Below are positions 1-64,000 of a stretch of 64,000 bases of DNA, piece after piece. The position numbers were made by a program, and so were the translations under genes. The stretch is taken from IMG/VR virus record IMGVR_UViG_3300031565_005154; one strand, written 5' to 3'. The notes under the pieces are model-generated. The model did no database searches and had not been told where the DNA came from. It saw nothing but the letters and a program-made list of their open reading frames with translations. Positions within the stretch are counted from its first letter, which is position 1. Every line of letters begins with the position of its first letter. The stretch comes from a virus.

Positions 1-1
1 A

Positions 2-1174
2 ATTGACGTACAAAATGGTAGCACAGAATATATTATCGATATTTCTGGAGCAGCACGAAGCCTAGACACATATTATCCTTCTAAAAGTGTTGATATGTTT
101 ATTCATGGACACAATAATGTGAATGAATCTGGAAACTTATTCATTAACAGCCATGAATCATTACAAACATCTGGAAATCTATTTACGCATGGGCATGACC
201 AAATAGGGGGGGGGAGTGGTATGGATTTATTCATAAAAAGCCATAGACCCGTCTCTGTATCTGGTGATATGTTTGTCCATGGGTACGAATATATTCCCGT
301 ATCTGGTAATCTATTCATTGATGGGTGTTGTGGTGATAGTGTATGTGCTGACTTATTTATTAATGCTCATTCTACATGGTGTGAATCCGGCGACCTATAT
401 ATAAATGGTCGCGCATCCATATCCTCATCTAGCAATCTATTTGTTTGTGGTCATGCGTATGCATCTGGTCGGCGCGATATGTTCGTGTCTGCCCACGAAT
501 CAATAAGTACTGATGATGATCTGTTTATCTGTGGTATCGGAACAATTCAGTTATCTGGAAATTTGTATATTGGTGGAAGTGGTATCATTCCATCTGTTAA
601 TCAGATGAATTTATTCATCAATGGTTCTAGACCAATAATACCCACAACTTGTCCAATCCTCGACCCAACAGCATCTATACAGATAAGCGATACGTTGATA
701 GGCATTTATCAGTCTAGGATTGATGCATTGATAAATCAACTTGGTAAAAATGTATATTTGGAATTTGATCCTATTCGTGAGCCTTGCCCGAATTGTACAT
801 TTGATAAAATACGGAATAGATCAACGGGTATTTATAAGCCCGGCGGACCAAGGCCATTTGTTCGTGGCCGGAGATGCCCATTCTGTAAAAATAAGGGTTT
901 GTTAGAAACCGTTGTTAATAAATGTATAAAATGTCTCATAAAGTGGAATCCGCACGACGCCAAAGACTTTGGGATTTCGGTTTCACAAACCAAGGGTATT
1001 GTTAGGCTTAAAACGTATCTAACCGAAGCAGATGACATGATAAGGGCCAAAACTATATTGACTAATCATGATATAATAGGACAAATGAAGATGAGAGTAC
1101 GATTAATCAGGGGGCCAATTCCAGTAGGGTTACGTGAAGATAGATATTGCATAAGTTTTTGGGAGTTGATATAA
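2..1174 (+). CDS. 5'-truncated virion protein: N-terminal array of ~15-aa (S)G(N/D)LF(I/V)xG(H) repeats fused to a C-terminal head-closure/neck-like domain with two CxxC motifs
   Basis: Frame is open from position 2 (IDVQNGSTEY...) to TAA 1172-1174; repeats SGNLFINSH, SGNLFTHGH, SGDMFVHGY, SGDLYINGR; CPNC...CPFC; first gene of a structural run. Confidence 0.6.
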   Translation: MDVQNGSTEYIIDISGAARSLDTYYPSKSVDMFIHGHNNVNESGNLFINSHESLQTSGNLFTHGHDQIGGGSGMDLFIKSHRPVSVSGDMFVHGYEYIPVSGNLFIDGCCGDSVCADLFINAHSTWCESGDLYINGRASISSSSNLFVCGHAYASGRRDMFVSAHESISTDDDLFICGIGTIQLSGNLYIGGSGIIPSVNQMNLFINGSRPIIPTTCPILDPTASIQISDTLIGIYQSRIDALINQLGKNVYLEFDPIREPCPNCTFDKIRNRSTGIYKPGGPRPFVRGRRCPFCKNKGLLETVVNKCIKCLIKWNPHDAKDFGISVSQTKGIVRLKTYLTEADDMIRAKTILTNHDIIGQMKMRVRLIRGPIPVGLREDRYCISFWELI

Positions 1175-1866
1175 TGATATTCAAGCTAGAGGTGACACCC
1201 AAAATGATTTCACATTTATCTACGATTGTCAGGCGTGGCGGGTCTGAGCTTTGGGCAGGACGAGTAATGGCACATGCTCGTGCTATTAGTATGTCAATAG
1301 GCGCAATGCTGGTAAGTACTTTTAATAAAACGGCGGTTGCTATGGCACTGAGAGGACAAGGATCAGAAGATTTGCCAGCACACTTTGGTTTGAGTGATAG
1401 TGAGGCCAATAACCTGGCTGATGGGATGGCAGATTTGATTAGATCATCAGTTCGGCTATTGAGTTTCAAGCTCGGCAAAGTTATGGCGATAGACATCCGT
1501 GCCGTAGAAAAAGATTGGAGTAAATACTTGTCATTGCCTGGTGCGCAGTATATGTCATCCCCATCTAATATTATGATACCGGTTGCTAAGTGGCTATTGG
1601 TTGATCCTTCAATAGATATTGGTGCCGCCGCATATGATATAGTGTTTTCAGGAGAAAATGAAAAATTTACGGCACAGATAAATAAGGTGTCCCGTAGTGG
1701 TAGGGCAATTATGGTATCGCTTAAAGCATTGGGCGGCGGTGGAACCCCCTATGTTCTTCCTTCAATTGTCTCTGGTGGTATGGGTGAAAATTTTATAGAA
1801 ATGACCCTCAAACAGAAGAGTGTTGCGGTTGAAGCTGCACGAATACTAATGAGAAGGGTGCAATAA
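1174..1866 (+). CDS. Putative neck/tail-completion structural protein
   Basis: TAATG overlap with upstream gene gives ATG at 1174; position between head-closure-like and tail genes; no motif recognised. Confidence 0.45.
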   Translation: MIFKLEVTPKMISHLSTIVRRGGSELWAGRVMAHARAISMSIGAMLVSTFNKTAVAMALRGQGSEDLPAHFGLSDSEANNLADGMADLIRSSVRLLSFKLGKVMAIDIRAVEKDWSKYLSLPGAQYMSSPSNIMIPVAKWLLVDPSIDIGAAAYDIVFSGENEKFTAQINKVSRSGRAIMVSLKALGGGGTPYVLPSIVSGGMGENFIEMTLKQKSVAVEAARILMRRVQ

Positions 1867-1867
1867 A

Positions 1868-2803
1868 ATGTGTGCGCTAACTTTCAGGGGAATAAACGAA
1901 GGCGGATTTGGCGGTTTCGAATTAACTGATCAGCTTCTCCAAAATTTGAAATTTTTTGTAGACTGGAATTTGCTCAATAATGGTGCTTACGGTATTTACG
2001 AATACGATTCTGAAAGTTATTATTCCGACGACGAATCTAGGTTACACACTGTTCCAGACGAACGTTATGGCCCTGGTTATGTTTGGGAAGGTGTCGGCCA
2101 CGAATGGTGTTGGGAAAGCGGTGTGTCGTTAGGCAGTGGAGCAGTTGATCCATTCAGAGTATCTGGAGTTTACGTAGATGGCACATTTCATCCGAAAGAA
2201 GAAACAGGAATATACGCCCACCATATCGATTATCTCAACGGGCGCATTATATTTGATGAACCAAAATCCCTACAGAGTGATATCAGAGTAGAATATTCTA
2301 GAAGGTCCGTCCACGTTGGATTCGCAGATGATATTGAGTTTCGGACACTAATGTTAAATGCGGTGGAGGAATTTCTCACCGACTCTTTGCCGTCTGGCAC
2401 AACGTCAAGAGAACATCAAGTTTGGTTACCCAGTATATTTATCGAAGAGACCACAGGAGAGCAGCGTGGTTTGCAATTGGGCGGCGGACAGATAAAAACA
2501 AGATACATTACTTTTCATATTTTCGCCGATAACCCACAAGATAGAAATCTACTAAAAGATTGGTTGGACTATCAAAGCAGAAGTACTTTTTGGATGGCCG
2601 ATTTGAATAATATTACATTTCCATTTGATGAATATGGCGATATTGTTCCGGGAGTTACTAACTGGGTGCAGATGGTCTCGGCTCACCCGTGGAAGAAGTT
2701 GAGGGTTATGGATAGTAAGCCAATAACGATTAATTCATTAAATTCTCAATTATTCCGTGCCAGAGTTGTTTGGGAGATCGAGATTGATTGTGGTTCCATA
2801 TAG
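1868..2803 (+). CDS. Putative tail terminator/completion protein
   Basis: 311 aa; C-terminal half (LPSIFIEETTG...GGGQIKTRYITFHIFADNPQDRNLLKDWL) resembles tail-terminator-type proteins; directly upstream of the tail-tube-like gene. Confidence 0.45.
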   Translation: MCALTFRGINEGGFGGFELTDQLLQNLKFFVDWNLLNNGAYGIYEYDSESYYSDDESRLHTVPDERYGPGYVWEGVGHEWCWESGVSLGSGAVDPFRVSGVYVDGTFHPKEETGIYAHHIDYLNGRIIFDEPKSLQSDIRVEYSRRSVHVGFADDIEFRTLMLNAVEEFLTDSLPSGTTSREHQVWLPSIFIEETTGEQRGLQLGGGQIKTRYITFHIFADNPQDRNLLKDWLDYQSRSTFWMADLNNITFPFDEYGDIVPGVTNWVQMVSAHPWKKLRVMDSKPITINSLNSQLFRARVVWEIEIDCGSI

Positions 2804-2819
2804 TTTCAAGATAGTGGTT

Positions 2820-2829
2820 GGTGTATAAT
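2820..2829 (+). promoter_or_regulatory. Class L (putative late) promoter GGTGTATAAT
   Basis: Motif recurs in 7 intergenic or gene-end positions, mostly ahead of structural genes. Confidence 0.6.
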
Positions 2830-2885
2830 ATTGTTGTGGATAGTTATTCGGATAGTGTTAAACTGAAAGGTGGGGGTGAGTGTAT

Positions 2886-3995
2886 ATGAGTTCTAATTCA
2901 AGGATTTTTTATGCAATTCAAGCAATTGGGTTTGCTGGGCATGATGTTGTGTGTCCTAGTGGATGTGATGTAGTCGGTTCCGGAACACATCCGTCTGGAT
3001 TTAGAACTGCACACGGTGTACAGAGTGTAGGTTTGAATACTACGTTCAATCTGGAGCAAGTCTTCGAATTGGGTCAATTGGAGCTTTACGAGAACGTTGA
3101 GGGTATTCCTGATATTGAACTAACAGCACAGAAAGTACTTGATGGATATCCGTTACTGTATCATCTTGCTACACCGCTTGCAACATCAGCCACTCTAGTT
3201 GGACGTTCAAACGAACGATGTTTTGCGGCCCTTAATATTTATCCAGATACTAATGATAATGCTTCTGGAGTTCCATTACAATCCGTAGGTATGTCTGGAA
3301 TGTATGTATCTGCGATGACCTATACGCTGAACGTAGATGGTAACTCAACCGAAGATTTGACCCTGGTTGGCAATAACAAAGTATGGACTGCTAGTGGTCT
3401 GACTCACTTTGCTCCATCCATATTTGATGGGTCTGATGAACCGATGTCATTGGCTGCATCTGGTGGAGTAGCTCGTAGAGAGAATATCCTGATGGGTTCT
3501 GGATGTTCCATGAGTGCCAATGGAACCATTACTGGTGTTAGTGGTAGTATTTGGCCGGTTGAGCTTGATGGTATCGATGCTAGTGGGTGGAACCTGATCT
3601 CTGGAGATTCCTATACCGCCCACCTTCAAACGGTTACTGTTTCTAGTGACTTGGGTCGAGAGGAACTGTTTGAGCTAGGTCGTCGTGGACCATATCACCG
3701 ATTTGTATCATTCCCGACAGAGGTAACGTGCGCAATTGATATCACTTCGTCAGAGGGTGATCTGATTGATGCTCTAGCTGATCCAGTTGGTGGGAACAAC
3801 CTTACCAATCAAAAGATTTTCATCTGGGTAGAAGAAGGAACACGACTCAACCTGGGGGCTAAGAATAAATTGGCATCGGTTACTTATGGGGGTGGAGATG
3901 CTGGGGGCGGCAATGTGGCCGTGAGTCTAAATTATTCGAACTTTAATTCCTTGAAAATAACGCATACACAAGACCCGGCAGGCTTAGCCACTTAG
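2886..3995 (+). CDS. Major tail tube-like protein with internal domain duplication
   Basis: Ser/Thr/Gly-rich; duplicated motif LNTTFNLEQVFELGQ...PDIELT vs VSSDLGREELFELGR...PTEVTCAI; own promoter and strong terminator suggest high expression. Confidence 0.6.
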   Translation: MSSNSRIFYAIQAIGFAGHDVVCPSGCDVVGSGTHPSGFRTAHGVQSVGLNTTFNLEQVFELGQLELYENVEGIPDIELTAQKVLDGYPLLYHLATPLATSATLVGRSNERCFAALNIYPDTNDNASGVPLQSVGMSGMYVSAMTYTLNVDGNSTEDLTLVGNNKVWTASGLTHFAPSIFDGSDEPMSLAASGGVARRENILMGSGCSMSANGTITGVSGSIWPVELDGIDASGWNLISGDSYTAHLQTVTVSSDLGREELFELGRRGPYHRFVSFPTEVTCAIDITSSEGDLIDALADPVGGNNLTNQKIFIWVEEGTRLNLGAKNKLASVTYGGGDAGGGNVAVSLNYSNFNSLKITHTQDPAGLAT

Positions 3996-4023
3996 TTATT
4001 GATCATTAAAACAAGTTTTTATG

Positions 4024-4047
4024 GGGCAGCTTTTGCTGCCCTTTTTT
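4024..4047 (+). terminator. Rho-independent terminator
   Basis: gggcagc-tttt-gctgccc followed by T6. Confidence 0.85.
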
Positions 4048-4056
4048 ATTATTTGT

Positions 4057-4085
4057 GGAACAAACAGGTGGCTGAGACGTATAAT
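4057..4085 (+). promoter_or_regulatory. Class E promoter GGAAC-N16-CGTATAAT
   Basis: GGAAC 4057-4061, CGTATAAT 4078-4085; same spacing in 6 copies. Confidence 0.75.
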
Positions 4086-4105
4086 GATGTGAAAGGAATT
4101 GGTGT

Positions 4106-4861
4106 ATGAAAAAGGAAACGCTACAGTATCGCATAGATAACAAACTTTGTACCAGGTGCGGAGAGCCTGTTGTTTCTAAGAGAAAAATGTGTGCCAAGCA
4201 TCTTGAGGAAACGCGGCTTAAAGAAAGAAGGAAAAGAGAACGTAGAAAAAATAACAATGTCTGTATTAAATGCGGTCAAAGACCACCGAGAGATGGTAAA
4301 ACCCAATGCTTTATTTGTGCCAATAATAACAGGGATAAGTACAATGCGGCCCACATGGATGTTTATTATCAACGACGATCTGCTGGATTATGTGTCCGGT
4401 GTGGAGAACCAACCAATAAATTTTCTGTTCATTGTAATCCATGTGTAGCATACATGAAACACAAAGACAGAATACGTTACGATAAATCAAGGAAAGCTGG
4501 ATTGTGTGTCCATTGCCACAAAATACCGCCCATAAGCGGAGAGATTCTGTGCATAGCATGTAAAGAAAAGAATGCTATCTGTGGAAAAGATAGTCGGACA
4601 AAACAAAAACTCACCATCCTTCATCATTATGGTGGGAAATGTAAGTCTTGTGGTGAAGCAGATATGGCCGTGTTATCTATCGATCACAAATATGGTGGTG
4701 GCACAAAACATAGACAAGAAATCAGAAAACAAGGTACCACGTTCTACAGATGGTTAGTAAAAAATGATTATCCTGATGATTTTCAGGTACTGTGCTTTAA
4801 CTGCAACATGAAAAAACACCTTAACGGTAGCGTCTGTCCGCATCAAGAACATAAAGAATAG
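4106..4861 (+). CDS. Cys-rich HNH-type homing endonuclease with N-terminal tandem CxxC zinc-ribbon repeats
   Basis: Repeated CxxCG...CxxC units; C-terminal CKSCGE...LSIDHKYGGG...FQVLCFNCNMKK; paralogue at 33466-34263. Confidence 0.75.
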   Translation: MKKETLQYRIDNKLCTRCGEPVVSKRKMCAKHLEETRLKERRKRERRKNNNVCIKCGQRPPRDGKTQCFICANNNRDKYNAAHMDVYYQRRSAGLCVRCGEPTNKFSVHCNPCVAYMKHKDRIRYDKSRKAGLCVHCHKIPPISGEILCIACKEKNAICGKDSRTKQKLTILHHYGGKCKSCGEADMAVLSIDHKYGGGTKHRQEIRKQGTTFYRWLVKNDYPDDFQVLCFNCNMKKHLNGSVCPHQEHKE

Positions 4862-4889
4862 TTTTCGGACTATAAAAAAATATTTTTAT

Positions 4890-4918
4890 GGAACAAACAC
4901 CCACACCGATCGTATAAT
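4890..4918 (+). promoter_or_regulatory. Class E promoter GGAAC-N16-CGTATAAT
   Basis: GGAAC 4890-4894, CGTATAAT 4911-4918. Confidence 0.75.
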
Positions 4919-4923
4919 AAGAC

Positions 4924-5073
4924 ATGTCTGATGATGAAATACGAGACGAAAAGCCCGCACAGTTTGTCTGTAAAAACTGTGGGCTGGTTTGTGATGAAGA
5001 ATGGCTAAAGACCCATAATCATCTTTGTTTCTTTTGTTGGAGTGAACAAACAGATGATTGGTACGGGAATTAA
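4924..5073 (+). CDS. 49-aa small zinc-finger protein (below ORF-track cut-off)
   Basis: MSDDEIRDEKPAQFVCKNCGLVCDEEWLKTHNHLCFFCWSEQTDDWYGN; ATG just after the promoter. Confidence 0.55.
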   Translation: MSDDEIRDEKPAQFVCKNCGLVCDEEWLKTHNHLCFFCWSEQTDDWYGN

Positions 5074-5114
5074 ATGAATACTCTATTCTGTTGCTGTCAT
5101 GGAGAAATTACGAG

Positions 5115-5279
5115 ATGGGTATCAGCGAAAGAAAAAAGACCACCAAGACTTCGACTGCCAAAAAACCATTAATATGTCCACATTGTGGGGAAACTATTTG
5201 GCAAGATGAAGAAAGAACGATTACAACGGTTGAACAGGTATATGATACTAGGTGGGACTGCATGTGCGGGCTGGGGTGA
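5115..5279 (+). CDS. Small zinc-ribbon protein
   Basis: GGAG upstream of ATG 5115; CPHC...CMCG. Confidence 0.5.
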   Translation: MGISERKKTTKTSTAKKPLICPHCGETIWQDEERTITTVEQVYDTRWDCMCGLG

Positions 5280-5340
5280 GCCCAGCGATATGTCTTGAAT
5301 TTATTTTGAACAAACTATAATCTCAAGAGTATTTTTGACA

Positions 5341-5457
5341 ATGGTAATCTTTCTGATTAAAATCTACTTATTGGGCCTTCTCTCTATTATAGGATTTATG
5401 GCTGGGTTGTTTATTTTTGGTATCTTTGTTTGGCCTATTATTAGGAATAGATTTTAA
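5341..5457 (+). CDS. 38-aa single-pass membrane peptide
   Basis: MVIFLIKIYLLGLLSIIGFMAGLFIFGIFVWPIIRNRF; TAATG-coupled to ligA. Confidence 0.5.
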   Translation: MVIFLIKIYLLGLLSIIGFMAGLFIFGIFVWPIIRNRF

Positions 5458-7361
5458 TGGTAGATACGAAACAACTAGAAAAGGCTTCGGAAGCTTATTA
5501 CGCTGGTTCACCAATTATGACAGATACGGAGTTCGATTCGGCTATTGCTGAACTACGAAGAAATGATCCTGATAATTATTTCCTTAAACGTGTTGGATCG
5601 CCCGTTCCTGGTACATTAAAAGCCAGTCATACCATCCCCATGGGCAGTCTTTCAAATGCCAATAACGAACAAGAATTTCTCGCATGGATTCCAGGCAATA
5701 CAGACATTTGTCTTTCCCACAAACTAGATGGTTCCTCTTTGGAGTTGGTTTATCAAGATGGTTCGTTTATACAAGCCATTACTCGTGGAGATGGTAAGAC
5801 TGGGGAAGATGTTACCAGGAATGTTATTAAGTCTGGCAATGTTCCATTGTCAATTCATCCATCAATTACTTCTGTTCGATGTGAATGTTTAATACACAAG
5901 GATGATTGGACCGATCACTTTAAGGGCGATGCTAACCCTCGTAATTCTGCTGCTGGTACTCTCCGTCGCCACGATGGCCACAACGCCAAGTATTTGCAAT
6001 TTTACGCATTTGACGCCATACTGGATACTTACGATTGTAGCGATGAAATTTTTGAGGCTTCTAAGTCCGAAAGCGAACTTCTTGAGTTGCTCGAAGAATG
6101 GTTTTATATACCTGGTTATACGTACACACACAATACGCACGATCTTGCCGAATGGTGTCAAATATGTGAAAAGATGCGGGATAATCTCAAATACGAAATA
6201 GACGGAGTAGTAGCTAAAATAGACGATCGTACTAGATCACAAGCAATGGGTGGTCGTGATGGTCGTCCGAAGGGTCAGATTGCTATCAAGTTTAAGCCTC
6301 GTGGCGGTGAGACTGTTCTTAACAACGTGGTGTGGCAAGTCGGTCATACTGGATCGCTTACGCCTGTTGGTGAAGTATCTCCTGTTGGTGTCGGTGGAAC
6401 TATAATTCGACGTGTTACATTATGTAATATGGACGAGATTGAAAGGTTGGGCATTGCTATTAGTGATCGAGTTGAGGTGGTTCGTGCTGGCGATGTTATT
6501 CCAAAACTATCTAGGCGAATTGGTCTTGGCAATCAAAGACAAAGGATTAATTACCCACAAACATGTCCGGAATGTGGAAGCAAGACATCAAAAGATGGGG
6601 CACGGCTTTTCTGTTTGAACGACCAATGTCCAGGTACATCCCTGGGTCGCGTTATGACGTGGATCAAAAAACGGAATATTCTTAATCTTGGAGTTGGTAT
6701 TATTAAGGCCGCTATGATAGATCGTATTGATCAACTATATTATTCCCCAATACGTTACCAGAACGATAAACCGTTAGATGCTTGGGCTAGTGTCGACATA
6801 GGAAATGGTGTTCTTGGCGAAAAGCGAGCAAAGAAAATTATAGAAGCCATTGAAAAATCTAGATCGGTTTCTCTATCTGAATTTTTGGGTTCTATAGGAA
6901 TTAAAGGCATCGGCAGGTCTCTCTGTCGTGTTCTTTGTGGGGGACTAGGACTGAAGACGATCGATGATGTGTTTGCCGTTCGTCCAGAACAAATAGAATC
7001 GTTAGACGGATTTGGTCATACGAGAGCACATAATTTCTGTAGCTGGGTATTGGAACATGATGAAGAAGTATTCGATTTAGCTTCTGAGATGAATTTTGAG
7101 GATCAGCCAGACACCAAAGGGATGGACGGGTCGTTAAGCGGTGAGGTTATCTGTTTCACCGGTAAGTCTCCAAAACCCCGTCCAGAAATGAGTCAACTAG
7201 CTGAGTCTGCTGGAGCATCTGTTAGCAGTTCCATAAACGCACACACCACTATATTAGTTATTGCTGATCCAGAAAGCGAGTCATCTAAGGCGGTTAAAGC
7301 TCGCCAGATGGGGATGAGGCTTATGTCCCCGGATGAGTTTTTGACTATGGCTGGTGTATAA
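5457..7361 (+). CDS. ligA: NAD-dependent DNA ligase
   Basis: KLDG adenylylation motif, AITRGDG, NPRNSAAG, EIDGVV, OB fold (WQVGHTG..TPV, AGDVIP), C4 zinc finger, HhH repeats, C-terminal BRCT. Confidence 0.97.
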   Translation: MVDTKQLEKASEAYYAGSPIMTDTEFDSAIAELRRNDPDNYFLKRVGSPVPGTLKASHTIPMGSLSNANNEQEFLAWIPGNTDICLSHKLDGSSLELVYQDGSFIQAITRGDGKTGEDVTRNVIKSGNVPLSIHPSITSVRCECLIHKDDWTDHFKGDANPRNSAAGTLRRHDGHNAKYLQFYAFDAILDTYDCSDEIFEASKSESELLELLEEWFYIPGYTYTHNTHDLAEWCQICEKMRDNLKYEIDGVVAKIDDRTRSQAMGGRDGRPKGQIAIKFKPRGGETVLNNVVWQVGHTGSLTPVGEVSPVGVGGTIIRRVTLCNMDEIERLGIAISDRVEVVRAGDVIPKLSRRIGLGNQRQRINYPQTCPECGSKTSKDGARLFCLNDQCPGTSLGRVMTWIKKRNILNLGVGIIKAAMIDRIDQLYYSPIRYQNDKPLDAWASVDIGNGVLGEKRAKKIIEAIEKSRSVSLSEFLGSIGIKGIGRSLCRVLCGGLGLKTIDDVFAVRPEQIESLDGFGHTRAHNFCSWVLEHDEEVFDLASEMNFEDQPDTKGMDGSLSGEVICFTGKSPKPRPEMSQLAESAGASVSSSINAHTTILVIADPESESSKAVKARQMGMRLMSPDEFLTMAGV

Positions 7362-7362
7362 T
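7353..7362 (+). promoter_or_regulatory. Class L promoter GGTGTATAAT overlapping the ligA stop
   Basis: Exact motif; followed about 95 nt later by a strong terminator. Confidence 0.5.
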
Positions 7363-7365
7363 ATT

Positions 7366-7473
7366 ATGAACGAAAGTAATAAGCAGGCGTCGAATTTTAG
7401 TTACGCCACCTTGTGCATCGTTCTTACCTTAGTGACCGGAGCCGCAACGCGGCTCCTTTTTTTCGTTGTCTAA
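7366..7473 (+). CDS. 35-aa hydrophobic leader-like peptide spanning a terminator
   Basis: MNESNKQASNFSYATLCIVLTLVTGAATRLLFFVV; TAATG-coupled to the next gene. Confidence 0.35.
   Translation: MNESNKQASNFSYATLCIVLTLVTGAATRLLFFVV
7438..7463 (+). terminator. Rho-independent terminator
   Basis: ggagccgc-aac-gcggctcc + T7. Confidence 0.85.
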
Positions 7474-7784
7474 TGTTGAAATTGTGGTATCTAATCCTAC
7501 CGATAACTGTGTTCCTGGTATCGTGTTTTGATCTGGGCGCAACCTTATATTTCGGAAATACATGTAATTATTTTGAGGAAGCAAATCCCGTAGCCGCTCA
7601 TGTGTGGGGTAACTATGGTGAAACAGGTCTTATAATTTTCAAGCTGATCGTCACTTTGGTGTCGTGCCTAGCTATGGGTTGGATATTGACCAATAAAGAA
7701 CAGCCATGGCGAATATTTGTTACGGTGTTCGGTATTACAACATGCGGTTTATTAATGGGTTGGTGGATTTTTTGGATTTTTTGA
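7473..7784 (+). CDS. Small multi-pass membrane protein (DUF5658-like)
   Basis: D...T...EEANPVA...G...FK motif, three hydrophobic segments. Confidence 0.6.
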   Translation: MLKLWYLILPITVFLVSCFDLGATLYFGNTCNYFEEANPVAAHVWGNYGETGLIIFKLIVTLVSCLAMGWILTNKEQPWRIFVTVFGITTCGLLMGWWIFWIF

Positions 7785-7785
7785 T

Positions 7786-7814
7786 GGAACACGGATGGTG
7801 GTTGGACGTATAAT
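7786..7814 (+). promoter_or_regulatory. Class E promoter GGAAC-N16-CGTATAAT
   Basis: GGAAC 7786-7790, CGTATAAT 7807-7814; directly upstream of the tRNA-like RNA. Confidence 0.75.
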
Positions 7815-7824
7815 AAGATGTAAT

Positions 7825-7903
7825 GGGACAGTAGCTCAGATGGCAGAGCATTGCATTAGCCGGTATAATGTAACGGTCGTGGGTTCGAGTCCCACCTGTC
7901 TCG
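7825..7903 (+). tRNA. Atypical tRNA-like gene: canonical acceptor, D and T arms, anticodon arm extended by 6 nt; anticodon unassignable; no encoded CCA
   Basis: GGGACAG/CTGTCTC acceptor, TA, GCTC-AGATGGCA-GAGC, TTGCATTA-GCCGGTA-TAATGTAA, CGGTC, GTGGG-TTCGAGT-CCCAC. Confidence 0.75.
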
Positions 7904-7947
7904 GTAATATATTAAACTGTATCTGTGACTCAAAAGGAGATATCGGT

Positions 7948-8277
7948 ATGATGCTAAAAACAAAAGATGGACATGAATTATTTCGCGGAGATGAATGTTT
8001 TGTTCTCTCGTTTGAAGAAGATGGTGAATACATTGAATCTTCAATAAAATGTATCTATGGTGGTTTTTGGGTCAAGGATAATACACAACTTGTAGCTTCT
8101 TTGCCACCAGGTTGTTCTGGATCATTTATTCCAACGACTGAAACAATGCATCGTTTTGAATTTGCTGATGATGAAGATCAAAAATTCGATCTTTTGAGAT
8201 ATGAAGTAAACAATCTGGTAATCACAGATTTGTCTGGTGTTGCAACGGTTACTAAGCAGAGGCTGAAAGACAATTAG
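7948..8277 (+). CDS. Hypothetical protein
   Basis: AAGGAG RBS before ATG 7948; longer track ORF overlaps the tRNA-like gene. Confidence 0.6.
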   Translation: MMLKTKDGHELFRGDECFVLSFEEDGEYIESSIKCIYGGFWVKDNTQLVASLPPGCSGSFIPTTETMHRFEFADDEDQKFDLLRYEVNNLVITDLSGVATVTKQRLKDN

Positions 8278-8295
8278 TGGTGGGAAAGCCGAACC

Positions 8296-8883
8296 ATGAA
8301 AACACTTATTCATGAAGACCGTTTACAAACAAGAATTGCCGAAATGGCAAAAGAGATTGACTTGTATTATCGGTCGCAGGAATGGTACAAATACACTACT
8401 CAGCCCGTCCATCTAATTGGTGTAATGCTTGGTGCGATTCCGTTCATGGAAGCTTTAGTCCAAAACTTGTCTATTCGTACAGAGTGCCATTGGATTAGGA
8501 TGTCGTCGTATTGTGGTACAACCGGGAAAGTACGATCACCTAAAAGTTTAGCCGAACCCACAAAACGGTTCCGTGGAGATACCCAATTTAATAATCACAT
8601 ATTGTTAGTTGATGATATCTTAGAAACAGGCGAAACACTAAATATCATTCAGAAGAAATATGAGTGGCCAGGTGATGACATTAGAACAGCCGTGCTTTTG
8701 AGGAAGCCAGGAAAAGCCCTCTCTGGTATAACGGCTGATTTTGTTGGATTTGATATTCCTGACAATTTCGTTGTCGGATACGGACTCGATTACGACGGTC
8801 AATATAGAGATTTGCCATACGTGGCAGTTTGGAGTGAAGATGAATCTAGATCAAGCGAAAGCAAAACTAAACAGTGTAAGTAA
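8296..8883 (+). CDS. hpt: Hypoxanthine-guanine phosphoribosyltransferase
   Basis: PRPP-binding ILLVDDILETGETL; RMSSY; FVVGYGLDY...YRDLPYV. Confidence 0.92.
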   Translation: MKTLIHEDRLQTRIAEMAKEIDLYYRSQEWYKYTTQPVHLIGVMLGAIPFMEALVQNLSIRTECHWIRMSSYCGTTGKVRSPKSLAEPTKRFRGDTQFNNHILLVDDILETGETLNIIQKKYEWPGDDIRTAVLLRKPGKALSGITADFVGFDIPDNFVVGYGLDYDGQYRDLPYVAVWSEDESRSSESKTKQCK

Positions 8884-9280
8884 ATCTACAGCACATACCA
8901 ATCCGAAGGTTTTGGTTAGTGAATTGTGTGCTGTTGTAAAGTTTCTGCTAGACGAAATAGGGAGGGTGCGTACGCCCGTATTGGTGACCCTTGAAACTAC
9001 TGAGTTAGATTTGTCAGACGACAAACTGCCACCATGTGATCCATATGTATCACCCCCTATGATGCCGCCTGAACCGATACACAAGCCATCACTTCCGCCA
9101 TCAGAACTTGATATTCAAATGCCATCGGTAAAGAGACCGCCGACCATGGCTGGAAACGAGAATCCAGACCCACCGATTGGTAAACGACCAGTACCACCGC
9201 CACCGCCACCGCCGCTGCGACTACCCAATAATACTGGTCTACCAACATATACAGAACAAGAATTCGGAGAGATAGGATAG
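8840..9280 (+). CDS. Proline-rich hypothetical protein
   Basis: GGAG before ATG 8840; P7 run encoded by (CCACCG)3CCG. Confidence 0.6.
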   Translation: MNLDQAKAKLNSVSKSTAHTNPKVLVSELCAVVKFLLDEIGRVRTPVLVTLETTELDLSDDKLPPCDPYVSPPMMPPEPIHKPSLPPSELDIQMPSVKRPPTMAGNENPDPPIGKRPVPPPPPPPLRLPNNTGLPTYTEQEFGEIG

Positions 9281-11343
9281 TGTCTGAAATATCCGAACAT
9301 ACTGCCGAAGTAGTGGAAGTTGGTGAATTAATACCTCATCCAAATGCCGACAATCTGAGTATTGTTTTGATTGGCGATTTTCAATGCATAGTGAGAACAA
9401 ATGATTGGCAATGTGGTGATTTGGCCATTTATATCGAACCAGATAGTATAGTCCCAGAAACCAAGGAATTTGAATTTCTTGGAGAACACCGCAGGATTAA
9501 AGCCCGCAAACTTCGGGGAGAATGGTCTGTCGGCCTATTAATTCCTGCACCAGAAGGCGCCAAGGTCGGTGACGACTACATGAAGCAACTAGGGATTACT
9601 CATTACGATCCACCTGTCAAGGGCGACTTTAACACCGGTGGGGAAAATGTGAAACCACCGCGAATTAGTGAGCATTCAACCGCTGGTCTATTCACACCAG
9701 TATATGATGTGTTAAACTTTCGGAAGTATTCCGAACGTTTTCAAGCTGGTGAAGAAGTTATTGTTACTGAAAAGATACACGGATGTGTAAATTCTACGAC
9801 ACGTATTTCAATGCCCAATGGTCAAATATCTACAATAAAAGAATTGATTGACCAGAATTATAATGGAGAAATTTTAGGTTACGATTTTGATTTGAATAAA
9901 GTAGTGCCGACTAAAGTGAAACAAATTTACAAAAATGGTAAGGGAAATAAGTGGATAAGAATTAAATTTAATAGATACGGAGCCGGACGTGGGAATTATT
10001 TTGGATCATTAAAATGTACTGATAATCACAAAATTTTTAGTGTTAATCATAATTGTTTTATTGAAGCTCAATTTCTAAAAATTGATGATACAGTAAGATT
10101 AATCAGATCAGAATGGAATTTAACTCCTATTCAGGAACAAGTTTTAATGGGTAAAATGCTCGGAGACGGTAGTTATGGTCACAGTAATTCTGCTGGTTTT
10201 GTTTGTTTCAGCCACAAAAAAGATCACGAAGATTATTTGTTGTGGACTGAGCAAGCGTTGGGAGAAGTTTGTGGAAATAGACAAGCGGAATATGTTAGCG
10301 GATATGGTACCAACATGATTAGATCACGGAGTATATCCAATGTGTTTATAAAGGATTTATTTCGTGATTGGTTTGTGAATAATCGCAAAGAAGTTCCTGT
10401 GTCTATTACACCAAAACTAGGACCGATAGCATTGGCTTTTTGGTATATGGACGACGGTAGTCTTGTTCACAACGAAGGTCAAGAAGATCGAGCCGTATTT
10501 GCGACGAATGGGTTTTCAGAGGAAAGTATTGATAACCTTATATTGGCTTTGGCAAAATTCGATATTCATGCCATCAAGTACAGTAGTTCTGGATGGCGAT
10601 TGAGATTAAAGTCGGATGATGCGGAGAAACTTTTTCTAATTATTGCTCCTTATGTACCATTGGTTATGCAGTATAAATTACCAAAACGTTATCGTGGCCA
10701 CAATGGTTGGATACCATCTAAGGAAAATATATATAAATCAATATGTGTTGATCAGTCAGTTATTAGTATAGAACATATTAAAGAAAATAGACAAAAATAT
10801 GATTTAGAAACTGAAACGCACAATTATTTTGCCCACGGTATCCTGATTCATAATTGCAATTCACGCTTTGTTTGTGTAGATGATAAGATGTATTGTGGGT
10901 CTCGTAGATTCTGGAAACAGGAAGACCCGAATAATCTTTGGTGGAAAGCTTTGGCTAATTGTGGTGTTTTAGAAGCGTGGTGTCGGCATCATCAGGGACT
11001 ACCCGTATATGGAGAGGTTTTTGGGCAAGTTCAAAATTTGAAATACGGTGCTACAAAGGGTGAGATTTATTTTGCTGCTTTTGATATCTTAAAAGGTAAT
11101 CAATGGCTTGATTTTGACGAAGCGCATGATATTGGTGCTTCATTACCATGGGTGCCGCTAGTTTATCGTGGACCATTCTACAAAGACAAGATATTTGCGT
11201 TTGCCGAGGGGGGCTCGTTATATCCCTTTGCGCAAAACATCAGAGAGGGTGTTGTAATAAAACCAGTACACGAACGCACAGACCGCAAGATCGGACGTGT
11301 TCAACTTAAGATTGTCAGTAACCAGTATTTAAGTAAGAGCTAG
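9280..11343 (+). CDS. ATP-dependent RNA ligase (DRB0094/Rnl5-type, N-terminal OB domain) interrupted by an intein
   Basis: HPNADNL...GDLAIYIEPDS...IKARKLRGEWSVGLL; motif I TEKIHG; YGEVFG; FAAFDI; REGVVIK; LKIVS. Confidence 0.9.
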   Translation: MSEISEHTAEVVEVGELIPHPNADNLSIVLIGDFQCIVRTNDWQCGDLAIYIEPDSIVPETKEFEFLGEHRRIKARKLRGEWSVGLLIPAPEGAKVGDDYMKQLGITHYDPPVKGDFNTGGENVKPPRISEHSTAGLFTPVYDVLNFRKYSERFQAGEEVIVTEKIHGCVNSTTRISMPNGQISTIKELIDQNYNGEILGYDFDLNKVVPTKVKQIYKNGKGNKWIRIKFNRYGAGRGNYFGSLKCTDNHKIFSVNHNCFIEAQFLKIDDTVRLIRSEWNLTPIQEQVLMGKMLGDGSYGHSNSAGFVCFSHKKDHEDYLLWTEQALGEVCGNRQAEYVSGYGTNMIRSRSISNVFIKDLFRDWFVNNRKEVPVSITPKLGPIALAFWYMDDGSLVHNEGQEDRAVFATNGFSEESIDNLILALAKFDIHAIKYSSSGWRLRLKSDDAEKLFLIIAPYVPLVMQYKLPKRYRGHNGWIPSKENIYKSICVDQSVISIEHIKENRQKYDLETETHNYFAHGILIHNCNSRFVCVDDKMYCGSRRFWKQEDPNNLWWKALANCGVLEAWCRHHQGLPVYGEVFGQVQNLKYGATKGEIYFAAFDILKGNQWLDFDEAHDIGASLPWVPLVYRGPFYKDKIFAFAEGGSLYPFAQNIREGVVIKPVHERTDRKIGRVQLKIVSNQYLSKS
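9784..10854 (+). mobile_element. Intein (357 aa) with LAGLIDADG homing endonuclease in the RNA ligase
   Basis: KIHG|CVNSTT...ETHNYFAHGILIHN|C; LAGLIDADG-like MGKMLGDGS and AFWYMDDGS. Confidence 0.92.
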
Positions 11344-11354
11344 GTATTGGTAAT

Positions 11355-11480
11355 ATGAAGATTAAACCGCTATTTGCATGGTACGATTTGTGGATAGGGA
11401 TATATTGGGACCAAAAGAGTCGTGTATTATATATATTCCCGATACCAACATTGGGTATAAGTGTTTCATTCAGAAGGTAA
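11355..11480 (+). CDS. 41-aa small phage protein
   Basis: MKIKPLFAWYDLWIGIYWDQKSRVLYIFPIPTLGISVSFRR fills the intergenic gap. Confidence 0.55.
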   Translation: MKIKPLFAWYDLWIGIYWDQKSRVLYIFPIPTLGISVSFRR

Positions 11481-11498
11481 TTATGGGAGGAATGTTTG

Positions 11499-11774
11499 AT
11501 GCTAAAAAAAATAAGAGAAAAACTTGATCGAAGTAGACAAGCAATAGATAGTAAGCAGCATTCAGAATATGTTGAAGCCTATTTATCTGATGTTGTTCAA
11601 ATGATGATGAAGGGTCTTGAGCAGGGCACTATCCGACTAAAAGGTCCAGAAGATTTTACAGATGAAGAATGGCAAGAAATGGTTAGAACAGCCACAGAAA
11701 TGCGAATCGAACAAGAAGAAAAGCACAGGGAATGGTTGGAGCAATTAGAGAAAGATAAAAAATTAAAGGAATAG
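11499..11774 (+). CDS. Hypothetical charged helical protein
   Basis: GGAGG RBS 8 nt before ATG 11499. Confidence 0.6.
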   Translation: MLKKIREKLDRSRQAIDSKQHSEYVEAYLSDVVQMMMKGLEQGTIRLKGPEDFTDEEWQEMVRTATEMRIEQEEKHREWLEQLEKDKKLKE

Positions 11775-11776
11775 CA

Positions 11777-12274
11777 ATGCTTAAATTCACAACTGGAGAT
11801 ATGTTTGACGTTAATGCCAACATCCTGATTAACACAATAAACTGTGTGGGAGTAATGGGATGCGGAGTAGCTCTCGCGTTCAAGAAAAAATATCCAGGTA
11901 TGTTTCGAGAATATGCTGGTTTGTGTCGGTTACAGAAGATACAACCTGGAGTTCTTTGGAATTACCACACAACTGACGATAAGGTTATTGTTAATTTCCC
12001 AACCAAGTACCACTGGAGAAAGCAATCCGAATATTCTTACGTAGAACGTGGATTAGGAGAACTAAAATCTCTGTTAATGCTTCACGCTACTTTTACTGTG
12101 TCGGGTACGCCTATTGTTGCCATACCAGCACTGGGTTGTGGACACGGTGGGTTAGATTGGGATGTTGTTAAAGCCATGATTACTCAATATCTTGGTGATT
12201 TGGAAAATGTAGATATATATGTTTTTCAGCCACACGATTCTAGGCAAATAGGAGATAGAAATGCCGTACATTGA
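11777..12274 (+). CDS. Macrodomain ADP-ribosyl hydrolase (DarG/TARG1-like)
   Basis: GDMF...INTINCVGVMGCGVALAFKKKYP...NFPTK.HWR..S...IPALGCGHGGLDW. Confidence 0.88.
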   Translation: MLKFTTGDMFDVNANILINTINCVGVMGCGVALAFKKKYPGMFREYAGLCRLQKIQPGVLWNYHTTDDKVIVNFPTKYHWRKQSEYSYVERGLGELKSLLMLHATFTVSGTPIVAIPALGCGHGGLDWDVVKAMITQYLGDLENVDIYVFQPHDSRQIGDRNAVH

Positions 12275-12542
12275 AAAAAAGTTTCGTTCTGAATATGACG
12301 ATGAAATTGATCGTCTTGTTCCAAAATTGGACGGATGGGATAATGATGCGCTATCTGGTCATCTTAATTATGTCTTTTTCCGTATAGCTCGTATTTTGGG
12401 CGATGGTGAATCATATGCTAGGATGGCTGTTATTTCGTCCGCTCTATCTGAAGCTCAAGCAGAGTTTCGTAGAAGAGTAATGGCTCCATATGAGGATAAA
12501 AAAATCATCTCCAATGGAGATGTCATGAAGAAACCCGACTGA
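12261..12542 (+). CDS. Hypothetical phage protein (DUF6899-like)
   Basis: MPYI...GHLNY...EFRRRVMAPYED.KI..NGDV. Confidence 0.6.
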   Translation: MPYIEKKFRSEYDDEIDRLVPKLDGWDNDALSGHLNYVFFRIARILGDGESYARMAVISSALSEAQAEFRRRVMAPYEDKKIISNGDVMKKPD

Positions 12543-12735
12543 CAAAATAACCTATGTACCAACAAACATTACCGTTGGATCAATTTGGGCTGGTAGAGGA
12601 TTACGAGTACGAATCCTACACGTTGGTTTAAGTATTGTTGATGTACAACTACTAGGTATACCCAAGAAATACGGTGTTTATCGATGGCAAGCAGAAAGCC
12701 TGAGAGATATGGCACGAATTAATTAGGAGAAGTGA

Positions 12736-13035
12736 ATGTTAAAAGTAATGTGTGGAACGGATAATATTGAAATTAGATTCGATCACAGAATGCAGGAGCC
12801 TTATGAAATTGAGGGCCTAACCGGCGTGTGTGTTGAGGAAAGTCGGAGATGTTCTATTGCAACGGTTAATGTTAATGGCAGGTACGTCGGTGAAGGAATA
12901 GCTATTTGTCATCCATCAGACAATTTTTGTCGTACTATTGGTAGAAAGCGGGCTTTGGCAGATGCGATGTATGCGTTGACCAAAGATGCCAGAACGGCCG
13001 CGTGGAGTGCATACAAAGAAAGATGCAAAATTTAA
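12736..13035 (+). CDS. Hypothetical phage protein
   Basis: GGAG RBS; GIAICHPSDNF...GRKRAL motif. Confidence 0.6.
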   Translation: MLKVMCGTDNIEIRFDHRMQEPYEIEGLTGVCVEESRRCSIATVNVNGRYVGEGIAICHPSDNFCRTIGRKRALADAMYALTKDARTAAWSAYKERCKI

Positions 13036-13412
13036 TGCGAATCTTTATTCTTGAAGACAATCCAGATCGTATGATCAAGTTCAGACGAGAACTTATTGGG
13101 CACGAGGTAGATCATGCCGAAACTGTTGAGTCTGGAACTAACTTAGTGTATAATAATAGGTATGATCTTCTTTTTCTAGATCACGATCTTGGTGGTGAAA
13201 TAATGGTCGATTCCAGTGAACCCAATACGGGATACAAACTAGCTGAGTTTATCGCATCATTCACATCAAATAAAGAAACACCATGTGTTGTGCATTCGTG
13301 TAATCCTGGTGGTGCCGATAATATAGTTCGTGCGCTTCCTCACGCCGTCAAACTACCATTTCCGTCTTTGGATATTAAATCTGTTGTAAAGTGGGTAGAA
13401 CGAAAGGGATAG
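13035..13412 (+). CDS. Cyclic-phosphate-processing receiver (cREC)-like protein
   Basis: IFILEDN...YDLLFLDHDLGG...TGYKLAEFI...VVHSCNPGGA. Confidence 0.75.
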   Translation: MRIFILEDNPDRMIKFRRELIGHEVDHAETVESGTNLVYNNRYDLLFLDHDLGGEIMVDSSEPNTGYKLAEFIASFTSNKETPCVVHSCNPGGADNIVRALPHAVKLPFPSLDIKSVVKWVERKG

Positions 13413-13415
13413 TTT

Positions 13416-13634
13416 ATGAGTTCGAACAAAAAGAAACGAGAACATGTTAAAACTGACCCTCCGGATCAGACTATACTCGATTCTATAGGTAGTCCAAATG
13501 CATGGACACCCGAACGAGAAGATGCCTGGATAGGTGAGCTTGGTAAGATATCGGCAAGTGAAATATACGGGAGATTCCCTCCGATGAAAAAGCCGAGTAA
13601 TGTTAGTTTCAGAGGCAAAAATAATGGTGGATGA
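13416..13634 (+). CDS. Hypothetical protein
   Basis: 72-aa ORF packed in operon. Confidence 0.5.
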   Translation: MSSNKKKREHVKTDPPDQTILDSIGSPNAWTPEREDAWIGELGKISASEIYGRFPPMKKPSNVSFRGKNNGG

Positions 13635-13661
13635 AATTTGGAAAGATATGGGGGTTTTGAG

Positions 13662-13883
13662 ATGAAATCATGTCGTAAGATATCGTTGGCGATTTTTCTT
13701 ACAGCGTGTATGCTGTTGTGTAGTGGTTGTAATCTCTTGGAGGGGTTAGCGAGCGATGTTCAAGGGTGGGACATTTCGGCTTGCGTGGACGGGTTTGGGA
13801 CGTGTTTTGAGCTTTGGAAAGATAACGCAGACAAATTTGACGATGCCTTTTCGGATGCGCTGGGTACTATAACGGAGCGATAA
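13662..13883 (+). CDS. Small lipoprotein
   Basis: Basic N-terminus, hydrophobic core, lipobox LCSG-C (MKSCRKISLAIFLTACMLLCSGC). Confidence 0.6.
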   Translation: MKSCRKISLAIFLTACMLLCSGCNLLEGLASDVQGWDISACVDGFGTCFELWKDNADKFDDAFSDALGTITER

Positions 13884-14342
13884 ATGGATAGTGCAATCCC
13901 GAGGAAAGACTGCCCAGATTGTCATGGTACCGGTAAAATAGAACTTCTGGTATCTACCGTTATGTGTAACTGCGTTCGACCATCATTTCATAATGGCATG
14001 ACACCAGAAATGATCAAGGATATCGATCCAAATATATCCAGGCACGCATCGAAAGAACTCAATGATTATATCAATGAAACTCTCGATGTTGATATCAAAT
14101 GGGCCAATGATAGTTGTACGTGCTTTATATCACCACCATGTGGATTTTGTACTAGATATGCCGATGCCAATTTAGATGAACCAGAATATTGTAAAGCTTG
14201 TGGTGATCCATCTCCCACGGAACAGGATTTATTACACAAATGTTCCAAATGTGGTCAATTAGTTTGTGATTTATGTTTATCCACAGTTAGCGCTCCAGTT
14301 ATTGGTCCAATAGAATATCTTTGTCGTAATTGCGGAGAATAA
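13884..14342 (+). CDS. Cys-rich multi-zinc-finger protein
   Basis: CPDCHGTG, CKACG, CSKCG, CDLC, CRNC. Confidence 0.6.
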   Translation: MDSAIPRKDCPDCHGTGKIELLVSTVMCNCVRPSFHNGMTPEMIKDIDPNISRHASKELNDYINETLDVDIKWANDSCTCFISPPCGFCTRYADANLDEPEYCKACGDPSPTEQDLLHKCSKCGQLVCDLCLSTVSAPVIGPIEYLCRNCGE

Positions 14343-14343
14343 C

Positions 14344-14574
14344 ATGATACCACAAACAGGACAGATATACAGAAAACATGTTACCGCAGATACTACATGG
14401 CGATTAGAGCGTCGATTAATACTTGATGCCACGGATACTCAAGTATTTTATGAGGAATTATTTGAGGCACCAATTGGAACAACCGTAGAATATGACCCAA
14501 TTTCTCATCAAAAACAAATAGGGATCAAAGCCTGGAAACTCTGGGTTAGAACAGCAACGCTAGAAGGGGCCTAA
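14344..14574 (+). CDS. Hypothetical protein
   Basis: 76-aa ORF packed in operon. Confidence 0.55.
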   Translation: MIPQTGQIYRKHVTADTTWRLERRLILDATDTQVFYEELFEAPIGTTVEYDPISHQKQIGIKAWKLWVRTATLEGA

Positions 14575-14655
14575 TAATTCGTTTCGTGGCCGCTGCTGAC
14601 TTTTATTGTCTGGCTTGGGTCGTAAGACCCCCCCTAACTCCTAGGAGGTAATATC

Positions 14656-14892
14656 GTGACAGATTGGAAAAATGAACTTTCAGAAGCGATGGATCGAATT
14701 ACTAAGCGAGCGATGGAAGCTGCTACTGCTGTTATTCGCAAGGACGGCCCTACGAATACGCCATACTGCGTTTATTCTGAGAAGACTGGGCGTAAATTCG
14801 GGTGTTACAAGACTAAAGAAGGCGCTGAAAAAAGACTCAAGCAAATTGAGATGTTCAAGCATATTAAAGGTGAAGAAAATAATGGTGATTAG
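14656..14892 (+). CDS. Small basic protein, possibly nucleic-acid binding
   Basis: AGGAGG RBS, GTG start; YCVYSEKTGRKFGCYKTKEGAEKRLKQIEMFK. Confidence 0.65.
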   Translation: MTDWKNELSEAMDRITKRAMEAATAVIRKDGPTNTPYCVYSEKTGRKFGCYKTKEGAEKRLKQIEMFKHIKGEENNGD

Positions 14893-14896
14893 CTTG

Positions 14897-14950
14897 CCTG
14901 CCATGTGCAGGTGGAGTAACGGTGCCGTCATGTGGCGGCACTAGCTTTTT
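14897..14950 (+). terminator. Twin hairpins sharing CATGTG; the second is followed by a U-tract
   Basis: cctgc-catgt-gcagg (14897-14911) and gtgccgtc-atgt-ggcggcac (14922-14941) + agcttttt. Confidence 0.55.
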
Positions 14951-14959
14951 ATTTTTGTT

Positions 14960-14988
14960 GGAACAAATATGGTAGTTATAGGTACAAT
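14960..14988 (+). promoter_or_regulatory. Class E promoter GGAAC-N16-GGTACAAT
   Basis: GGAAC 14960-14964, GGTACAAT 14981-14988. Confidence 0.7.
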
Positions 14989-15041
14989 AATACTGTGCAA
15001 GGAACCACCCGGTCGAACTATATGCAGGGGGAATATACCCG

Positions 15042-15641
15042 ATGAAAACCACAGTTGTGAATATCCGGACACATAAATACGATGCGTATATTGGACGAGA
15101 AGGACATGGTCAAGATGGCTATTTTGGCAATCCTTTCAGTGTGTCTAGGGATGGTGGCCGTGATCGCGTAATTGCTTTGTATCGGGAATATTTCTATAAG
15201 CGATTACGAGTTGATCCAGAATTTGCAAGACGAATAAAAGAGTTGAAGGGCAAGAAACTCGGATGTTTCTGTGTTCCAAAACCGTGTCATGGTAATATTA
15301 TTGCTGATTATTTGAATATTGAACCAAAAGTTCAACCTTATGTCGATGCGTTATTCGCTAAGGGTTTTTATACTTTTTCGTCTTGCGATGGTGGTGATGG
15401 TCATTCATTCAAGAGAAGAACAATTAAGATTAATGTAGATCAGCCGACTATTGATGATCCATATGGATATAATATTGTTATTCGCGGAGAACGAAGATGC
15501 TATGAGAGATTTATAGATTTGTGTGATTTTGTTGAAGGACAGAAATGGACATACTGCAAAGCATTGTTGGTTAGAGAATATATAATAAATGATCAGGATA
15601 TGCCAGAAGCAAGTGTCCATTTTGAATTGGTATGGAATTAA
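15042..15641 (+). CDS. DUF4326-domain protein with C-terminal extension
   Basis: VVNIR..YDAYIGR...YFGNPF...LKGKKLGCFC.PKPCHG.IIA. Confidence 0.8.
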   Translation: MKTTVVNIRTHKYDAYIGREGHGQDGYFGNPFSVSRDGGRDRVIALYREYFYKRLRVDPEFARRIKELKGKKLGCFCVPKPCHGNIIADYLNIEPKVQPYVDALFAKGFYTFSSCDGGDGHSFKRRTIKINVDQPTIDDPYGYNIVIRGERRCYERFIDLCDFVEGQKWTYCKALLVREYIINDQDMPEASVHFELVWN

Positions 15642-15652
15642 CGAAGAGTGCC

Positions 15653-16003
15653 ATGAAAGTTGTTGTGTGCGGTTGTCGTAATTGGAAATGGTTCGAAATT
15701 ATTTATGAACGATTAGCTAAGTTACCTTCTAACGCGCTTATCATTGAGGGTGGGGCTAGTGGTGCCGATCGTCAGGCTCGTAACGCTGCATTAGAAATTG
15801 GTCTTGAAGTGGTTGAATTTCCGGCAGCATGGAAGAAATACGGTAAAGCAGCAGGACCAACAAGGAACATTAAGATGTTGGACACTAAGCCGTCCTTAGT
15901 AATCGCGTTCCACAATGATATTGAAAATTCTAAGGGAACGAAACATACGGTCGCGGAAGCTAGAAAACGTGGTATTGAAGTTGAAATAATTGGTTCTACA
16001 TAG
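15653..16003 (+). CDS. SLOG-family protein (YspA/DUF2493-like)
   Basis: MKVVVCGCRNW...IIEGGASGAD...AAGPTRNIKML...VIAFH...SKGTKHTV. Confidence 0.85.
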   Translation: MKVVVCGCRNWKWFEIIYERLAKLPSNALIIEGGASGADRQARNAALEIGLEVVEFPAAWKKYGKAAGPTRNIKMLDTKPSLVIAFHNDIENSKGTKHTVAEARKRGIEVEIIGST

Positions 16004-16015
16004 AACAGGGTGAAA

Positions 16016-16088
16016 CAGGGTGTAGCTCAATTGGTAGAGTGCGCGGTTTGGGGCCGCGATGTTGGGGGTTCGAGTCCCTTCACCCTGA
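16016..16088 (+). tRNA. tRNA-Pro(UGG), no encoded CCA
   Basis: CAGGGTG/CACCCTG acceptor (C1:G72, A73), CGCGG-TTTGGGG-CCGCG anticodon arm, GGGGG-TTCGAGT-CCCTT T arm. Confidence 0.93.
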
Positions 16089-16111
16089 ATTTTATTGGAG
16101 ACAACTGAAAC

Positions 16112-16306
16112 ATGAAAGAAGATATTGTTGTGCGAGAAGCATTGGTAACAGCATGGAATCATTTTGTGAAACTTGAACCGACTCATCCAGATGATATTGA
16201 TGATTTCCGCAGAGCTATACATGAATGTCAGCGTATTATGGGTATAAGACAATTGAGAAGGTGTGACCCGGAGCATTGGCCAATTATTGAACAACCAAAG
16301 GTGTGA
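16112..16306 (+). CDS. Hypothetical protein
   Basis: GGAG RBS; LE.THPDDIDDFRRAIHECQRI. Confidence 0.6.
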   Translation: MKEDIVVREALVTAWNHFVKLEPTHPDDIDDFRRAIHECQRIMGIRQLRRCDPEHWPIIEQPKV

Positions 16307-16307
16307 T

Positions 16308-16535
16308 ATGTTTGATGAATGGATCGAAACATTTCTGTGGTTTAAGCTGGGAATTGATGATCCTGATCCACTGGAATTTAAGGTTTTATCTCCACCGGAT
16401 TGTTCGGACGAAGAACGTAAGAAGTTATTAGAGAAGAATGCTAGTCAGATTGTTGGTATTATTCAAAAATTGACGGGTGAAAAATTGGTTATACAAGGAC
16501 AATATAGGTTAGTGCGAAAGGATATGATCTCATGA
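16308..16535 (+). CDS. Hypothetical protein
   Basis: ATG 16308 follows the upstream stop. Confidence 0.5.
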   Translation: MFDEWIETFLWFKLGIDDPDPLEFKVLSPPDCSDEERKKLLEKNASQIVGIIQKLTGEKLVIQGQYRLVRKDMIS

Positions 16536-16795
16536 CAGAATTTTTTGAATGCGAGTGTATGTCAAACGAACACACCCTTAGATTCAGCCTTGATGCTTTC
16601 GATACCGAGCTTTATGTATCTGTTTTCCTGAATCAACATCGCAGTTTCTTTGGTAAATTATGGACTGCTGTCAAATATATATATGGTTACAAATGTAAGG
16701 ACGGGCACTGGGATTGTACTATGTTGAAGGTCGAAGATGCCGATCGTCTTATTGCATTGCTTCAAAAATATAAAAGGTTGTCTAAGTGTCAATAA
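16532..16795 (+). CDS. Hypothetical phage protein
   Basis: ATGA overlap; FFECEC...H... Confidence 0.55.
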   Translation: MTEFFECECMSNEHTLRFSLDAFDTELYVSVFLNQHRSFFGKLWTAVKYIYGYKCKDGHWDCTMLKVEDADRLIALLQKYKRLSKCQ

Positions 16796-17238
16796 CTCCA
16801 CGAATAGTTCATAGGGCGATCATGGATTTAAGAAGAGATGGATTATATATAGACGACCTAGAGGGATTCTTGATACACCCCGATGATCTATGTTCGCTAT
16901 TGGACGAATCTGTAGATCGTGGCCTGGATTGGACATATAATCATTTAATCACAAATAATATGTCTGGAGAGGTTTTTGTCTGTGGTGTGAAAGTTGTCAC
17001 AAGCTTTCATGTAAGTCCTGGGACACTTTTTAGAGTTTTCAAAACAAACCCATCCACATGTAGTCCATACATTACGAAAACTAATCCTACGAGACAAATG
17101 TTGGACCTACAAGATAAAATACAAAACACCGTTATACCGATGCCAAATAACTTGCTCCTTCCGACTGTTGTTGATGAGAAAAAAGAAGAGACGAAGAAGA
17201 AACATAGCCAGACACGAAAGATAGAGTTGGATTGGTGA
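16786..17238 (+). CDS. Hypothetical protein
   Basis: 150-aa ORF in packed operon. Confidence 0.55.
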   Translation: MSITPRIVHRAIMDLRRDGLYIDDLEGFLIHPDDLCSLLDESVDRGLDWTYNHLITNNMSGEVFVCGVKVVTSFHVSPGTLFRVFKTNPSTCSPYITKTNPTRQMLDLQDKIQNTVIPMPNNLLLPTVVDEKKEETKKKHSQTRKIELDW

Positions 17239-17417
17239 TCCTTATGAGGAAGGCAAGGAAAGTTTGGGAAAATAACAGAGAGATTTCCAAGAAGCCACGA
17301 CTTGGTAAGCATTGGTGTGATAATTGTGATTGTTGTTTGGTGGGATCGGGAGAAAAATGTTCTGAATGTGGCAAAATACAGTTACCCAAAAGAAACAAAA
17401 AATACCATAAACCGTAA
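17232..17417 (+). CDS. Small zinc-ribbon protein
   Basis: WCDNCDC...CSECG. Confidence 0.5.
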   Translation: MVILMRKARKVWENNREISKKPRLGKHWCDNCDCCLVGSGEKCSECGKIQLPKRNKKYHKP

Positions 17418-17428
17418 GGGAATAGTGT

Positions 17429-17716
17429 ATGATTAAATTATGCTATAAATTGTTTTACTGGATCAGAAATTATCTAATGTGTAGATGCCATGATTGTCAA
17501 AGGCCATATAGCGACAATGGCTTTCAAGATTTATTGGTACAAAAATCGGTTTGGAAAATAATTAGTCCTACTGGGGGTGAAGGTGGTATGTTATGTCCAT
17601 CCTGTCTAGTACGTCGTATTGTGGATGCTGGATTGAAAGACGTGCCCGCTGTTTTTGTTAGTGGTCCATTGGTAATGATAAGTGAGCAAGAAATGAAGAA
17701 AATTTTGAATGATTGA
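17429..17716 (+). CDS. Small zinc-finger protein
   Basis: CHDC...LCPSC. Confidence 0.55.
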   Translation: MIKLCYKLFYWIRNYLMCRCHDCQRPYSDNGFQDLLVQKSVWKIISPTGGEGGMLCPSCLVRRIVDAGLKDVPAVFVSGPLVMISEQEMKKILND

Positions 17717-17746
17717 TAATCTTTAATAAGTGATGGAGATGTTAAT

Positions 17747-18109
17747 ATGACAAAGCACGGATCATCGCCATATCTGGAATGTAGCACCAAAGGCGATAAA
17801 CGATTTTCGGCATTCTGTGCTCGTCTGCCAAATCGTGGGAACAAGACTATCGAGGAAATTTATCAAGCAGCTAAAATCTTCGAAGATGGGTCTACTGGCC
17901 TGACATGGAAAGAGGCGAAGGGGAGACGGGCAATTAACGCCAGCGAATTAGCCATACTATATTCCGAATTGTGGAATGAATATATAGACGAAAATCCTCG
18001 GTTGCTCGAAGTGTTGAGAGTTGTTAGTGGAGTAAGTGATATGTTTGGTCAACGAGGCCATGTCTGTCAAGCAACTGAACTTTGGAGGATTAAGTGTCAA
18101 AATAGGTAG
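17747..18109 (+). CDS. NADAR-like protein (putative guanine-ADP-ribosyl hydrolase)
   Basis: LECSTKGDKRFSAF...TIEEIYQAAKIF...LWNEYIDENPRLLEVL resembles the NADAR FSNF / E..YQaaK / NP.L signature. Confidence 0.6.
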   Translation: MTKHGSSPYLECSTKGDKRFSAFCARLPNRGNKTIEEIYQAAKIFEDGSTGLTWKEAKGRRAINASELAILYSELWNEYIDENPRLLEVLRVVSGVSDMFGQRGHVCQATELWRIKCQNR

Positions 18110-18139
18110 CCACTTATATAAAACTGCGTACAAATTTGA

Positions 18140-18169
18140 CCGGGTAATCGAAAGATTGCTCGGTTTTTT
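18140..18169 (+). terminator. Rho-independent terminator ending the accessory block
   Basis: ccgggtaatc-gaaa-gattgctcgg + T6. Confidence 0.85.
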
Positions 18170-18179
18170 ATTTACAAAT

Positions 18180-18189
18180 TGTGTATAAT
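18180..18189 (+). promoter_or_regulatory. Class L promoter TGTGTATAAT
   Basis: Immediately after the terminator, before a structural-type gene. Confidence 0.6.
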
Positions 18190-18270
18190 AAATACGAAGA
18201 TGAATCTGTTCGGCCTTCGGTTCGCGTGTAATCGGAATCCTTACAGCCTTATTTTAGGGGAGGTAGTACT

Positions 18271-18816
18271 ATGACCGTCGTAACTGACAATTTCGCAACG
18301 CACTTGAATCCTGCGCCAAAGCCTTTCAAGATGTGGAAAACGCTTTCGGCCACGGCAGTATCTGGATCAGCAGTGACAGATACGGAGAACTTTTTCAATC
18401 GAGACTGTCCGTTTGCAGTCAAGGTCGTGGGATTTGAGGTACAATGCGTATCCGTGTCTGGTGCCGGATTTAGCGGGTCTGGGTCGGCCCTCACGGTTGC
18501 ACTACAAAGGGACGCCGTTGTGGATGCATCTCCAGCCGCACCGGGAGCCGCAAGTTGGAACACATTGGTTACTGTTGACACTTCCGGGATTACTGCTAGT
18601 ACCGACAAACGTTTGTTTGCAGCACCAGCCAACTCTGGCGAAGTTGTAAATGCTAGTATGGATCAGACATATACATCTGTTCCGCAAGGCGGTTCACTAA
18701 GGGCTACTTTGTCAGCACAGGCAAAGGATGCTATTGGGGCTGGTTCAACTCCAGTAGAACTTTTGACTATAGTCGAGTTTGTTCCAACCGAACTAAAGGA
18801 TAGGCGTTATTCCTAA
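18271..18816 (+). CDS. Putative virion decoration/structural beta-protein
   Basis: Ala/Ser/Thr/Val-rich; monocistronic with class L promoter, GGAGG RBS and terminator. Confidence 0.5.
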   Translation: MTVVTDNFATHLNPAPKPFKMWKTLSATAVSGSAVTDTENFFNRDCPFAVKVVGFEVQCVSVSGAGFSGSGSALTVALQRDAVVDASPAAPGAASWNTLVTVDTSGITASTDKRLFAAPANSGEVVNASMDQTYTSVPQGGSLRATLSAQAKDAIGAGSTPVELLTIVEFVPTELKDRRYS

Positions 18817-18845
18817 TTTAGAACAATCAATATAGTATTTTCTAG

Positions 18846-18875
18846 GCCGGGGGGCTTTTGTCCTCGGCTTTTTTT
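18846..18875 (+). terminator. Rho-independent terminator
   Basis: GC stem gccgggg.../...cctcggc with tttt loop, then T-run. Confidence 0.8.
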
Positions 18876-18923
18876 GTTCTTATTTTATCCAACTGTATTT
18901 GTCCTCATCAGCAAATCAACAAT

Positions 18924-18932
18924 GGTGTATAA
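18924..18932 (+). promoter_or_regulatory. Class L promoter GGTGTATAA
   Basis: Upstream of the tail-assembly/TMP operon. Confidence 0.6.
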
Positions 18933-18999
18933 CCTATGGGATAGATCGAGGTTTGGACAGACAGTACCACTGTAAACTTTGGGACTGGGAAGGTGCGAA

Positions 19000-20082
19000 A
19001 TGAATTTCGCTGAGGAAGAACAGCTTATCGCACGAATTAGTTGGGGATATGTTCCCGCGACCATTCGTACCCAAGACGGCACGTTAGTTTCCCTTCTTCT
19101 CCGTCCACCAACATCCAGTGAACAAGGTAAATCTGCAATGGTTTATTCTACCGAGTATCAACGAGCTTTGGTCCTGGGGTTGCCCAATGAAGATGATGTG
19201 ATTCAAGATATGATTATTGCTGGAAGATGGGACGCACAAACAGATATTGAAATCGATGGTTTGAGAAAAGATATTCACAACATAAGACGAGGTTTACTTG
19301 ATTTCTTGTTCGATAGAACCAAATTAGAAAAAACTAGGTCCCTTTTGCGTCGTGCTGAACAGGCTTTGGTTACGAGACTCAATAATAGACACGTATTAAC
19401 ACAGACTAGTGCAGAAGCTCATGCTACTATTTGTCAACAACGGTATCTGATAAGTCGTGTGACCGAAACCGAAGATGGTAAATCTTTCTGGCCCACAATA
19501 GATGATTTTGAAAAATTTGAGGATATTTGTGTAATAACACAACTGTGTGAATTATTTTTTCTGCAATCTCGTATATCTGCTAAGTTACTCAGAGAATTGG
19601 CTAGATCGCCACAATGGAGAACGTATTGGGAAATTGCGAAAAACACTGGTGAATTATTTGGTGCACCTATTACTGTGTGGTCATCTAGTCAGCGAGAATT
19701 GGCTTATTGGTCTACTATTTATGATTCTGTCCACAGTGCCTATGAACGACCATCAAAGGAAATTATTAACGATGACGATTTGTTAGATTCATGGTTTATT
19801 CGCCAAGGGGAAAAAATTGACGGCAAAGCCCAATCAAACGCCGTTCCACGACAAAATAAGGCTGGGCGTAATGAAGAATTCATTATGTCTGACAAAGATG
19901 GGGCTCGGCAAGTTTATAATATGAATGATCCTAGTTCTCGCGCTAAGATTCGTGCTCGTCAAAAAATATTGGAGAAACAAGGTTCTGTGCTTGAACAGCA
20001 TATGCCTGACAGCCAAAGAGAGATGAGACAACAGTTGGCTGGGATGCAGAGCAAACATATTAAGAGCATTAATAGCAGATAG
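19000..20082 (+). CDS. Hypothetical helical protein, possible tail assembly chaperone
   Basis: Position upstream of TMP. Confidence 0.4.
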   Translation: MNFAEEEQLIARISWGYVPATIRTQDGTLVSLLLRPPTSSEQGKSAMVYSTEYQRALVLGLPNEDDVIQDMIIAGRWDAQTDIEIDGLRKDIHNIRRGLLDFLFDRTKLEKTRSLLRRAEQALVTRLNNRHVLTQTSAEAHATICQQRYLISRVTETEDGKSFWPTIDDFEKFEDICVITQLCELFFLQSRISAKLLRELARSPQWRTYWEIAKNTGELFGAPITVWSSSQRELAYWSTIYDSVHSAYERPSKEIINDDDLLDSWFIRQGEKIDGKAQSNAVPRQNKAGRNEEFIMSDKDGARQVYNMNDPSSRAKIRARQKILEKQGSVLEQHMPDSQREMRQQLAGMQSKHIKSINSR

Positions 20083-20094
20083 GGGTGGATAGTA

Positions 20095-20466
20095 ATGGGT
20101 AGCAAAGAGGAAGAATTGGCGGCATTGCGGCGTCATCAAAGAAAACTGCATTCTGGACGAATTGCTCAAGATTCAAGAGATCGTTTGAAAAAAATTGCAC
20201 ACAAAAAATTTAGAACTTGTTTTATCGCTGCTTTGTCGGAATTTGAGACTACGTTTGGTTTTGAGCTTTGGGGTCATAGTTTACCAGAAGAACAAATGAC
20301 ATCCGAACAAAAGGCAAATAGGATTCGTTGGGAACAGGTTCGCAAGAACATATTAGACAAAGGGAATACTCAGTCTCGTGCGTTGGGGATGGAAATCGAT
20401 CTGCATAAGATCGAATTCGAAGGATATTCCATGGAATTTAGGGGAGGAACCGGAAATGGCGACTAA
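20095..20466 (+). CDS. Hypothetical helical protein
   Basis: 123-aa ORF in the TMP operon. Confidence 0.55.
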   Translation: MGSKEEELAALRRHQRKLHSGRIAQDSRDRLKKIAHKKFRTCFIAALSEFETTFGFELWGHSLPEEQMTSEQKANRIRWEQVRKNILDKGNTQSRALGMEIDLHKIEFEGYSMEFRGGTGNGD

Positions 20467-21319
20467 GGATAATATTGTTGAAACAGTGGATAATGATGGG
20501 AAAAAACTGAAATTAACTGTGAAGGCTCCTGGACATAAGGTTTTACAAGAAGCACAAATGGTATATAATATCAGGCTCACAGCATTAATTCGACAAAGTG
20601 CATCTGAAGATACACAACTTCTATCGAGACAACAACTAGATCAACACTTAGAACATATGGGCATCTGGACAGAAAAGGAGGCTCAACAGTTTGTCAGACT
20701 TCAATTGGAATTGAGAGAACTTGAGTTAAAGCTTAAAACAGGTGGCATAAAAGTCTCTGAAGCAAAAGCCATTGCATTGAGCATGAGAGCGAAAAGGGCT
20801 CTATTGTTGGTTCTATATAATCGCAAAGTTCAGTTTGAAGGGGTCACCATAGAGTCGATTGCTGAGAACCATAGGTTTAAGTTCTTGCTCACTCAATGTG
20901 TCTTTTATCATGAAACTGATATGCGGTTTTTTGATAATATTAATACATATGAGGCTCTGCAAGAAGAGCAGGCGTCTATAGCTGCGGCTACTGCTCTGGC
21001 TGGTCAACTATACGGATATGACAACAAAACTGAAGCTAATTTATCTGAAAATCAATGGTTGAGACAATACAAATTTGCCGACAAAGACGGAAGACTTATC
21101 GATGAGTGTGGTCATCTTGTGGATACAGAAGGTCGTTTAATTAATGAAGATGGTCGCTTTGTCAACAAGAATGGTGAGCTAACTGACAATCAGGGTCGTA
21201 GTGTGGATTCTGATGGCAATTTTGTAGTAAAAACCAAACCATTTCTTGATGATGATACTGGAGAGCCGATAGTAACTAAAATAAAAGCGAAACAGAAACG
21301 AAAAAGCAAAAAGGATTAG
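20456..21319 (+). CDS. Putative tail assembly chaperone with C-terminal 7-aa DxxGx(L/F)(I/V) repeats
   Basis: GGAGG RBS; immediately before TMP; DKDGRLI-DECGHLV-DTEGRLI-NEDGRFV-NKNGELT-DNQGRSV-DSDGNFV. Confidence 0.5.
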   Translation: MATKDNIVETVDNDGKKLKLTVKAPGHKVLQEAQMVYNIRLTALIRQSASEDTQLLSRQQLDQHLEHMGIWTEKEAQQFVRLQLELRELELKLKTGGIKVSEAKAIALSMRAKRALLLVLYNRKVQFEGVTIESIAENHRFKFLLTQCVFYHETDMRFFDNINTYEALQEEQASIAAATALAGQLYGYDNKTEANLSENQWLRQYKFADKDGRLIDECGHLVDTEGRLINEDGRFVNKNGELTDNQGRSVDSDGNFVVKTKPFLDDDTGEPIVTKIKAKQKRKSKKD

Positions 21320-21332
21320 GTCGGTGATATAA

Positions 21333-24300
21333 ATGGCACAAGCTTTCGTCCTTGGTGTAAATCTGCGAATCCAACAAGTGTTGGGTTTAGAGCAGGTAAA
21401 ACAGCAGTTGGCTAGCATACAAATAGGTGGTGCGGGTCAAACCCAACAATTATCTGCAGCATTGAAAAGTGTAAGCACTAATGCTGCTGCTGTTGTTGCC
21501 AATACTACTGCACTTAATACACTTACCACCAAATTGGGTAAAAACGTAAGTACAACTGGTAAAAATCTTAAGAATGCCGGTAAACATGCCCAGAATTTTG
21601 GTGATCAAATTGCAATAGCTGGTCGTAGGTATGCTGCGTTTCTTGGTGCGACGACAGCAGCATTTAAGGTTATACAATTAATTTCTGCCGGAACAAAAAC
21701 TGTTATTGAATTCGATCAGGCAATGGTATCGTTGTCTCAAATTATCGACACAACTCGTGATCAACTTGGAGATTTAGAACAGCAATTTATCGATCTTTCC
21801 GTGTCTACTGGTACAAGTGCTGCTGAGATTGCTAGCGCAGCCAAACTCTTAGCACAAGCTGGATTCAGAGGTGCAGAATTAGCAGAAGCCACAGAACAAT
21901 TAGCTAAAGTTCCTCTTACACCTATTTTTGAAAGCATGGAGCAGGCTGTTGACGGTGCTATCGCAGCTATGCGTCAATTCCCAGAAGAGGGCTTAACTGT
22001 AGAACGAGTTTTTGACAAAATGATAAATGTGTCTAATAAATATGCCGCTTCGTTTCCAGATATTATTGAGGGTCTTAAAAGAGGTGGATCGGCTTTCCAG
22101 GCTATTGGTGGAACATTAGATGAATTCATAGCTGCTTTTACCACCATAAGGTCTGTTACGCGAGAAAGTTCATCCTCTGTCGGTACATCGCTTAAGACTC
22201 TTGCTTCTCGTCTAGCTGATCCCAAGATAATAAAATTCCTGGAAACCAAGAATATACGATTGCTTGAAGCTGGTCAATTTGTTGGTCCACTTGAAGCAAT
22301 ACGTCGTATCGGTGATGGGTTAGAGAGGACAGAAAATGTACAAGACAGAATTAACATCGCCACTAAACTTGGTGGTCGGCGACAAATCAGTCGTTTCCTT
22401 GCTGTAGCACAAAATGCCGAAAAAACAAGTGAGATTTTGGATGTTTCGAAAGATTCATTTGATGCTTTTAATAGAGTTGCTGAACAAGGTTTGCTGGCCG
22501 TTGGAAAACAGGTTGATATTCTTATCTCAAAAGCCAACGCATTAGCGATATCACTTGGTGAAAGTTTATTTATACCGTTTATTCAAGGATTAACTGGTGC
22601 TGCTGATTCTGCCATAAGTCTTTTGGGTACATTAAAACCACTTCTTCCCGCGATAGCCAGTATTGGAACTGCTTTGACTAGTATGGCAATTTTTAAGGGC
22701 ATAGGTAGTTTCTTGGGGCCTAAAATTGCTGGTCTTGCTGGTCCCGCTGCTTTTGCTGCTGCTGGCGGTGGGGTTAAAGGTGCTGCGGCAGGTTTAGGAG
22801 CTAGTCCATTTTTGCAGGCCGGTCTTTTGATGGCTGCTGGTCAGGCTGCTGGTGCTTTATTGAAAACAGCAGATGGCGCAGATACTCTTGCATCTTCCAT
22901 AGTTTCAACTGTTACAACTATTACTGCCGTATTGGCATTGATGAAGGGACAAACAATCGCCAAATTTGCCACAACAGGTGGATTATTTGCAGGTTTGGGT
23001 GCTGTCGGTGGTGGTCTATTAACAGCGGCTGCTATTGTTGCACCACTAGTATTGATGAGAGCAAGTAAAAGTGCACAAGAACTAATGGACAAAATAACAG
23101 ATAGTGCAGTAGAAGCTGTTGACGCAATTGAACTTGATTCAACAGATGATTCAAAATCATTTACAACAGGAATGTCTAGTGTAGTTACAACTATTTCTGA
23201 TGCAATGCGTAAGTCTATAGAAAGTATTGACCCTTACGCCGCCAACATCAGTATAAAAGAAAGGTTATCTAGAGTATTCCAGGCAAGCGGTAGGGCTGCG
23301 GCTAATGCGTGGGAAGGTGATTTTGAATTTATCGTAAAACGTTGGGGTTTAACTAGTGCCAACCTACGTGATCAACTTAAAGCAATCATAGATAAAAGTC
23401 CAGGAATGGTTAACAGTATTATTGATAATATAACTAAGATTGTAGCAAGTGCTGATATCAATTTAGAAAAATTGCCATCATATGCCAAACAAAAAATTAC
23501 TACTGATGCTGTTTTGGGTGGTGCCACACAAGAAAGCGCCGCTATTTTTGCAGATGTAGTCGTTGAGGCTGCTGGTGGGGTAAAAGCACTAAATGAGGAA
23601 ATTCAAAAGAGTGCTAATATCATACGAAACGAAGCACAAAAACGCGAGAAAATGATTCCACTTATTAATGCACTTGTACCACAACGTCTGGTTGGTCAGT
23701 TACTACAGTTTTCAAAAGCTGTTAATAAAGTAACTAGGGCGGTGGATTTATCCGCAAAAATGTTTTCTATGCAAATTGCAGATATTGGAGGTGGAATTAG
23801 TGCTCCGTCATTTGATTTTGATTTTGGAGATCAACAGATTAAGCGGTTTATTGGTGCTGGTGGATTAGAAGAATTATTCGCTTTTACTCCAGATATACCA
23901 AAATTTATTGGGGGTTTAACCGAAGTTGAAAGTCTGTTGGATCAATTTATTATCAATATAAGCAATGTTCCAGCTTCTAGTGCCGACTTGTTGGGCGAAG
24001 TTGATAAGTTTTTCGAATTTCAAACTGATGTTCCAAAGGTAGTTAGAGACAACTTCGAAGAATTTTTCCGCACTATCGCACAAGATATAGCACTCGTTTC
24101 AGAGGGTGAATATATTAATACTGATACTATTAAGAGTAGATTTGAAAAAGAATTTGCTAATCTAGGTGTAGGTGCTTCGGATGCAGTAGTAGAGAATATT
24201 CGTGGTTTTCTTGAAGCTACATTTACCCAGGTACAAGATGAATTAAACAGGTTAGCTACTGTTCGCAAATTTGAACTGGCAGCACCGGTACTCCCAGGAA

Positions 24301-25628
24301 CACAAGCTGATTTTTTGGAACAACAATTACGACGTGCTGGCGTTAGTGTTGGCGGTGGACGAGGGCCAACTAATGTAGTTAGGGGAACATTAGAAGAATT
24401 AGATTTACGACGAAGAGAAAGTCTAGAACGGTATGGTCGAGAAACTACTCCAGGGTTGCTTCCAACTCCAGAACCTGGATTTTTCCAAGATCGTACTAAA
24501 AGATTAGCTGATATAGCTGGTGATGAGACAATACGCCAACAAGTAAGAGATGGGTTTCGAGAAGTTGTAATTGAATCCACTAGGGTCAAAAAACAATTAG
24601 CGGAATTAAAGCCGGGTACTGAAGGTTTTATAGCCGCTGCACAGAACGCCAAAGAATTGGCTCGTACCACAGTTGAATTGCAAACGGCAATGGAGGCGTT
24701 AATACAGGCATCTGGAAAGGCTTTGGAATCAGAGAAACAAACATTAGCATTACGACAAAAACTTGAATTATCACAGACAGAAGCTCGGCTCGCCAAACGT
24801 GTCGAAAAAGGTTACACAACTCCAACTGAAGCCGAAAGAATTACATCTGATCTTATGGACAAACAAGAACGTGCACAAATAGCATTACAAGACAAATATG
24901 CTTCTATAATGGAAAAAGACAACACTCTTCGTGCGAATCTTGCTAAAGAGATAAGTGCTAACACAAAAACACAAGATGAAATAACTCAAAATTTTGACAC
25001 GTCAGTTGGTGTTTTCTCTGATTCCACACGAATACAAGCAAAAACTATTGAATTGATGAATCAGGCTATCATACAATTCGGTCAATCAGTTGTTGATTTC
25101 AGAAATTTCGGTGCCACCACGGGACCAGCAACTGATATGGCTGTCGCTGGTATAACACCCACACAGATAAAATCTGGTGCCGTTAATGTTCAACAGGGTT
25201 TTGATGAGTATGTTCGATTAATAAATGATAGTACCGCTAATCAAAATGATATAGCAAATATTCTCAAAGCTACTCTTGAGCGTTTTGAACAAATTAACCC
25301 TACTGCGAAAGAACCTACCACTATTCAAAAAGAACGTGAGCAAAGTGTTGCTACCGATGAGAAGATAAGTCTACTTACTGATAGTCTAGATAACCTCAGA
25401 ACTGTTCTTAATGAACCGAATGAACTTAAATTGATTACAGATCAACGTATTGATCTTGATTTATCAACACTACCATCAGATATATCAGCAGAAATTCGTC
25501 CGTTGCTTGAAGAAGCTGTTATTGTCGCAGCAAAAACGGTGGCAAGAAAGACTTTGGAGAGTTTGGCCTCCAAGAGCGAAGCTGAATTTGCTGTGGTTGC
25601 TACAAATGTAGCTAGGGAATTAGCGTAA
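21333..25628 (+). CDS. Tail tape measure protein
   Basis: 1431 aa, Ala/Gly-rich helical; TP901-like core (EFDQAMV...SAAEIASAAKLLAQAG...GTSLKTL); Gly/Ala hydrophobic segments. Confidence 0.9.
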   Translation: MAQAFVLGVNLRIQQVLGLEQVKQQLASIQIGGAGQTQQLSAALKSVSTNAAAVVANTTALNTLTTKLGKNVSTTGKNLKNAGKHAQNFGDQIAIAGRRYAAFLGATTAAFKVIQLISAGTKTVIEFDQAMVSLSQIIDTTRDQLGDLEQQFIDLSVSTGTSAAEIASAAKLLAQAGFRGAELAEATEQLAKVPLTPIFESMEQAVDGAIAAMRQFPEEGLTVERVFDKMINVSNKYAASFPDIIEGLKRGGSAFQAIGGTLDEFIAAFTTIRSVTRESSSSVGTSLKTLASRLADPKIIKFLETKNIRLLEAGQFVGPLEAIRRIGDGLERTENVQDRINIATKLGGRRQISRFLAVAQNAEKTSEILDVSKDSFDAFNRVAEQGLLAVGKQVDILISKANALAISLGESLFIPFIQGLTGAADSAISLLGTLKPLLPAIASIGTALTSMAIFKGIGSFLGPKIAGLAGPAAFAAAGGGVKGAAAGLGASPFLQAGLLMAAGQAAGALLKTADGADTLASSIVSTVTTITAVLALMKGQTIAKFATTGGLFAGLGAVGGGLLTAAAIVAPLVLMRASKSAQELMDKITDSAVEAVDAIELDSTDDSKSFTTGMSSVVTTISDAMRKSIESIDPYAANISIKERLSRVFQASGRAAANAWEGDFEFIVKRWGLTSANLRDQLKAIIDKSPGMVNSIIDNITKIVASADINLEKLPSYAKQKITTDAVLGGATQESAAIFADVVVEAAGGVKALNEEIQKSANIIRNEAQKREKMIPLINALVPQRLVGQLLQFSKAVNKVTRAVDLSAKMFSMQIADIGGGISAPSFDFDFGDQQIKRFIGAGGLEELFAFTPDIPKFIGGLTEVESLLDQFIINISNVPASSADLLGEVDKFFEFQTDVPKVVRDNFEEFFRTIAQDIALVSEGEYINTDTIKSRFEKEFANLGVGASDAVVENIRGFLEATFTQVQDELNRLATVRKFELAAPVLPGTQADFLEQQLRRAGVSVGGGRGPTNVVRGTLEELDLRRRESLERYGRETTPGLLPTPEPGFFQDRTKRLADIAGDETIRQQVRDGFREVVIESTRVKKQLAELKPGTEGFIAAAQNAKELARTTVELQTAMEALIQASGKALESEKQTLALRQKLELSQTEARLAKRVEKGYTTPTEAERITSDLMDKQERAQIALQDKYASIMEKDNTLRANLAKEISANTKTQDEITQNFDTSVGVFSDSTRIQAKTIELMNQAIIQFGQSVVDFRNFGATTGPATDMAVAGITPTQIKSGAVNVQQGFDEYVRLINDSTANQNDIANILKATLERFEQINPTAKEPTTIQKEREQSVATDEKISLLTDSLDNLRTVLNEPNELKLITDQRIDLDLSTLPSDISAEIRPLLEEAVIVAAKTVARKTLESLASKSEAEFAVVATNVARELA

Positions 25629-27394
25629 TGGCTCTTTTAAGAGATGACAATGTTCTGTTTTATCATCCATTGGATTCTGATACGGAATATACTAAATCCT
25701 TTGATTGGACTAGGACTGCTAATGGTGTATTTGGTAATGGTATTGTTGTCAGTGGATTCACACAAAGCGGCGATCTTACAGTAGATATACGTGCCAATAA
25801 AGCTGCTGGAGCATATGATGATCTAGAGAATTATGATCACTTTGCCATAGCTTTCTGGTCTAGCGGATTATATGGTGGGACGATCAGAGACGATACAATT
25901 GAGATAGGCTTTGGCGCAACTAGTGTGGACGATGGTAATGGTTTACGATATTTTATGTCAGAAGCTGCCGGAACTCCATATGTAAGATTAATCAAAGTTG
26001 GGGGCACTGGACCAGCCAAGCAGATATTAACTTTCCCATCTGTAGATGGATGGCATTTTACAGTTGTAGATTTTTCGTTACGGGGATCGGTATGGCAATA
26101 TCTTGTTAGTATAAACGGTAGTGGATGGCAAAATATTGGTAGCGGAGGAAATGCCGATCCTCCGGATGCCGACACAAATTGTATAATAAACCTGGCAATA
26201 GAATCTACTAGTAATAATATTATTCTAGACGAAGTAGTCGTCTGGGCAGGACAGGATGAATTTACAGCAGATGAGTTATCTAATTTATATGAATTAGCCA
26301 ATACATATGACATACCGATGAATCAGTATGGTGACACATTTGGTACGCTCGCCAGTAGTGGAATAGATTTATTTATTCATGGACATGTTGCGTCTTCTGG
26401 TAACGTTTCACTATATTTACCATCTCAACTGGAATGTAAGTCATTAGACATCTATACGGCAGGATTGGATACGTCATCTGGTAATATGGATTGTTTTATT
26501 TCCAGCTTTTTTGTGGCGTCTGGTAATTCTAATTTTTACACTTATGCCGTTGGTTCTACTGTTGCTTCTGGAAATCTTTATACTGTTGGACCACTTGTGG
26601 CTAGTGGTGATACAGATGAATTTATTCATGGACATGAATTAGCATCCGGAAGCACAGACTTCTACATAAAGGGTTTATTCCCAACTTTTGATAGCTTTGT
26701 AGCAGTAGTCGATAATACACAGTTTGGAGACATATCGCTATTCGCTCATGGCGTACCGTTCGGTGAAAGTAACACATCCTACTTAAACAATACTACTACG
26801 TTGTTTATCAATAATACTCTTGGTGAATATAGTAATCTGTATTCTGATTGGTCGTCTTTCACAAGAGTAGATGATGCAACTTTAATATCCCTTAGCGGAA
26901 CATGGCAATCTTTCGTTAAGGGTGGTAATGCTAATAATAACCACATAAACCTGTATATAAATAGCCATGCTTCTGGAGATAGCCCTCATGGTATATCAAT
27001 TACTGATTCAATCTACACATTTATAAATGGGTTATCTATCGGTTCAGATAGCGAAGCACCATTGTCAAATGGATATTATTATTCCGATATAGAAACTTTG
27101 TCTTTTGTTAAAATATATGATGGTTCAAGCGATGTACTTAATTTTTATACATCTGGATCAACCGCGATAATACCACCGTCTGCTACGACAAATTTGTTCA
27201 TATTTGGTATTCTTGATATAATATATGATTCAACTACTCTATATGTCACCGGTGAAGAACTTGCATACAATACCAACGATCTTTTTATCTTGGGAATACA
27301 AGATGTTTCATCTGGGAATATATCTTTATATATCAAAGTGACACCAACTGGGTTACTTAATCAAACATGTATTTTATATACGCACGGCTTTTAG
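25628..27394 (+). CDS. Tail/virion protein: N-terminal LamG/ConA-like domain plus SGxxDL(F/Y)(I/T)xG repeats
   Basis: FAIAFW...GWHFTVV...ILDEVVVW...ELSNLY; repeats SSGIDLFIHGH, ASGDTDEFIHGH, ASGSTDFYIKG. Confidence 0.6.
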   Translation: MALLRDDNVLFYHPLDSDTEYTKSFDWTRTANGVFGNGIVVSGFTQSGDLTVDIRANKAAGAYDDLENYDHFAIAFWSSGLYGGTIRDDTIEIGFGATSVDDGNGLRYFMSEAAGTPYVRLIKVGGTGPAKQILTFPSVDGWHFTVVDFSLRGSVWQYLVSINGSGWQNIGSGGNADPPDADTNCIINLAIESTSNNIILDEVVVWAGQDEFTADELSNLYELANTYDIPMNQYGDTFGTLASSGIDLFIHGHVASSGNVSLYLPSQLECKSLDIYTAGLDTSSGNMDCFISSFFVASGNSNFYTYAVGSTVASGNLYTVGPLVASGDTDEFIHGHELASGSTDFYIKGLFPTFDSFVAVVDNTQFGDISLFAHGVPFGESNTSYLNNTTTLFINNTLGEYSNLYSDWSSFTRVDDATLISLSGTWQSFVKGGNANNNHINLYINSHASGDSPHGISITDSIYTFINGLSIGSDSEAPLSNGYYYSDIETLSFVKIYDGSSDVLNFYTSGSTAIIPPSATTNLFIFGILDIIYDSTTLYVTGEELAYNTNDLFILGIQDVSSGNISLYIKVTPTGLLNQTCILYTHGF

Positions 27395-27415
27395 TTGAAA
27401 GGTAGGCTAACATAA

Positions 27416-29083
27416 ATGTCTGTTGTTTATACGCGATCCGATAGCGTTGGTCGTAGTATCATACCATCGCCACTAGTCTCTATTAATAAAAACTATCAAT
27501 CTAACGATGATGGAACTAAGATAGGTACAATATATTCTATTACATTAACTGGTACTATGTTATCATTTATGGGTTCTCCAAGTGGATCGTATTCATCGTT
27601 AAATCAAGCCTTCCACACACTGGGTGGTTATCCGCCAGACGATACAGATACGGGTAATAATGAAAATTTCAATAATATTATACGGAAACAGGAAGCCCTC
27701 AGGTGGTTGTTTAGTGAAGATGGTGGGACATTAGAGTGGCAACCAAGCGATGGACAGCCACCGGTTAGATGTTATCCAAAAATTCTGTCTATTAATTTCC
27801 CAGAAGGACAATGGGCCAACAAGTGCGAATATACAATTGAGATGGAGGCTCCATGGATTTATATAAATGGACAACTAAATGTCGAAGATGATATATCTAT
27901 GGATTCAATATCTTCGTCCACAGAAACATGGTCATTCGAAGAAGTTGATGGTCATGAAAATACACAATATAGAGTTACGCATGAAGTTAACGCTAACGGT
28001 AAATTGAGTTATGCTGGAGCCAGTGGTTTATATGAAAATAAGCAGGCGTGGGAACATGCTAAAACTTTTGTAGACTCAAGGATTGATGGATTAGTCGATA
28101 ACGATGTAATGTTTGCGGCACTTGGTGCTTCTGGTAAAATTACTGGTAATTATAATACAATTACAAATATAGATCAAGATGGTGGAACATATGGAGTTAC
28201 GGAAGAATGGCTCCTGTCGGACGGTAATACATATGAAGAACGGAAATTCACTGTAGATTATGATCAGACTAATGGGGAATACAACATAACATATGAAGGA
28301 GTAATATATGGAGTAGCTACTGGCAGCCGCGCTGGTAATGTTGGAGGACTCAACCAAGCGAAAGCCGCTGTTCCATCAGCTTCTGCCGCTCGACTTACAG
28401 CCATTAGTTATTTAGGTTCTTTAATTGGATCAAAATCTATTCCAACACATCCCGACAGACATACGGTGAATTTGGATCAGCAGAACAGTACCGTGACTTT
28501 TACGTATACTTGGGAAACATCAGATAGTAGTACTGTATTTATAACAGAGGAATCTCAACATTCTTATTCGGTTTCAGATTTATTGAACACACTTACATAT
28601 ACTCAAACAGCAGAAGGCAAAGGAGATTCTGTCTCTGAACGTTTAACTAATGCAAAAAATGCTATTTATGGTGATGGTGCGGCACTTAGTAACGCCAAAA
28701 CCCTGGCAAGCACATATCTTTCTTATACCAAATTATCTACAGCAGCATCTTTTGATAAGCGTAGTGGTACAGCAAAAAAGACATGGACATGGACAGATAG
28801 GGACGCCCACCAGACAGAAGTCACTATTCAAACACAAGAAGCAAATGCTGTTTTGGCTATCATACCTATTCCTGGTCGTGCTGCTGGACCAATTATACAA
28901 GATATGTCGACACAAAGTTCGGAGACGATTACTGTGACAATGCGATCTAAAGGAAATATTACGCGACCTACATTAAACACTGTTATATACAGTGAGGGTG
29001 GATTAATTACTAGCGATTCTACAACGTGGAATCCAGAAACAGGCGTAGCAGAGAGAACAACACGATTTTTGAAAGATAGTTAA
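27416..29083 (+). CDS. Tail (distal tail/baseplate-type) structural protein
   Basis: Thr/Ser-rich beta protein downstream of TMP. Confidence 0.5.
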   Translation: MSVVYTRSDSVGRSIIPSPLVSINKNYQSNDDGTKIGTIYSITLTGTMLSFMGSPSGSYSSLNQAFHTLGGYPPDDTDTGNNENFNNIIRKQEALRWLFSEDGGTLEWQPSDGQPPVRCYPKILSINFPEGQWANKCEYTIEMEAPWIYINGQLNVEDDISMDSISSSTETWSFEEVDGHENTQYRVTHEVNANGKLSYAGASGLYENKQAWEHAKTFVDSRIDGLVDNDVMFAALGASGKITGNYNTITNIDQDGGTYGVTEEWLLSDGNTYEERKFTVDYDQTNGEYNITYEGVIYGVATGSRAGNVGGLNQAKAAVPSASAARLTAISYLGSLIGSKSIPTHPDRHTVNLDQQNSTVTFTYTWETSDSSTVFITEESQHSYSVSDLLNTLTYTQTAEGKGDSVSERLTNAKNAIYGDGAALSNAKTLASTYLSYTKLSTAASFDKRSGTAKKTWTWTDRDAHQTEVTIQTQEANAVLAIIPIPGRAAGPIIQDMSTQSSETITVTMRSKGNITRPTLNTVIYSEGGLITSDSTTWNPETGVAERTTRFLKDS

Positions 29084-29100
29084 AGTAGAGGAAATTAACG

Positions 29101-31581
29101 GTGACTCAAGAGATAACAACATACAGATTGTTCGGTGGCCCACTACAAAGTATTAACGTAGCACTTGGGATTAATCAGAATCCTACTGTTATTACTACAA
29201 CTGTAATAAGGGATGGCTCACCAATCGTTGTGGCTAATAGACAATTGGTAAATATATCTATTGGTGCACTTCAATTTCGTGGTATAGTACAATCGTGGGA
29301 CGAAGCTAAAACAGACATAGCAGGAACCGGTGTTTATCAAGTTCGTCTTACTGATACAAAACCAGTACTTAATGCAGCACAAGTAATTATAGGTTCTTCC
29401 TTTGATGATACGAAAACACAAGCATATGATTATGGCGACAATGTAATACCAATAATATTTCAAACATCATCGCAAATGTCGGATGGAATTCCATTTAGTG
29501 TAATCATGGACAGTGTTGAAGATGCGGAAATAAGATATGGTAATCAAACGTATACGGTGAATTTCAATTTTACTTTACCTACTAGGGGTAGTGCGGTTGA
29601 ATATTCATTAAGAGGGCGTGCATTTTCGTTATCCGAATTGATATCTCAAATAGCCGATGATCATGGATTAGATTGGTATGTTACTACATCTGCCAGTAAT
29701 GTCATTTCCATTAATATGTTTGGTCGCACAAATATTACCGATATAACCGTGAATCAATTAGCGGCGTTACACCCAGGGGCTGTTGAAAGGCGACATGAAG
29801 GACTAGAGAACAGAGATGCTGTTCAAAAGGTTGTTCTTGTTGGCGGATATAAGTCTGTACTGAGTCGCAGCGATGGTTCGCTTTGGGAACAATTCTGGGG
29901 TTTTGAGGAAAATGGACGCAAACGGGCAGAACCACTTTACACAGAAACTATAATGGAAAATATTATTAATAACAATTTCACACCAGAGGAATATACCGAA
30001 GAGTCTGTTCAAAGAATTTTATCATACGCAAATGAATTTTGGGGTAGAAAATTCATATCGGAAATTACACCACCAGCAGTAATAGATTCTAATGGACGAT
30101 CATGGGTTGTTCCAACTAGTGCGGGGTGGAATGAATCAGATTCTGTTCCTATGGACTTTAATCTAGACGGTCAATTAAAATTTCAGACCAATGACGGACG
30201 ATGGATTACTTTCATAACCTTGCCATTACCTGGTTCTAGATGGGCTACTAAATCCGTTAAATATAGTTACGAATGGGATGATGAATTGTTTTCTAACCCA
30301 AATAGCCACATTGATGATGATGGGAACGTAGCCATGAAATCTTCATTGGAAACTATCGATAATTTGCAAGGAGATGAAGAAGATCAGTATTTTTTGATTA
30401 CTTTGGCGACACCATTGAGAGTCAAATCACGGCAAGTAGCTGGTAGTGCTGCGTTATCTGATGTTGTTACAAAAACTAGGGCTACACAAATTGGTACTGC
30501 TTACTTAGCATTGCTGGATCAGAGGGAAACATATGGCCCTTGGGCAAACAGGGAGAGTTCTATAGGGCGTACAGAAGTAATTATTGATGCTTCTCTTACA
30601 CCGTGGTCGTTTGGATATAGAGGCATCACAAATTCTATAGGTATTGATTTATTAACACAAGTAGCTCGTGCTAAAATAAAAACAGTAGCTGATACCACTA
30701 TGGATGCAAAAACAGCAGAATTAGCAGTTGCTGGAGTTCCCGCTATTAATATAGGTGATCAACTACACACTACTGGTGTAATAACTTCAATGAATGTTGT
30801 CTTTGCTGTCGGTGGAGTTAAAACTATATATAAAGCCAGACAACATACAACTGAATTATCTAAACATCTTAAACAACAACAGGACTTACTAGATAGACTT
30901 CGCCGTCAAGCGGCTGAATTTAACAATACAATGCAACCTCCGCAAGACGATTTCGCCACAGACAGAACAATACAGGCATTGAAAAAGGAGTTACCAGAAC
31001 CACCCGTTAATTCAGAAAGTGAAGGTACTAGACGCAAACTTCAAACATTGTTAGGCAGGATATATGCACGCAGTAGCACTACAGAACCGAAATATAATAT
31101 TACACCAATGGCATGGGTTGCAGATACATTTGGTGAATTAACGTTAGTAAGAAATACAAAAGTATTTGGTACATACCTTAATGTGGTTAATATGGGGGAG
31201 CCACAGACAGCACCCGGTCGTCTAATCGTAGGGACCGATGTAACAGTCAATGAATTCTCAGTAACAGACGGCGGTATAGTTTCGTATTATATAAACGTAT
31301 CGGCCCCCAAACCACCCAGTTTTACTGCTTTGATAAAAGAAGCGGTTAGCAATCTTCAGCCAACGTATAAAGTTATACCGGTGGTTAGTGCAATACAACA
31401 GATAAACTTATTGCCTACCGAATTGCTTGTTCTAAATGCTGTTCTTAACATAGGAGAACCCGCCAATTATCCAGGATATTTAGGTATTAACACCGAGGTT
31501 AGTATTAATTGGAATGAAAATAGTGATGGCTCATACACGCCATTCATTGAACAACAACTGAATCTGTTCAAACCATTTTAG
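29101..31581 (+). CDS. Tail hub/baseplate-type structural protein
   Basis: 826 aa downstream of TMP; LSELISQIADDHGLDWYV and VQKVVLVGG segments resemble tail hub proteins. Confidence 0.5.
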   Translation: MTQEITTYRLFGGPLQSINVALGINQNPTVITTTVIRDGSPIVVANRQLVNISIGALQFRGIVQSWDEAKTDIAGTGVYQVRLTDTKPVLNAAQVIIGSSFDDTKTQAYDYGDNVIPIIFQTSSQMSDGIPFSVIMDSVEDAEIRYGNQTYTVNFNFTLPTRGSAVEYSLRGRAFSLSELISQIADDHGLDWYVTTSASNVISINMFGRTNITDITVNQLAALHPGAVERRHEGLENRDAVQKVVLVGGYKSVLSRSDGSLWEQFWGFEENGRKRAEPLYTETIMENIINNNFTPEEYTEESVQRILSYANEFWGRKFISEITPPAVIDSNGRSWVVPTSAGWNESDSVPMDFNLDGQLKFQTNDGRWITFITLPLPGSRWATKSVKYSYEWDDELFSNPNSHIDDDGNVAMKSSLETIDNLQGDEEDQYFLITLATPLRVKSRQVAGSAALSDVVTKTRATQIGTAYLALLDQRETYGPWANRESSIGRTEVIIDASLTPWSFGYRGITNSIGIDLLTQVARAKIKTVADTTMDAKTAELAVAGVPAINIGDQLHTTGVITSMNVVFAVGGVKTIYKARQHTTELSKHLKQQQDLLDRLRRQAAEFNNTMQPPQDDFATDRTIQALKKELPEPPVNSESEGTRRKLQTLLGRIYARSSTTEPKYNITPMAWVADTFGELTLVRNTKVFGTYLNVVNMGEPQTAPGRLIVGTDVTVNEFSVTDGGIVSYYINVSAPKPPSFTALIKEAVSNLQPTYKVIPVVSAIQQINLLPTELLVLNAVLNIGEPANYPGYLGINTEVSINWNENSDGSYTPFIEQQLNLFKPF

Positions 31582-31596
31582 TGGGAGTATATATAA

Positions 31597-32736
31597 ATGG
31601 CTAGAGTTGGACCTAATCAAGACATTAATGATCCAACAACAATATTGGAAGTTGGTAAACATTTCTATGATAAAAGTGTTTCTATTGGTATTTTACGGGC
31701 AGTATCGGATACTCAGAATCCATATGCAAGTGGTTCACCAACACCAACAATTATTATTCCATTAAAAATAATTGATGGTTCAACTTATGATTTACAATGT
31801 TCTAGAATTACTGATACTTTTACTGTCGACGAACTCAAACTTAGTCAATCGGTTATCAATACTTATATCAATTTAGCAGAACGATTCAGAGAGTATTGGG
31901 AATTAGTTCGCCTAAATATTCTTTCATTAACTGATTTTGGCACTGTTGATCCAACCCCTGTTGATGCAATACCATCCACAGGTACTGGTGATCCCCATTA
32001 CACGTCTGGTTCGCTAGGTGGAACCCATTATGAAGTTATGTCAACGTCTTTTGATACCGATGTAATAGATATACCAGTATGGTCTGGTTGTGGATTGACC
32101 GATTACAACTATCACACATATCCCCAACTGTTGAACGCATTGAGTCAGCTATCGGCTTCTCAAAATACCGCTTATTATTCGGTGGATGAAATATACTATT
32201 GGCTGAAGATACAAGAAGAGACACCAGATATACCACCACATGGTAATTCAAGAATTATGGCTTACGATAGTTTTCCGCAAGTTGGAGCTATCCAAATACC
32301 CAACTTTAGTCATACGACAAATAAGATAGTTACTTTAACTGGCTCGGCATCATATAATAGAACGGCAAATCTACCCGCCCCCCATTTCTATACTGTTTAC
32401 CAAGAGTCTGTTCGTACAAAATCAGAAGTAGCAATTGATAATCATGATACTGACTTTTCTGCTTTGTCATTTATAACCCAAGAGGAACAGGATAATATTC
32501 CTCCTGGTTTATATTGGTGGAACTTTTCTGTTAGTATCGCGGTAAATCATAATAGGGAAATTGTTATACCGCCCAATAAATCGGCTTTTATTATATTTTT
32601 TGCACAGGTTTACGCTGAAATCGGACAGTTTGTGGGTGTTCCGGGTTCACTTCAAATGAATGGAACATCTTTAATAGAAATCGGAAGTGATACAGGAACA
32701 TATAACAGAACAACCACTTCACAAGTTGTCATATAG
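31597..32736 (+). CDS. Putative tail-tip/structural protein
   Basis: 379-aa Thr/Ser/Pro-rich ORF closing the tail operon. Confidence 0.45.
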   Translation: MARVGPNQDINDPTTILEVGKHFYDKSVSIGILRAVSDTQNPYASGSPTPTIIIPLKIIDGSTYDLQCSRITDTFTVDELKLSQSVINTYINLAERFREYWELVRLNILSLTDFGTVDPTPVDAIPSTGTGDPHYTSGSLGGTHYEVMSTSFDTDVIDIPVWSGCGLTDYNYHTYPQLLNALSQLSASQNTAYYSVDEIYYWLKIQEETPDIPPHGNSRIMAYDSFPQVGAIQIPNFSHTTNKIVTLTGSASYNRTANLPAPHFYTVYQESVRTKSEVAIDNHDTDFSALSFITQEEQDNIPPGLYWWNFSVSIAVNHNREIVIPPNKSAFIIFFAQVYAEIGQFVGVPGSLQMNGTSLIEIGSDTGTYNRTTTSQVVI

Positions 32737-32742
32737 TGCAGT

Positions 32743-32751
32743 GGTGTATAA
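32743..32751 (+). promoter_or_regulatory. Class L promoter GGTGTATAA
   Basis: In the 35-bp gap before 32772. Confidence 0.6.
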
Positions 32752-32771
32752 ACAAACGAAAGGAATGAATT

Positions 32772-33386
32772 ATGTCAGAAATCAATATGTACATTGCAGA
32801 AAATGATGTCAAGATAGATACGGGAGAGTCTCTGGGTTTTTTTGGTCCGGATGGATTTGGCGATCCTTTATCTATAAGTGAATACAATGGACGAACATTT
32901 GTAACAAATTCGAGTGGTTCTGTGTCGCATGAGGAATGCGACAATTGCCGCAAAATTTCATCATCTGGTGTTATTATAGGACAAACTGGTACTGGAATTG
33001 ATCTTATTAATTTACCCAATTATTTGGCAACAATAAATTTACGCTTTACTCATCCCCAGGCTGTTTTGGTACAAAACGCCAGACTAATAGCTTTTGACGG
33101 TAGTGATATATCCAATGCCCCGACTGGACTAAGCACATATGGAGCAGAAATTATCCATACAAGTAGATCACAAACCGCTACCGGAATAGGAGATACCGCC
33201 TGGGTACAAATGGCCGGATCTGGTCAAGTTTTGAATCTCGTTGATTCTCCCGGCACATCTGGTATAAGCCCCTTTGGTCCAGCCACGATTTCAACTCGTC
33301 ACGATTGGTATATTGCTTTGTCGGTAGCCCCAACAATCCCTTCAGATAAAAGTTTCAGTTTTAGAGCCGAGCTTGAATATATTTAA
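32772..33386 (+). CDS. Virion structural protein, paralogue A
   Basis: Shares NLRFT...QN and RHDWY...LEY(I/L) with 34314-34949. Confidence 0.6.
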   Translation: MSEINMYIAENDVKIDTGESLGFFGPDGFGDPLSISEYNGRTFVTNSSGSVSHEECDNCRKISSSGVIIGQTGTGIDLINLPNYLATINLRFTHPQAVLVQNARLIAFDGSDISNAPTGLSTYGAEIIHTSRSQTATGIGDTAWVQMAGSGQVLNLVDSPGTSGISPFGPATISTRHDWYIALSVAPTIPSDKSFSFRAELEYI

Positions 33387-33405
33387 GAACAATTCTTTTT
33401 CTTTT

Positions 33406-33414
33406 GGTGTATAA
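33406..33414 (+). promoter_or_regulatory. Class L promoter GGTGTATAA
   Basis: Upstream of the HNH gene. Confidence 0.55.
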
Positions 33415-33465
33415 ATATAGTAGTAACATTGTTAAAAAAAACTTATCGCCAAAAGGGGAAAATTG

Positions 33466-34263
33466 ATGCAGACAAGCAAGGAATTGTATCAGGAAAGAAA
33501 AGGTAAACATTTATGTACTAAATGTGGGGAAACAGCAGAAACAAATAAGACATTGTGTTTGCACCATCTAAAAGCCGCAAATAGAAATCAACAAGCTGTT
33601 ATTGATAGACGAAAAAATAAGGGATTGTGTCAGAAGTGTGGTACAAAACTTACCAATGGACGCAAAACCTGCAATAATTGTCTGGAGAAAAATGTTTCCA
33701 AACATAGAGATGACAAATGGATACCATGGATCGACAGAAAGAAACATGGGCTTTGTATTAATTGTGGACAACCCAATTCAACATCTAACCAATTATGTAA
33801 AAGGTGTTCCAAAAAACGTAGTAAGACGGAACAATTAACATGGAAACAGAGGGTCGCAAATGGACTTTGTGGCGTATGCGGTAAACGACTTTTGGCCAAT
33901 AGCAGTAAAACCCGGTGTGTAATATGTATCTATAAACACAATAAATGGTATGCTTCATCCGATCTTCGAAAACGTCGTATTAAAAATGATAGACTATTAA
34001 GAAATCAAATTCTTAAACATTATGGTGGCAGATGCACTTGTTGTGGTGAAACAGAAAAGACATTTTTAGCTATTGATCATATTTATGGCAAAGGCAATGC
34101 TCATCGTAAACAGATTAATAAAATTTCAGGTCAAAGCTATTACAAATGGATAATAGAACAAAATTTTCCAGACTATTTACAAGTATTGTGTTATAACTGC
34201 AATATGAGCAAATACTTGAATGGCGGTATTTGCGCACACAAATCAAAGCAAGATGGTGTATAA
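33466..34263 (+). CDS. Cys-rich HNH-type homing endonuclease, paralogue of 4106-4861
   Basis: Tandem CxxC units; CTCCGE...LAIDHIYGKG...LQVLCYNCNMSK. Confidence 0.75.
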   Translation: MQTSKELYQERKGKHLCTKCGETAETNKTLCLHHLKAANRNQQAVIDRRKNKGLCQKCGTKLTNGRKTCNNCLEKNVSKHRDDKWIPWIDRKKHGLCINCGQPNSTSNQLCKRCSKKRSKTEQLTWKQRVANGLCGVCGKRLLANSSKTRCVICIYKHNKWYASSDLRKRRIKNDRLLRNQILKHYGGRCTCCGETEKTFLAIDHIYGKGNAHRKQINKISGQSYYKWIIEQNFPDYLQVLCYNCNMSKYLNGGICAHKSKQDGV

Positions 34264-34264
34264 T
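34255..34264 (+). promoter_or_regulatory. Class L promoter GGTGTATAAT overlapping the HNH stop
   Basis: Motif encoded by the final codons (GGT GTA TAA), as at the end of ligA. Confidence 0.55.
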
Positions 34265-34313
34265 ACAGTGGACGAAACTAGGTTCTAGATAAAATGTAGG
34301 GGAGGTGAAAGAA

Positions 34314-34949
34314 ATGGCAGCAGCGATTAATTTTTATGTTGGTCAAGGTGGCGGAACATGGGTTGATCTTAGTTCATCTGGTGTTGGCTTTTATGGTGCA
34401 GCTTTCGGTAATTCGGTTCAGGTCGGGCAGTATCAAGATAGCACATATATTACAACCAGTAACGGGGCTACGGAGGGTCCAGAAGCGACAAATGCAAAAT
34501 ACATTACTTCCAGTGGTCTATCCATTAATGCCGGTACAACCGTAGTGCCTTCAGCAGTAGCTATCAATAGTGGTACAATGAATATTCGGTTTACGTATGA
34601 TAGTGCTGTAAAGACACAGAACTGTGAGCTTCGTATTTTTGACCGTTCTAGTATCAACAACGGAGCCGTAGGTGTTACGACTCAGGTGTGTCAAATTTGC
34701 AATGATGGTTCTGGTGTTAGTTCAAGTGGAACCGCTATAGCCCCAGCAAGTCATGCTGGATGGGTTGCACCATCAGGTTCTGGTGTTACCGTAGCGTTGC
34801 TAAGCAGTGCTGGCAGTGGTGGTTTGAGTCCATCTGGTACGGATACTGAGGACGCTCGGCATGATTGGTACGCTTGTCTATCAGCTAGTCCATTGAGTAT
34901 TGGCAGTAAGGAAAGCTTCGGACTCTATGTGGCGCTCGAATATCTGTAA
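34314..34949 (+). CDS. Virion structural protein, paralogue B
   Basis: GGAGG RBS; Ser/Gly-rich; homologous to 32772-33386. Confidence 0.6.
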   Translation: MAAAINFYVGQGGGTWVDLSSSGVGFYGAAFGNSVQVGQYQDSTYITTSNGATEGPEATNAKYITSSGLSINAGTTVVPSAVAINSGTMNIRFTYDSAVKTQNCELRIFDRSSINNGAVGVTTQVCQICNDGSGVSSSGTAIAPASHAGWVAPSGSGVTVALLSSAGSGGLSPSGTDTEDARHDWYACLSASPLSIGSKESFGLYVALEYL

Positions 34950-34972
34950 ACTATTGTAACATAACGACTTAT

Positions 34973-35014
34973 GGGAGGATGTTGGTTAACCCGATGACCA
35001 TAATCCTCCCTTTT
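34973..35014 (+). terminator. Possible terminator (long-loop hairpin)
   Basis: gggaggat...atcctccc followed by ttttcttttc. Confidence 0.5.
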
Positions 35015-35031
35015 CTTTTCTGGGGAACTTT

Positions 35032-35349
35032 ATGTGGGAAAAAGCGATAGGGTTAGATGGAGAAATTTATGATTCTATATCAGAAACAAAAGTGGCTGAT
35101 TGGTTTCTAGAAAATGATATCCAATACGAACCACACAAACATCTTCCACGACCTAGCCGTAGCATATGTGATTTCTATCTACCCGAATACGACTTATGGA
35201 TTGAGTACGATGGTTTGATGGAAGTCCGTGCAGATGACAAACTGGAACGCAAACGAGCATTCTATACGAAACACAAATTAAAATTTTTGATTATTACTAG
35301 AGATAATTGGCAAAGGGACGTGCTAGAACAGATAGAACTAGGAGGATAA
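35032..35349 (+). CDS. Small PD-(D/E)XK / DUF559-like endonuclease
   Basis: SISETKVADWF...CDFYLPEYDLWIEYDG. Confidence 0.7.
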   Translation: MWEKAIGLDGEIYDSISETKVADWFLENDIQYEPHKHLPRPSRSICDFYLPEYDLWIEYDGLMEVRADDKLERKRAFYTKHKLKFLIITRDNWQRDVLEQIELGG

Positions 35350-35350
35350 T

Positions 35351-35671
35351 GTGGACAAGAAACACGGTACTGTTTGTGGAATAATTGGTTTGATCATAGG
35401 TATTGTGGGTGGAATCGCTGGCACCGCCTACTCCATGGGAGTAGAACGACAACGAATCAATGATACTCTTATCACAAATAAAACTAAAATAGAAGCAGTT
35501 GACCTAGAAATGGGCCGATATGCTGGTATAATGGTATCTCACATAACTGTCATATCAGCCCTACAAACTAGTATACACGAGTTAACCACCACAGTTGGAA
35601 ATTTACGTACAGACGTACAAGTATTGAAAGCTCTTATGGAGCGTATGGAAAAAGATATCCAACCAAAGTAG
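35351..35671 (+). CDS. Membrane-anchored coiled-coil protein
   Basis: N-terminal TM (VCGIIGLIIGIVGGIAG), heptad C-terminus; GGAGG RBS, GTG start. Confidence 0.6.
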   Translation: MDKKHGTVCGIIGLIIGIVGGIAGTAYSMGVERQRINDTLITNKTKIEAVDLEMGRYAGIMVSHITVISALQTSIHELTTTVGNLRTDVQVLKALMERMEKDIQPK

Positions 35672-35682
35672 AGTTCGATATA

Positions 35683-36153
35683 TTACCATTTATACATAAC
35701 AACTATTGCCTGACGCAACAGGGTACCAAGGATACATGCTTCGCCCTTTGTAATTGCATGGTCAATTGCAGTTTTTTCTCCATTTTTCTTGACACTCAGA
35801 TATATACGAAATACTCCATTATCATCCTTCCAGAAATACAATATAGCATTTCCGGTTGGATTTGAATGGAATAACCCCTTATGTTTACCCTTCGATGTAT
35901 CAAATGGACCAACACCACTTTGTAGGCCGGTCAAAACCGAAAGAATTTCACCTATATCGGCATGTCCTAACTTGAAGACAATTTTCTTATCCCATCCAAA
36001 TGTGGCATTTTCATCGTCATTTTTACCTGTCTGTTTTGCCATTTCCAGAAAAACGCAGTCTTTTTCTGACCCCAGATTCCATTGAGAAGCGGCTCCGCTA
36101 CTATCTTTTCTTGCCTTGTACATTGTGAAATTTTTACTAAATTGTTTAGCCAT
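35683..36153 (-). CDS. Whirly-like ssDNA/RNA-binding protein
   Basis: VFLEMAKQ...TFGWDKKIVFKLGHADIGEIL...LFHS resembles the Whirly (F/Y)DWxxKxxFxLsxxEiGxl core. Confidence 0.6.
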   Translation of the reverse strand: MAKQFSKNFTMYKARKDSSGAASQWNLGSEKDCVFLEMAKQTGKNDDENATFGWDKKIVFKLGHADIGEILSVLTGLQSGVGPFDTSKGKHKGLFHSNPTGNAILYFWKDDNGVFRIYLSVKKNGEKTAIDHAITKGEACILGTLLRQAIVVMYKW

Positions 36154-37117
36154 TTTTAGTCTCCTTTTCTTCTTTCATCTCTCGCATTTTCTTCGCTGTT
36201 GCTAAAGCGTCATCGTAGGATAGTTTCGCTAATTCTACGCTACCAGTACGTGCATTAAGTTCGTATGCAATACCCAAACTGTCCAACACTTCTGATATGG
36301 AAAAATTATTGCGATCAGCCACGAGACGTATCAGACTTATTTGGCTTGTGTGAATATCTCCACCGTTCTGTGTATCTTCTGCGGCAGCCATTGTTTTACG
36401 AACCTCTTCAGAAGAGACAACCCTACGTAGGCACAGAGCGTTACGAAACACTCTACCTTTGGCGCGAGTATCGGCCATTGCTACAAGATATGTTGCGTAG
36501 TCCTCAAAACAATTATCTCCATGTGCATCTGCTAAAGCTTCAAATCTTTTTACTTGCCCATTTGGTGTTTGAAATACTCCCCATGCTTTCGCACATGCAC
36601 GGAATCTGTTTTCTTCTGTTGGAACAGCTAGTAGATCACATCCCTCTTCGATCAATTCACCAACGAGTTGTCCAGCAACACGCCTAAGTCCTTCTACTCG
36701 TGGATTTTTACCATCTATTTCATCATCCATAAACTGTCCAAGAACATATTGAGTCCATTCTGGATCATTCGGTGTAGGTGGTTCCATTAGCTCTGGTTCG
36801 GATTGAATGGGTTCTTCCAGACAATCAGCAGTCAATATTATCTTCTCAGGCGTATCCAAGATATCGTCTGATGGTTCTACATCCCCTTTTGTGTCGGGCA
36901 ACACAGCGATACCAACATCATTTTCATCATCTACATCATCCAGACAATCTAATGCTTCTAATCCCCGCTGATGTTCTTGAAGTTTCTCTAATAATTCGGG
37001 ACGCTTTAATTTGTTACCATCACTATCTACCAACTGCTCTTCCGTATAGCCCAGACCCAACAAAGCAATAGCAATTTCTTGTTTACTTAATCGTGTGGGT
37101 GATTTCTGTTCCGCCAT
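36146..37117 (-). CDS. Putative single-strand annealing protein (Rad52/Sak-like)
   Basis: EGLRRVA...FEALADA...VAMADTRAKGRVFRNAL; lies in the replication/recombination operon. Confidence 0.45.
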   Translation of the reverse strand: MAEQKSPTRLSKQEIAIALLGLGYTEEQLVDSDGNKLKRPELLEKLQEHQRGLEALDCLDDVDDENDVGIAVLPDTKGDVEPSDDILDTPEKIILTADCLEEPIQSEPELMEPPTPNDPEWTQYVLGQFMDDEIDGKNPRVEGLRRVAGQLVGELIEEGCDLLAVPTEENRFRACAKAWGVFQTPNGQVKRFEALADAHGDNCFEDYATYLVAMADTRAKGRVFRNALCLRRVVSSEEVRKTMAAAEDTQNGGDIHTSQISLIRLVADRNNFSISEVLDSLGIAYELNARTGSVELAKLSYDDALATAKKMREMKEEKETKNG

Positions 37118-37697
37118 TTTTCATCTCCGTTAACACTAATTTTGCCAATAGTTCAACATTACAATTTGGTATGATCTCATCACATACTTGAATACCAAAT
37201 TCTGATTCAATCAATTCTTTGTGAGATTCATGTCTCACAACTGTTCGGACTCGTGGATCACAAAATGCTGGTTGCAAATCGAACGATTCTTTGTGTGATT
37301 TTCCAATAAATTCCGGATCGAAAGCATAGTGATAGATAGTGCTTGCGTTACTCGATAACGCTTCTATTGTTGTTCCTATGCTTGTTGTTATCAATGGATA
37401 ATTTTTCCATCTAGCCAAATCTAATGTTCCGAATACGGGGCATAATGGTGTGATACATGGTGCAATAATGTGTTGAGAAAATATACAAATATCTATTCCA
37501 ACTTGTGTATTACAGAATTGATTTATGGAATTTATACCGAAATACGTAAGGTGCGACATTGCTAGATGACTGAATAGAAACCCGAGGATAACTTGATCAT
37601 CATCAAGCTTCAGGCCGAACTTGGCCATTTCATTTGCAGCATCGATCTTTCTACGAATAGCTTCTGTATGTTTGGTATTTTTTTGTTTCTTAGCCAT
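37083..37697 (-). CDS. Hypothetical protein associated with the glycosyltransferase cassette
   Basis: 204-aa ORF coupled to the GT2 gene. Confidence 0.5.
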   Translation of the reverse strand: MAKKQKNTKHTEAIRRKIDAANEMAKFGLKLDDDQVILGFLFSHLAMSHLTYFGINSINQFCNTQVGIDICIFSQHIIAPCITPLCPVFGTLDLARWKNYPLITTSIGTTIEALSSNASTIYHYAFDPEFIGKSHKESFDLQPAFCDPRVRTVVRHESHKELIESEFGIQVCDEIIPNCNVELLAKLVLTEMKNGGTEITHTIK

Positions 37698-38457
37698 TCG
37701 TTTGTCCTCGGCGTTGTAATGTAAGTTGTCTCGCCATCATTTCGGACTGAATAATGGATTGTTTAGTGGGCTCATCTAGTTCGTTCACGGCATTATTGTG
37801 AAGCGGCGCTGGTATATGATATATCAATCCTATTTCTGACACCCTTAACAAGAATTCGTAGTCATATCGAAAAGGCATTTGTTCATTAAAACCAGACTGT
37901 AGCTTAGGAAATACTTGTGATCTAACTAAAAAATTACGATCATATGGAAATTCTGCCAACAATTTTTGTGTATCGAAAGAATTACAAAAAACTCTTTCAA
38001 CCATGCCGTCAGCATAATGATTATCATAATCACTGACCACGCAAGCTATAGACGGATGACTATTAAAAACCACAATAGACTGAGTAATCTTGTCTGGCGC
38101 ATACCAACCTGTTGGGTCCAAGAAACCAAACATTGTTACACCTTGCCACCCCATTTGTATTGCAGTATTTAATGCGTTACCCATTGTGCTCAGTCGTTTA
38201 CGAAAAATCTTAACTGGTGTCCCATTTAATATGCCATCAAACTGTGGCGGCAAACCTGTTTGATCATCAATGGTTATTTGTTCAGCACCAAGTAAATCAC
38301 ATAATACGTTATAAGTATTGTCTTGTGAATCATTATCTGCCACAATAACCTGATTTGCTGGACGTATGCCCTTGGTAACTGATTCCAAAGCACGCTTAAT
38401 GGTGGTAGCATTGTTGTGGGTAGCCACAATTATGGAGATATTTTCATTATCTAGCAT
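37690..38457 (-). CDS. Family-2 glycosyltransferase (GT-A)
   Basis: ISIIVATHNNATTIKRALESV...VIVADNDSQDNT...FLDPTGWYAPDKI...DYEFLLR. Confidence 0.85.
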   Translation of the reverse strand: MLDNENISIIVATHNNATTIKRALESVTKGIRPANQVIVADNDSQDNTYNVLCDLLGAEQITIDDQTGLPPQFDGILNGTPVKIFRKRLSTMGNALNTAIQMGWQGVTMFGFLDPTGWYAPDKITQSIVVFNSHPSIACVVSDYDNHYADGMVERVFCNSFDTQKLLAEFPYDRNFLVRSQVFPKLQSGFNEQMPFRYDYEFLLRVSEIGLIYHIPAPLHNNAVNELDEPTKQSIIQSEMMARQLTLQRRGQTNG

Positions 38458-39326
38458 TATTTTTCTTTCCTATCGCCAATTACTAAAGGGGTTAGACTAG
38501 CATAATGACTATCACAAAACCAAGACAATGCCATACCCGTTTCTTGTTCTTCTTTTCGTAATTGTTGTGTGAAAGATATCGTTCCAGGATTTGTCATAAT
38601 AGTTTTATAGGGTTTCGTAATAAATAGTCCTGAAGATAATCGATTTGGTATCACCATAGTACTGCCCACATGATAAGGAAACAACCAATGGATTACCCTA
38701 CTAGGGACATTTTGAATCATTACGCCCAAATGATCCAAATTGCGTAGTTTTTGTCCTGCTGAAATGGCCATAAAAAATGGAGATTTTATCTGCTTAGATA
38801 GTCGCTTGATAGTGCTTTCTCGTTGATCTATTGACTCCTGGTCGACACTACTATCTACGACAATAGGTATCATTGAATTTTTATCTACGCCCAAGCTCTC
38901 CACAATTTCTGTTCGATTTTTTAAGTACTTCATTGCCAAATTTTGTCTGTGCGAACCGAATCCGGTTGTGTCGACAATGATAATTTTATTAACATACGGT
39001 TTCTTCATGGCCGAATTGTAAGCCACTTTTGGTTGATACCACTCGGAACTGATGGTGCGTTCAAGGTGGTTGATTGTGTGCGCTGATTCATTAAAGAAAA
39101 CAAGTAAATCAAATTGAAGGGCATTCTCACGAACTATTTTACCTAGTAATTCACACAAATCAGTTGTATTTTGTTTTTTGGCCCACTTATGACTACGACA
39201 CATACGACAATACCCTGGAGCGAATGTTTTTCCATCATTCGTAACGCATAATTGATTTATGCCACACCCCTTGCCTTTGTCGTCCTGCTTCAAAAAGCAA
39301 CATCCTGCACAGCCTGTGGTCAACAT
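38457..39326 (-). CDS. Hypothetical protein with Cys-rich N-terminus, possibly a degenerate GT-A
   Basis: CAGCCF...CGIN...YCRMC; KIIIVDTT. Confidence 0.45.
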   Translation of the reverse strand: MLTTGCAGCCFLKQDDKGKGCGINQLCVTNDGKTFAPGYCRMCRSHKWAKKQNTTDLCELLGKIVRENALQFDLLVFFNESAHTINHLERTISSEWYQPKVAYNSAMKKPYVNKIIIVDTTGFGSHRQNLAMKYLKNRTEIVESLGVDKNSMIPIVVDSSVDQESIDQRESTIKRLSKQIKSPFFMAISAGQKLRNLDHLGVMIQNVPSRVIHWLFPYHVGSTMVIPNRLSSGLFITKPYKTIMTNPGTISFTQQLRKEEQETGMALSWFCDSHYASLTPLVIGDRKEK

Positions 39327-39793
39327 TTTGTGGCCTCCACATAGATAGCTATTCCCTCATAACGTTTAAGTATGATAGTTAGTCCGATTTCTCGCAACAT
39401 ACCCAATAGTGTAGTGGTGTCTATAGCTGAGAGTCTATTGTCATTAGCATCCTGGGTACCAAATGTTATCTGTAGATATTCTAATAGACTCAATTGTCCC
39501 TGAGCAAACGCCTGGGTGACTGCATAACAATCTGGTACCAGAATTTTTAGTATCCCATCAGATGATAACTTTTGAGCCCAATTGGTTAGGGCGGATTTCA
39601 CGGCATTGATAGGTAAGTATTCAAGACAATCCAATGCAACTATTTCTTCAACCGTATTGTCTTCTGTTAACCAATCCAGGGATTGGATATCACCCTGTTT
39701 ATAGATGTCGGGAGATATTTGATTGGGTGGTAAACGGTCTACATTAATACATCCAGATCGAACATCATTGCCACAGCCAAGGTTTAATCGCAT
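39320..39793 (-). CDS. Class I SAM-dependent methyltransferase
   Basis: MRLNLGCG...INVD...LEYL...LSSDGILKILVPD. Confidence 0.85.
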   Translation of the reverse strand: MRLNLGCGNDVRSGCINVDRLPPNQISPDIYKQGDIQSLDWLTEDNTVEEIVALDCLEYLPINAVKSALTNWAQKLSSDGILKILVPDCYAVTQAFAQGQLSLLEYLQITFGTQDANDNRLSAIDTTTLLGMLREIGLTIILKRYEGIAIYVEATKC

Positions 39794-39803
39794 AATTTTC
39801 TCC

Positions 39804-40823
39804 CTATGACCATCTTCCCGTAGGACATGCGGCCACCTTATAGAGTACTTCGTTCCATTCGTGAAGAAATCTGTTTTCTCCGAATTGTTGGATAACTGTT
39901 TCTCTTCCAGCCGCACCTATTTCAAGAGCCATATCCTTATCTTCAATTAGGTCTTCTAGATATTTGCGCATTACTTTCGGATCGTTCGTGATAAATCCAT
40001 TGACTCCATTTTCTATGAATTCGGGTATAGCCGTAGTAGCTGTTGTTACAATTGGGCATCCGACAGACATCGCTTCAAGTAAACTAAATGGAGTTGTCGA
40101 CCATAATGTTGTGTTTAGGAATACCGACGCAGAACGGTAAAGGGTACGTAAGTGGTTTACGTTATCTGCATTCTTGCTAAATCCAGGGCTATCTCCCCAT
40201 GGATTTGTTTTTAGACCCTCAGTAACTTCTTTGTACAAATCAAACCCACAAATACGATCTCGTTTTACAAAATCCCAGACGGCTGTCATGATCTTGCCGT
40301 CACCGCCTACCCAATTGTTCCAGTAGTCCGTATCCATGCCATGCTTTATCACAGAAATATTTGGATCATCAACATCCTTGAACCAAGCGCCGACACTGAA
40401 ATCGGCCATGAACACGTCGTGGGAACACGGCAAGTTACCAATTCGTTCTATTGTCTCGTCATTCCAGTCTGGCCACGGTAATGTGTGTTGCGCGCACAAT
40501 AATGGACAATTTAATTGCCTGGTTAGTTGTGATAAAATCGGATAATGATCGATCGAATTTTGTGACAGAACCAAATCAAAAGCAATATCTGTTTTCAATT
40601 GTTGATTAATCTCACCATTTCCTAATGGGATAATATTTGATGGCATCTCTCGTTCTGTCCTGTTCCATTGGTGGAAACGAGGATGATTTAACATATAAAA
40701 ATTATGCCCACTCTTGGCGAGTGTTGTTTGGTATGCCTCGTGATTAAGCGCTCCGAGAATATTCAATGGACGATTATTGTCCCTATTTATGCTCTTGAGT
40801 ACGGAAGAAATCGGTGTTGCCAT
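39804..40823 (-). CDS. Family-4 glycosyltransferase (GT-B)
   Basis: VFLNTTLWSTTPFSLLEAMSVGCPIVTT...NGVNGF. Confidence 0.88.
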   Translation of the reverse strand: MATPISSVLKSINRDNNRPLNILGALNHEAYQTTLAKSGHNFYMLNHPRFHQWNRTEREMPSNIIPLGNGEINQQLKTDIAFDLVLSQNSIDHYPILSQLTRQLNCPLLCAQHTLPWPDWNDETIERIGNLPCSHDVFMADFSVGAWFKDVDDPNISVIKHGMDTDYWNNWVGGDGKIMTAVWDFVKRDRICGFDLYKEVTEGLKTNPWGDSPGFSKNADNVNHLRTLYRSASVFLNTTLWSTTPFSLLEAMSVGCPIVTTATTAIPEFIENGVNGFITNDPKVMRKYLEDLIEDKDMALEIGAAGRETVIQQFGENRFLHEWNEVLYKVAACPTGRWS

Positions 40824-41459
40824 TTATTTTCTCCCCCTTTTACGGACAGGTGTTGTCAATGCTTTTTCTATTAACCAACCAAGTTTGAGGCGTTTTTGAA
40901 AGGTGCTTATATGTATATTGTATTCTTTAGCCCAGTCTGACATACATTGTGTTTTGCCATTGAACGTAAAGAAGCGATTACTTCTTTTATTTCTGTCTTG
41001 TTGTTTCCTACTGGCCCATTTACAGTTGGATTTATGATATCCATTATCATTGTTAATCCTTTCAAGAGTACGATTCTGCGGTCTTGCTTCCATATCTTTA
41101 AGAAAATTTGGGAATTTTAACCATCGTTTACAGACTGTTATTCCTCTGCCACCATAACGTTTGTAATCGGGACTATTAGGATTAGTGCATCGTTGTATCA
41201 TACTATCCCATGATCTGTAAGTTTTTGATATTGTTGTTCTTGTGCTGTGGCCATGTTCCGTGAATCTCTCTATCGTTGTTTCTTTTAATAAGCATCCACA
41301 ACTTTTAGTATTACCGCACGTAAGAGAAGAACTGCGAATAACCTTTGTTTTTCCGCAATCACATCGACAGTTCCATAATATGTTTTTACAATACTTATCA
41401 TACCCAATTTTATTAATAATAATTAATCTCCCAAATTTTTGTCCAGTTAAATCTTTCAT
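40824..41459 (-). CDS. Free-standing HNH homing endonuclease
   Basis: DLTGQKFGRL...CRCDCG...TKSCGC...SMIQRC...YGGRGITVC...LERINND.GY..SNCKWA. Confidence 0.88.
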   Translation of the reverse strand: MKDLTGQKFGRLIIINKIGYDKYCKNILWNCRCDCGKTKVIRSSSLTCGNTKSCGCLLKETTIERFTEHGHSTRTTISKTYRSWDSMIQRCTNPNSPDYKRYGGRGITVCKRWLKFPNFLKDMEARPQNRTLERINNDNGYHKSNCKWASRKQQDRNKRSNRFFTFNGKTQCMSDWAKEYNIHISTFQKRLKLGWLIEKALTTPVRKRGRK

Positions 41460-42637
41460 TATGTTTCCAACAATTTCCTAGTAATTGATCCAACTTTTTC
41501 GTACGAAAATTCAGCAGCACGTTTCTTCGCAGCTTCGCCCCTGGTATGCAATTTTCCGTCTTGCCACTCACTATATGCTTGTTTCATACATTCGGCCATG
41601 TGACAAATATCTGGATCAAACCACTTTTCCGCTCCGGTATATAAATCTGGGAACGAACTTGTTTCTCCGAAGCACGGCGTAAGACACCCCTTAACCAACC
41701 AACCACAATTAATTTGGCCTGGCCATTCAAATTGACGTTCTTCCATTTTCCAATATTCAGACGCTTGGGCATATGTCAACTCTGGGAAAGAACCCCAATT
41801 GCTCAATATTACGGGATTACAAAATCCCATTGCGTCATGTGCCGGTATACCCCAGGCTTCTCCATGACTGGACGACGCGAATACATCGCACGCCATATGA
41901 AGTTGGTCTAACTGATTGTCTGGCAAAAAATCTGAGATACATGCCACTGGTGGGTAAAATGGATGTCTAATATAGGTATGTAACGATTTCTTAATATCTG
42001 CTATGGTTGTTCTTATCGTTTCGGTAGTTTCCTCTGATGTTTTTCCAGGAATAGTTGTTTTTATTACCAGAGCCACATCGTCACGAAGGGTAAAAGCGGC
42101 GTAGAATGCCCTTAGCATGGCTACAATGTTCTTGCGACGAGTCGTTTCACCTATCGTGTAGAATATACATTTATCTTTGAGTTGTGACATATCCATTGGA
42201 TCAGGTGGATTATCAAATCGTGAAATATCACACGCACATGGGAATATTTTGATTGGGACCGTGACACCACTGTCTCTCGCTGCTTGAGCATTTTGGATAG
42301 ATGGCACCCATATTTCATCCATCATATTGCAAGAGTGTCCCCAATTCGATCGTGAAAAATGTGTTGTTTCAAAACAAAACATTCCAATATTTTTAACACC
42401 AGCTTTGTATTCAAAGAGGTGCGGAAGAAGATGTTGAACTACCACATCAACATTATCAGTGGTTTTATCTTCGAGATGTTTTACTTTGGCTGCAAGTTGA
42501 TCGTTTTGGGACTGAGATAACTTAATAGCACGGGCCACGACATCTATTCCACCAGCCTCCATCGCAAGCATGTTGTGAATAGACTGGACAGCATAGCCCG
42601 TACCATCACGGAAAACGCTAAGGTAAGCTACTTTCAT
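41459..42637 (-). CDS. Family-4 glycosyltransferase (GT-B)
   Basis: FYTIG...RRKN...CDVFASSSHGEAWGIPAHDAM. Confidence 0.88.
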   Translation of the reverse strand: MKVAYLSVFRDGTGYAVQSIHNMLAMEAGGIDVVARAIKLSQSQNDQLAAKVKHLEDKTTDNVDVVVQHLLPHLFEYKAGVKNIGMFCFETTHFSRSNWGHSCNMMDEIWVPSIQNAQAARDSGVTVPIKIFPCACDISRFDNPPDPMDMSQLKDKCIFYTIGETTRRKNIVAMLRAFYAAFTLRDDVALVIKTTIPGKTSEETTETIRTTIADIKKSLHTYIRHPFYPPVACISDFLPDNQLDQLHMACDVFASSSHGEAWGIPAHDAMGFCNPVILSNWGSFPELTYAQASEYWKMEERQFEWPGQINCGWLVKGCLTPCFGETSSFPDLYTGAEKWFDPDICHMAECMKQAYSEWQDGKLHTRGEAAKKRAAEFSYEKVGSITRKLLET

Positions 42638-44343
42638 TACATCACCACCACATTGACACTATCAGGAATTGCTTGTTTCATTAACGCAAGCCGTTTTTCT
42701 TCCACAGCATTTGATTGTTGTACCATCCCTACAAAATTTTCAACAAATTCTTTTCGACCGAATGGAACCATTCTATCACCAACCGTTTTTGATCCACTAT
42801 TAAGTGACTTGAGCCATTCGCCAGCAAAATGGGTACGAAGCATATCTGGACGATTCCAGATTTTTCCAATAACCCAGTTAACAAACTCGCTATTGTCCAT
42901 ATTATTACTGGGAGGTGTCAGGTTCGGATGGTGTACTCTAGAAGTCGGACACAACCAAGTTGTTTGAGGGTCTTTGATGTTGGTTTCACGGATAACTTGC
43001 CCCCAAATGGCTGCCGTCCTTTCCCACCCTCTACGTCGCATAGGTACGCTTTGTCCATAAGTCTCAATTGGTTCCTCAATGTACGCTCTCGTCTGCTTCG
43101 ATTTGTCGTCTCGCACCGCTTCACTTTGCTTAAGAAATCTATCTAACTTATTTACAAAATCGATATTACTCGGGAGTGCTCGTCTTTGTTCGGTTTCGAT
43201 AATAGCTTCCCAGAAAAATCGTTCGACTTCAATAGGAATACTGGTGGGATTTTGTAGATGATCTTCCATGGCTGAGTACCTAACAGCCATTGTAGGAACA
43301 CCACACGCTTGAGCTTCCGTAAGGGGCATACCCCAACCCTCACAGATAGAATATTGGACATACAAATCAAATGTTTTTATAATGTCAGCAAGAACATTGC
43401 GTGGACATGAGTGATTGGCATTCGGTGGGTGTGCAGCCATCTTGCCACATTTGCGACAAATCATTAACTCTCCAGCAAAAAATGATGGATATGCAGTTTG
43501 GCAATTACCGCATAAATAGGTCATGATGACCTTATTACCCAATTTGAAATCTCGGATAGCCTTACTGATATCGTATCCTACATCTGGATAACTAGTGTGG
43601 AGATACAAAAAGGTCCGCTTAGCTAAATCTAGATGTCCCTTGGATTTAGATTTGTGGAGCCATTGCGCAAACGCTTCAATTAAGTCATAATACAATTTTC
43701 GTTTTTGATTTCGCATTACCGTACCGATAATAATAGAATCCGGATCAATACCTAATCGTGTTTTGTGTTCTCTCTTGTTGTCCGGTGGTTTGAATATTTC
43801 TAGATCAGCTCCAGGAGAAGCTATTGTGACCAATTCGGTTCCTCTCCGTCCCGTTTTACGCAATAGATTCATCCCATATTCAGAATATGTAAGAATTCTA
43901 TCACACTGTTTATATGAATCAAGCCACAACTCCCGCTGCGGCTCACCGTCGATAGTCGGCATCCATATCACCTTGAAATTATTTCTTAATGGTGATCGCA
44001 ATACAAATTCATCCATCCACCAGTCACGCACCATACACACAATATCTGGCTTAAAATCTAAACATACGTCACTGAATACTCCTTCGCCGAACTGGTTTGT
44101 CGGAGTACCCATATATTGTTGCATTGCTTTTTGATTACTACGAGCAGGCGCTACTGGATAAAATTTCCATGGAACTTGTTGGCATCGTGGATCATCGGCG
44201 TGGGCATAGCTTCCCATTTCCGCAATCTCAAATTCTCCAGTTGCGTGCAATCGTTTAATTGTTTCCTGCCAATATGTTGAAAATCCTGTAGCTAAAAAAG
44301 CCGCTTCTCCGATAAATAATACTCTCCTTTTACACATCAACAT
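42637..44343 (-). CDS. Family-4 glycosyltransferase with zinc-ribbon insertion
   Basis: IGTVMRNQKRK...FDLYVQYSICEGWGMPLTEAQACGVP; CGNC...CRKC insert. Confidence 0.88.
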   Translation of the reverse strand: MLMCKRRVLFIGEAAFLATGFSTYWQETIKRLHATGEFEIAEMGSYAHADDPRCQQVPWKFYPVAPARSNQKAMQQYMGTPTNQFGEGVFSDVCLDFKPDIVCMVRDWWMDEFVLRSPLRNNFKVIWMPTIDGEPQRELWLDSYKQCDRILTYSEYGMNLLRKTGRRGTELVTIASPGADLEIFKPPDNKREHKTRLGIDPDSIIIGTVMRNQKRKLYYDLIEAFAQWLHKSKSKGHLDLAKRTFLYLHTSYPDVGYDISKAIRDFKLGNKVIMTYLCGNCQTAYPSFFAGELMICRKCGKMAAHPPNANHSCPRNVLADIIKTFDLYVQYSICEGWGMPLTEAQACGVPTMAVRYSAMEDHLQNPTSIPIEVERFFWEAIIETEQRRALPSNIDFVNKLDRFLKQSEAVRDDKSKQTRAYIEEPIETYGQSVPMRRRGWERTAAIWGQVIRETNIKDPQTTWLCPTSRVHHPNLTPPSNNMDNSEFVNWVIGKIWNRPDMLRTHFAGEWLKSLNSGSKTVGDRMVPFGRKEFVENFVGMVQQSNAVEEKRLALMKQAIPDSVNVVVM

Positions 44344-44884
44344 GCCTCCATGTTTTTTTGTTATGAATAAGCGTGATCGTAGACCTACTTACGTTAAAAA
44401 TTTCTGCGATTTCTCTTTGGACCAATTCCCCTTCGTTTAATAATGTATTAATTTCTATCACATTGTTTTCGGTCAATTTACTAAAACCATTGGAACTTCC
44501 TTTTGGTGGAGTTTTTCTTGCACATGATGTACCATGTATTGTCATATCATTACTATTAGATTTATGTGTATCATATCTAATATTGGAAATATAATTATTG
44601 GTAGGATTCCCATCGTTATGACAACATTCCATTCCCTCGGGACACGGACCAACAAAGGCTCTTGTCATTAATCGATGTACTAGATGATGCTTTTTTATTT
44701 TATTTTTGCACAAATTAACCTGTAAGTGTCCAGTTCTCATCGAGGTCGGTGCCAATATTCGTTCGTTAGTCCCTTTATAGTTGTATAAACTTTTAATTCT
44801 TCCCCAATTAGAAACTCTATATAGTCCTTCATATCCAACTACGTCTTTCCAGATTTCTTTGATTTCAATTTGTGGCTGTACCAT
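44330..44884 (-). CDS. NUMOD4-HNH homing endonuclease
   Basis: EIWKDVVGYEGLYRVSNWGRIKS...LVHRL..RAF...CHNDGNPTNN..SNI; C-terminal HTH. Confidence 0.9.
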   Translation of the reverse strand: MVQPQIEIKEIWKDVVGYEGLYRVSNWGRIKSLYNYKGTNERILAPTSMRTGHLQVNLCKNKIKKHHLVHRLMTRAFVGPCPEGMECCHNDGNPTNNYISNIRYDTHKSNSNDMTIHGTSCARKTPPKGSSNGFSKLTENNVIEINTLLNEGELVQREIAEIFNVSRSTITLIHNKKTWRHVDV

Positions 44885-45461
44885 AACCACTCCGTTCCAG
44901 CTTAGCACGAATGTTCTTACTTTTTGTCCACTGCTGTTTTCTGCTAAGTCCTAAACTATCCACAATATCATCCACTTGTGCCTGTATGAATATTTTGTCT
45001 TTTTCTGTCAAATAATGAGATGACAAAATATCTTGTAGCATTAAAAATGAATTAGAATCTTGTGCTGGTTCATTAAACAGTTCTTGCCAAGATTCTGTAT
45101 TTATCAATGTTTTGAGAATAGTTATTTCGTTTTTAGAAAGTCCTAATTCTTGACATATCTCTTTCTCTGTTCTCCCAGCCGCTAAAAGCACATCTAATAT
45201 ACGCGCTTTTTTTTTGACTCCGTACGGAGCAGATGCAGCATACATAGTATTTATAGCAGCACGACGCATGGCTCTTGCTATGGATATTATGGCATATCCC
45301 CGGAAATCGTGCTGCTTCCGCTGATTTTTATTGAGTTCAGCTAATTTAAGATGTCCTTCTTGAATGTAATCGTATACATCTGCATAACTATCAGGATAAA
45401 CAATCGCAATTTTTCTTGCTAAACGAGAAATAAAAGTACTTAGCGATTGCTCATCGGTCAT
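44865..45461 (-). CDS. Phage sigma-70-family alternative sigma factor
   Basis: Region 2 DYIQEGHLKL...FRGYAIISIARAMRRA; region 3 RTEKEICQELGLS; degenerate region 4 LTEKDK...LGLSRKQQ. Confidence 0.7.
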   Translation of the reverse strand: MTDEQSLSTFISRLARKIAIVYPDSYADVYDYIQEGHLKLAELNKNQRKQHDFRGYAIISIARAMRRAAINTMYAASAPYGVKKKARILDVLLAAGRTEKEICQELGLSKNEITILKTLINTESWQELFNEPAQDSNSFLMLQDILSSHYLTEKDKIFIQAQVDDIVDSLGLSRKQQWTKSKNIRAKLERSGYGTATN

Positions 45462-45473
45462 TTATCTATATTC

Positions 45474-45890
45474 CTAGAAAGGAATACTTGGATCATCTTC
45501 AACTGGTTGTGATGGTGCAGGAGCGGAAGCAGCGTCTGGCTGAGATTCACCCTTCTTTTTTCCATTCTTTTCTACCAATTGAAAATCACGAAGAGTCATA
45601 GAATATGATACTCGCTTTTGCCCATCCTTTTCCCACGTATCTTGCTTCATGTACCCATTGACATAAACCGGCTGGCCTTTCTTAACTAATTCAGCCATTT
45701 TATCAGCACGGCTACCCCAGACCTGAGCCCTTATGAAACAAACCTCTTGCTGCCATTCCTTGTTCTTGTTTTGAAAATTACGATTAAAAGCCAGATTGAC
45801 GGTACACACCGACATCTTTTGCTCTCCGACCTGCCGCAATTCTGAATCCGCCGTTGCTACACCAACACCAAAAACTCCGAGTTCAGCCAT
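45474..45890 (-). CDS. ssb: Single-stranded DNA-binding protein
   Basis: OB fold (ELRQ...LAFNR...AELVKKGQPVYVNG...WEKDGQKR) with acidic tail DDPSIPF. Confidence 0.95.
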   Translation of the reverse strand: MAELGVFGVGVATADSELRQVGEQKMSVCTVNLAFNRNFQNKNKEWQQEVCFIRAQVWGSRADKMAELVKKGQPVYVNGYMKQDTWEKDGQKRVSYSMTLRDFQLVEKNGKKKGESQPDAASAPAPSQPVEDDPSIPF

Positions 45891-45932
45891 TTTTTTACCT
45901 TTCTTATTTCTACACAATTTTGTACCATACTG

Positions 45933-45961
45933 ATTGTACGTCTAAGTCGAATTTTTGTTCC
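45933..45961 (-). promoter_or_regulatory. Class E promoter GGAAC-N16-CGTACAAT
   Basis: Reverse complement of 45961-45933; upstream of ssb and sigma. Confidence 0.7.
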
Positions 45962-45966
45962 GCTAA

Positions 45967-47817
45967 TTATATTAATTTCTGTATGTCCTTTACGATAAGA
46001 CTACCGTTCTTTTTTTCACCATAAATCAAGCAAATAAGATCGTCCTTACAGAACCCCTTAAGTCGCCCAAATGCATCTGGGAAAACAACAGCATGATCTA
46101 TTGAATATGTAGAATCCGATATGGTCAAGAAACACATGGGTTGTCCTGGGGTCTTGCCACGCTTGGTTTTTGTGTGTCTAACGCCATCTATGATTGCACA
46201 AACAGCAATCGCTTCCATATTCGGAGATTTTGCTATTTCTAGACACGTATGGGTAGCCAAACTAGTATCCACATCATCAGTAGGAGAACAGGATAAAGCA
46301 ATACCCAAGAAGTACTTCTCTGCAACGGCATTCACCGTATTAGTATCATTGATAGTGCCTTCTAACAAATTCGCCTTCGCCTCTACTACTTTTCGTCTAG
46401 CGTCACTTGCACACGGAGACTTAACCGCAATATCCTTGTAGCCATTTTGTATCAGTAGGGCCTCAATATCTTTTTTGGTTCGATTTTTTATGGTATCAAG
46501 CCAATCTTCTTTTTCCTTGGGTGATGTATATACGAATTTACTGTCCCCATCCGAAATGCTATCAAATGCAGATTCGGCCTGATCTAGATATTCTACCGCA
46601 GTTTGTACTAGTTCTTTTTTGATCATCTGACCAATCGTCTTGGTCTTATTACCTGGGGGTTGAGCCATTTGTAACAGAATTTCTTGAGTAGTCATCGCCC
46701 CCTGATGAAGTTGATCGAAAAAATGAATTCTCTCTTTATTTGTTAACCCTTTAATCTCGACCTTATTCCCGTTCAAATCTCTGGCAGTAGTTCCAAGTAT
46801 AATTTCCAGTTCTCGTACCATTTCATTACGACTCATGTCGTAACAATCACATGCACCAGATTTTATCAAAGCTATTCCCACATTCCTATGGAAACCTGGA
46901 ACCGCCGCCAAGAAGTGAGCCCAAGTCTCTAGAGACCCTACTGTGGCCCCTGTGGTGGTCGCTGTGACGATCTTTTGGATAGCCGAGGCTCCTACGCCCC
47001 TTATGTGCGCCAGACCGAATGCTACGCCTTTCTGGGGTTCTTCGGTCATTTGAAAATGAATGTTGCCCCTTCGAATATCGGGAGGTAAAATATCCACTCC
47101 AAATAATCGGGCGTCCTGTACTAATTTATAAATTTCTTCTTTTGGATCACCTTTATATTGGGAATAAGTCAAATAGCTAGTAAAAAATTCTTGTGGGAAA
47201 TGACATTTTAACCATGCTGTTGGATAGCTTATTCCTAGAGCATAACCCATTGCATGGGCTAAGTTGAATGAATATCTTTGACACTTCTCAATCCAACCGA
47301 ATATTTCTTCTGCGATTCCCCTGCCAATTTGGCTATGGGTTTGACATCCTGCTATAAATTTATCTTTAAGAGATGCCATTTTCTCTGCTAATTTTTTACC
47401 GATTGCAGACCTTAGCATATCTGCTTCAATAGGATCGAATCCAGCAAGATCGGTAGCAATCCGCAAGGCTTGTTCTTGAAAAATTAGACAACCATAAGTC
47501 GGTTCCAATATGGGCTTTAATAACGGATGTAGATACGAATGTTTTTTGCGTCCGAATTTGATATCCACATAATCCTGAGACATTCCAGAATCAAGACTTC
47601 CCGGTCTCAAAATACTTACCAAAGCAGCCAATTCTTCAATATTGCTAGGTCGTACTTTTTTGGCCCAATCTTGACCCAGATTTTTCTCTAACTGAAAAAT
47701 ACCGACAGTATGACCGCCTGAGATTAATTTCCAGGTAGCAGGGCAATCCAGTGAAATATCGTTAATACTGAATTCACCAGGAGTGACTTTACAATCGCAA
47801 TTGCTGAACTCTATCAT
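45967..47817 (-). CDS. dnaE: DNA polymerase III alpha, C-terminal fragment (fingers, HhH, OB)
   Basis: GIFQLE...LRPGSLDSGM...TYGCLIFQEQ...RYSFNLAHA...WLKCHFP...LPPDI...GLAHIRGVG; OB GQPMCFLTISD. Confidence 0.93.
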   Translation of the reverse strand: MIEFSNCDCKVTPGEFSINDISLDCPATWKLISGGHTVGIFQLEKNLGQDWAKKVRPSNIEELAALVSILRPGSLDSGMSQDYVDIKFGRKKHSYLHPLLKPILEPTYGCLIFQEQALRIATDLAGFDPIEADMLRSAIGKKLAEKMASLKDKFIAGCQTHSQIGRGIAEEIFGWIEKCQRYSFNLAHAMGYALGISYPTAWLKCHFPQEFFTSYLTYSQYKGDPKEEIYKLVQDARLFGVDILPPDIRRGNIHFQMTEEPQKGVAFGLAHIRGVGASAIQKIVTATTTGATVGSLETWAHFLAAVPGFHRNVGIALIKSGACDCYDMSRNEMVRELEIILGTTARDLNGNKVEIKGLTNKERIHFFDQLHQGAMTTQEILLQMAQPPGNKTKTIGQMIKKELVQTAVEYLDQAESAFDSISDGDSKFVYTSPKEKEDWLDTIKNRTKKDIEALLIQNGYKDIAVKSPCASDARRKVVEAKANLLEGTINDTNTVNAVAEKYFLGIALSCSPTDDVDTSLATHTCLEIAKSPNMEAIAVCAIIDGVRHTKTKRGKTPGQPMCFLTISDSTYSIDHAVVFPDAFGRLKGFCKDDLICLIYGEKKNGSLIVKDIQKLI

Positions 47818-47822
47818 ACCCC

Positions 47823-47851
47823 ATTATACCTCGAAATCAATTTTTTGTTCC
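47823..47851 (-). promoter_or_regulatory. Class E promoter GGAAC-N16-GGTATAAT serving dnaE-C
   Basis: Reverse complement of 47851-47823, filling the 40-bp gap before dnaE-C. Confidence 0.75.
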
Positions 47852-47857
47852 ATATAT

Positions 47858-48700
47858 TTAGAAACTTTCGTATGCCTTAGCAACGGTTTTCAATATATAG
47901 CCGATATCCGGGGACATTTCCGATAACCGTTTGAAAAGCGGTGTTTCAACAGCAGCCAGAACCTCGGGTTTATGTGTCCGATAACCCCTTGCTCCCCGAA
48001 GTCCTATTATCCCACCATGTTCAGCCAATCGGATATGTGTCCCGTGATGATTAGATGTCACTAGGGCGGGCCAATAAGTCTCGGATAAATCTGACGGTGG
48101 TTTACCTAGATCTGATTCTATTATCATTTTCAATAATAGTTGTTCATTAAAGCCAAGTGGCGGTAAACGAATATCACCGTGGGCAAGACGTGAACGATAC
48201 TTATCGATCATTGGATGCATCGCCGCAAACCACTCTTTCGGTTGGATTACATTTATACCACCCATTCGTCTAGGACCAGCAACGGGCGGTCGGATAAAAT
48301 TGCTGTATGGGATTCCTAATCGTCGACAATGAGCCAGATGTTGGTCCATATAAGATGGAAACTCACGATAAATAGCCATGTCTACATCGCCGATAGACAT
48401 GCATTCGTATTGCTCAAATGCTGGTTCATACACTAACCATCTTAGGCACTTTATAGTATTGGCATCGGCTGACCCGTATTCTGGTGTATATTCGGCAAAA
48501 GACAATTCTCTTACCTCGAAGTTGCCAGACAACAAAGCGAGCATGGCCCGAACATCGTCTGTTATGGTTTCGTCCAGCATCACTAACTTATGTGCTTCTG
48601 GATATGCTCTATTCAAGAAATACAAAAACCATGGGACATATTTTTGATATGACCTATTGGCTACAGTCATAAACAGCATTTTATGCTCATCGCACATCAT
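47858..48700 (-). CDS. Putative GT-A-fold glycosyltransferase
   Basis: FMTVAN..Y..YV...LRWL...SIGDVD (DxD). Confidence 0.55.
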   Translation of the reverse strand: MMCDEHKMLFMTVANRSYQKYVPWFLYFLNRAYPEAHKLVMLDETITDDVRAMLALLSGNFEVRELSFAEYTPEYGSADANTIKCLRWLVYEPAFEQYECMSIGDVDMAIYREFPSYMDQHLAHCRRLGIPYSNFIRPPVAGPRRMGGINVIQPKEWFAAMHPMIDKYRSRLAHGDIRLPPLGFNEQLLLKMIIESDLGKPPSDLSETYWPALVTSNHHGTHIRLAEHGGIIGLRGARGYRTHKPEVLAAVETPLFKRLSEMSPDIGYILKTVAKAYESF

Positions 48701-49449
48701 TATTCACCCATTGCCCTTCTAAACATTTGCCCCAAAAGAGTCGGAGCTTCAAGAAGTTGCCCACGGTTCATTCTTAATGATTGGGAATTACCCTGCTTGA
48801 ACATTTGATGAAACAGCATGACGCCAAAAGGGTTCTCAATACAGACGCGGTCGATCTGTTCTTTTCCGTCGAATCTGAAAGCCTCCCATGAGGCAATAGG
48901 CTGTATCAATTTGTTATCCAGGTGATGATAAGACAATCCAGATACAGCTTGACGCACTATAGAAGGTCCAAGTCCGCCCCAACGGAAAATGTGGCCCGGT
49001 TCATGAAGGCTCAAGGCGTGCTCAATTAGATTGACGGCTTTTGAAATAACTCCACCGCGCTGCGTCGAAAGCAAAAATCCACACTCTGGTTCGCCATACT
49101 TAAGAGTTGGGGAAGCGGTCGCTATAAGATCAATTCCATCCTTTAATAGATCAAGCGTTGGTTTCAGACTTCTAAATAGGATGAGATCAGAATCGAGCCA
49201 TATCCCCCCATATTCTCTCAGTAACATATACCGCAGATAATTGGACTTATTATTGATTTGAGCAATTTGAAAAAAGGTTTCAGAAATATTCGGTAAAAAC
49301 TGTTTTACATTATCAGTTGTCACCATGTGGATGTTAAAATCTTCCTGACAGTGTCTTTCTATTGTTTCTAGACATAACTTGATATAAGCAGGGGGTTCTA
49401 CTGCTGGTGGAATATTATCCCAATAGAGCCAAATTTTAGGTTTTCCCAT
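48700..49449 (-). CDS. GT32 / capsular-polysaccharide-synthesis-type glycosyltransferase
   Basis: KIWLYW...SNYLRYMLLREYGGIWLDSD...GLGP. Confidence 0.85.
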   Translation of the reverse strand: MGKPKIWLYWDNIPPAVEPPAYIKLCLETIERHCQEDFNIHMVTTDNVKQFLPNISETFFQIAQINNKSNYLRYMLLREYGGIWLDSDLILFRSLKPTLDLLKDGIDLIATASPTLKYGEPECGFLLSTQRGGVISKAVNLIEHALSLHEPGHIFRWGGLGPSIVRQAVSGLSYHHLDNKLIQPIASWEAFRFDGKEQIDRVCIENPFGVMLFHQMFKQGNSQSLRMNRGQLLEAPTLLGQMFRRAMGE

Positions 49450-49566
49450 TATTTTTCCTTTTCTTGTATTTGCGAGCAGGTGTGGTCAATGCTTTTGTCA
49501 ATGACCAGCCACATTTACAATTAGTCGTCCGAACTTCTTCCCAGACAGGTCTATGAATTTGCCCAT
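49450..49566 (-). pseudogene. Internally deleted HNH endonuclease remnant
   Basis: ATG at 49566 gives MGKFIDLSGKKFGRLIV (HNH N-terminus); another frame gives KCGWSLTKALTTPARKYKK (HNH C-terminus); catalytic core absent. Confidence 0.8.
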
Positions 49567-50141
49567 TATCTTAACACCGAATACAATAACATGTGTCGCG
49601 CGTCACCCATGTACGTATGAATGTTACTTATGTTTTCTGCCTCCATCCGTTCTCGTAATTCATCTTCTTTGTGTTTCTGAGATGGACTCTTGCGGACATC
49701 AAAATCTATTAGCGTTGCCTTAACTTTATCATATTCGCCAGAATTAATAAGGTCTAAAACAATTTCACACTCGCTACCTTCAGCATTAATTTTCAAAAAT
49801 ATTTCATCATCAGATGATATATTATCACGAAACCAATCGGATGCCTTTATGAATTGACATCTCGTCACTCGTTTCTCGGGGTTGCAAGTGGTTTCATAAT
49901 CTTCATGGACTGTTCCCCCTTGTGAACCCTCATTATGAAGCAACATCTCGCACGTCTCCGACCACAATCCAGCTTTAACAATTTTTACCCTTGTGTTATT
50001 GTTGAATTTTCTATTTAGAATGTCGAGACACAACGGAGATGGATCGAACCCAATAATGTGGTCGACTTTGAATCTGGGCTGTAACAACAATTCTATTGTT
50101 TGGCCCTGATGACTTCCTACGTCTAAAAATATTCTATTCAT
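49566..50141 (-). CDS. FkbM-family methyltransferase
   Basis: IFLDVGSHQG...GFDPS...AGLW...FLKINAEGSE. Confidence 0.85.
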   Translation of the reverse strand: MNRIFLDVGSHQGQTIELLLQPRFKVDHIIGFDPSPLCLDILNRKFNNNTRVKIVKAGLWSETCEMLLHNEGSQGGTVHEDYETTCNPEKRVTRCQFIKASDWFRDNISSDDEIFLKINAEGSECEIVLDLINSGEYDKVKATLIDFDVRKSPSQKHKEDELRERMEAENISNIHTYMGDARHMLLYSVLR

Positions 50142-50142
50142 A

Positions 50143-50985
50143 TTATTTTCTCCAATCAAAATATACAAAACGAGCCAGGAAAACGTCATTATGGATGTGG
50201 AATGCGAACTTTAATTTGGGCAATAATCCTGTAATTTTCAATTGTTTTATCGCAAATTCATGATTTGATGGAACTCCTTCTTTCAGGAATTTGCTAACAT
50301 TATCATACAAGTTCCCAAACTTATCCATGATTTCAGAGCCTCCAAAGAAAAAATAGTCAGCCAAAGCCGGGTAATTAGGTGTGTGCGGGTATCCTATATG
50401 AATATGTTGAAGTTCCTTATTTTCTTTTTTATTCCATCCATGAAGAAACCAATCTTCATGTCGGATTCCTTGCCCATTTGACATTCTCATAACACACCAG
50501 TTCGAAGCGTAAAAATGGTTTGGATCGAATTGATTAAAATGTACATCGGTCATCCAAGCAACATCGAATCTACCAATCATAACCATATCATATTTGAAAC
50601 CGTGTTGTTCTTCATATTTTTTTTTGAGTTGCATACATCTCTGAATACTATACCATCTTGCAATGGTTATCTGTGTTTTCGACGTAATACCATCAGGGTA
50701 ATTTTTATCAACCTTTGCTCCATTAATGTTGAATTTTGGGTCTGGTTCGAATATCGCGGCTTTTGGTTTATATGCATTTCTCAAATCTTGTTCTGCATCA
50801 ACACTTGGGGTGTGCATAAAGACATCTATATCGTTGTGGGCAAACATATGCTTCTGATAATGCTCTAAACCCTTCTCCCATTCAACAGGCGTCCTCTTTC
50901 CTGTCTTGCCATCCCACATCTGGCCGCCGACAACTTTTTTGCCCGGATGTAGTGCCATACCATTTAAGCATAGTGCGATTTTCAA
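50143..50985 (-). CDS. Putative glycosyltransferase-like protein
   Basis: MKIALCLNG...DVFMHT...YDMVMIGRFDV...DYFFFG. Confidence 0.55.
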   Translation of the reverse strand: MKIALCLNGMALHPGKKVVGGQMWDGKTGKRTPVEWEKGLEHYQKHMFAHNDIDVFMHTPSVDAEQDLRNAYKPKAAIFEPDPKFNINGAKVDKNYPDGITSKTQITIARWYSIQRCMQLKKKYEEQHGFKYDMVMIGRFDVAWMTDVHFNQFDPNHFYASNWCVMRMSNGQGIRHEDWFLHGWNKKENKELQHIHIGYPHTPNYPALADYFFFGGSEIMDKFGNLYDNVSKFLKEGVPSNHEFAIKQLKITGLLPKLKFAFHIHNDVFLARFVYFDWRK

Positions 50986-51701
50986 AATAATCTCCTAGCT
51001 ATGCCCATGCCATAGTCTAAGAACTTGCCTGATTTTATTTCTGAACCTATTAGTTGTTTATCGAATAATGTTTCATCTATTGCATCAAAAACTGATCTTG
51101 GGCCTATATGTACATTGGTATCATGTATGATTACATTAGCTCGCGGCGATAAGAATTCAGTAAAACACCAATCATTGACCATTAGTGTTATAGAATGATC
51201 TCCATCTATCATTAATAGGTCAATAGTTTTCATTCCAAGTTCCAGCATTTTTTCTCTGATGATTTTACGTAAACTGGAATCAATCTTCATCGTATGTATA
51301 TTTTTGCTTACGTCATTTATACTTGATTTATCATTAACATCAATTCCGAGATATACACAATCATCTTCTTTGTTTTCTAAAATTGCTCTTGTCGTTGATA
51401 GTAATGGTTTTTTATACACGTTTATTCCAATTTCCAATATAGTTTTAGTATCAGAGGATATGGCATTACTTAGCATATCTACGTGCGACTGTCTAATGGA
51501 AGGTCCACTATGGGCTAGCGGGGTATTCCCAGGTAAATTATTATGAATACACATAGGTAGACCAAATCCATCTTTAACTCTAACGAACATTCTTTGTTCG
51601 TCGTCTAAATATTCTGGTTTTATTGTCGGTATATATTTAAGACCAACGACATCGGATGGATTACGCTCCCAATTATTCTGCATCATGCCTTCTTTTCCCA
51701 T
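50982..51701 (-). CDS. Class I SAM methyltransferase (Methyltransf_24-like)
   Basis: ILEIGI...YLGIDV...IDLLMIDGDHS...VIIHD. Confidence 0.8.
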   Translation of the reverse strand: MGKEGMMQNNWERNPSDVVGLKYIPTIKPEYLDDEQRMFVRVKDGFGLPMCIHNNLPGNTPLAHSGPSIRQSHVDMLSNAISSDTKTILEIGINVYKKPLLSTTRAILENKEDDCVYLGIDVNDKSSINDVSKNIHTMKIDSSLRKIIREKMLELGMKTIDLLMIDGDHSITLMVNDWCFTEFLSPRANVIIHDTNVHIGPRSVFDAIDETLFDKQLIGSEIKSGKFLDYGMGIARRLF

Positions 51702-51730
51702 ATTGTGTTTTCCTTTATCTGTACCTTGCC

Positions 51731-52294
51731 CTATAGTGTGCGAACAATCTTACGCTCTTCACCGGAAGTAGTTTTGTCTACAAAATGGACTACTTCGTAC
51801 TTACGATCAAACGTTAACACCCATTCGTTAAACGCCCTTTGTTCGTGATCGTCATATTTCTCATCGTGTCTATAAAACCATTCATCAAATACAATAATTG
51901 TACCTGGTACTATATAGTCATCAAGTGCTTCTAAAACTTCTTTAGCAGAACTATATAGATCGGAATCTATGTGTAATAGCGCAATGGGTTCGGCAATCTG
52001 AAGGTAATCTGATAGCGTATCTGTGAACCATCCAGCATAGAATTTGACATCCTTAACATCAGGAATCACTCCATTAGTCGAGAAATATTCTGGCGGTACA
52101 ACTACTTTTCCGTTTTTGTCCACCCAAGCTTCTGGTAATCCTACAAATGAATCAAAACCAAATACTTGAAAAGATTCGTCTAGGGTTTGTCTAATTGTCC
52201 GAATGGTTCCTCCATGACATACTCCAAATTCTAAAACATGTTTATATTTAGGATTGATTAGTGTAAGCCCATGCTGCAAACTAGATTTATTCAT
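51731..52294 (-). CDS. TylF/MycF-family sugar O-methyltransferase
   Basis: VLEFGV..G...VFGFDSFVGLPE...GWFTDTL...LLHIDSDLYSS...GTIIVFDE. Confidence 0.85.
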   Translation of the reverse strand: MNKSSLQHGLTLINPKYKHVLEFGVCHGGTIRTIRQTLDESFQVFGFDSFVGLPEAWVDKNGKVVVPPEYFSTNGVIPDVKDVKFYAGWFTDTLSDYLQIAEPIALLHIDSDLYSSAKEVLEALDDYIVPGTIIVFDEWFYRHDEKYDDHEQRAFNEWVLTFDRKYEVVHFVDKTTSGEERKIVRTL

Positions 52295-53852
52295 TATATT
52301 CCTCCAATTCATTTAGCATTAATTTTCCAAGGTGAAATAGCATTTCTGCATATGGTTGATGATGTAACGCTGCGATATTGAGATATATAAGTGCTGTCAA
52401 CAATTTTACTTTGTGGTAGTCGTAATGGTTACGTACCAAATATTGTTGTAGCCATGTTTCACAATCAATGAGTGTTTGTCTTCTCAGTAAATCAAAGTTA
52501 ACTGTGTCACCATTTATATCAATCTCATACAAACCTTTGTTTATAATGCCGTGTGATACAATTAGTCCATGCCACAGTTTGGCTAAATCGTAATAGATAT
52601 CACCGTAATCACTTAACCCACCAAAATTTTGTCTCCAGTCTAATAAACAGAAATATCCATCCATATCTATAATATTCTCGAAATGTAAGTCGCCGTGAAA
52701 GCGGACTGGAATTCCTGTAGATATCCACGTCCAATCTATCTTGTCCAGTAACTCAAATATAGGCGGAACATCTACACCATTGATACATTGTGCTGAATCG
52801 TGATATCCAAAACGTTCAAAGTAATCACATACTCGTTGAATAGTCTTGTCTTTGTAAAATCGAAGATATACATCTTGAACATCGGCTGTCAATAATTGTC
52901 TATCTCCCCACATTTCTTCCATCCAAATAAGGAACTTCCTAAATAATGATGTGGTTATAGTTCTAGATAAAACTTGACCATCGATCATTTTGTAACAATA
53001 CATATTCGGAGTACTTCCTTCGATTATCGGAACATGCCCACTTAATGCGATAGCTCGTTCAACTCTTTGTGCAATGAATTCTTGGTCTGTTGAGAACTTG
53101 ATGACTCTATCATTGCAAAACCAAATGTGTTCCTGTTCTTTTGGAAGAATATTAGGGGCATCCTCTCGGTGGAATATATTATTTGCGTGCGCAAGCGATT
53201 CTACTGTACCAGTATCGTACCATGTAAATTCAACCCCTTTAATTGGCTGCTCTTTTATCATCGAAGCTAAGGCAAATGATTCTCCTTGATTGGTGGTACC
53301 TTTTTGCAAAGCTTCGTCCATAGCTTCCCAGAAGGTTTTGTAATCGTGGATACCACAAATTCCAATATAAGCTTTTGCTTCTGTGTGAACACCCTTTTCG
53401 CCTAAATCCTTTACTACTGTGTTATCCCATGAATCTACGACAACAGAACGATAATCTTGACCAGCCCGGACATTGGCATGTCCTATCCAATCATGATCTG
53501 GCGGTGGAATATCTTCTGTTACTATCGCATCGTTGGTAAAAAATATAAACGGACATTGTAGCATATCTTGGTAATCACATAAATCTGCCGTAAGACCATT
53601 TCTATTTGCCCATATGAATGTGAACTTACGATCTGGATAAGCCAATGTTAAAAATTCTTTTACCAATTCCCCTTTGTGTCCAAGATCAATAATCAATTCT
53701 ATGTTTGGCGGAAATTTCTCGATAATGTACGAAATAATTGGACGATTGGCTACTGGGACCAATGTCTTATTGACATGATCGCAATGATTGCCTAATCTGG
53801 AGCCAACACCAGCGGTTGGAATTAGTACTTTGTATGTTTTATTCTCTCCCAT
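52287..53852 (-). CDS. Nucleotidyltransferase fused to an APH/choline-kinase-like phosphotransferase
   Basis: VLIPTAGVGSRL...NKTLVPV; WYDTGT; FHGDLHFENI...LLDWR...GDIYYDLAKL. Confidence 0.88.
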   Translation of the reverse strand: MGENKTYKVLIPTAGVGSRLGNHCDHVNKTLVPVANRPIISYIIEKFPPNIELIIDLGHKGELVKEFLTLAYPDRKFTFIWANRNGLTADLCDYQDMLQCPFIFFTNDAIVTEDIPPPDHDWIGHANVRAGQDYRSVVVDSWDNTVVKDLGEKGVHTEAKAYIGICGIHDYKTFWEAMDEALQKGTTNQGESFALASMIKEQPIKGVEFTWYDTGTVESLAHANNIFHREDAPNILPKEQEHIWFCNDRVIKFSTDQEFIAQRVERAIALSGHVPIIEGSTPNMYCYKMIDGQVLSRTITTSLFRKFLIWMEEMWGDRQLLTADVQDVYLRFYKDKTIQRVCDYFERFGYHDSAQCINGVDVPPIFELLDKIDWTWISTGIPVRFHGDLHFENIIDMDGYFCLLDWRQNFGGLSDYGDIYYDLAKLWHGLIVSHGIINKGLYEIDINGDTVNFDLLRRQTLIDCETWLQQYLVRNHYDYHKVKLLTALIYLNIAALHHQPYAEMLFHLGKLMLNELEEYNE

Positions 53853-54186
53853 AATCGTCCTCAACTCTTACTACGTCGTCCAATTCGGTCGTAGATGCTT
53901 CTAAGTAAATTGCGTCTTCTTTACCTTCCATGCGATGTACTTCTCCTGGTAAAATAGTGCAAAAATCACCAGGATACAAAACAATATCTTCCCAAGTCGA
54001 TTTAGCTCCGATAAAATTTTTGGTAATTAACAATGCACCACTTAATACATAGATGGTTTCTGTTTTGTACTCATGATATTGTAGACTACATCTATGCCCT
54101 TTGTACATATATATTTTTTTGACAACATATCTTTCTGTGTTAGCAAGAATTTCTTCTTTACCCCACGGTTTTCCAATAGCTTCCAT
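53839..54186 (-). CDS. Cupin, mannose-6-phosphate isomerase C-terminal-like
   Basis: KPWGKE...SLQYH.YKTETIYVLSG...PGEVHRM...EASTTELDDVVRVEDDYGR. Confidence 0.85.
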   Translation of the reverse strand: MEAIGKPWGKEEILANTERYVVKKIYMYKGHRCSLQYHEYKTETIYVLSGALLITKNFIGAKSTWEDIVLYPGDFCTILPGEVHRMEGKEDAIYLEASTTELDDVVRVEDDYGRE

Positions 54187-54191
54187 AGTCT

Positions 54192-55226
54192 CTACTCCAA
54201 TGAAAACAAGTAATGTTCGATTACACTTGTTATTTCACTAATAATACTTTCACGAATATTGATCTTTTTCGAAAGCTTTGCAACAATTTGTTGATATGCC
54301 TGCCCGTTAAAGTGATAGTGGCCAGCTATCCACGCACATGGTATTCGCCGCATCCCTACGGATGCATAAAGCCATTTCTCCCAATTTCCGCCGTTATTAA
54401 CTTCATCTATAAAATGCTTAATATCTATACCATACATTAAAGCCTTAGACAGTACATGACTAGTTTGTACGACCCCTAGTTGCGGAGCAATATTTACAGC
54501 ACCTACAATACCTTTTCGATAAGCTATTTGTTCGGTGGTTAGATAATCGGCGTTATGTTCTTTCGTTTTGATACCCAATTTGCTTAACGCCTTGTGTATG
54601 ACACGAACTTTGTCAATATCAAACGATCCTACGTTACTTGCTTCTCGCACAAGACTGCCTGTCTGCACGACATAGAAAGCAGGGTGTGATATTTGTTGAC
54701 ATGTCCGGGCATCTTCTACGATTCTATCGACATCGTCTTCGGCCTTCCCCCTATTGACATCTGTTCCGATTTCAAATCTTATATCTGGCCTTGTGTCTAG
54801 GGCAAATTGCATTAATGCTATAGTATTTTGTATCTTTTCTTTATGCGACATGGCTCGTCCAAATGCCAATGTATCCGTATCCCATTTTGTTGTGGCATTG
54901 CATAAGTCGATATGAATAAGATCGAAGCCATGTTCCAAATCACAACGGATAGTATCCTGAACGGATTCCAGAGAATTGCTGGGGCTTCCGAAACCAGGAC
55001 CACAATGGTCACGGCAAATAGCAACATTTGCATATGGGTATTTATGTTTCATGCTTGCCAAATAATCAATATACTGTGATGTAGTAAATACATATCCACT
55101 ATCAATATCCACCTGATTACGAGAACATATGAGCATCAACTGTTTCCCGAACCTACTGGAATGGCGGAAAACTGCTTCAATAACTTCTTTACTCATTGGT
55201 CCGCAGGCCAGATTAGATGTCAACAT
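54192..55226 (-). CDS. GatZ/KbaZ-like TIM-barrel (tagatose-phosphate aldolase/epimerase family)
   Basis: CGPMS...LICSRNQVD...CRDHCGPG...GFDLIHIDL...FEIGT...KEHNADY...NIAPQLG. Confidence 0.75.
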   Translation of the reverse strand: MLTSNLACGPMSKEVIEAVFRHSSRFGKQLMLICSRNQVDIDSGYVFTTSQYIDYLASMKHKYPYANVAICRDHCGPGFGSPSNSLESVQDTIRCDLEHGFDLIHIDLCNATTKWDTDTLAFGRAMSHKEKIQNTIALMQFALDTRPDIRFEIGTDVNRGKAEDDVDRIVEDARTCQQISHPAFYVVQTGSLVREASNVGSFDIDKVRVIHKALSKLGIKTKEHNADYLTTEQIAYRKGIVGAVNIAPQLGVVQTSHVLSKALMYGIDIKHFIDEVNNGGNWEKWLYASVGMRRIPCAWIAGHYHFNGQAYQQIVAKLSKKINIRESIISEITSVIEHYLFSLE

Positions 55227-55587
55227 GTTCCATTCCCTTATTTCGAGGTAGATTTACGCAAGCGGCGGTTTCGGCAATTGTTTTGGCTTTCATGTCATTA
55301 ATAACTACTCGTTGTCCTTTGGGCAGTCCCATGATTAAACTATGGAAAAACAAACCAGTATCGTGTAATTGTTGATTTGTAAAGCTTCGAAGACTCTCTG
55401 GTCGTCCCGTTGTTAAAACAATCGTATATCCTTTATAACCCCATCGTTTGAAAGCCTCTCGTACACCAGGCAATAATTTACACGGATTAGTAAGTATAGC
55501 TGTCATATTGCCATGATGTTTTAATATACATCCATCGATATCACAAAAAACCGTCTTGATATGTGCGGCGTGATCAGTCTGTTTCAT
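55213..55587 (-). CDS. HAD-superfamily phosphatase
   Basis: VFCDIDGCI...IVLTTGR...RVVIND. Confidence 0.85.
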   Translation of the reverse strand: MKQTDHAAHIKTVFCDIDGCILKHHGNMTAILTNPCKLLPGVREAFKRWGYKGYTIVLTTGRPESLRSFTNQQLHDTGLFFHSLIMGLPKGQRVVINDMKAKTIAETAACVNLPRNKGMEHVDI

Positions 55588-56512
55588 TGATAAGTCCTTC
55601 CTCTAGAGCTACTTCGTCATCACATCCGTTAATCAAATCCTGTGCTTTCCACATCTTATCTAGTGCTACAACACCGAGGAAATCAAACTTGACACACCCC
55701 ATTGCCTCGGCATGGCCCATCTCTACGCCAACAACGCGATTTTTGCTCTTGGTATCATAGGCTAATGGCACTAATTCTGCTATCGGTCTATCAGCAATTA
55801 CAACTCCAGCAGCATGTTTGGACTGAGACTTTTTGGTTCCTTCAATACGTATCGCTTGATCAAATAGTGGTTTATACCATTCATAGGCATCCTGAACATA
55901 TTCAATATTATGCACAGCCCACTGCAATATGCCGTAATCATCCCCTTGTTCTGCTCTCGCTTGTCTCAATTCATCCGTTATTGTGGCTTCTTCTGGGATA
56001 TGATGTGTAATATCATTGCATAAATCGTGAGGTGTGATACTAATATCATCCGTATCTTTCCCTTCTTTCAGAGCCTTAACCTTCATTAGATGTCTCACCG
56101 TATCTGGATTAGCACGAAATACTTCTTTCAGAGCCGCTTTCCCTTGAAGCCGACCGAATGTTATCATCTGGGCAACATATTCTTCGCCCCATCGCTCTTT
56201 GAGATATGCTATCACCTTACTACGAAAGACAACTGAAAGGTCTATGTCTATATCTGGGAGGCTGATATGACCAGGATTAATAATTGGGGGCTTATCAAAA
56301 CATATCTTATTGACCTTTTCAACAATCCACATTACATAACTATTGCTCGGATTATTTCTATCTAAATCTACGTTATCTATTAAGTACTGATAATATTTTT
56401 GTATTTTAATATCTTTTAATATATCAACTTCTAAAGTAAAGAATTTATTATCTTTAATTTGTATAAATCTTTCTTTATTTATTTTATTTTTTATGAATTC
56501 ACGAAAATTCAT
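55574..56512 (-). CDS. dnaE: DNA polymerase III alpha, middle fragment (palm/thumb, with the catalytic Asp motifs)
   Basis: SLPDIDIDL...VAQMITFG...AALKEVFR...SQSKHAAGVVIA...GCVKFDFLG. Confidence 0.93.
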   Translation of the reverse strand: MNFREFIKNKINKERFIQIKDNKFFTLEVDILKDIKIQKYYQYLIDNVDLDRNNPSNSYVMWIVEKVNKICFDKPPIINPGHISLPDIDIDLSVVFRSKVIAYLKERWGEEYVAQMITFGRLQGKAALKEVFRANPDTVRHLMKVKALKEGKDTDDISITPHDLCNDITHHIPEEATITDELRQARAEQGDDYGILQWAVHNIEYVQDAYEWYKPLFDQAIRIEGTKKSQSKHAAGVVIADRPIAELVPLAYDTKSKNRVVGVEMGHAEAMGCVKFDFLGVVALDKMWKAQDLINGCDDEVALEEGLINETD

Positions 56513-56513
56513 C
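56503..56513. repeat. 11-bp direct repeat copy 1 (GAAAATTCATC) at the HNH/dnaE-M junction
   Basis: Identical to 57199-57209; contains the dnaE-M start codon. Confidence 0.7.
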
Positions 56514-57168
56514 GTTGATCTCCTTTTCTTTTTTTATTATGCATCGTATCTGCCGGAATTGTTAACGCATTCCTTACAGACCAACCAACTTTAATTCTAT
56601 ATCGTATCGTCGCTTGTTTTATTCCTGTTATCTCCTCCCATTCCGCAAAACATAATTCTTTGTTATCATATTTTAATAAATGATTGGTTCTTCTATTTCT
56701 TGATTGCTCTGCCATGGTTGACAATTTGTAGTTTTCTGGACAATAATTCCCATTGTTCTCAATACGATCAATAGTTTTGCTTTCTGGAATTTCTCCAATG
56801 TCATTCAAAAAATTTATATATCCAGTTTTTTTATTGTTCCATCTTTCACATACGGCGATACCTCGTCCTCCATAATCTTTATAAGCAGAATCATTATGAT
56901 TATTACATCTCCTTCTCATTCCGATCCATATATGATGTGTTCTTGAGTGTTTCCCATTTATTGTATGGCCGTGTGTTTTGTTTAATTTACCAATTTTTGA
57001 CGCATATTGTTTTTGTAAACAGCCGCAGCTTTTACAATGGCCACTTTTAACTGATAACAATCTAGTTTTGAAAATTCTGCCACAATAACATTGAAATTCT
57101 CCGCATATATTTCCATTATCTGATTCATTTTTAAGAATTTGTATTAATTTTGGTTTTGCATATTCCAT
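56509..57168 (-). CDS. Free-standing HNH homing endonuclease between dnaE fragments
   Basis: CYCG...CKSCGC...WIGMRRRC...YGGRGIAVC...TIDRIENNGNY.PEN; TAATG and ATGA overlaps with both dnaE pieces. Confidence 0.88.
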   Translation of the reverse strand: MEYAKPKLIQILKNESDNGNICGEFQCYCGRIFKTRLLSVKSGHCKSCGCLQKQYASKIGKLNKTHGHTINGKHSRTHHIWIGMRRRCNNHNDSAYKDYGGRGIAVCERWNNKKTGYINFLNDIGEIPESKTIDRIENNGNYCPENYKLSTMAEQSRNRRTNHLLKYDNKELCFAEWEEITGIKQATIRYRIKVGWSVRNALTIPADTMHNKKRKGDQR

Positions 57169-58538
57169 TAATAATTGTCCTGAATAAATTTATCGAAAGA
57201 AAATTCATCAAAAGATATATGTTTTTGAACGTTTCTACCACTGTTGTAAAATCGTTCGAAGTATAGTCCGTACTCGATTGGATCGATACCGGTAATTCCC
57301 GTGAGATAGTTGATTAGAGAACCAGCACCAGAACCACGCCCCTTCCCTCTAGGACCATGATTTTCATCTACAAATTTGCAAGCGTCCCAGACAATCAGGA
57401 AGTAATCTGCCAATTTAGCTTCCATAATAACAATAAGTTCTCTCTGTAGTCTGTCCCAATATATCCTTTTCTGTTCAGGGGTCAAGTGTGTAAGCTTTGT
57501 TTTTGCGCCTTCGATACAGAGATATTTCAGATATTCATTTGAGTTAAGTTTGAGTTTCGTAGATTCGTCATTTGTGAAAAGCGGTAAATACGGGTTGTGA
57601 CCCAACCCTGAATATTCTATCCGATTTGCAATATCTAATGTAGTTTGAAGTTCTTCCTCCGTGAAGTGTTGTCTCATCTCGTCATAAGAAAGTATATAAT
57701 AATTATCTGATATAAAAAAGTCCATAACATCTTGTCCGGTAGAAATTTTATAATCTTGCGCCTCTTTAGTTGTGTGAAGCGAAGCATAAAGTAAAAGTCT
57801 CTGGTCCTCGGCGTCATTTTTTCTACAATAATGAGAATCGGTCGTCGGCACAACAGGTATTCCAGTTTCTTTACTTAATTCACGAAGACATTCTGCTACG
57901 ACTACCTGCATATCCATTCCAGCGAGTTGAATTTCAAGATAATAATTACCTTTTCCAAATATGGCTAGATGCTCGGCAATGATAGCTTTGCCAACATCTT
58001 TCCAATCTGGTTTGAGATATTCTCTCGAACCCGCTGCGTTTCCATTACGACCCGCCATGATAGCCGCTTTGAAATCAGTGAATAAAGACATCGGTAATTG
58101 TCCGGCTATGCAGGCATTTAAGCAAATTAAATTACCATGTTTAGCAAACGGCGTGATTTGTTCAAGGCTAAGTCGAGGTTTTCTATAAAAATGTTCTGGC
58201 TTATTCGATTCACTCACAAGAGACATTAAATCCTTTATTCCCGCATCGTTTCGAGCTAAAATAATTAAATGATTTCTCTTATTGTTGCCATTATTTTTGA
58301 TAGTTGCGTGTTGTTCACACTGATAAATTTCACAACCAACAATACATTTGATTTTCGCTTTCTGACATTCATCATAAAATGCTTTCATACCAGCCAAGGT
58401 TCCATGGTCAGTGATACTGCATCCAGGTAAACCCAATTCTATACATCTTTTAACTATGTCTTTCGGCGCCGACAAACCATCCAAAAGTGAAAAGTAACTA
58501 TGCTGGTGGAGTGGAATATATGTTTTTGGATTATTCAT
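57168..58538 (-). CDS. dnaE: DNA polymerase III alpha, N-terminal fragment (PHP domain plus linker)
   Basis: LHQHSYFSLLDG...ITDHG...GCEIY...HLIILARN...TTDSHY...YFLIVWD...GRGSGAGSL...FERFYN. Confidence 0.93.
   Translation of the reverse strand: MNNPKTYIPLHQHSYFSLLDGLSAPKDIVKRCIELGLPGCSITDHGTLAGMKAFYDECQKAKIKCIVGCEIYQCEQHATIKNNGNNKRNHLIILARNDAGIKDLMSLVSESNKPEHFYRKPRLSLEQITPFAKHGNLICLNACIAGQLPMSLFTDFKAAIMAGRNGNAAGSREYLKPDWKDVGKAIIAEHLAIFGKGNYYLEIQLAGMDMQVVVAECLRELSKETGIPVVPTTDSHYCRKNDAEDQRLLLYASLHTTKEAQDYKISTGQDVMDFFISDNYYILSYDEMRQHFTEEELQTTLDIANRIEYSGLGHNPYLPLFTNDESTKLKLNSNEYLKYLCIEGAKTKLTHLTPEQKRIYWDRLQRELIVIMEAKLADYFLIVWDACKFVDENHGPRGKGRGSGAGSLINYLTGITGIDPIEYGLYFERFYNSGRNVQKHISFDEFSFDKFIQDNY
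57199..57209. repeat. 11-bp direct repeat copy 2 (GAAAATTCATC) near the dnaE-N 3' end
   Basis: Identical to 56503-56513. Confidence 0.7.
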
Positions 58539-59181
58539 TATTTTGCTTTCCTTGTTTCCCTGCTGGAGTTATTAATGCTTTTTCTGTTGACCAACCAAGT
58601 TTCAAACGCCTTAAGATGGTCCCCTTATGTATCCCCGTTTCCTCTGCCCAAGCTGCAACACATTGAGCTTTTCCGTTATATGTAATTAAACGGTTATTTT
58701 GTCTATTTCTGGCTTGTTGTTTTCTGGTTGCCCACCGACAATTAGATTTACAATACCCTTTATCGTTTTTAATTCTATCCAGAGTAAGTCTTGATGGACG
58801 TTCTCCCATATCTTCAAGAAAATTTGTAAAATTTTCCCATCGTTGACAAACCGTGATTCCTCGACCGCCATAATCCTTATATTGCTTAAAATTAGGATCA
58901 GTGCATCTTTGAATCATACCTCGCCATGATAAATAAGTTGCAGTTGTTCCATTTTTTGTGTTATGACCATGTTTAGTTAATTGTCGTACAACCATTTCTT
59001 TCTGGAAACACCCACAGCTTTGAGTATGACCACTTTTAAGATGATAACCAAGAACGACAATTTCTTTGCCACAATCACACTGACATAGCCATTTTATCTG
59101 TCCCTATTGATTTTTATTAGCATATTTGATAACAATAAGTTTACCAAATTTTTTCCCAATTAAATCAATGAACTTTGGCAT
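58531..59181 (-). pseudogene. HNH homing endonuclease with in-frame TAG at codon 26 (59104-59106); a truncated form could start at ATG 58995
   Basis: MPKFIDLIGKKFGKLIVIKYANKNQ*GQIKWLCQCDCG...QSCGC...MIQRC...YGGRGITVC...LDRIKND.GY..SNCRWA. Confidence 0.8.
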
Positions 59182-59182
59182 T

Positions 59183-60136
59183 TTATTTCTCTGGTTTTCC
59201 AATAGCCAACTGACCTTCACAATCCAGGCCAGCGTAGCGGTCTTCAACATAATCGCCACCCATTGTGTGTAAATCGCTCCACACCCTCGAACATATTCCG
59301 TTGTTATTAAAACCGCACATTTTACAAGTCCAGTGACGGTTTCTGCGAATTAATGTATCCCTTTTAACTGTCGTAAAGAAGCTATGTAAAATAGCTATCG
59401 TTTTAGCTAAGTCATCTTGAGACAAAGCAATCGTAATTGGCCCACCAGAATTTGTATAATAAAAGGTTATTAAAAATTTCTTATACTTGGGATACAAAAA
59501 ATATGCTGCCAAATGATAAAGTCTAGGCTGTATTTCTTTCATCAGCACTACTTCATCAATTGATTCTTGTGTGTAGAAACTTTTTCTCGCACCAGTTTTC
59601 CAGTCTACAATTTCTAATGTTTCTTTGTCGAGTTCGTGGGTAAAGTCTATAAAACCCCGTGATGCAAATTGGTGTGTCTTTCCGTCCTCATCGACACATT
59701 CCCATTCTTTTCCGGGCATTGCGAGCGCGAACCATCGTTCACTATCTATAACGTTAAGATTGTACGGATTGTAAAATTGATCCTCCAATACTGTTTCGAG
59801 TGCTATTCGACATTTTTTGAAATCCGCACATTCCTTAAATCCACCAGTTTCTTTATCGATACGTGTGGTAACTCTTCTTATGGCTATTTCGGGAGATGCT
59901 GCTGTGTGTTCGTCCCAAGCCCTATTGAGTAACCACATGGGATCGACATTAGTCTTGCCGCGTTTGCGCAATTTGACCATCCATTCTAGAGCCTGGTGTA
60001 CAATACTGCCCTGGAGCGCTGCTTTGCCTGCTCGTGATTCTAGACCCAAGATATAGTGGAGGAAATAGGCGAAAGAACAATGGTTGTATAATCCGATTGA
60101 ACTAGCGCTACATCTAACAATTTTCATCTGTTTCAC
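59183..60136 (-). CDS. Cas4/AddB-like PD-(D/E)XK exonuclease with probable Fe-S cysteines
   Basis: SASSIGLYNHC; GSIVHQALE; RGFID...IVDWKTG; QPRLY; C-terminal CKMC...C. Confidence 0.85.
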   Translation of the reverse strand: MKQMKIVRCSASSIGLYNHCSFAYFLHYILGLESRAGKAALQGSIVHQALEWMVKLRKRGKTNVDPMWLLNRAWDEHTAASPEIAIRRVTTRIDKETGGFKECADFKKCRIALETVLEDQFYNPYNLNVIDSERWFALAMPGKEWECVDEDGKTHQFASRGFIDFTHELDKETLEIVDWKTGARKSFYTQESIDEVVLMKEIQPRLYHLAAYFLYPKYKKFLITFYYTNSGGPITIALSQDDLAKTIAILHSFFTTVKRDTLIRRNRHWTCKMCGFNNNGICSRVWSDLHTMGGDYVEDRYAGLDCEGQLAIGKPEK

Positions 60137-60518
60137 TCTTAGTAATAACTTCGTTTCTCCTTATACCCGCTTGCCAATCGAAACTATCATCCAAGTCTGT
60201 TCGACCCACCTCTTCGTAATGCATAATACACATTACGTTGAATATGATAGCGGCACCATGATCCTCATCAGTGTCTCTTTTTATGAATTGATATACGTGT
60301 CTTAATAAACTAGTTATACAGCGAGATACAGGAATACCCTTTGTCCAATTATGTTCATCATATTTCTCAGCACCCCTAGTATACAACATCGCAAGTCGTT
60401 CTAGTGGACCTGGAGGTATTAAATCATAACGTGGCTTACCCTTCTGGGTATCTCTGACAGCACCTCCGTCAAAATCTTCGCGTATTCCAGAATCTTTTGT
60501 GTCAAATTGCTGCGACAT
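60114..60518 (-). CDS. dATP/dGTP diphosphohydrolase (DUF5664-like)
   Basis: KPRYDLIP...GAEKY.EHNW.KGI...SLLRH...EDHGAAIIFN. Confidence 0.8.
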   Translation of the reverse strand: MSQQFDTKDSGIREDFDGGAVRDTQKGKPRYDLIPPGPLERLAMLYTRGAEKYDEHNWTKGIPVSRCITSLLRHVYQFIKRDTDEDHGAAIIFNVMCIMHYEEVGRTDLDDSFDWQAGIRRNEVITKSETDENC

Positions 60519-61674
60519 TACTATCCTCCATTCCGTAACTATCCGAAAGCATTTCTGCCCTAGATGCCTGCTGCAAAATTGGTTCTATTTTTTCTGCGAT
60601 ATCGCTAGTTAGCATATCTCCCACATCCCCTACTGTAGTAGGCGTGACACAGAATACCCTGAAGTAATGTGTCAATTGTTTTTCCAATCTAATCATAGCT
60701 TCCCGGCCAGCGTCATCATTATCAAACGTACACACAACAGTTAATGCACCAGCGTTTTGCAACATCAGTCGTTGTTGGCGAGATATGTTCAAACCTAATA
60801 CCGCTACGCTATTGCGAATACCTGCTGCCTCGTATGCCCAAACATCTCCCGGACCCTCGCACAAAATAACTGTACCGGTTTTACTAATAAAATGCTTAGC
60901 ATACCATATATTGTAAAGACACAATTCTCCATGAAAATCTTTCGAGTGTTTCCATTTAGTATATATTCCACTATATCGAGAATCGGGACAAGTTGAACGT
61001 TCTGGGTGATGATGCATTTTGCAATGTGGACATTTGTCGTAGATACTTCTTCCAGACCATCCCATTATATATCTCCCTGTTACATCAAGGATGGGGAAAA
61101 ATGCTCTTTTGTACATTGGCTTATTTTCTGTATTACAAAATGATATATGATACCTGGCAATAATTTCCGGTGAAATACCTCGATTTGGATAATACACTTG
61201 GTCTGGTTTGAGATGCGATACCATTGTCGCTAGTGGTATTCCGCAACCCTGCATAGCCACTTGTTTCTTTCGATGTTGTTTGACTATCTTAGCTATTTCT
61301 ATATCCTGAGCCGTACTTGCGTCAACATGATATTGTTCTAAACCTAATACCTGTGCTACAAAATTGACCGCTTGTTGAAAATTCCATCTCTTTTCTGTCG
61401 TGCGAGTCATGGCGCCGCGTACCAAACCAAAAATACTTGTCGATGGGCCTGTTATTGGGTCGCGGTGACACCCCCTTGTCTTGCACTGCCAATGATTAGA
61501 CCTGATAGCCCAGAACATCGCCCTTTGATTATCGCCACCATGTACGGGGCAGGCTGCTTGTAAATAATCATGTCGTTCGATATACTCAAGACCAAGAGCA
61601 TCGAATATTTCCACCACACGCTCGCAAGCACGATCCTGGATAAATGAAATATCTTGGGTACTAAACTGCCTCAT
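60502..61674 (-). CDS. dnaG: DNA primase (CHC2-type zinc finger plus TOPRIM)
   Basis: CPVHGGDN...WQCKTRGC; GWSGR; VILCEGPGD; FDNDDAG. Confidence 0.85.
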   Translation of the reverse strand: MRQFSTQDISFIQDRACERVVEIFDALGLEYIERHDYLQAACPVHGGDNQRAMFWAIRSNHWQCKTRGCHRDPITGPSTSIFGLVRGAMTRTTEKRWNFQQAVNFVAQVLGLEQYHVDASTAQDIEIAKIVKQHRKKQVAMQGCGIPLATMVSHLKPDQVYYPNRGISPEIIARYHISFCNTENKPMYKRAFFPILDVTGRYIMGWSGRSIYDKCPHCKMHHHPERSTCPDSRYSGIYTKWKHSKDFHGELCLYNIWYAKHFISKTGTVILCEGPGDVWAYEAAGIRNSVAVLGLNISRQQRLMLQNAGALTVVCTFDNDDAGREAMIRLEKQLTHYFRVFCVTPTTVGDVGDMLTSDIAEKIEPILQQASRAEMLSDSYGMEDSNVAAI

Positions 61675-64000
61675 GTGAAGAATTCTCCAATGCCGATTGT
61701 GTTACCATCGAAAATGGTTGGCCTTCAGATAATTTACCAACATTAAGATTGCTAAGAACATTGATATACTCACCGCGCTCCATACCAGCACCAGACCGTG
61801 TATCTACCACTATTAGTTTTTTGGTGCCATTAGATGGTGGGTCTTCATTTAATTCTGTTTGTGTCTTAGGTTTAAGGATGGTGAAATTTGAACACAACCA
61901 TGCAATTCTATCTGACCCAGAAACCACTTCAGACCCTTCTTTTTCAACACCATCTCTATTGAGTTGCACCGTAGCCAATACAGGTAACTTAAATTTTACT
62001 GCAAAATTGTGCAGTGCTGTAGTTAAAAAACCTAGCAATTGATATTCTTGTAGATTGTTTTTGAATCCGCCATCATCCATTAACTTGATATAATCATAAA
62101 TTATTAAGCACGGCTTGGCTGCACCGCTATCAGTAAATCCTACGGTTTTAGATAACCATCTTCTGGCTATGGAGATAATTGAATGTGGTGCTAAACCAGC
62201 CACCGAAAAGTGATCTATTGGTAGTTGTTCAATATGTTTTTGACATCCCCATAAAGCTTCTGATTCATGTATATCGTACTTGAATTGGCCAGTCTCAACG
62301 TGATTTAGTTCAACGCCAGATACCAACGATGTAAGACGATAAAGTTGTAACTCACTAGTGAGTTCAGTGTCTAGATATAATACTGGAATGTTATTTTCCG
62401 CCATGTTGCGAGCAATATTCATACAAAGGAAGCTGTTATGACTTATAATTCCATTTGTAATAAAGCTATGCCCGTCTGGGATATGAAAATCCGATGTCCA
62501 TGTTTTATCTTCAGACAGGGTCATTATCCTATCAAACAGTAAGTGTTTATCTATTAATGTTTGAATAATTTTGTATTCTTCTAGATGGCTGTACTCATGC
62601 AATTGATTCAGTAATTTTTGGACAATATCTCTTCTGGCCATTCTTGTACCACGAATCCAGTTATTAACAACATCTCTCATATCGTTTCTGTGGCCTGGAA
62701 GAAAATATCCCCGATGATTTTTTATAGCTATTTTTAGTTTTTTAAGTGGTATATTCAGATTAGGAACAGTATCGTTTTTGGTAGATGACATTCTGTGACA
62801 AAACTGATCAAGGGCTTGTTTTTTTCTTTTAATACGAAAACCAATTAAATCCCTGAACATTCTGGCAGACTCCACATTGTGTATGGCAGTTTCCCAATAT
62901 AGACGAGTTTCTGTGTGTCCTGGTGGAACAATGTGTCTCATTCTGGTCTTAGATAATATCCCCAAATTCAATAACATAGCTTTTGTTTGAATCGCTAATT
63001 TTTGAGAATTTGTTGTTACTGTTACACCGTGTTGCTCGACACAACCATCTGCATCAAAATAACCAGATAATGCTTGACAAACAACCTTTTCATTAGCCAT
63101 ACGAATATGTTTTGGGAATATTTTGTATTTGTTTTCATCGTAGAAACCAAATGAAGATATTTTTTTAGCAACATCTACTCTGTTACATCTCAAATGTCTA
63201 TCATCTATTGTGCCAATATCTCCATTATATCTTTCTATAAAAGCTGTAAATTGCTCTCTACAAATTCCATCGAGAGAAGCTAAGTCAACAATTCTGTCGT
63301 TAATGCAACCATCGCCTACCAGGAGACCAAAAACATATGCGTCGTCCAAGTCTACAGCAATGTTTCCCCAACATCTGTCTCCACGTCGGCATACCGTATA
63401 ATCTCCCGGAGATAAGTTTTCAGCATTTTTCCAAATTATTTCTCCGGTTGAATCTAAAACGCGAATGGGATGATTGGGTGTCATAGTTAATGAAGCACCA
63501 TACTTGGTGTAAATTTTAATCACATCCTTATAGCCGTTAACCCATCCGTATTCTGGTTGAACAAGTTTACCATGCTCATTCAGTAATTGTTGCTTAATAT
63601 GATGATATAATCCCCATTCACATTTTACATGAAACATTTCGTATGGCATTAATATACCATCACTGGTTAATATTGCAGTATTAAACGAATCAATGCATTT
63701 TCCGACCTTGGTTCTGGCGCCAACGACATTGACTGTAGCCGGTCTAAAACCACCACCCATTGCCATATCCCAGGCTGGAAAACCCGTTGGTAAACCAACA
63801 ATATCTTGTGGCGATTCAGACAGGGTAGTCATGGTATGTTCGAATTGCTTGCCAAGCGATATTATACCAACACCCTGGGTCATAATTTGACTAGTAAATT
63901 CAAATATTGGTTCTTCGATTTGACCTATGATGTTATCGACATCTTCAGCACCCGTTATTTTTTGAAGATTCTGTTGAATCGTCAAGGCTACCAAATACCC
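61661..64000 (-). CDS. dnaB: Replicative DnaB-family helicase with intein, 5'-truncated by the window edge
   Basis: GLPTGF...VVGARTKVGK|intein|SFL; YLDTE; IIYDYIKL; VQLNR; GSDRI; frame open to position 64000. Confidence 0.93.
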   Translation of the reverse strand, partial: GYLVALTIQQNLQKITGAEDVDNIIGQIEEPIFEFTSQIMTQGVGIISLGKQFEHTMTTLSESPQDIVGLPTGFPAWDMAMGGGFRPATVNVVGARTKVGKCIDSFNTAILTSDGILMPYEMFHVKCEWGLYHHIKQQLLNEHGKLVQPEYGWVNGYKDVIKIYTKYGASLTMTPNHPIRVLDSTGEIIWKNAENLSPGDYTVCRRGDRCWGNIAVDLDDAYVFGLLVGDGCINDRIVDLASLDGICREQFTAFIERYNGDIGTIDDRHLRCNRVDVAKKISSFGFYDENKYKIFPKHIRMANEKVVCQALSGYFDADGCVEQHGVTVTTNSQKLAIQTKAMLLNLGILSKTRMRHIVPPGHTETRLYWETAIHNVESARMFRDLIGFRIKRKKQALDQFCHRMSSTKNDTVPNLNIPLKKLKIAIKNHRGYFLPGHRNDMRDVVNNWIRGTRMARRDIVQKLLNQLHEYSHLEEYKIIQTLIDKHLLFDRIMTLSEDKTWTSDFHIPDGHSFITNGIISHNSFLCMNIARNMAENNIPVLYLDTELTSELQLYRLTSLVSGVELNHVETGQFKYDIHESEALWGCQKHIEQLPIDHFSVAGLAPHSIISIARRWLSKTVGFTDSGAAKPCLIIYDYIKLMDDGGFKNNLQEYQLLGFLTTALHNFAVKFKLPVLATVQLNRDGVEKEGSEVVSGSDRIAWLCSNFTILKPKTQTELNEDPPSNGTKKLIVVDTRSGAGMERGEYINVLSNLNVGKLSEGQPFSMVTQSALENSSHEAV
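62435..63697 (-). mobile_element. Intein (421 aa) with LAGLIDADG endonuclease in the DnaB Walker A motif
   Basis: GK|CIDSFN...FITNGIISHN|S; FGLLVGDGC and LSGYFDADGC. Confidence 0.92.

Follow-up and report, generated by a model that had tools for sequence, protein, structure and literature searches.

A tRNA-shaped phage gene with six surplus bases between U33 and U34, possibly a non-decoding look-alike, beside an RNA-repair and NAD island

The window, a 64,000-nt stretch of DNA from an uncultured soil phage, carries at 7825-7903 a 79-nt gene with the shape of a tRNA, the sole abnormality of which is a 13-nt loop in the anticodon arm. The gene is read here as a tRNA-derived, non-decoding look-alike that is selected for its tRNA-shaped upper body, a reading to which we give a probability of roughly 0.5, with both function and expression predicted from the sequence. 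It is favoured because damage confined to the decoding arm is repeated in many viral genes whose other stems are perfect, a pattern that random decay is unlikely to produce.

A sequence-only reading of this DNA had described canonical acceptor (with one G-U pair), D and T arms and an anticodon arm 6 nt too long. Direct reading and the Rfam tRNA model (RF00005; 51.3 bits, gathering score 29; E 4e-8 over the window) confirmed all three canonical arms, and both folds proposed for the anticodon arm, a 5-bp stem with a 13-nt loop and an 8-bp stem closing GCCGGTA, were recovered (Table 1). The bases of the tertiary contacts are complete: U8, A14, G15:C48, G18G19, A21, G46, G53, T54-T55-C56 and A58. 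With its 7-bp acceptor, D and T arms, tertiary-contact bases and a score above gathering, the gene qualifies as a tRNA cloverleaf. The covariance model places the surplus bases inside the anticodon loop, and the minimum-free-energy structure from RNAfold is the 8-bp stem closing GCCGGTA (-27.5 kcal/mol, z -2.16). Of the checks proposed in the sequence-only reading, the covariance model supported a tRNA, but ARAGORN at default settings misread the gene as a poor, forced Leu(tag) fold. With introns allowed, ARAGORN returned Ile(tat) with a 6-nt insert, AGCCGG, after U33; the loop minus this hexamer is TT-TAT-AA, a perfect Ile(UAU) loop.

As it stands, the arm departs from that of a decoder, which has a 5-bp stem, a 7-nt loop, U33 and a purine at 37: the loop is 13 nt long, and the alternative GCCGGUA loop on the 8-bp stem has C33 and U37. 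The gene also departs from tRNA-Ile(UAU), since UAUAA is displaced by AGCCGG, the discriminator is G73 and the nearest body by BLAST is an Arg(UCU). It does agree with a phage tRNA-like stable RNA, having an acceptor and a T arm and no decoding anticodon arm.

Table 1. Coordinates of the RNA gene, its parts and the neighbouring features in the window
Feature	Coordinates	Strand	Basis
NAD-dependent DNA ligase	5457-7361		gene order
DUF5658 membrane protein	7413-7784		gene order
Promoter-like element: GGAACA (7786-7791), 17-nt spacer, TATAAT (7809-7814), ending 10 nt 5' of the RNA gene	7786-7814	+	direct reading; predicted
tRNA-shaped gene, 79 nt, no encoded CCA	7825-7903	+	Rfam RF00005, ARAGORN, RNAfold
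Acceptor GGGACAG/CTGTCTC, 7 bp, one G2-U71 pair	7825-7831 / 7896-7902	+	direct reading
D arm GCTC-AGATGGCA-GAGC	7834-7849	+	direct reading
Internal promoter-like match: ATGGCA (D-loop), 18-nt spacer, TATAAT over the loop-stem junction	7840-7869	+	sigma-70 scan; putative
Anticodon-arm stem TTGCA/TGTAA, 5 bp	7851-7855 / 7869-7873	+	direct reading
13-nt 'anticodon' loop TTAGCCGGTATAA	7856-7868	+	direct reading, ARAGORN, RNAfold
Hexamer AGCCGG, surplus relative to canonical tRNA-Ile(UAU) of related phages	7858-7863	+	ARAGORN with introns, alignment A5
7-nt loop GCCGGTA of the alternative 8-bp stem	7859-7865	+	outer 3 loop bases per side pair
Variable loop CGGTC	7874-7878	+	direct reading
T arm GTGGG-TTCGAGT-CCCAC	7879-7895	+	direct reading
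Discriminator G (G73)	7903	+	direct reading
Shine-Dalgarno AAGGAG	7934-7939	+
109-aa ORF, no known family (ORF 7948)	7948-8277	+
Phosphoribosyltransferase	8296-8883	+	Pfam/PHROG
RNA ligase split by LAGLIDADG intein	9280-11343	+	Pfam/PHROG
Macro	11777-12274	+	Pfam/PHROG
DUF6899	12261-12542	+	Pfam/PHROG
cREC (cyclic-phosphate-processing receiver) protein	13002-13412	+	Pfam/PHROG
DUF4326	15042-15641	+	Pfam/PHROG
SLOG/YAcAr	15632-16003	+	Pfam/PHROG
tRNA-Pro(UGG)	16016-16088	+	ARAGORN, Rfam
NADAR-like protein	17747-18109	+	Pfam/PHROG

Relatives were drawn from an alignment of related ligases (A2), with which seven related IMG/VR contigs of 57-69% ligase identity were recovered. The two closest phage genomes, G001 and G002, carry ordinary tRNA-Ile(UAU) genes (L325 218-289 and L328 56-130, respectively) with the loops CTTATGA and CTTATAA, at other genome positions. 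The best BLAST match of the window gene is the tRNA-Arg(UCU) of cyanophage S-CAM9 (76% identity), and identity to the G002 tRNA-Ile(UAU) is 68% over 73 aligned positions. In the alignment of the window gene with these three (A5), it differs by AGCCGG between U33 and U34. The cloverleaf, the D stem and the T loop are shared with all three, and the flanks of its loop read TT...TATAA, compared with CT-TATAA in the Ile loop. In contrast, the six extra bases at 33/34, G73 and the genome position set the window gene apart from both tRNA types. Codon use in the window genes is heavy in AUA (38% of Ile codons), CCA (50% of Pro) and AGA (34% of Arg), and the only other tRNA in the window, tRNA-Pro(UGG), fits the top proline codon. 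Given this use of AUA and AGA, a decoder of one or the other would be expected in the phage and would be the probable ancestor of the window gene. The gene thus probably descends from an AUA- or AGA-type decoder, either Ile or Arg by amino-acid type.

Searches for closer relatives of the gene itself were negative. Exact-pattern scans of IMG/VR, with the 3' half of the window RNA or with its 5' half plus T loop, gave no match; a search of IMG/VR with the neighbouring DUF5658 protein returned no relatives; and megablast against phage records gave no match. A diverged orthologue carrying the insert was found neither by the IMG/VR pattern scans, nor among the ligase relatives, nor in a metagenome scan, so that selection on the window gene itself is presumed. 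Normal tRNAs in relatives together with an insertion unique to this gene had been named in advance as counting against a special role. Relatives do carry normal tRNA-Ile(UAU) genes, at other positions, but the loop enlarged by six bases is not unique (see below).

The gene recurs unchanged in other assemblies. The stretch 7719-8400 is present without any difference in a Logan contig of soil run X4, and 7678-7969 in one of soil run X6. The JGI contig Ga0307376_10030368 (L310), the sole contig returned by the metagenome scan for relatives, has no sequence change in the gene region and equals the window from ~7300 to the contig end at 8731. As the same sequence is found in X4, X6 and L310, 7825-7903 is not an assembly error, and the sequencing error that had been considered earlier is not borne out. 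The DNA ligase gene of L310 differs from that of the window by ~15% at the DNA level. Judged from these three identical assemblies, one of them (L310) with its diverged ligase gene alongside, the gene is stable in the population; the RNA module thus occurs in more than a single assembly and, if L310 is not chimeric, apparently next to two distinct ligase alleles.

Compared with window positions 5356-8731, L310 is a mosaic, with ~10-30 differing bases per 100 in the ligase gene and then none from ~7300. This is either the trace of a recent recombination at the 3' end of the ligase gene or an assembly chimera. Run X4 also holds a variant strain, which shares 7719-7833 (promoter plus the opening 9 nt of the RNA gene) and rejoins the window at 8283; between 7833 and 8283, 1068 other bases replace 449. 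A 288-nt contig of the same run agrees with the gene in its T arm, the 3' strand of the acceptor and the 3' flank, but carries GGCTTCGGCA, a hairpin of UUCG type, ahead of them, which hints at a variant allele with a sealed anticodon arm. Among the public runs that hold the window sequence, no RNA runs are listed.

The gene stands in front of an RNA-repair/NAD island. Downstream of ORF 7948, an accessory island spans 8296-18109 on the plus strand, and the RNA ligase that had been placed 1.4 kb downstream of the RNA is indeed there (Table 1). Homologues of this ligase in the relatives L003, L005, L006 and L008 (about 70-73% identical) are without the intein. The intein-free enzyme of L006 matches the Naegleria gruberi RNA ligase (PDB), and the window enzyme is a member of the same family. 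Ligases of this family seal duplex nicks, not broken anticodon loops. Sets of RNA ligases with cREC, Macro, NADAR and SLOG proteins are described as phage systems for RNA repair and NAD conflict (Iyer et al. 2021, PMC7824862), and the linkage of cREC with RNA ligase, Macro, SLOG and NADAR-like genes in the window is the linkage given there.

Motifs akin to the predicted promoter element in front of the gene occur at 4041-4101 (near 4073) and 16897-16957 (near 16929). The class E promoter claimed by the sequence-only reading is putative: a TATAAT lies 10 nt before the gene and related motifs recur, but a sigma-70 consensus scan of 7300-8500 did not call the 7786-7814 element. The top sigma-70-like site in that region is the match inside the gene at 7840-7869 (10/12, with a perfect -10), and its 18-nt spacing between ATGGCA and TATAAT is owed entirely to the 6-nt insert. 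Five such matches were found in the region against 3.5 expected in shuffled sequence. No terminator-like site is present between the RNA gene and ORF 7948, so the two are likely co-transcribed. The 3' part of the odd loop, 7861-7870 (CGGTATAATG), recurs with one change at the start codon of ORF 7948, 7944-7953 (CGGTATGATG), probably by chance, and matches to the complement of the 13-nt loop elsewhere in the window are at chance level.

A parallel case was found in two more distantly related contigs, L006 and L007 (58% ligase identity), in which a tmRNA and then a 79-nt tRNA-shaped gene lie between the DNA ligase and RNA ligase genes. This look-alike likewise combines a 5-bp stem with a 13-nt loop, CAGCAGGACCAAG, within which AGCAGG lies one base out of register with AGCCGG. 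No U occurs anywhere in the loop, so that no excision can create a U33. About half of the positions match between the two RNAs, which on sequence are not clearly homologous; by a rough post hoc estimate, the AGCNGG match between their loops would arise by chance in ~2% of cases. The hexamer AGCNGG, sought at a set distance from the T loop, turned up mostly in class II Leu/Ser tRNAs, as part of the anticodon stem, and in only a few odd tRNA-likes (L077, L117). In IMG/VR, the long form of the L006-type pattern occurs only in its own two contigs. The ORFs downstream of the window RNA and of the L006 RNA are unrelated, and a permissive Rfam search detected no tRNA-like RNA between the ligase genes of L003, L005 and L008, though the RNA ligase is present in them.

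The two L006 genes abut. In the stretch 12486-12916, identical in L007, the CCA that terminates the tmRNA (124 bits with Rfam) reaches 12837 and is followed directly, at 12838, by the first base of the look-alike, so that an RNase P cut of the look-alike would yield the mature tmRNA 3' end. The presence of tmRNA in relatives also indicates that the host is bacterial. Elsewhere in L006, at 20716-20802, ARAGORN calls a tRNA-Ser(cga) for which there is no Rfam tRNA report at the gathering score; it may be a spurious call or another aberrant tRNA-like gene.

The look-alikes extend beyond these two lineages. Within the same phage clade, tRNA-shaped genes of 96 nt (L071, 99-194, plus strand), 104 nt (L072, 104-207, minus strand) and 95 nt (L073, 105-199, minus strand) have normal acceptor, D and T arms and long, closed, multi-helix anticodon arms. 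ARAGORN at default settings missed all of these as well as the L006 gene. A scan of IMG/VR for a window-type D arm and T loop with 4-8 surplus nt between them returned at least 117 stretches, comprising at least 93 distinct sequences, and at least 82 of these pair at 6 or more of the 7 acceptor positions and lack a canonical anticodon arm. Among the matches listed, many arms end in tetraloops of UUCG or GNRA type. A further viral family in IMG/VR (L104, L119, L123, L146 and L154) keeps the acceptor, D and T arms intact, but its anticodon arm has shrunk to 4 bp and a 4-nt loop (GGAA-ACAA-TTCC). No homologues of the island genes (Rnl, cREC, Macro, LigA, PRTase, SLOG, DUF4326, NADAR) were found near the other enlarged-arm look-alikes. 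As tRNA finders miss or misread such genes and more than 80 were found by a single scan, they are probably widely under-annotated in viral genomes.

The look-alike reading can be laid out as a course of events. The RNA would be transcribed from the TATAAT 10 nt upstream, heading a transcript that runs into ORF 7948 and the RNA-repair/NAD island, as the missing terminator suggests. It would then take on the normal L-shape, for which the stems and tertiary-contact bases are intact. By analogy with general tRNA processing, host RNase P would trim a leader of 3-5 nt, a 3' endonuclease would free the RNA from the mRNA, and CCA would be added. With AGCCGG between U33 and U34, either the loop of the product would be 13 nt long or its arm would exceed the usual length by 3 bp, and UAU presumably could not take the place of an anticodon in the ribosomal A site; we know of no 13-nt loop of this kind that decodes. 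The outcome would be a stable tRNA mimic that could occupy proteins which bind tRNA through its acceptor/T/D body, and excision of the RNA from its transcript may, in addition, influence the form of the operon mRNA.

Within the look-alike reading, a mimic or competitor in a conflict over tRNA and a role mainly as a processing handle are about evenly balanced. The position of the gene at the head of an RNA-ligase/cREC/Macro/NADAR island argues for a mimic or competitor, as does the location of the insert at the U33/U34 junction, the cut site of PrrC-type anticodon nucleases. A handle is suggested by the L006 layout, in which the RNase P cut at the 5' end of the look-alike would make the CCA end of the tmRNA exactly. 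The mimic or decoy was one of three explanations offered by the sequence-only reading and is the best supported of them, since relatives and viral contigs show an intact upper body with a non-decoding arm, even if we know of no experimental demonstration of a decoy tRNA of this kind. Weighing against the look-alike reading are the perfect Ile(UAU) loop left without AGCCGG and the heavy use of AUA, which make a decoding role or origin attractive, the limited match to the L006 RNA, the lack of such a gene at this position in L003, L005 and L008, and the missing link between other enlarged-arm look-alikes and homologues of the island genes.

The most ordinary alternative is that a 6-nt insertion at U33/U34 recently killed a tRNA gene of the Ile(UAU) or Arg(UCU) type, the decay of which is still pending. 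We consider this unlikely, though it accounts for several observations: removal of AGCCGG restores a canonical loop, the closest relatives have a normal tRNA-Ile(UAU) elsewhere, so that the window copy could be spare, and no diverged orthologue with the insert was found. A very recent pseudogene would also keep its stems intact. However, everything else in the gene is perfect, down to the tertiary-contact bases, its own promoter-like element is retained, and the same module lies beside a diverged ligase gene in L310. Furthermore, at the corresponding genome position, a second lineage (L006) carries an independent 13-nt loop with a hexamer resembling AGCCGG, and in more than 80 viral genes the damage is limited to the anticodon arm, which random decay would not give. 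A working AUA (isoleucine) decoder, in which the six bases bulge 5' of the anticodon with U34-A38 stacked, or are cut out and religated as a mini-intron, is more doubtful still. It would suit the share of AUA among Ile codons, just as tRNA-Pro(UGG) suits CCA, the loop that starts UU and ends UAUAA as in the Ile(UAU) genes of relatives, and the RNA ligase and cREC protein encoded in the same island. Set against these, no decoding 13-nt loop is known to us or was found in the literature, the minimum-free-energy 8-bp stem moves the loop 3 bp further from the elbow than it should be, and the discriminator is G73, where E. coli tRNA-Ile has A73. The mini-intron version, a precursor needing the phage RNA ligase that the sequence-only reading had also offered, emerged weak: there is no bulge-helix-bulge, 6 nt are too short for a ribozyme and cannot self-splice, the ligase is of the Naegleria gruberi (NgrRnl) type, a sealer of duplex nicks, and excision in the L006 analogue, without a U in its loop, cannot give U33.

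A related idea, very improbable in our estimate, is that AGCNGG 5' of the anticodon (AGCCGG in the window, AGCAGG in L006) is a functional module, either a mini-intron removed by proteins or a switch that depends on a nuclease and a ligase. In the switch version, the RNA would become a working tRNA only once it had been cut, for instance by an anticodon nuclease of the host, and resealed by phage RNA-repair enzymes that the island encodes. The insert could also act at the DNA level, having widened the spacing of ATGGCA and TATAAT from 12 to 18 nt and so created, within the gene, a sigma-70-type promoter that would serve ORF 7948 and the island. That the site is the top promoter-like match in its region, with a perfect -10, lends this some appeal, as does the fact that TATAAT is expected in any Ile(UAU) loop with U39 next. 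We nevertheless hold such a promoter to be hardly probable: a promoter-like element already stands directly upstream of the gene, such matches are about as frequent as in shuffled sequence, the L006 analogue lacks these hexamers, and the preservation of every tRNA stem is left unexplained.

Among known systems, the closest are phage tRNA-like stable RNAs, the species 1 and 2 RNAs of T4 (rnaC, rnaD) and RNA1-3 of T5, which are roughly 120-140 nt long, much rearranged and unexplained in function. They share with the window RNA its phage origin, a tRNA-like acceptor/T-arm body with no usable anticodon, and a location among or beside tRNA genes. Unlike them, the window RNA is a full cloverleaf only six loop bases off a normal tRNA. 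Frameshift suppressors (sufD, SufB2, sufJ and engineered quadruplet decoders) are likewise normal tRNAs with extra bases in the anticodon loop, but they have one extra base (8-nt loops, rarely 9) and the window RNA has six. A frameshift-suppressor tRNA, another of the earlier suggestions, found no support: a 13-nt loop is far beyond 8 nt, and the neighbouring ORFs are open in one frame and need no shift.

The tRNA introns, of the bulge-helix-bulge kind in archaea and eukaryotes and of group I in bacteria, resemble the window locus in having extra loop sequence in an otherwise intact tRNA gene, with a nearby RNA ligase as a further intron-like feature of the locus. In contrast to them, the window insert lies 5' of the anticodon and not at 37/38, and has neither a bulge-helix-bulge nor a ribozyme core. 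A bulge-helix-bulge intron (two 3-nt bulges and a 4-bp helix) was rejected, as only the 5-bp/13-nt and 8-bp/7-nt folds are possible. A group I intron was also rejected, its core requiring ~200 nt or more against an insert of 6 nt with no Rfam intron match. To our knowledge, six nucleotides are fewer than in any intron of either kind. A search of the literature on enlarged anticodon loops and tRNA-like genes in phages found no description of the 13-nt-loop form. By analogy, the gene is most likely akin to the T4 and T5 tRNA-like stable RNAs, in a loop form for which no literature description was found.

Phage tRNA genes are now viewed as weapons against host defences that cut tRNAs, and non-decoding tRNA-shaped RNAs have been known since T4 and T5. 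The window gene poses the problem of such RNAs in its simplest form: a complete tRNA of textbook form that six bases at U33/U34 have disabled or re-purposed. Were it merely a fresh pseudogene, it would be ordinary, and if the AGCNGG module were real, it would represent a new kind of tRNA maturation in bacterial viruses. If the look-alikes are decoys, processing handles or repair-activated tRNAs, they would constitute a new layer in the phage-host conflict over translation.

Follow-up and report, generated by a model that had tools for sequence, protein, structure and literature searches.

The window analysed here, a 64,000-nucleotide stretch of DNA from an uncultured soil phage (IMG/VR record IMGVR_UViG_3300031565_005154), encodes a DnaE, the C-family DNA polymerase III alpha subunit (Pol III alpha), in three open reading frames, each with its own start and its own stop; Pol III alpha is not encoded here as a single polypeptide. 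Read jointly, the evidence makes it highly probable that DnaE is the only polymerase of this phage and consists of three non-covalently associated chains, with one break, between palm and fingers (break B), being ancestral and the other, inside the palm (break A), being a recombining allele. Enzymes encoded by genes in pieces and split phage polymerases are already known, and a three-piece DnaE is a variant of these.

Domain Architecture of the Three DnaE Pieces

The three genes have exactly the coordinates given in a first-pass annotation of the window, which was made from the sequence alone:

57168-58538, minus strand: dnaE piece 1, 456 aa; PHP domain and N-terminal half of the palm with the GRGSGAGS motif
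55574-56512, minus strand: dnaE piece 2, 312 aa; lineage-specific head of ~80 aa, PDIDID (catalytic DxD), thumb and KFDFLG (third Asp)
45967-47817, minus strand: dnaE piece 3, 616 aa; fingers, HhH/beta-binding domain, lineage-specific region and OB-like C-terminal end

The pieces align to PHROG 405 (1190 positions) at positions 41-439, 435-615 and 623-1054, respectively, in colinear order and without gap or overlap, and together with the Pfam matches this bears out the earlier claim of colinearity with a full DnaE. Piece 1 contains a PHP domain (PF02811, aa 10-204, 1.3e-37) and positions 1-99 of the 260-position DNA_pol3_alpha profile (PF07733), while piece 2 matches positions 94-260 of the same profile (6.5e-33). 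The C-terminal end of piece 1 reads ...FDKFIQDNY*, and the piece shares 50-77% identity with residues 1-456 of the ~780-aa fused N-parts in its relatives. In the Pol III alpha palm, the three catalytic aspartates are D401, D403 and D555 in E. coli numbering. Residues D87, D89, D91 and D277 of piece 2 are invariant in 20 sequences, with D277 aligned to E. coli D555; further alignment places piece 2 aa 205-295 on E. coli alpha 483-573 and aa 77-134 on Taq alpha 453-510. Stand-alone homologues of piece 2 are found elsewhere, at 299-312 aa and 65-82% identity, and their head is conserved.

Piece 3 aligns with E. coli alpha 585-895 over aa 17-330, matches DNA_pol3_finger (PF17657, 3.1e-45, positions 19-164 of 166) and HHH_6 (PF14579, 2.9e-12), and carries the finger motifs ADMLRSAIGKK and YSFNLAH, the second of which reads YSFNKSH in the clade consensus. 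Pfam thus recovers two of the three elements assigned to this piece by the first-pass annotation, the fingers and HhH, while support for the third, the OB fold, comes from homologues. Window piece 3 has no Pfam match to an OB fold, but weak PF01336 (tRNA_anti-codon) matches lie at the C-terminus of relatives (4e-5 to 4e-4) and of gp18 from phage phiT1, and some piece-3 homologues have a precomputed PF01336 match. The PHP domain, the three-aspartate palm and the fingers with HhH that characterize a DnaE-type C-family polymerase are all present across the three pieces. As had been claimed, the catalytic aspartates (PDIDID and KFDFLG, piece 2) and the fingers (DNA_pol3_finger, piece 3) lie on different chains.

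All three pieces are under purifying selection, with pN of 0.09-0.30 against a saturated pS of ~0.7-0.9 (for piece 1, 0.15-0.30 against ~0.8). The strength of this selection argues against an alternative in which the phage relies on the host replicase and keeps the pieces as remnants, either decaying or put to separate uses; the PHP part might then be an exonuclease, for example, and the C half might bind DNA or the clamp. The departure of piece 3 from the clade consensus (FNLAH vs FNKSH) would fit such a history; however, the catalytic and finger motifs do not vary among 20-30 sequences, the arrangement is kept in more than 120 clusters, and a full replication module (primase, DnaB-like helicase, exonuclease, SSB and ligase) surrounds the genes. 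Five relatives that are 97-100% complete contain neither PolA nor PolB and have one palm locus and one finger locus each, so that, within these five, no second polymerase or intact dnaE elsewhere could stand in for the pieces. We regard the remnant explanation as unlikely.

A Split Module Inside the Palm

Break A is associated with the following features:

56509-57168, minus strand: HNH-annotated endonuclease-like gene between pieces 1 and 2, 219 aa, free-standing
58531-58995, minus strand: second endonuclease-like paralogue, 154 aa, between the exonuclease gene and piece 1
56272-57242, minus strand: AT-rich split module, consisting of the piece-1 tail (aa ~433-456), the endonuclease slot and the piece-2 head (aa 1 to ~80)

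The HNH gene reported between pieces 1 and 2 matches PHROG 374 (1.8e-49) and PHROG 3377 (3.6e-45), both “HNH endonuclease” families, and has no Pfam match. It is flush with both pieces, its start codon overlapping the piece-1 stop (TAATG) and its stop overlapping the piece-2 start (ATGA), with AAGGAG upstream of piece 2. The second paralogue (PHROG 3377, 6.7e-57) is 42% identical to it and is missing at the locus of the tripartite relative L040, where the exonuclease gene adjoins piece 1; a further paralogue lies at 40824-41459. In six paralogues an invariant “DR” puts Arg in place of the first His of the classical HNH motif, and the activity of the endonuclease-like protein is therefore uncertain.

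Among relatives, the N-part is a single ~780-aa open reading frame at 21 of 22 loci (fused in 20 distinct relatives), and the remaining locus, L023, differs from a near-identical contig by a TGG-to-TGA point variant. Two further phages are tripartite with the same break A: in L040 the gap is 4 nt with no endonuclease gene, and in L042 it holds a GIY-YIG gene. The gap, which can thus be filled by an HNH gene, by a GIY-YIG gene or by nothing, is a slot for endonuclease genes, and the break itself is specific to a sublineage. An endonuclease gene exactly between two halves, with 20 fused relatives intact at the site, reproduces the architecture of mobE and nrdA, the analogy proposed in the first-pass annotation. 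The likeness need not extend to an origin by HNH insertion, given the empty gap of L040 and the GIY-YIG gene of L042; an endonuclease gene may have been lost or replaced there, or may have colonised a gap that was already present.

The split module has a GC content of 17-35%, compared to 40-46% in its flanks, and is 57-80% identical to tripartite L040 and L042 but only 10-33% identical to fused relatives, whereas its flanks are nearest to the fused L024 and L025. It stands in place of an in-frame loop of ~119 aa in the fused relatives. The piece-2 head is conserved at 65-79% among seven tripartite homologues, and the piece-1 tail is conserved as well. We considered the 24-aa tail and ~80-aa head as a junk or duplicated junction and rejected this, since both are homologous to the clade-specific ~119-aa loop, of which they are a diverged, conserved allele. 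Monophyly of the tripartite backbones was rejected by an AU test (p = 3e-61), and with the piece-2 core alone a tripartite clade was compatible (p = 0.147). This incongruence with the polymerase backbone indicates that the tail-gap-head module recombines between phages.

The same module could instead be an intron, where pieces 1 and 2 would be joined in RNA by removal of a ~970-nt AT-rich group I intron (or similar) containing the HNH ORF, leaving a FERF...HIS-LPDIDID junction. Phage group I introns are a frequent home of HNH genes, the AT-rich segment is compositionally distinct, and “HIS” occurs at both of its edges. Against this, a search for a group I intron core RNA around the HNH ORF gave no Rfam match at E <= 1 within 44000-60000, and the flanks of the ORF are conserved coding sequence, in head and tail alike, among the tripartite homologues. 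The HNH ORF abuts both pieces through overlapping stop and start codons, with a strong Shine-Dalgarno sequence for piece 2, and ~70 head codons are open despite 17-22% GC (a chance of ~1e-3 by our own estimate). L040 has only 4 nt and no insert between the two ORFs, and the fused relatives retain the homologous loop in frame. An intron is very unlikely on this evidence.

The Palm-Fingers Break and Its Cassette

The second break separates pieces 2 and 3, and between them lie:

47858-55587, minus strand: inter-half cassette, 7.7 kb, 10 co-oriented genes (Pfam)
47823-47851, minus strand: promoter-like motif GGAACAAAAAATTGATTTCGAGGTATAAT, ending 5 nt before the ATG of dnaE piece 3

Break B is common to ~20 related viral contigs of 160-180 kb, and stand-alone C halves form more than 120 protein clusters (580-650 aa, without a palm domain, identity down to 46%). 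From its distribution, the palm-fingers break was already present in the ancestor of a large clade of uncultured phages of ~160-180 kb. The two breaks have separate histories, with B old and conserved and A specific to a sublineage. Both split points recur in related genomes, as the first-pass annotation had suggested checking: B in the ~20 relatives and A in L040 and L042.

The break falls in a surface linker between palm and fingers, at about residues 574-584 of E. coli alpha, and 33 residues (17 + 16) are outside E. coli-alignable sequence, compared to 11 in E. coli. With 33 spanning residues only, there is no room for an intein. This bears on the proposal that the pieces are rejoined covalently, either by split inteins of the cyanobacterial DnaE type or by atypical short inteins. 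Inteins are not foreign to these genes: dnaE of relatives often has them (at piece-1 aa 69 and at piece-3 aa 76, 141 and 185), the window's RNA ligase has a LAGLIDADG intein, and the start of piece 3 has the invariant cysteines C7, C9 and C25. However, no Hint or intein Pfam match was found in the three pieces at E <= 0.01 by the same method that finds the inteins of the relatives and of the RNA ligase, in keeping with the earlier claim that split-intein ends are lacking. The C-terminal tail of the N half at break B also varies in length and is missing in several relatives, and the tail and head at break A, homologous to the in-frame loop of fused relatives, are without intein block motifs. 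Rejoining by inteins is accordingly most unlikely.

The cassette between the halves is, as first described, a 7.7-kb set of sugar-related genes, the 10 members being of sugar, methyltransferase and glycosyltransferase type. They include HAD phosphatase-like, GatZ/KbaZ-like, cupin/mannose-6-P-isomerase-like and nucleotidyltransferase plus kinase-like genes, TylF/FkbM-type methyltransferases, a DXD glycosyltransferase and unknowns. The distance from piece 2 to piece 3 is 5-10.6 kb in every relative, and the sugar-gene content varies.

A promoter had been claimed for the 40-bp gap before piece 3. The motif is there: TGGAACA-N15-(C/G)GTAYAAT occurs in six copies in the window, equally spaced within the motif and all intergenic, where ~0.02 would be expected (our own estimate), and (G)AGGTATAAT-N5-ATG is found upstream of dnaE-C in 13 of 14 relatives. 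A promoter role for this conserved motif is suggested by comparison of the sequences.

That the three-piece layout is an artefact of assembly, from a chimeric contig or a frameshift error, has a negligible probability: the data are metagenome-derived and in L023 one base creates a stop that a near-identical contig lacks, but the stretch is present in six soil runs (and in no RNA run), contigs of 63.6 kb and 41 kb from two runs each span 45800-58700 (the whole 12.9 kb) with 1-2 differences and no joints or indels reported, both HNH junctions are bridged by contigs of a run not flagged as the source, and the architecture recurs in dozens of independent assemblies.

Proposed Assembly of a Three-Chain Polymerase

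The first-pass annotation proposed that three polypeptides associate non-covalently into a replicative polymerase. This is the best-supported reading, given the purifying selection, the splits conserved in many independent assemblies, a complex model that passes its controls, five near-complete relatives with no further polymerase, and the existence of a cultured phage with break B; we infer the physical assembly, the polymerase activity and an endonuclease-driven spread. The multimer prediction for the three chains reached an ipSAE of 0.83, compared to 0.36 for the best control. Of 80 solved complexes, 58 attained that mark, as did 2 of 110 mismatched pairs; these counts are rough since our own alignments were used. 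The piece-2 head (aa 1-75) makes no confident contacts in the model, and the model may pass through memory of solved structures of intact Pol III alpha.

In the proposed mechanism, the three polypeptides would reassemble non-covalently into one C-family enzyme. Break B would leave PHP, palm and thumb in an N half and fingers, HhH and OB in a C half, made from separate genes on either side of the sugar cassette, and the C half would probably use the conserved promoter-like element immediately upstream of its start codon. Break A would interrupt the palm between the segment with the GS motif and the DxD strand, within the clade-specific ~119-aa loop, and would belong to an allele of that loop made of a short tail, a gap and a head of ~80 aa that has a Shine-Dalgarno sequence and an ATG to itself. 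Such an allele is predicted to move between polymerase backbones by recombination, with free-standing homing endonuclease genes landing in its gap. The active site would be drawn from three chains: piece 1 would contribute the GS motif, piece 2 the three aspartates and piece 3 the finger arginines. More tentatively, and with somewhat less than even confidence, we propose that the split module is a mobile gene-splitting element, an allele of a surface loop of the palm that brings a stop, a ribosome-binding site and a start of its own, has ends adapted for re-association of the halves, and spreads between dnaE backbones through recombination driven by endonucleases. If true, the module would let successive homing endonucleases (HNH, GIY-YIG) settle in an essential gene without harm, and in combination with the ancestral break B it would yield an active site composed of three chains.

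Comparison With Known Split Enzymes

Wu, Hu and Liu are said to have described, in 1998, the cyanobacterial genes dnaE-n and dnaE-c with a naturally split DnaE intein. Cyanobacterial split DnaE is also the subject of Caspi et al. (2003), to the extent conveyed by its citation in PMC3919608. As in the window, Pol III alpha is encoded there by separate, distant genes on one replicon. The cyanobacterial break differs in being inside the fingers just before CFNKSH and in having a split intein with protein trans-splicing, whereas the window has no intein, its breaks are at the palm-fingers linker and inside the palm, and its product would stay in pieces.

In Aeromonas phage Aeh1, the HNH gene mobE divides NrdA in two (Friedrich et al., 2007, PNAS, cited in PMC5135824). 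There, reportedly, a free-standing HNH-type gene is located between the halves of an essential enzyme, relatives have the intact gene, and the proposed reassembly of the halves is non-covalent, all of which is like the window. The window differs in the enzyme concerned, in conserved tail and head peptides that travel along, and in a break that is also found empty or with a GIY-YIG gene, so that the window endonuclease can be said to occupy the gap but not, demonstrably, to have created it.

A split “minimal” Pol III alpha occurs in T4-like jumbo phages (Iyer, Anantharaman, Krishnan, Burroughs and Aravind, 2021, Viruses 13:63, PMC7824862). Its two proteins come from distant genes and are predicted to reconstitute one enzyme, as proposed here, but it is without PHP, HhH and OB and is accessory to a family B replicase (PMC7824862). 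The window clade, in contrast, would use a full-length DnaE as its only polymerase, in two or three pieces and with other break points.

Rossellomorea phage phiT1 (PV767480.1) has the same palm-fingers break and no intein, as do similar Bacillus-type siphophages. Its gp20 (573 aa) comprises PHP and a complete palm, while gp18 (469 aa) comprises fingers, HhH and OB. Unlike in the window, the halves are adjacent, with a 49-aa ORF between them, there is no second break, and identity to the window proteins is ~35%. Since phiT1 is cultured, it is viable. We found no paper that comments on its polymerase split.

Replicative polymerases from separately encoded polypeptides are also found in chimalliviruses, with a split family B polymerase (bioRxiv 10.64898/2026.09.30.755723), and in some marine phages, with a split family A polymerase; these resemble the window in that respect and belong to unrelated polymerase families and folds.

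Gene organization and integrity of the split dnaE

From ~64000 down to 35700 every gene lies on the minus strand, and this region forms a replication module in which DnaE is encoded by three separate ORFs (pieces 1, 2 and 3, from N- to C-terminus).

Genes of the replication module around dnaE
61661-63994, minus strand, DnaB-like helicase
60502-61674, minus strand, primase
60114-60518, minus strand, MazG-like pyrophosphohydrolase
59183-60136, minus strand, exonuclease
58531-58995, minus strand, HNH-like gene
57168-58538, minus strand, dnaE piece 1 (Pfam, PHROG)
56509-57168, minus strand, HNH-like gene between pieces 1 and 2 (PHROG 374/3377 family)
55574-56512, minus strand, dnaE piece 2 (Pfam, PHROG)
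47858-55587, minus strand, ten sugar, methyltransferase and glycosyltransferase-type genes between pieces 2 and 3
45967-47817, minus strand, dnaE piece 3 (Pfam, PHROG)
45474-45917, minus strand, SSB
44865-45461, minus strand, sigma-like gene

Alignment to profiles places PF07733 positions 1-99 in piece 1 and 94-260 in piece 2, while positions 41-439, 435-615 and 623-1054 of PHROG 405 correspond to pieces 1, 2 and 3. Coverage by Pfam and PHROG is thus consecutive, colinear and complete, and the first-pass annotation, which had read the three ORFs as consecutive parts of one DnaE, was therefore correct at these coordinates. The arrangement also held up against misassembly: the segment 55500-58600 is present in six soil-metagenome runs and in no RNA run, a 63.6-kb contig and a 41-kb contig each cover 45800-58700 with 1-2 differences, both HNH junctions are bridged by contigs of a run that carries no flag as possible source, and no joints or indels were reported in the contigs compared. 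A near-identity DNA search of the phage collection returned no match to the window, which therefore has no close cultured relative.

Position of the two breaks

Piece 2 aa 205-295 aligns with E. coli alpha 483-573 (D277 corresponding to E. coli D555) and piece 3 aa 17-330 aligns with 585-895, placing the break between pieces 2 and 3 (break B) in the linker after the last palm element, with 17 + 16 residues in the window compared to 11 in E. coli. The break between pieces 1 and 2 (break A) falls between FERFYN and HISLPDIDID, so that piece 1 keeps the GRGSGAGS segment, piece 2 has the DxD strand, and the catalytic fold itself is cut.

Piece 3, the C half, has at its new N-terminus cysteines at aa 7, 9 and 25 (window 47743-47799; FSNCDCK...SLDCP) that do not vary across 30 homologues. 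E. coli alpha lacks them; they could be a metal site or a docking element. In the complex model described below, confident contacts occur at piece 3 aa 11-18 and none on these cysteines. The N half has an acidic tail that might have served for docking; this idea was rejected, as the tail varies or is missing in several relatives. Further into piece 3, aa 182-188 (window 47254-47274) read YSFNLAH, with FNLAH in place of the clade consensus FNKSH; several relatives (L012, L014, L016) carry an intein exactly at the FNKSH site (aa 185/187), and the change in the window could be an intein-loss scar or a homing-site variant.

Break B in related viruses

IMG/VR searches with pieces 2 and 3 recovered 39 loci from ~22 contigs (many of 160-181 kb; 55-78% identity). 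The outcome differs between the two split points: break B recurs in all contigs with both halves, where pieces 2 and 3 lie 5-10.6 kb apart, and break A, a lineage-specific feature, is absent from the fused relatives, in which pieces 1 and 2 form one ORF of ~760-790 aa (21 of 22 loci; 20 distinct sequences). The clade's ground state is thus a bipartite DnaE, a fused N-part with a separate C half. The 22nd locus (L023) has only a TGG-to-TGA change relative to a near-identical contig (L032). In L023 (IMGVR_UViG_3300009788_002519, ~4890) the change truncates the fused N-part, with 2 differences in 2337 nt from L032; it reflects a sequencing error or else a defective variant.

Stand-alone C halves (580-650 aa), which contain fingers and HhH but no palm, form >120 clusters in a protein search, with identity down to 46%. 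In each of five relatives rated 97-100% complete, palm and finger occur at exactly one locus apiece and polymerases of family A or B are absent; the split DnaE is the sole polymerase of these near-complete genomes. Distant metagenomic lineages (P0158-P0209, P0211-P0242) have other DnaE fragment architectures, namely 520-545-aa PHP + palm proteins and 400-500-aa palm + finger proteins without PHP, and DnaE splitting therefore appears recurrent beyond the window's clade.

Break A and the recombining split module

In the fused relatives, a clade-specific loop of ~119 aa, with 64-82% mutual identity, lies between FERFYN and HISLPDID. The C-terminal tail of piece 1 (24 aa) and the N-terminal head of piece 2 (~80 aa) show weak homology to this loop (17-29% identity), and together they flank an endonuclease slot in a split module that is AT-rich (GC 17-35%, flanks 40-46%). 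A length-restricted search found several stand-alone piece-2-sized proteins (299-312 aa, 65-82% identity) with a common conserved head, MEFREFIK...NSYVMW. The slot itself varies in content. In L040, piece 1 (456 aa) is followed after 4 nt by piece 2 (308 aa), with no endonuclease gene between them; in L042, piece 1 is followed by a GIY-YIG gene, a 189-aa ORF and piece 2; and in the window the gap holds an HNH-like gene. Because break A is either empty or occupied by two unrelated endonuclease families, the HNH gene is not assignable as its cause. On either side of the HNH gene is an 11-mer direct repeat (57209-57199 and 56513-56503). It was rejected as a target-site duplication or insertion scar, because each copy belongs to conserved coding sequence of the tail or head, and L040, which lacks the HNH gene, has this coding sequence too.

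A sliding identity profile shows a mosaic. From piece 1 aa ~433 to piece 2 aa ~80, the window is 57-80% identical to L040/L042 and only 10-33% identical to fused relatives, while outside the module it is closest to fused L024 and L025 (up to 97%). In an N-part tree built from 662 columns that exclude the loop, the window falls with fused L024/L025 (98/94) and L042 with fused L037/L038 (100/100). Forcing the three tripartite genomes together lowers the log-likelihood by 141.8 units (AU p = 3e-61); the group had been set by architecture ahead of tree building. With only the piece-2 core (229 columns) the alignment is too short, and a tripartite clade is not rejected (AU p = 0.147); adding piece 1 makes the AU result decisive. 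Either the split allele or fused alleles have thus moved between polymerase backbones, and the endonuclease genes in the gap are the obvious candidate mechanism.

Function of the separate pieces

The absence of split-intein ends, part of the original description, was confirmed: Pfam shows no Hint/intein domain in pieces 1, 2 or 3, and the same search detects inteins in the dnaE of relatives, as in-frame inserts at piece 1 aa 69 and piece 3 aa 76, 141 and 185, and in the window's RNA ligase. With the threshold relaxed to E <= 1, Rfam still has no match in 44000-60000. No gap separates the HNH-like ORF from its two dnaE neighbours: TAATG is at its start and ATGA, preceded by AAGGAG, at its end. 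There is no apparent covalent rejoining of the three pieces. The RNA ligase gene (window 9280-11343, plus strand) carries an in-frame intein with a LAGLIDADG endonuclease domain (Intein_splicing 9.5e-12; LAGLIDADG_2 5.3e-23), with RNA_ligase on either side.

In piece 1, piece 3 and the core of piece 2, pN is 0.09-0.30 and pS is saturated at ~0.7-0.9; since no comparison escaped dS saturation, these values are given in place of a dN/dS ratio. Little or no variation occurs at the catalytic aspartates, in the GS-motif region or in the finger motifs, and the piece-2 head remains open through ~70 codons at 17-22% GC and is conserved among tripartite relatives. A three-chain model (full pieces 1 and 2 and piece 3 aa 1-230, with our own alignments and piece 2 scored as partner) agreed with the proposed assembly of the three polypeptides, with ipSAE 0.83 in three runs and 0.36 for the best control. 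In calibration, 58 of 80 solved complexes reached that mark, as did 2 of 110 mismatched pairs, counts that are only rough here. The good score may stem from solved structures of intact Pol III alpha that the predictor had learned, and it indicates likeness, not binding; the piece-2 head has no confident contacts in the model.

Promoter-like motif and the island between the halves

The motif TGGAACA-N15-(C/G)GTAYAAT has six copies in the window, all intergenic and each with a T-rich tract upstream (4057, 4890, 7786 and 14960, plus strand; 45961 and 47851, minus strand). One copy stops 5 nt upstream of the ATG of the C half, and (G)AGGTATAAT-N5-ATG precedes this gene in 13 of 14 relatives. A generic sigma-70 scan gave no enrichment over shuffles. 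A separate predicted promoter for the C half, possibly with a leaderless or very short-leader mRNA, is a reasonable inference. In several copies the TATAAT box is just 5-7 nt from an ATG, a spacing that suggests such transcripts. The island between the halves always contains sugar-activation, glycosyltransferase or methyltransferase-type genes, and its size (5-10.6 kb) and gene content vary among relatives (window 47858-55587; L018 10897-15767; L021 10815-19268; L041 1567-6930); its products may act on DNA, the virion or the host surface. The conserved insertion of a variable island and the separate promoter-like motif raise the question of the timing and ratio of subunit expression.

Relation to known systems

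The general view of Pol III alpha is of a single-chain enzyme; to our knowledge the sole well-known natural split is that of cyanobacteria, which is repaired by an intein. The cultured Rossellomorea phage phiT1 has break B as in the window, with the halves as adjacent genes: gp20 (573 aa) is PHP + full palm, and gp18 (469 aa) is fingers, HhH and OB. A phage can therefore be viable with its DnaE cut at this point and no intein. In Moorella phage MTATph1 the DnaE is unsplit (1070 aa). Two-gene DnaEs of the phiT1 type are already in GenBank, annotated without comment, and the literature searched contained no full-length phage DnaE described as split without an intein. Closest among known systems are T4-like jumbo phages with their split minimal Pol III module (PMC7824862), the mobE/nrdA genes-in-pieces, split phage polymerases of families A and B, and the intein-dependent DnaE of cyanobacteria. 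What adds interest is that one cut falls within the catalytic fold, that the active site would be shared by three chains, and that the split module recombines and has a slot for endonuclease genes.

Judging by this clade, a C-family replicase would tolerate lasting breaks in the palm|fingers linker and even within the Pol-beta-like catalytic fold. Breaks A and B would be natural split points for DnaE engineering and for the study of domain docking. The series from fused to split empty, split with HNH and split with GIY-YIG, plus intein-bearing alleles of the same gene, is well suited to two questions: how an essential gene survives invasion by homing endonucleases, and whether an existing split turns into a reusable slot.

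The endonuclease-like family

Pfam has no match for the endonuclease-like protein of the gap, the 189-aa ORF of L042 or a 183-aa ORF of L041. Within a genome, the PHROG 374/3377 family is represented by several paralogues at different intergenic positions (window 56509-57168, 58531-58995 and 40824-41459; relatives L024, L028 and L034). Its members, which are putative nucleases, have an invariant 'DR' in place of the 'DH' of classical HNH_3 proteins. Within 39804-42637 (minus strand), two glycosyltransferase-like ORFs of 392 aa and 339 aa both match PHROG 2170, and the HNH-like paralogue between them ends flush with both; this may be another endonuclease between, or splitting, genes.
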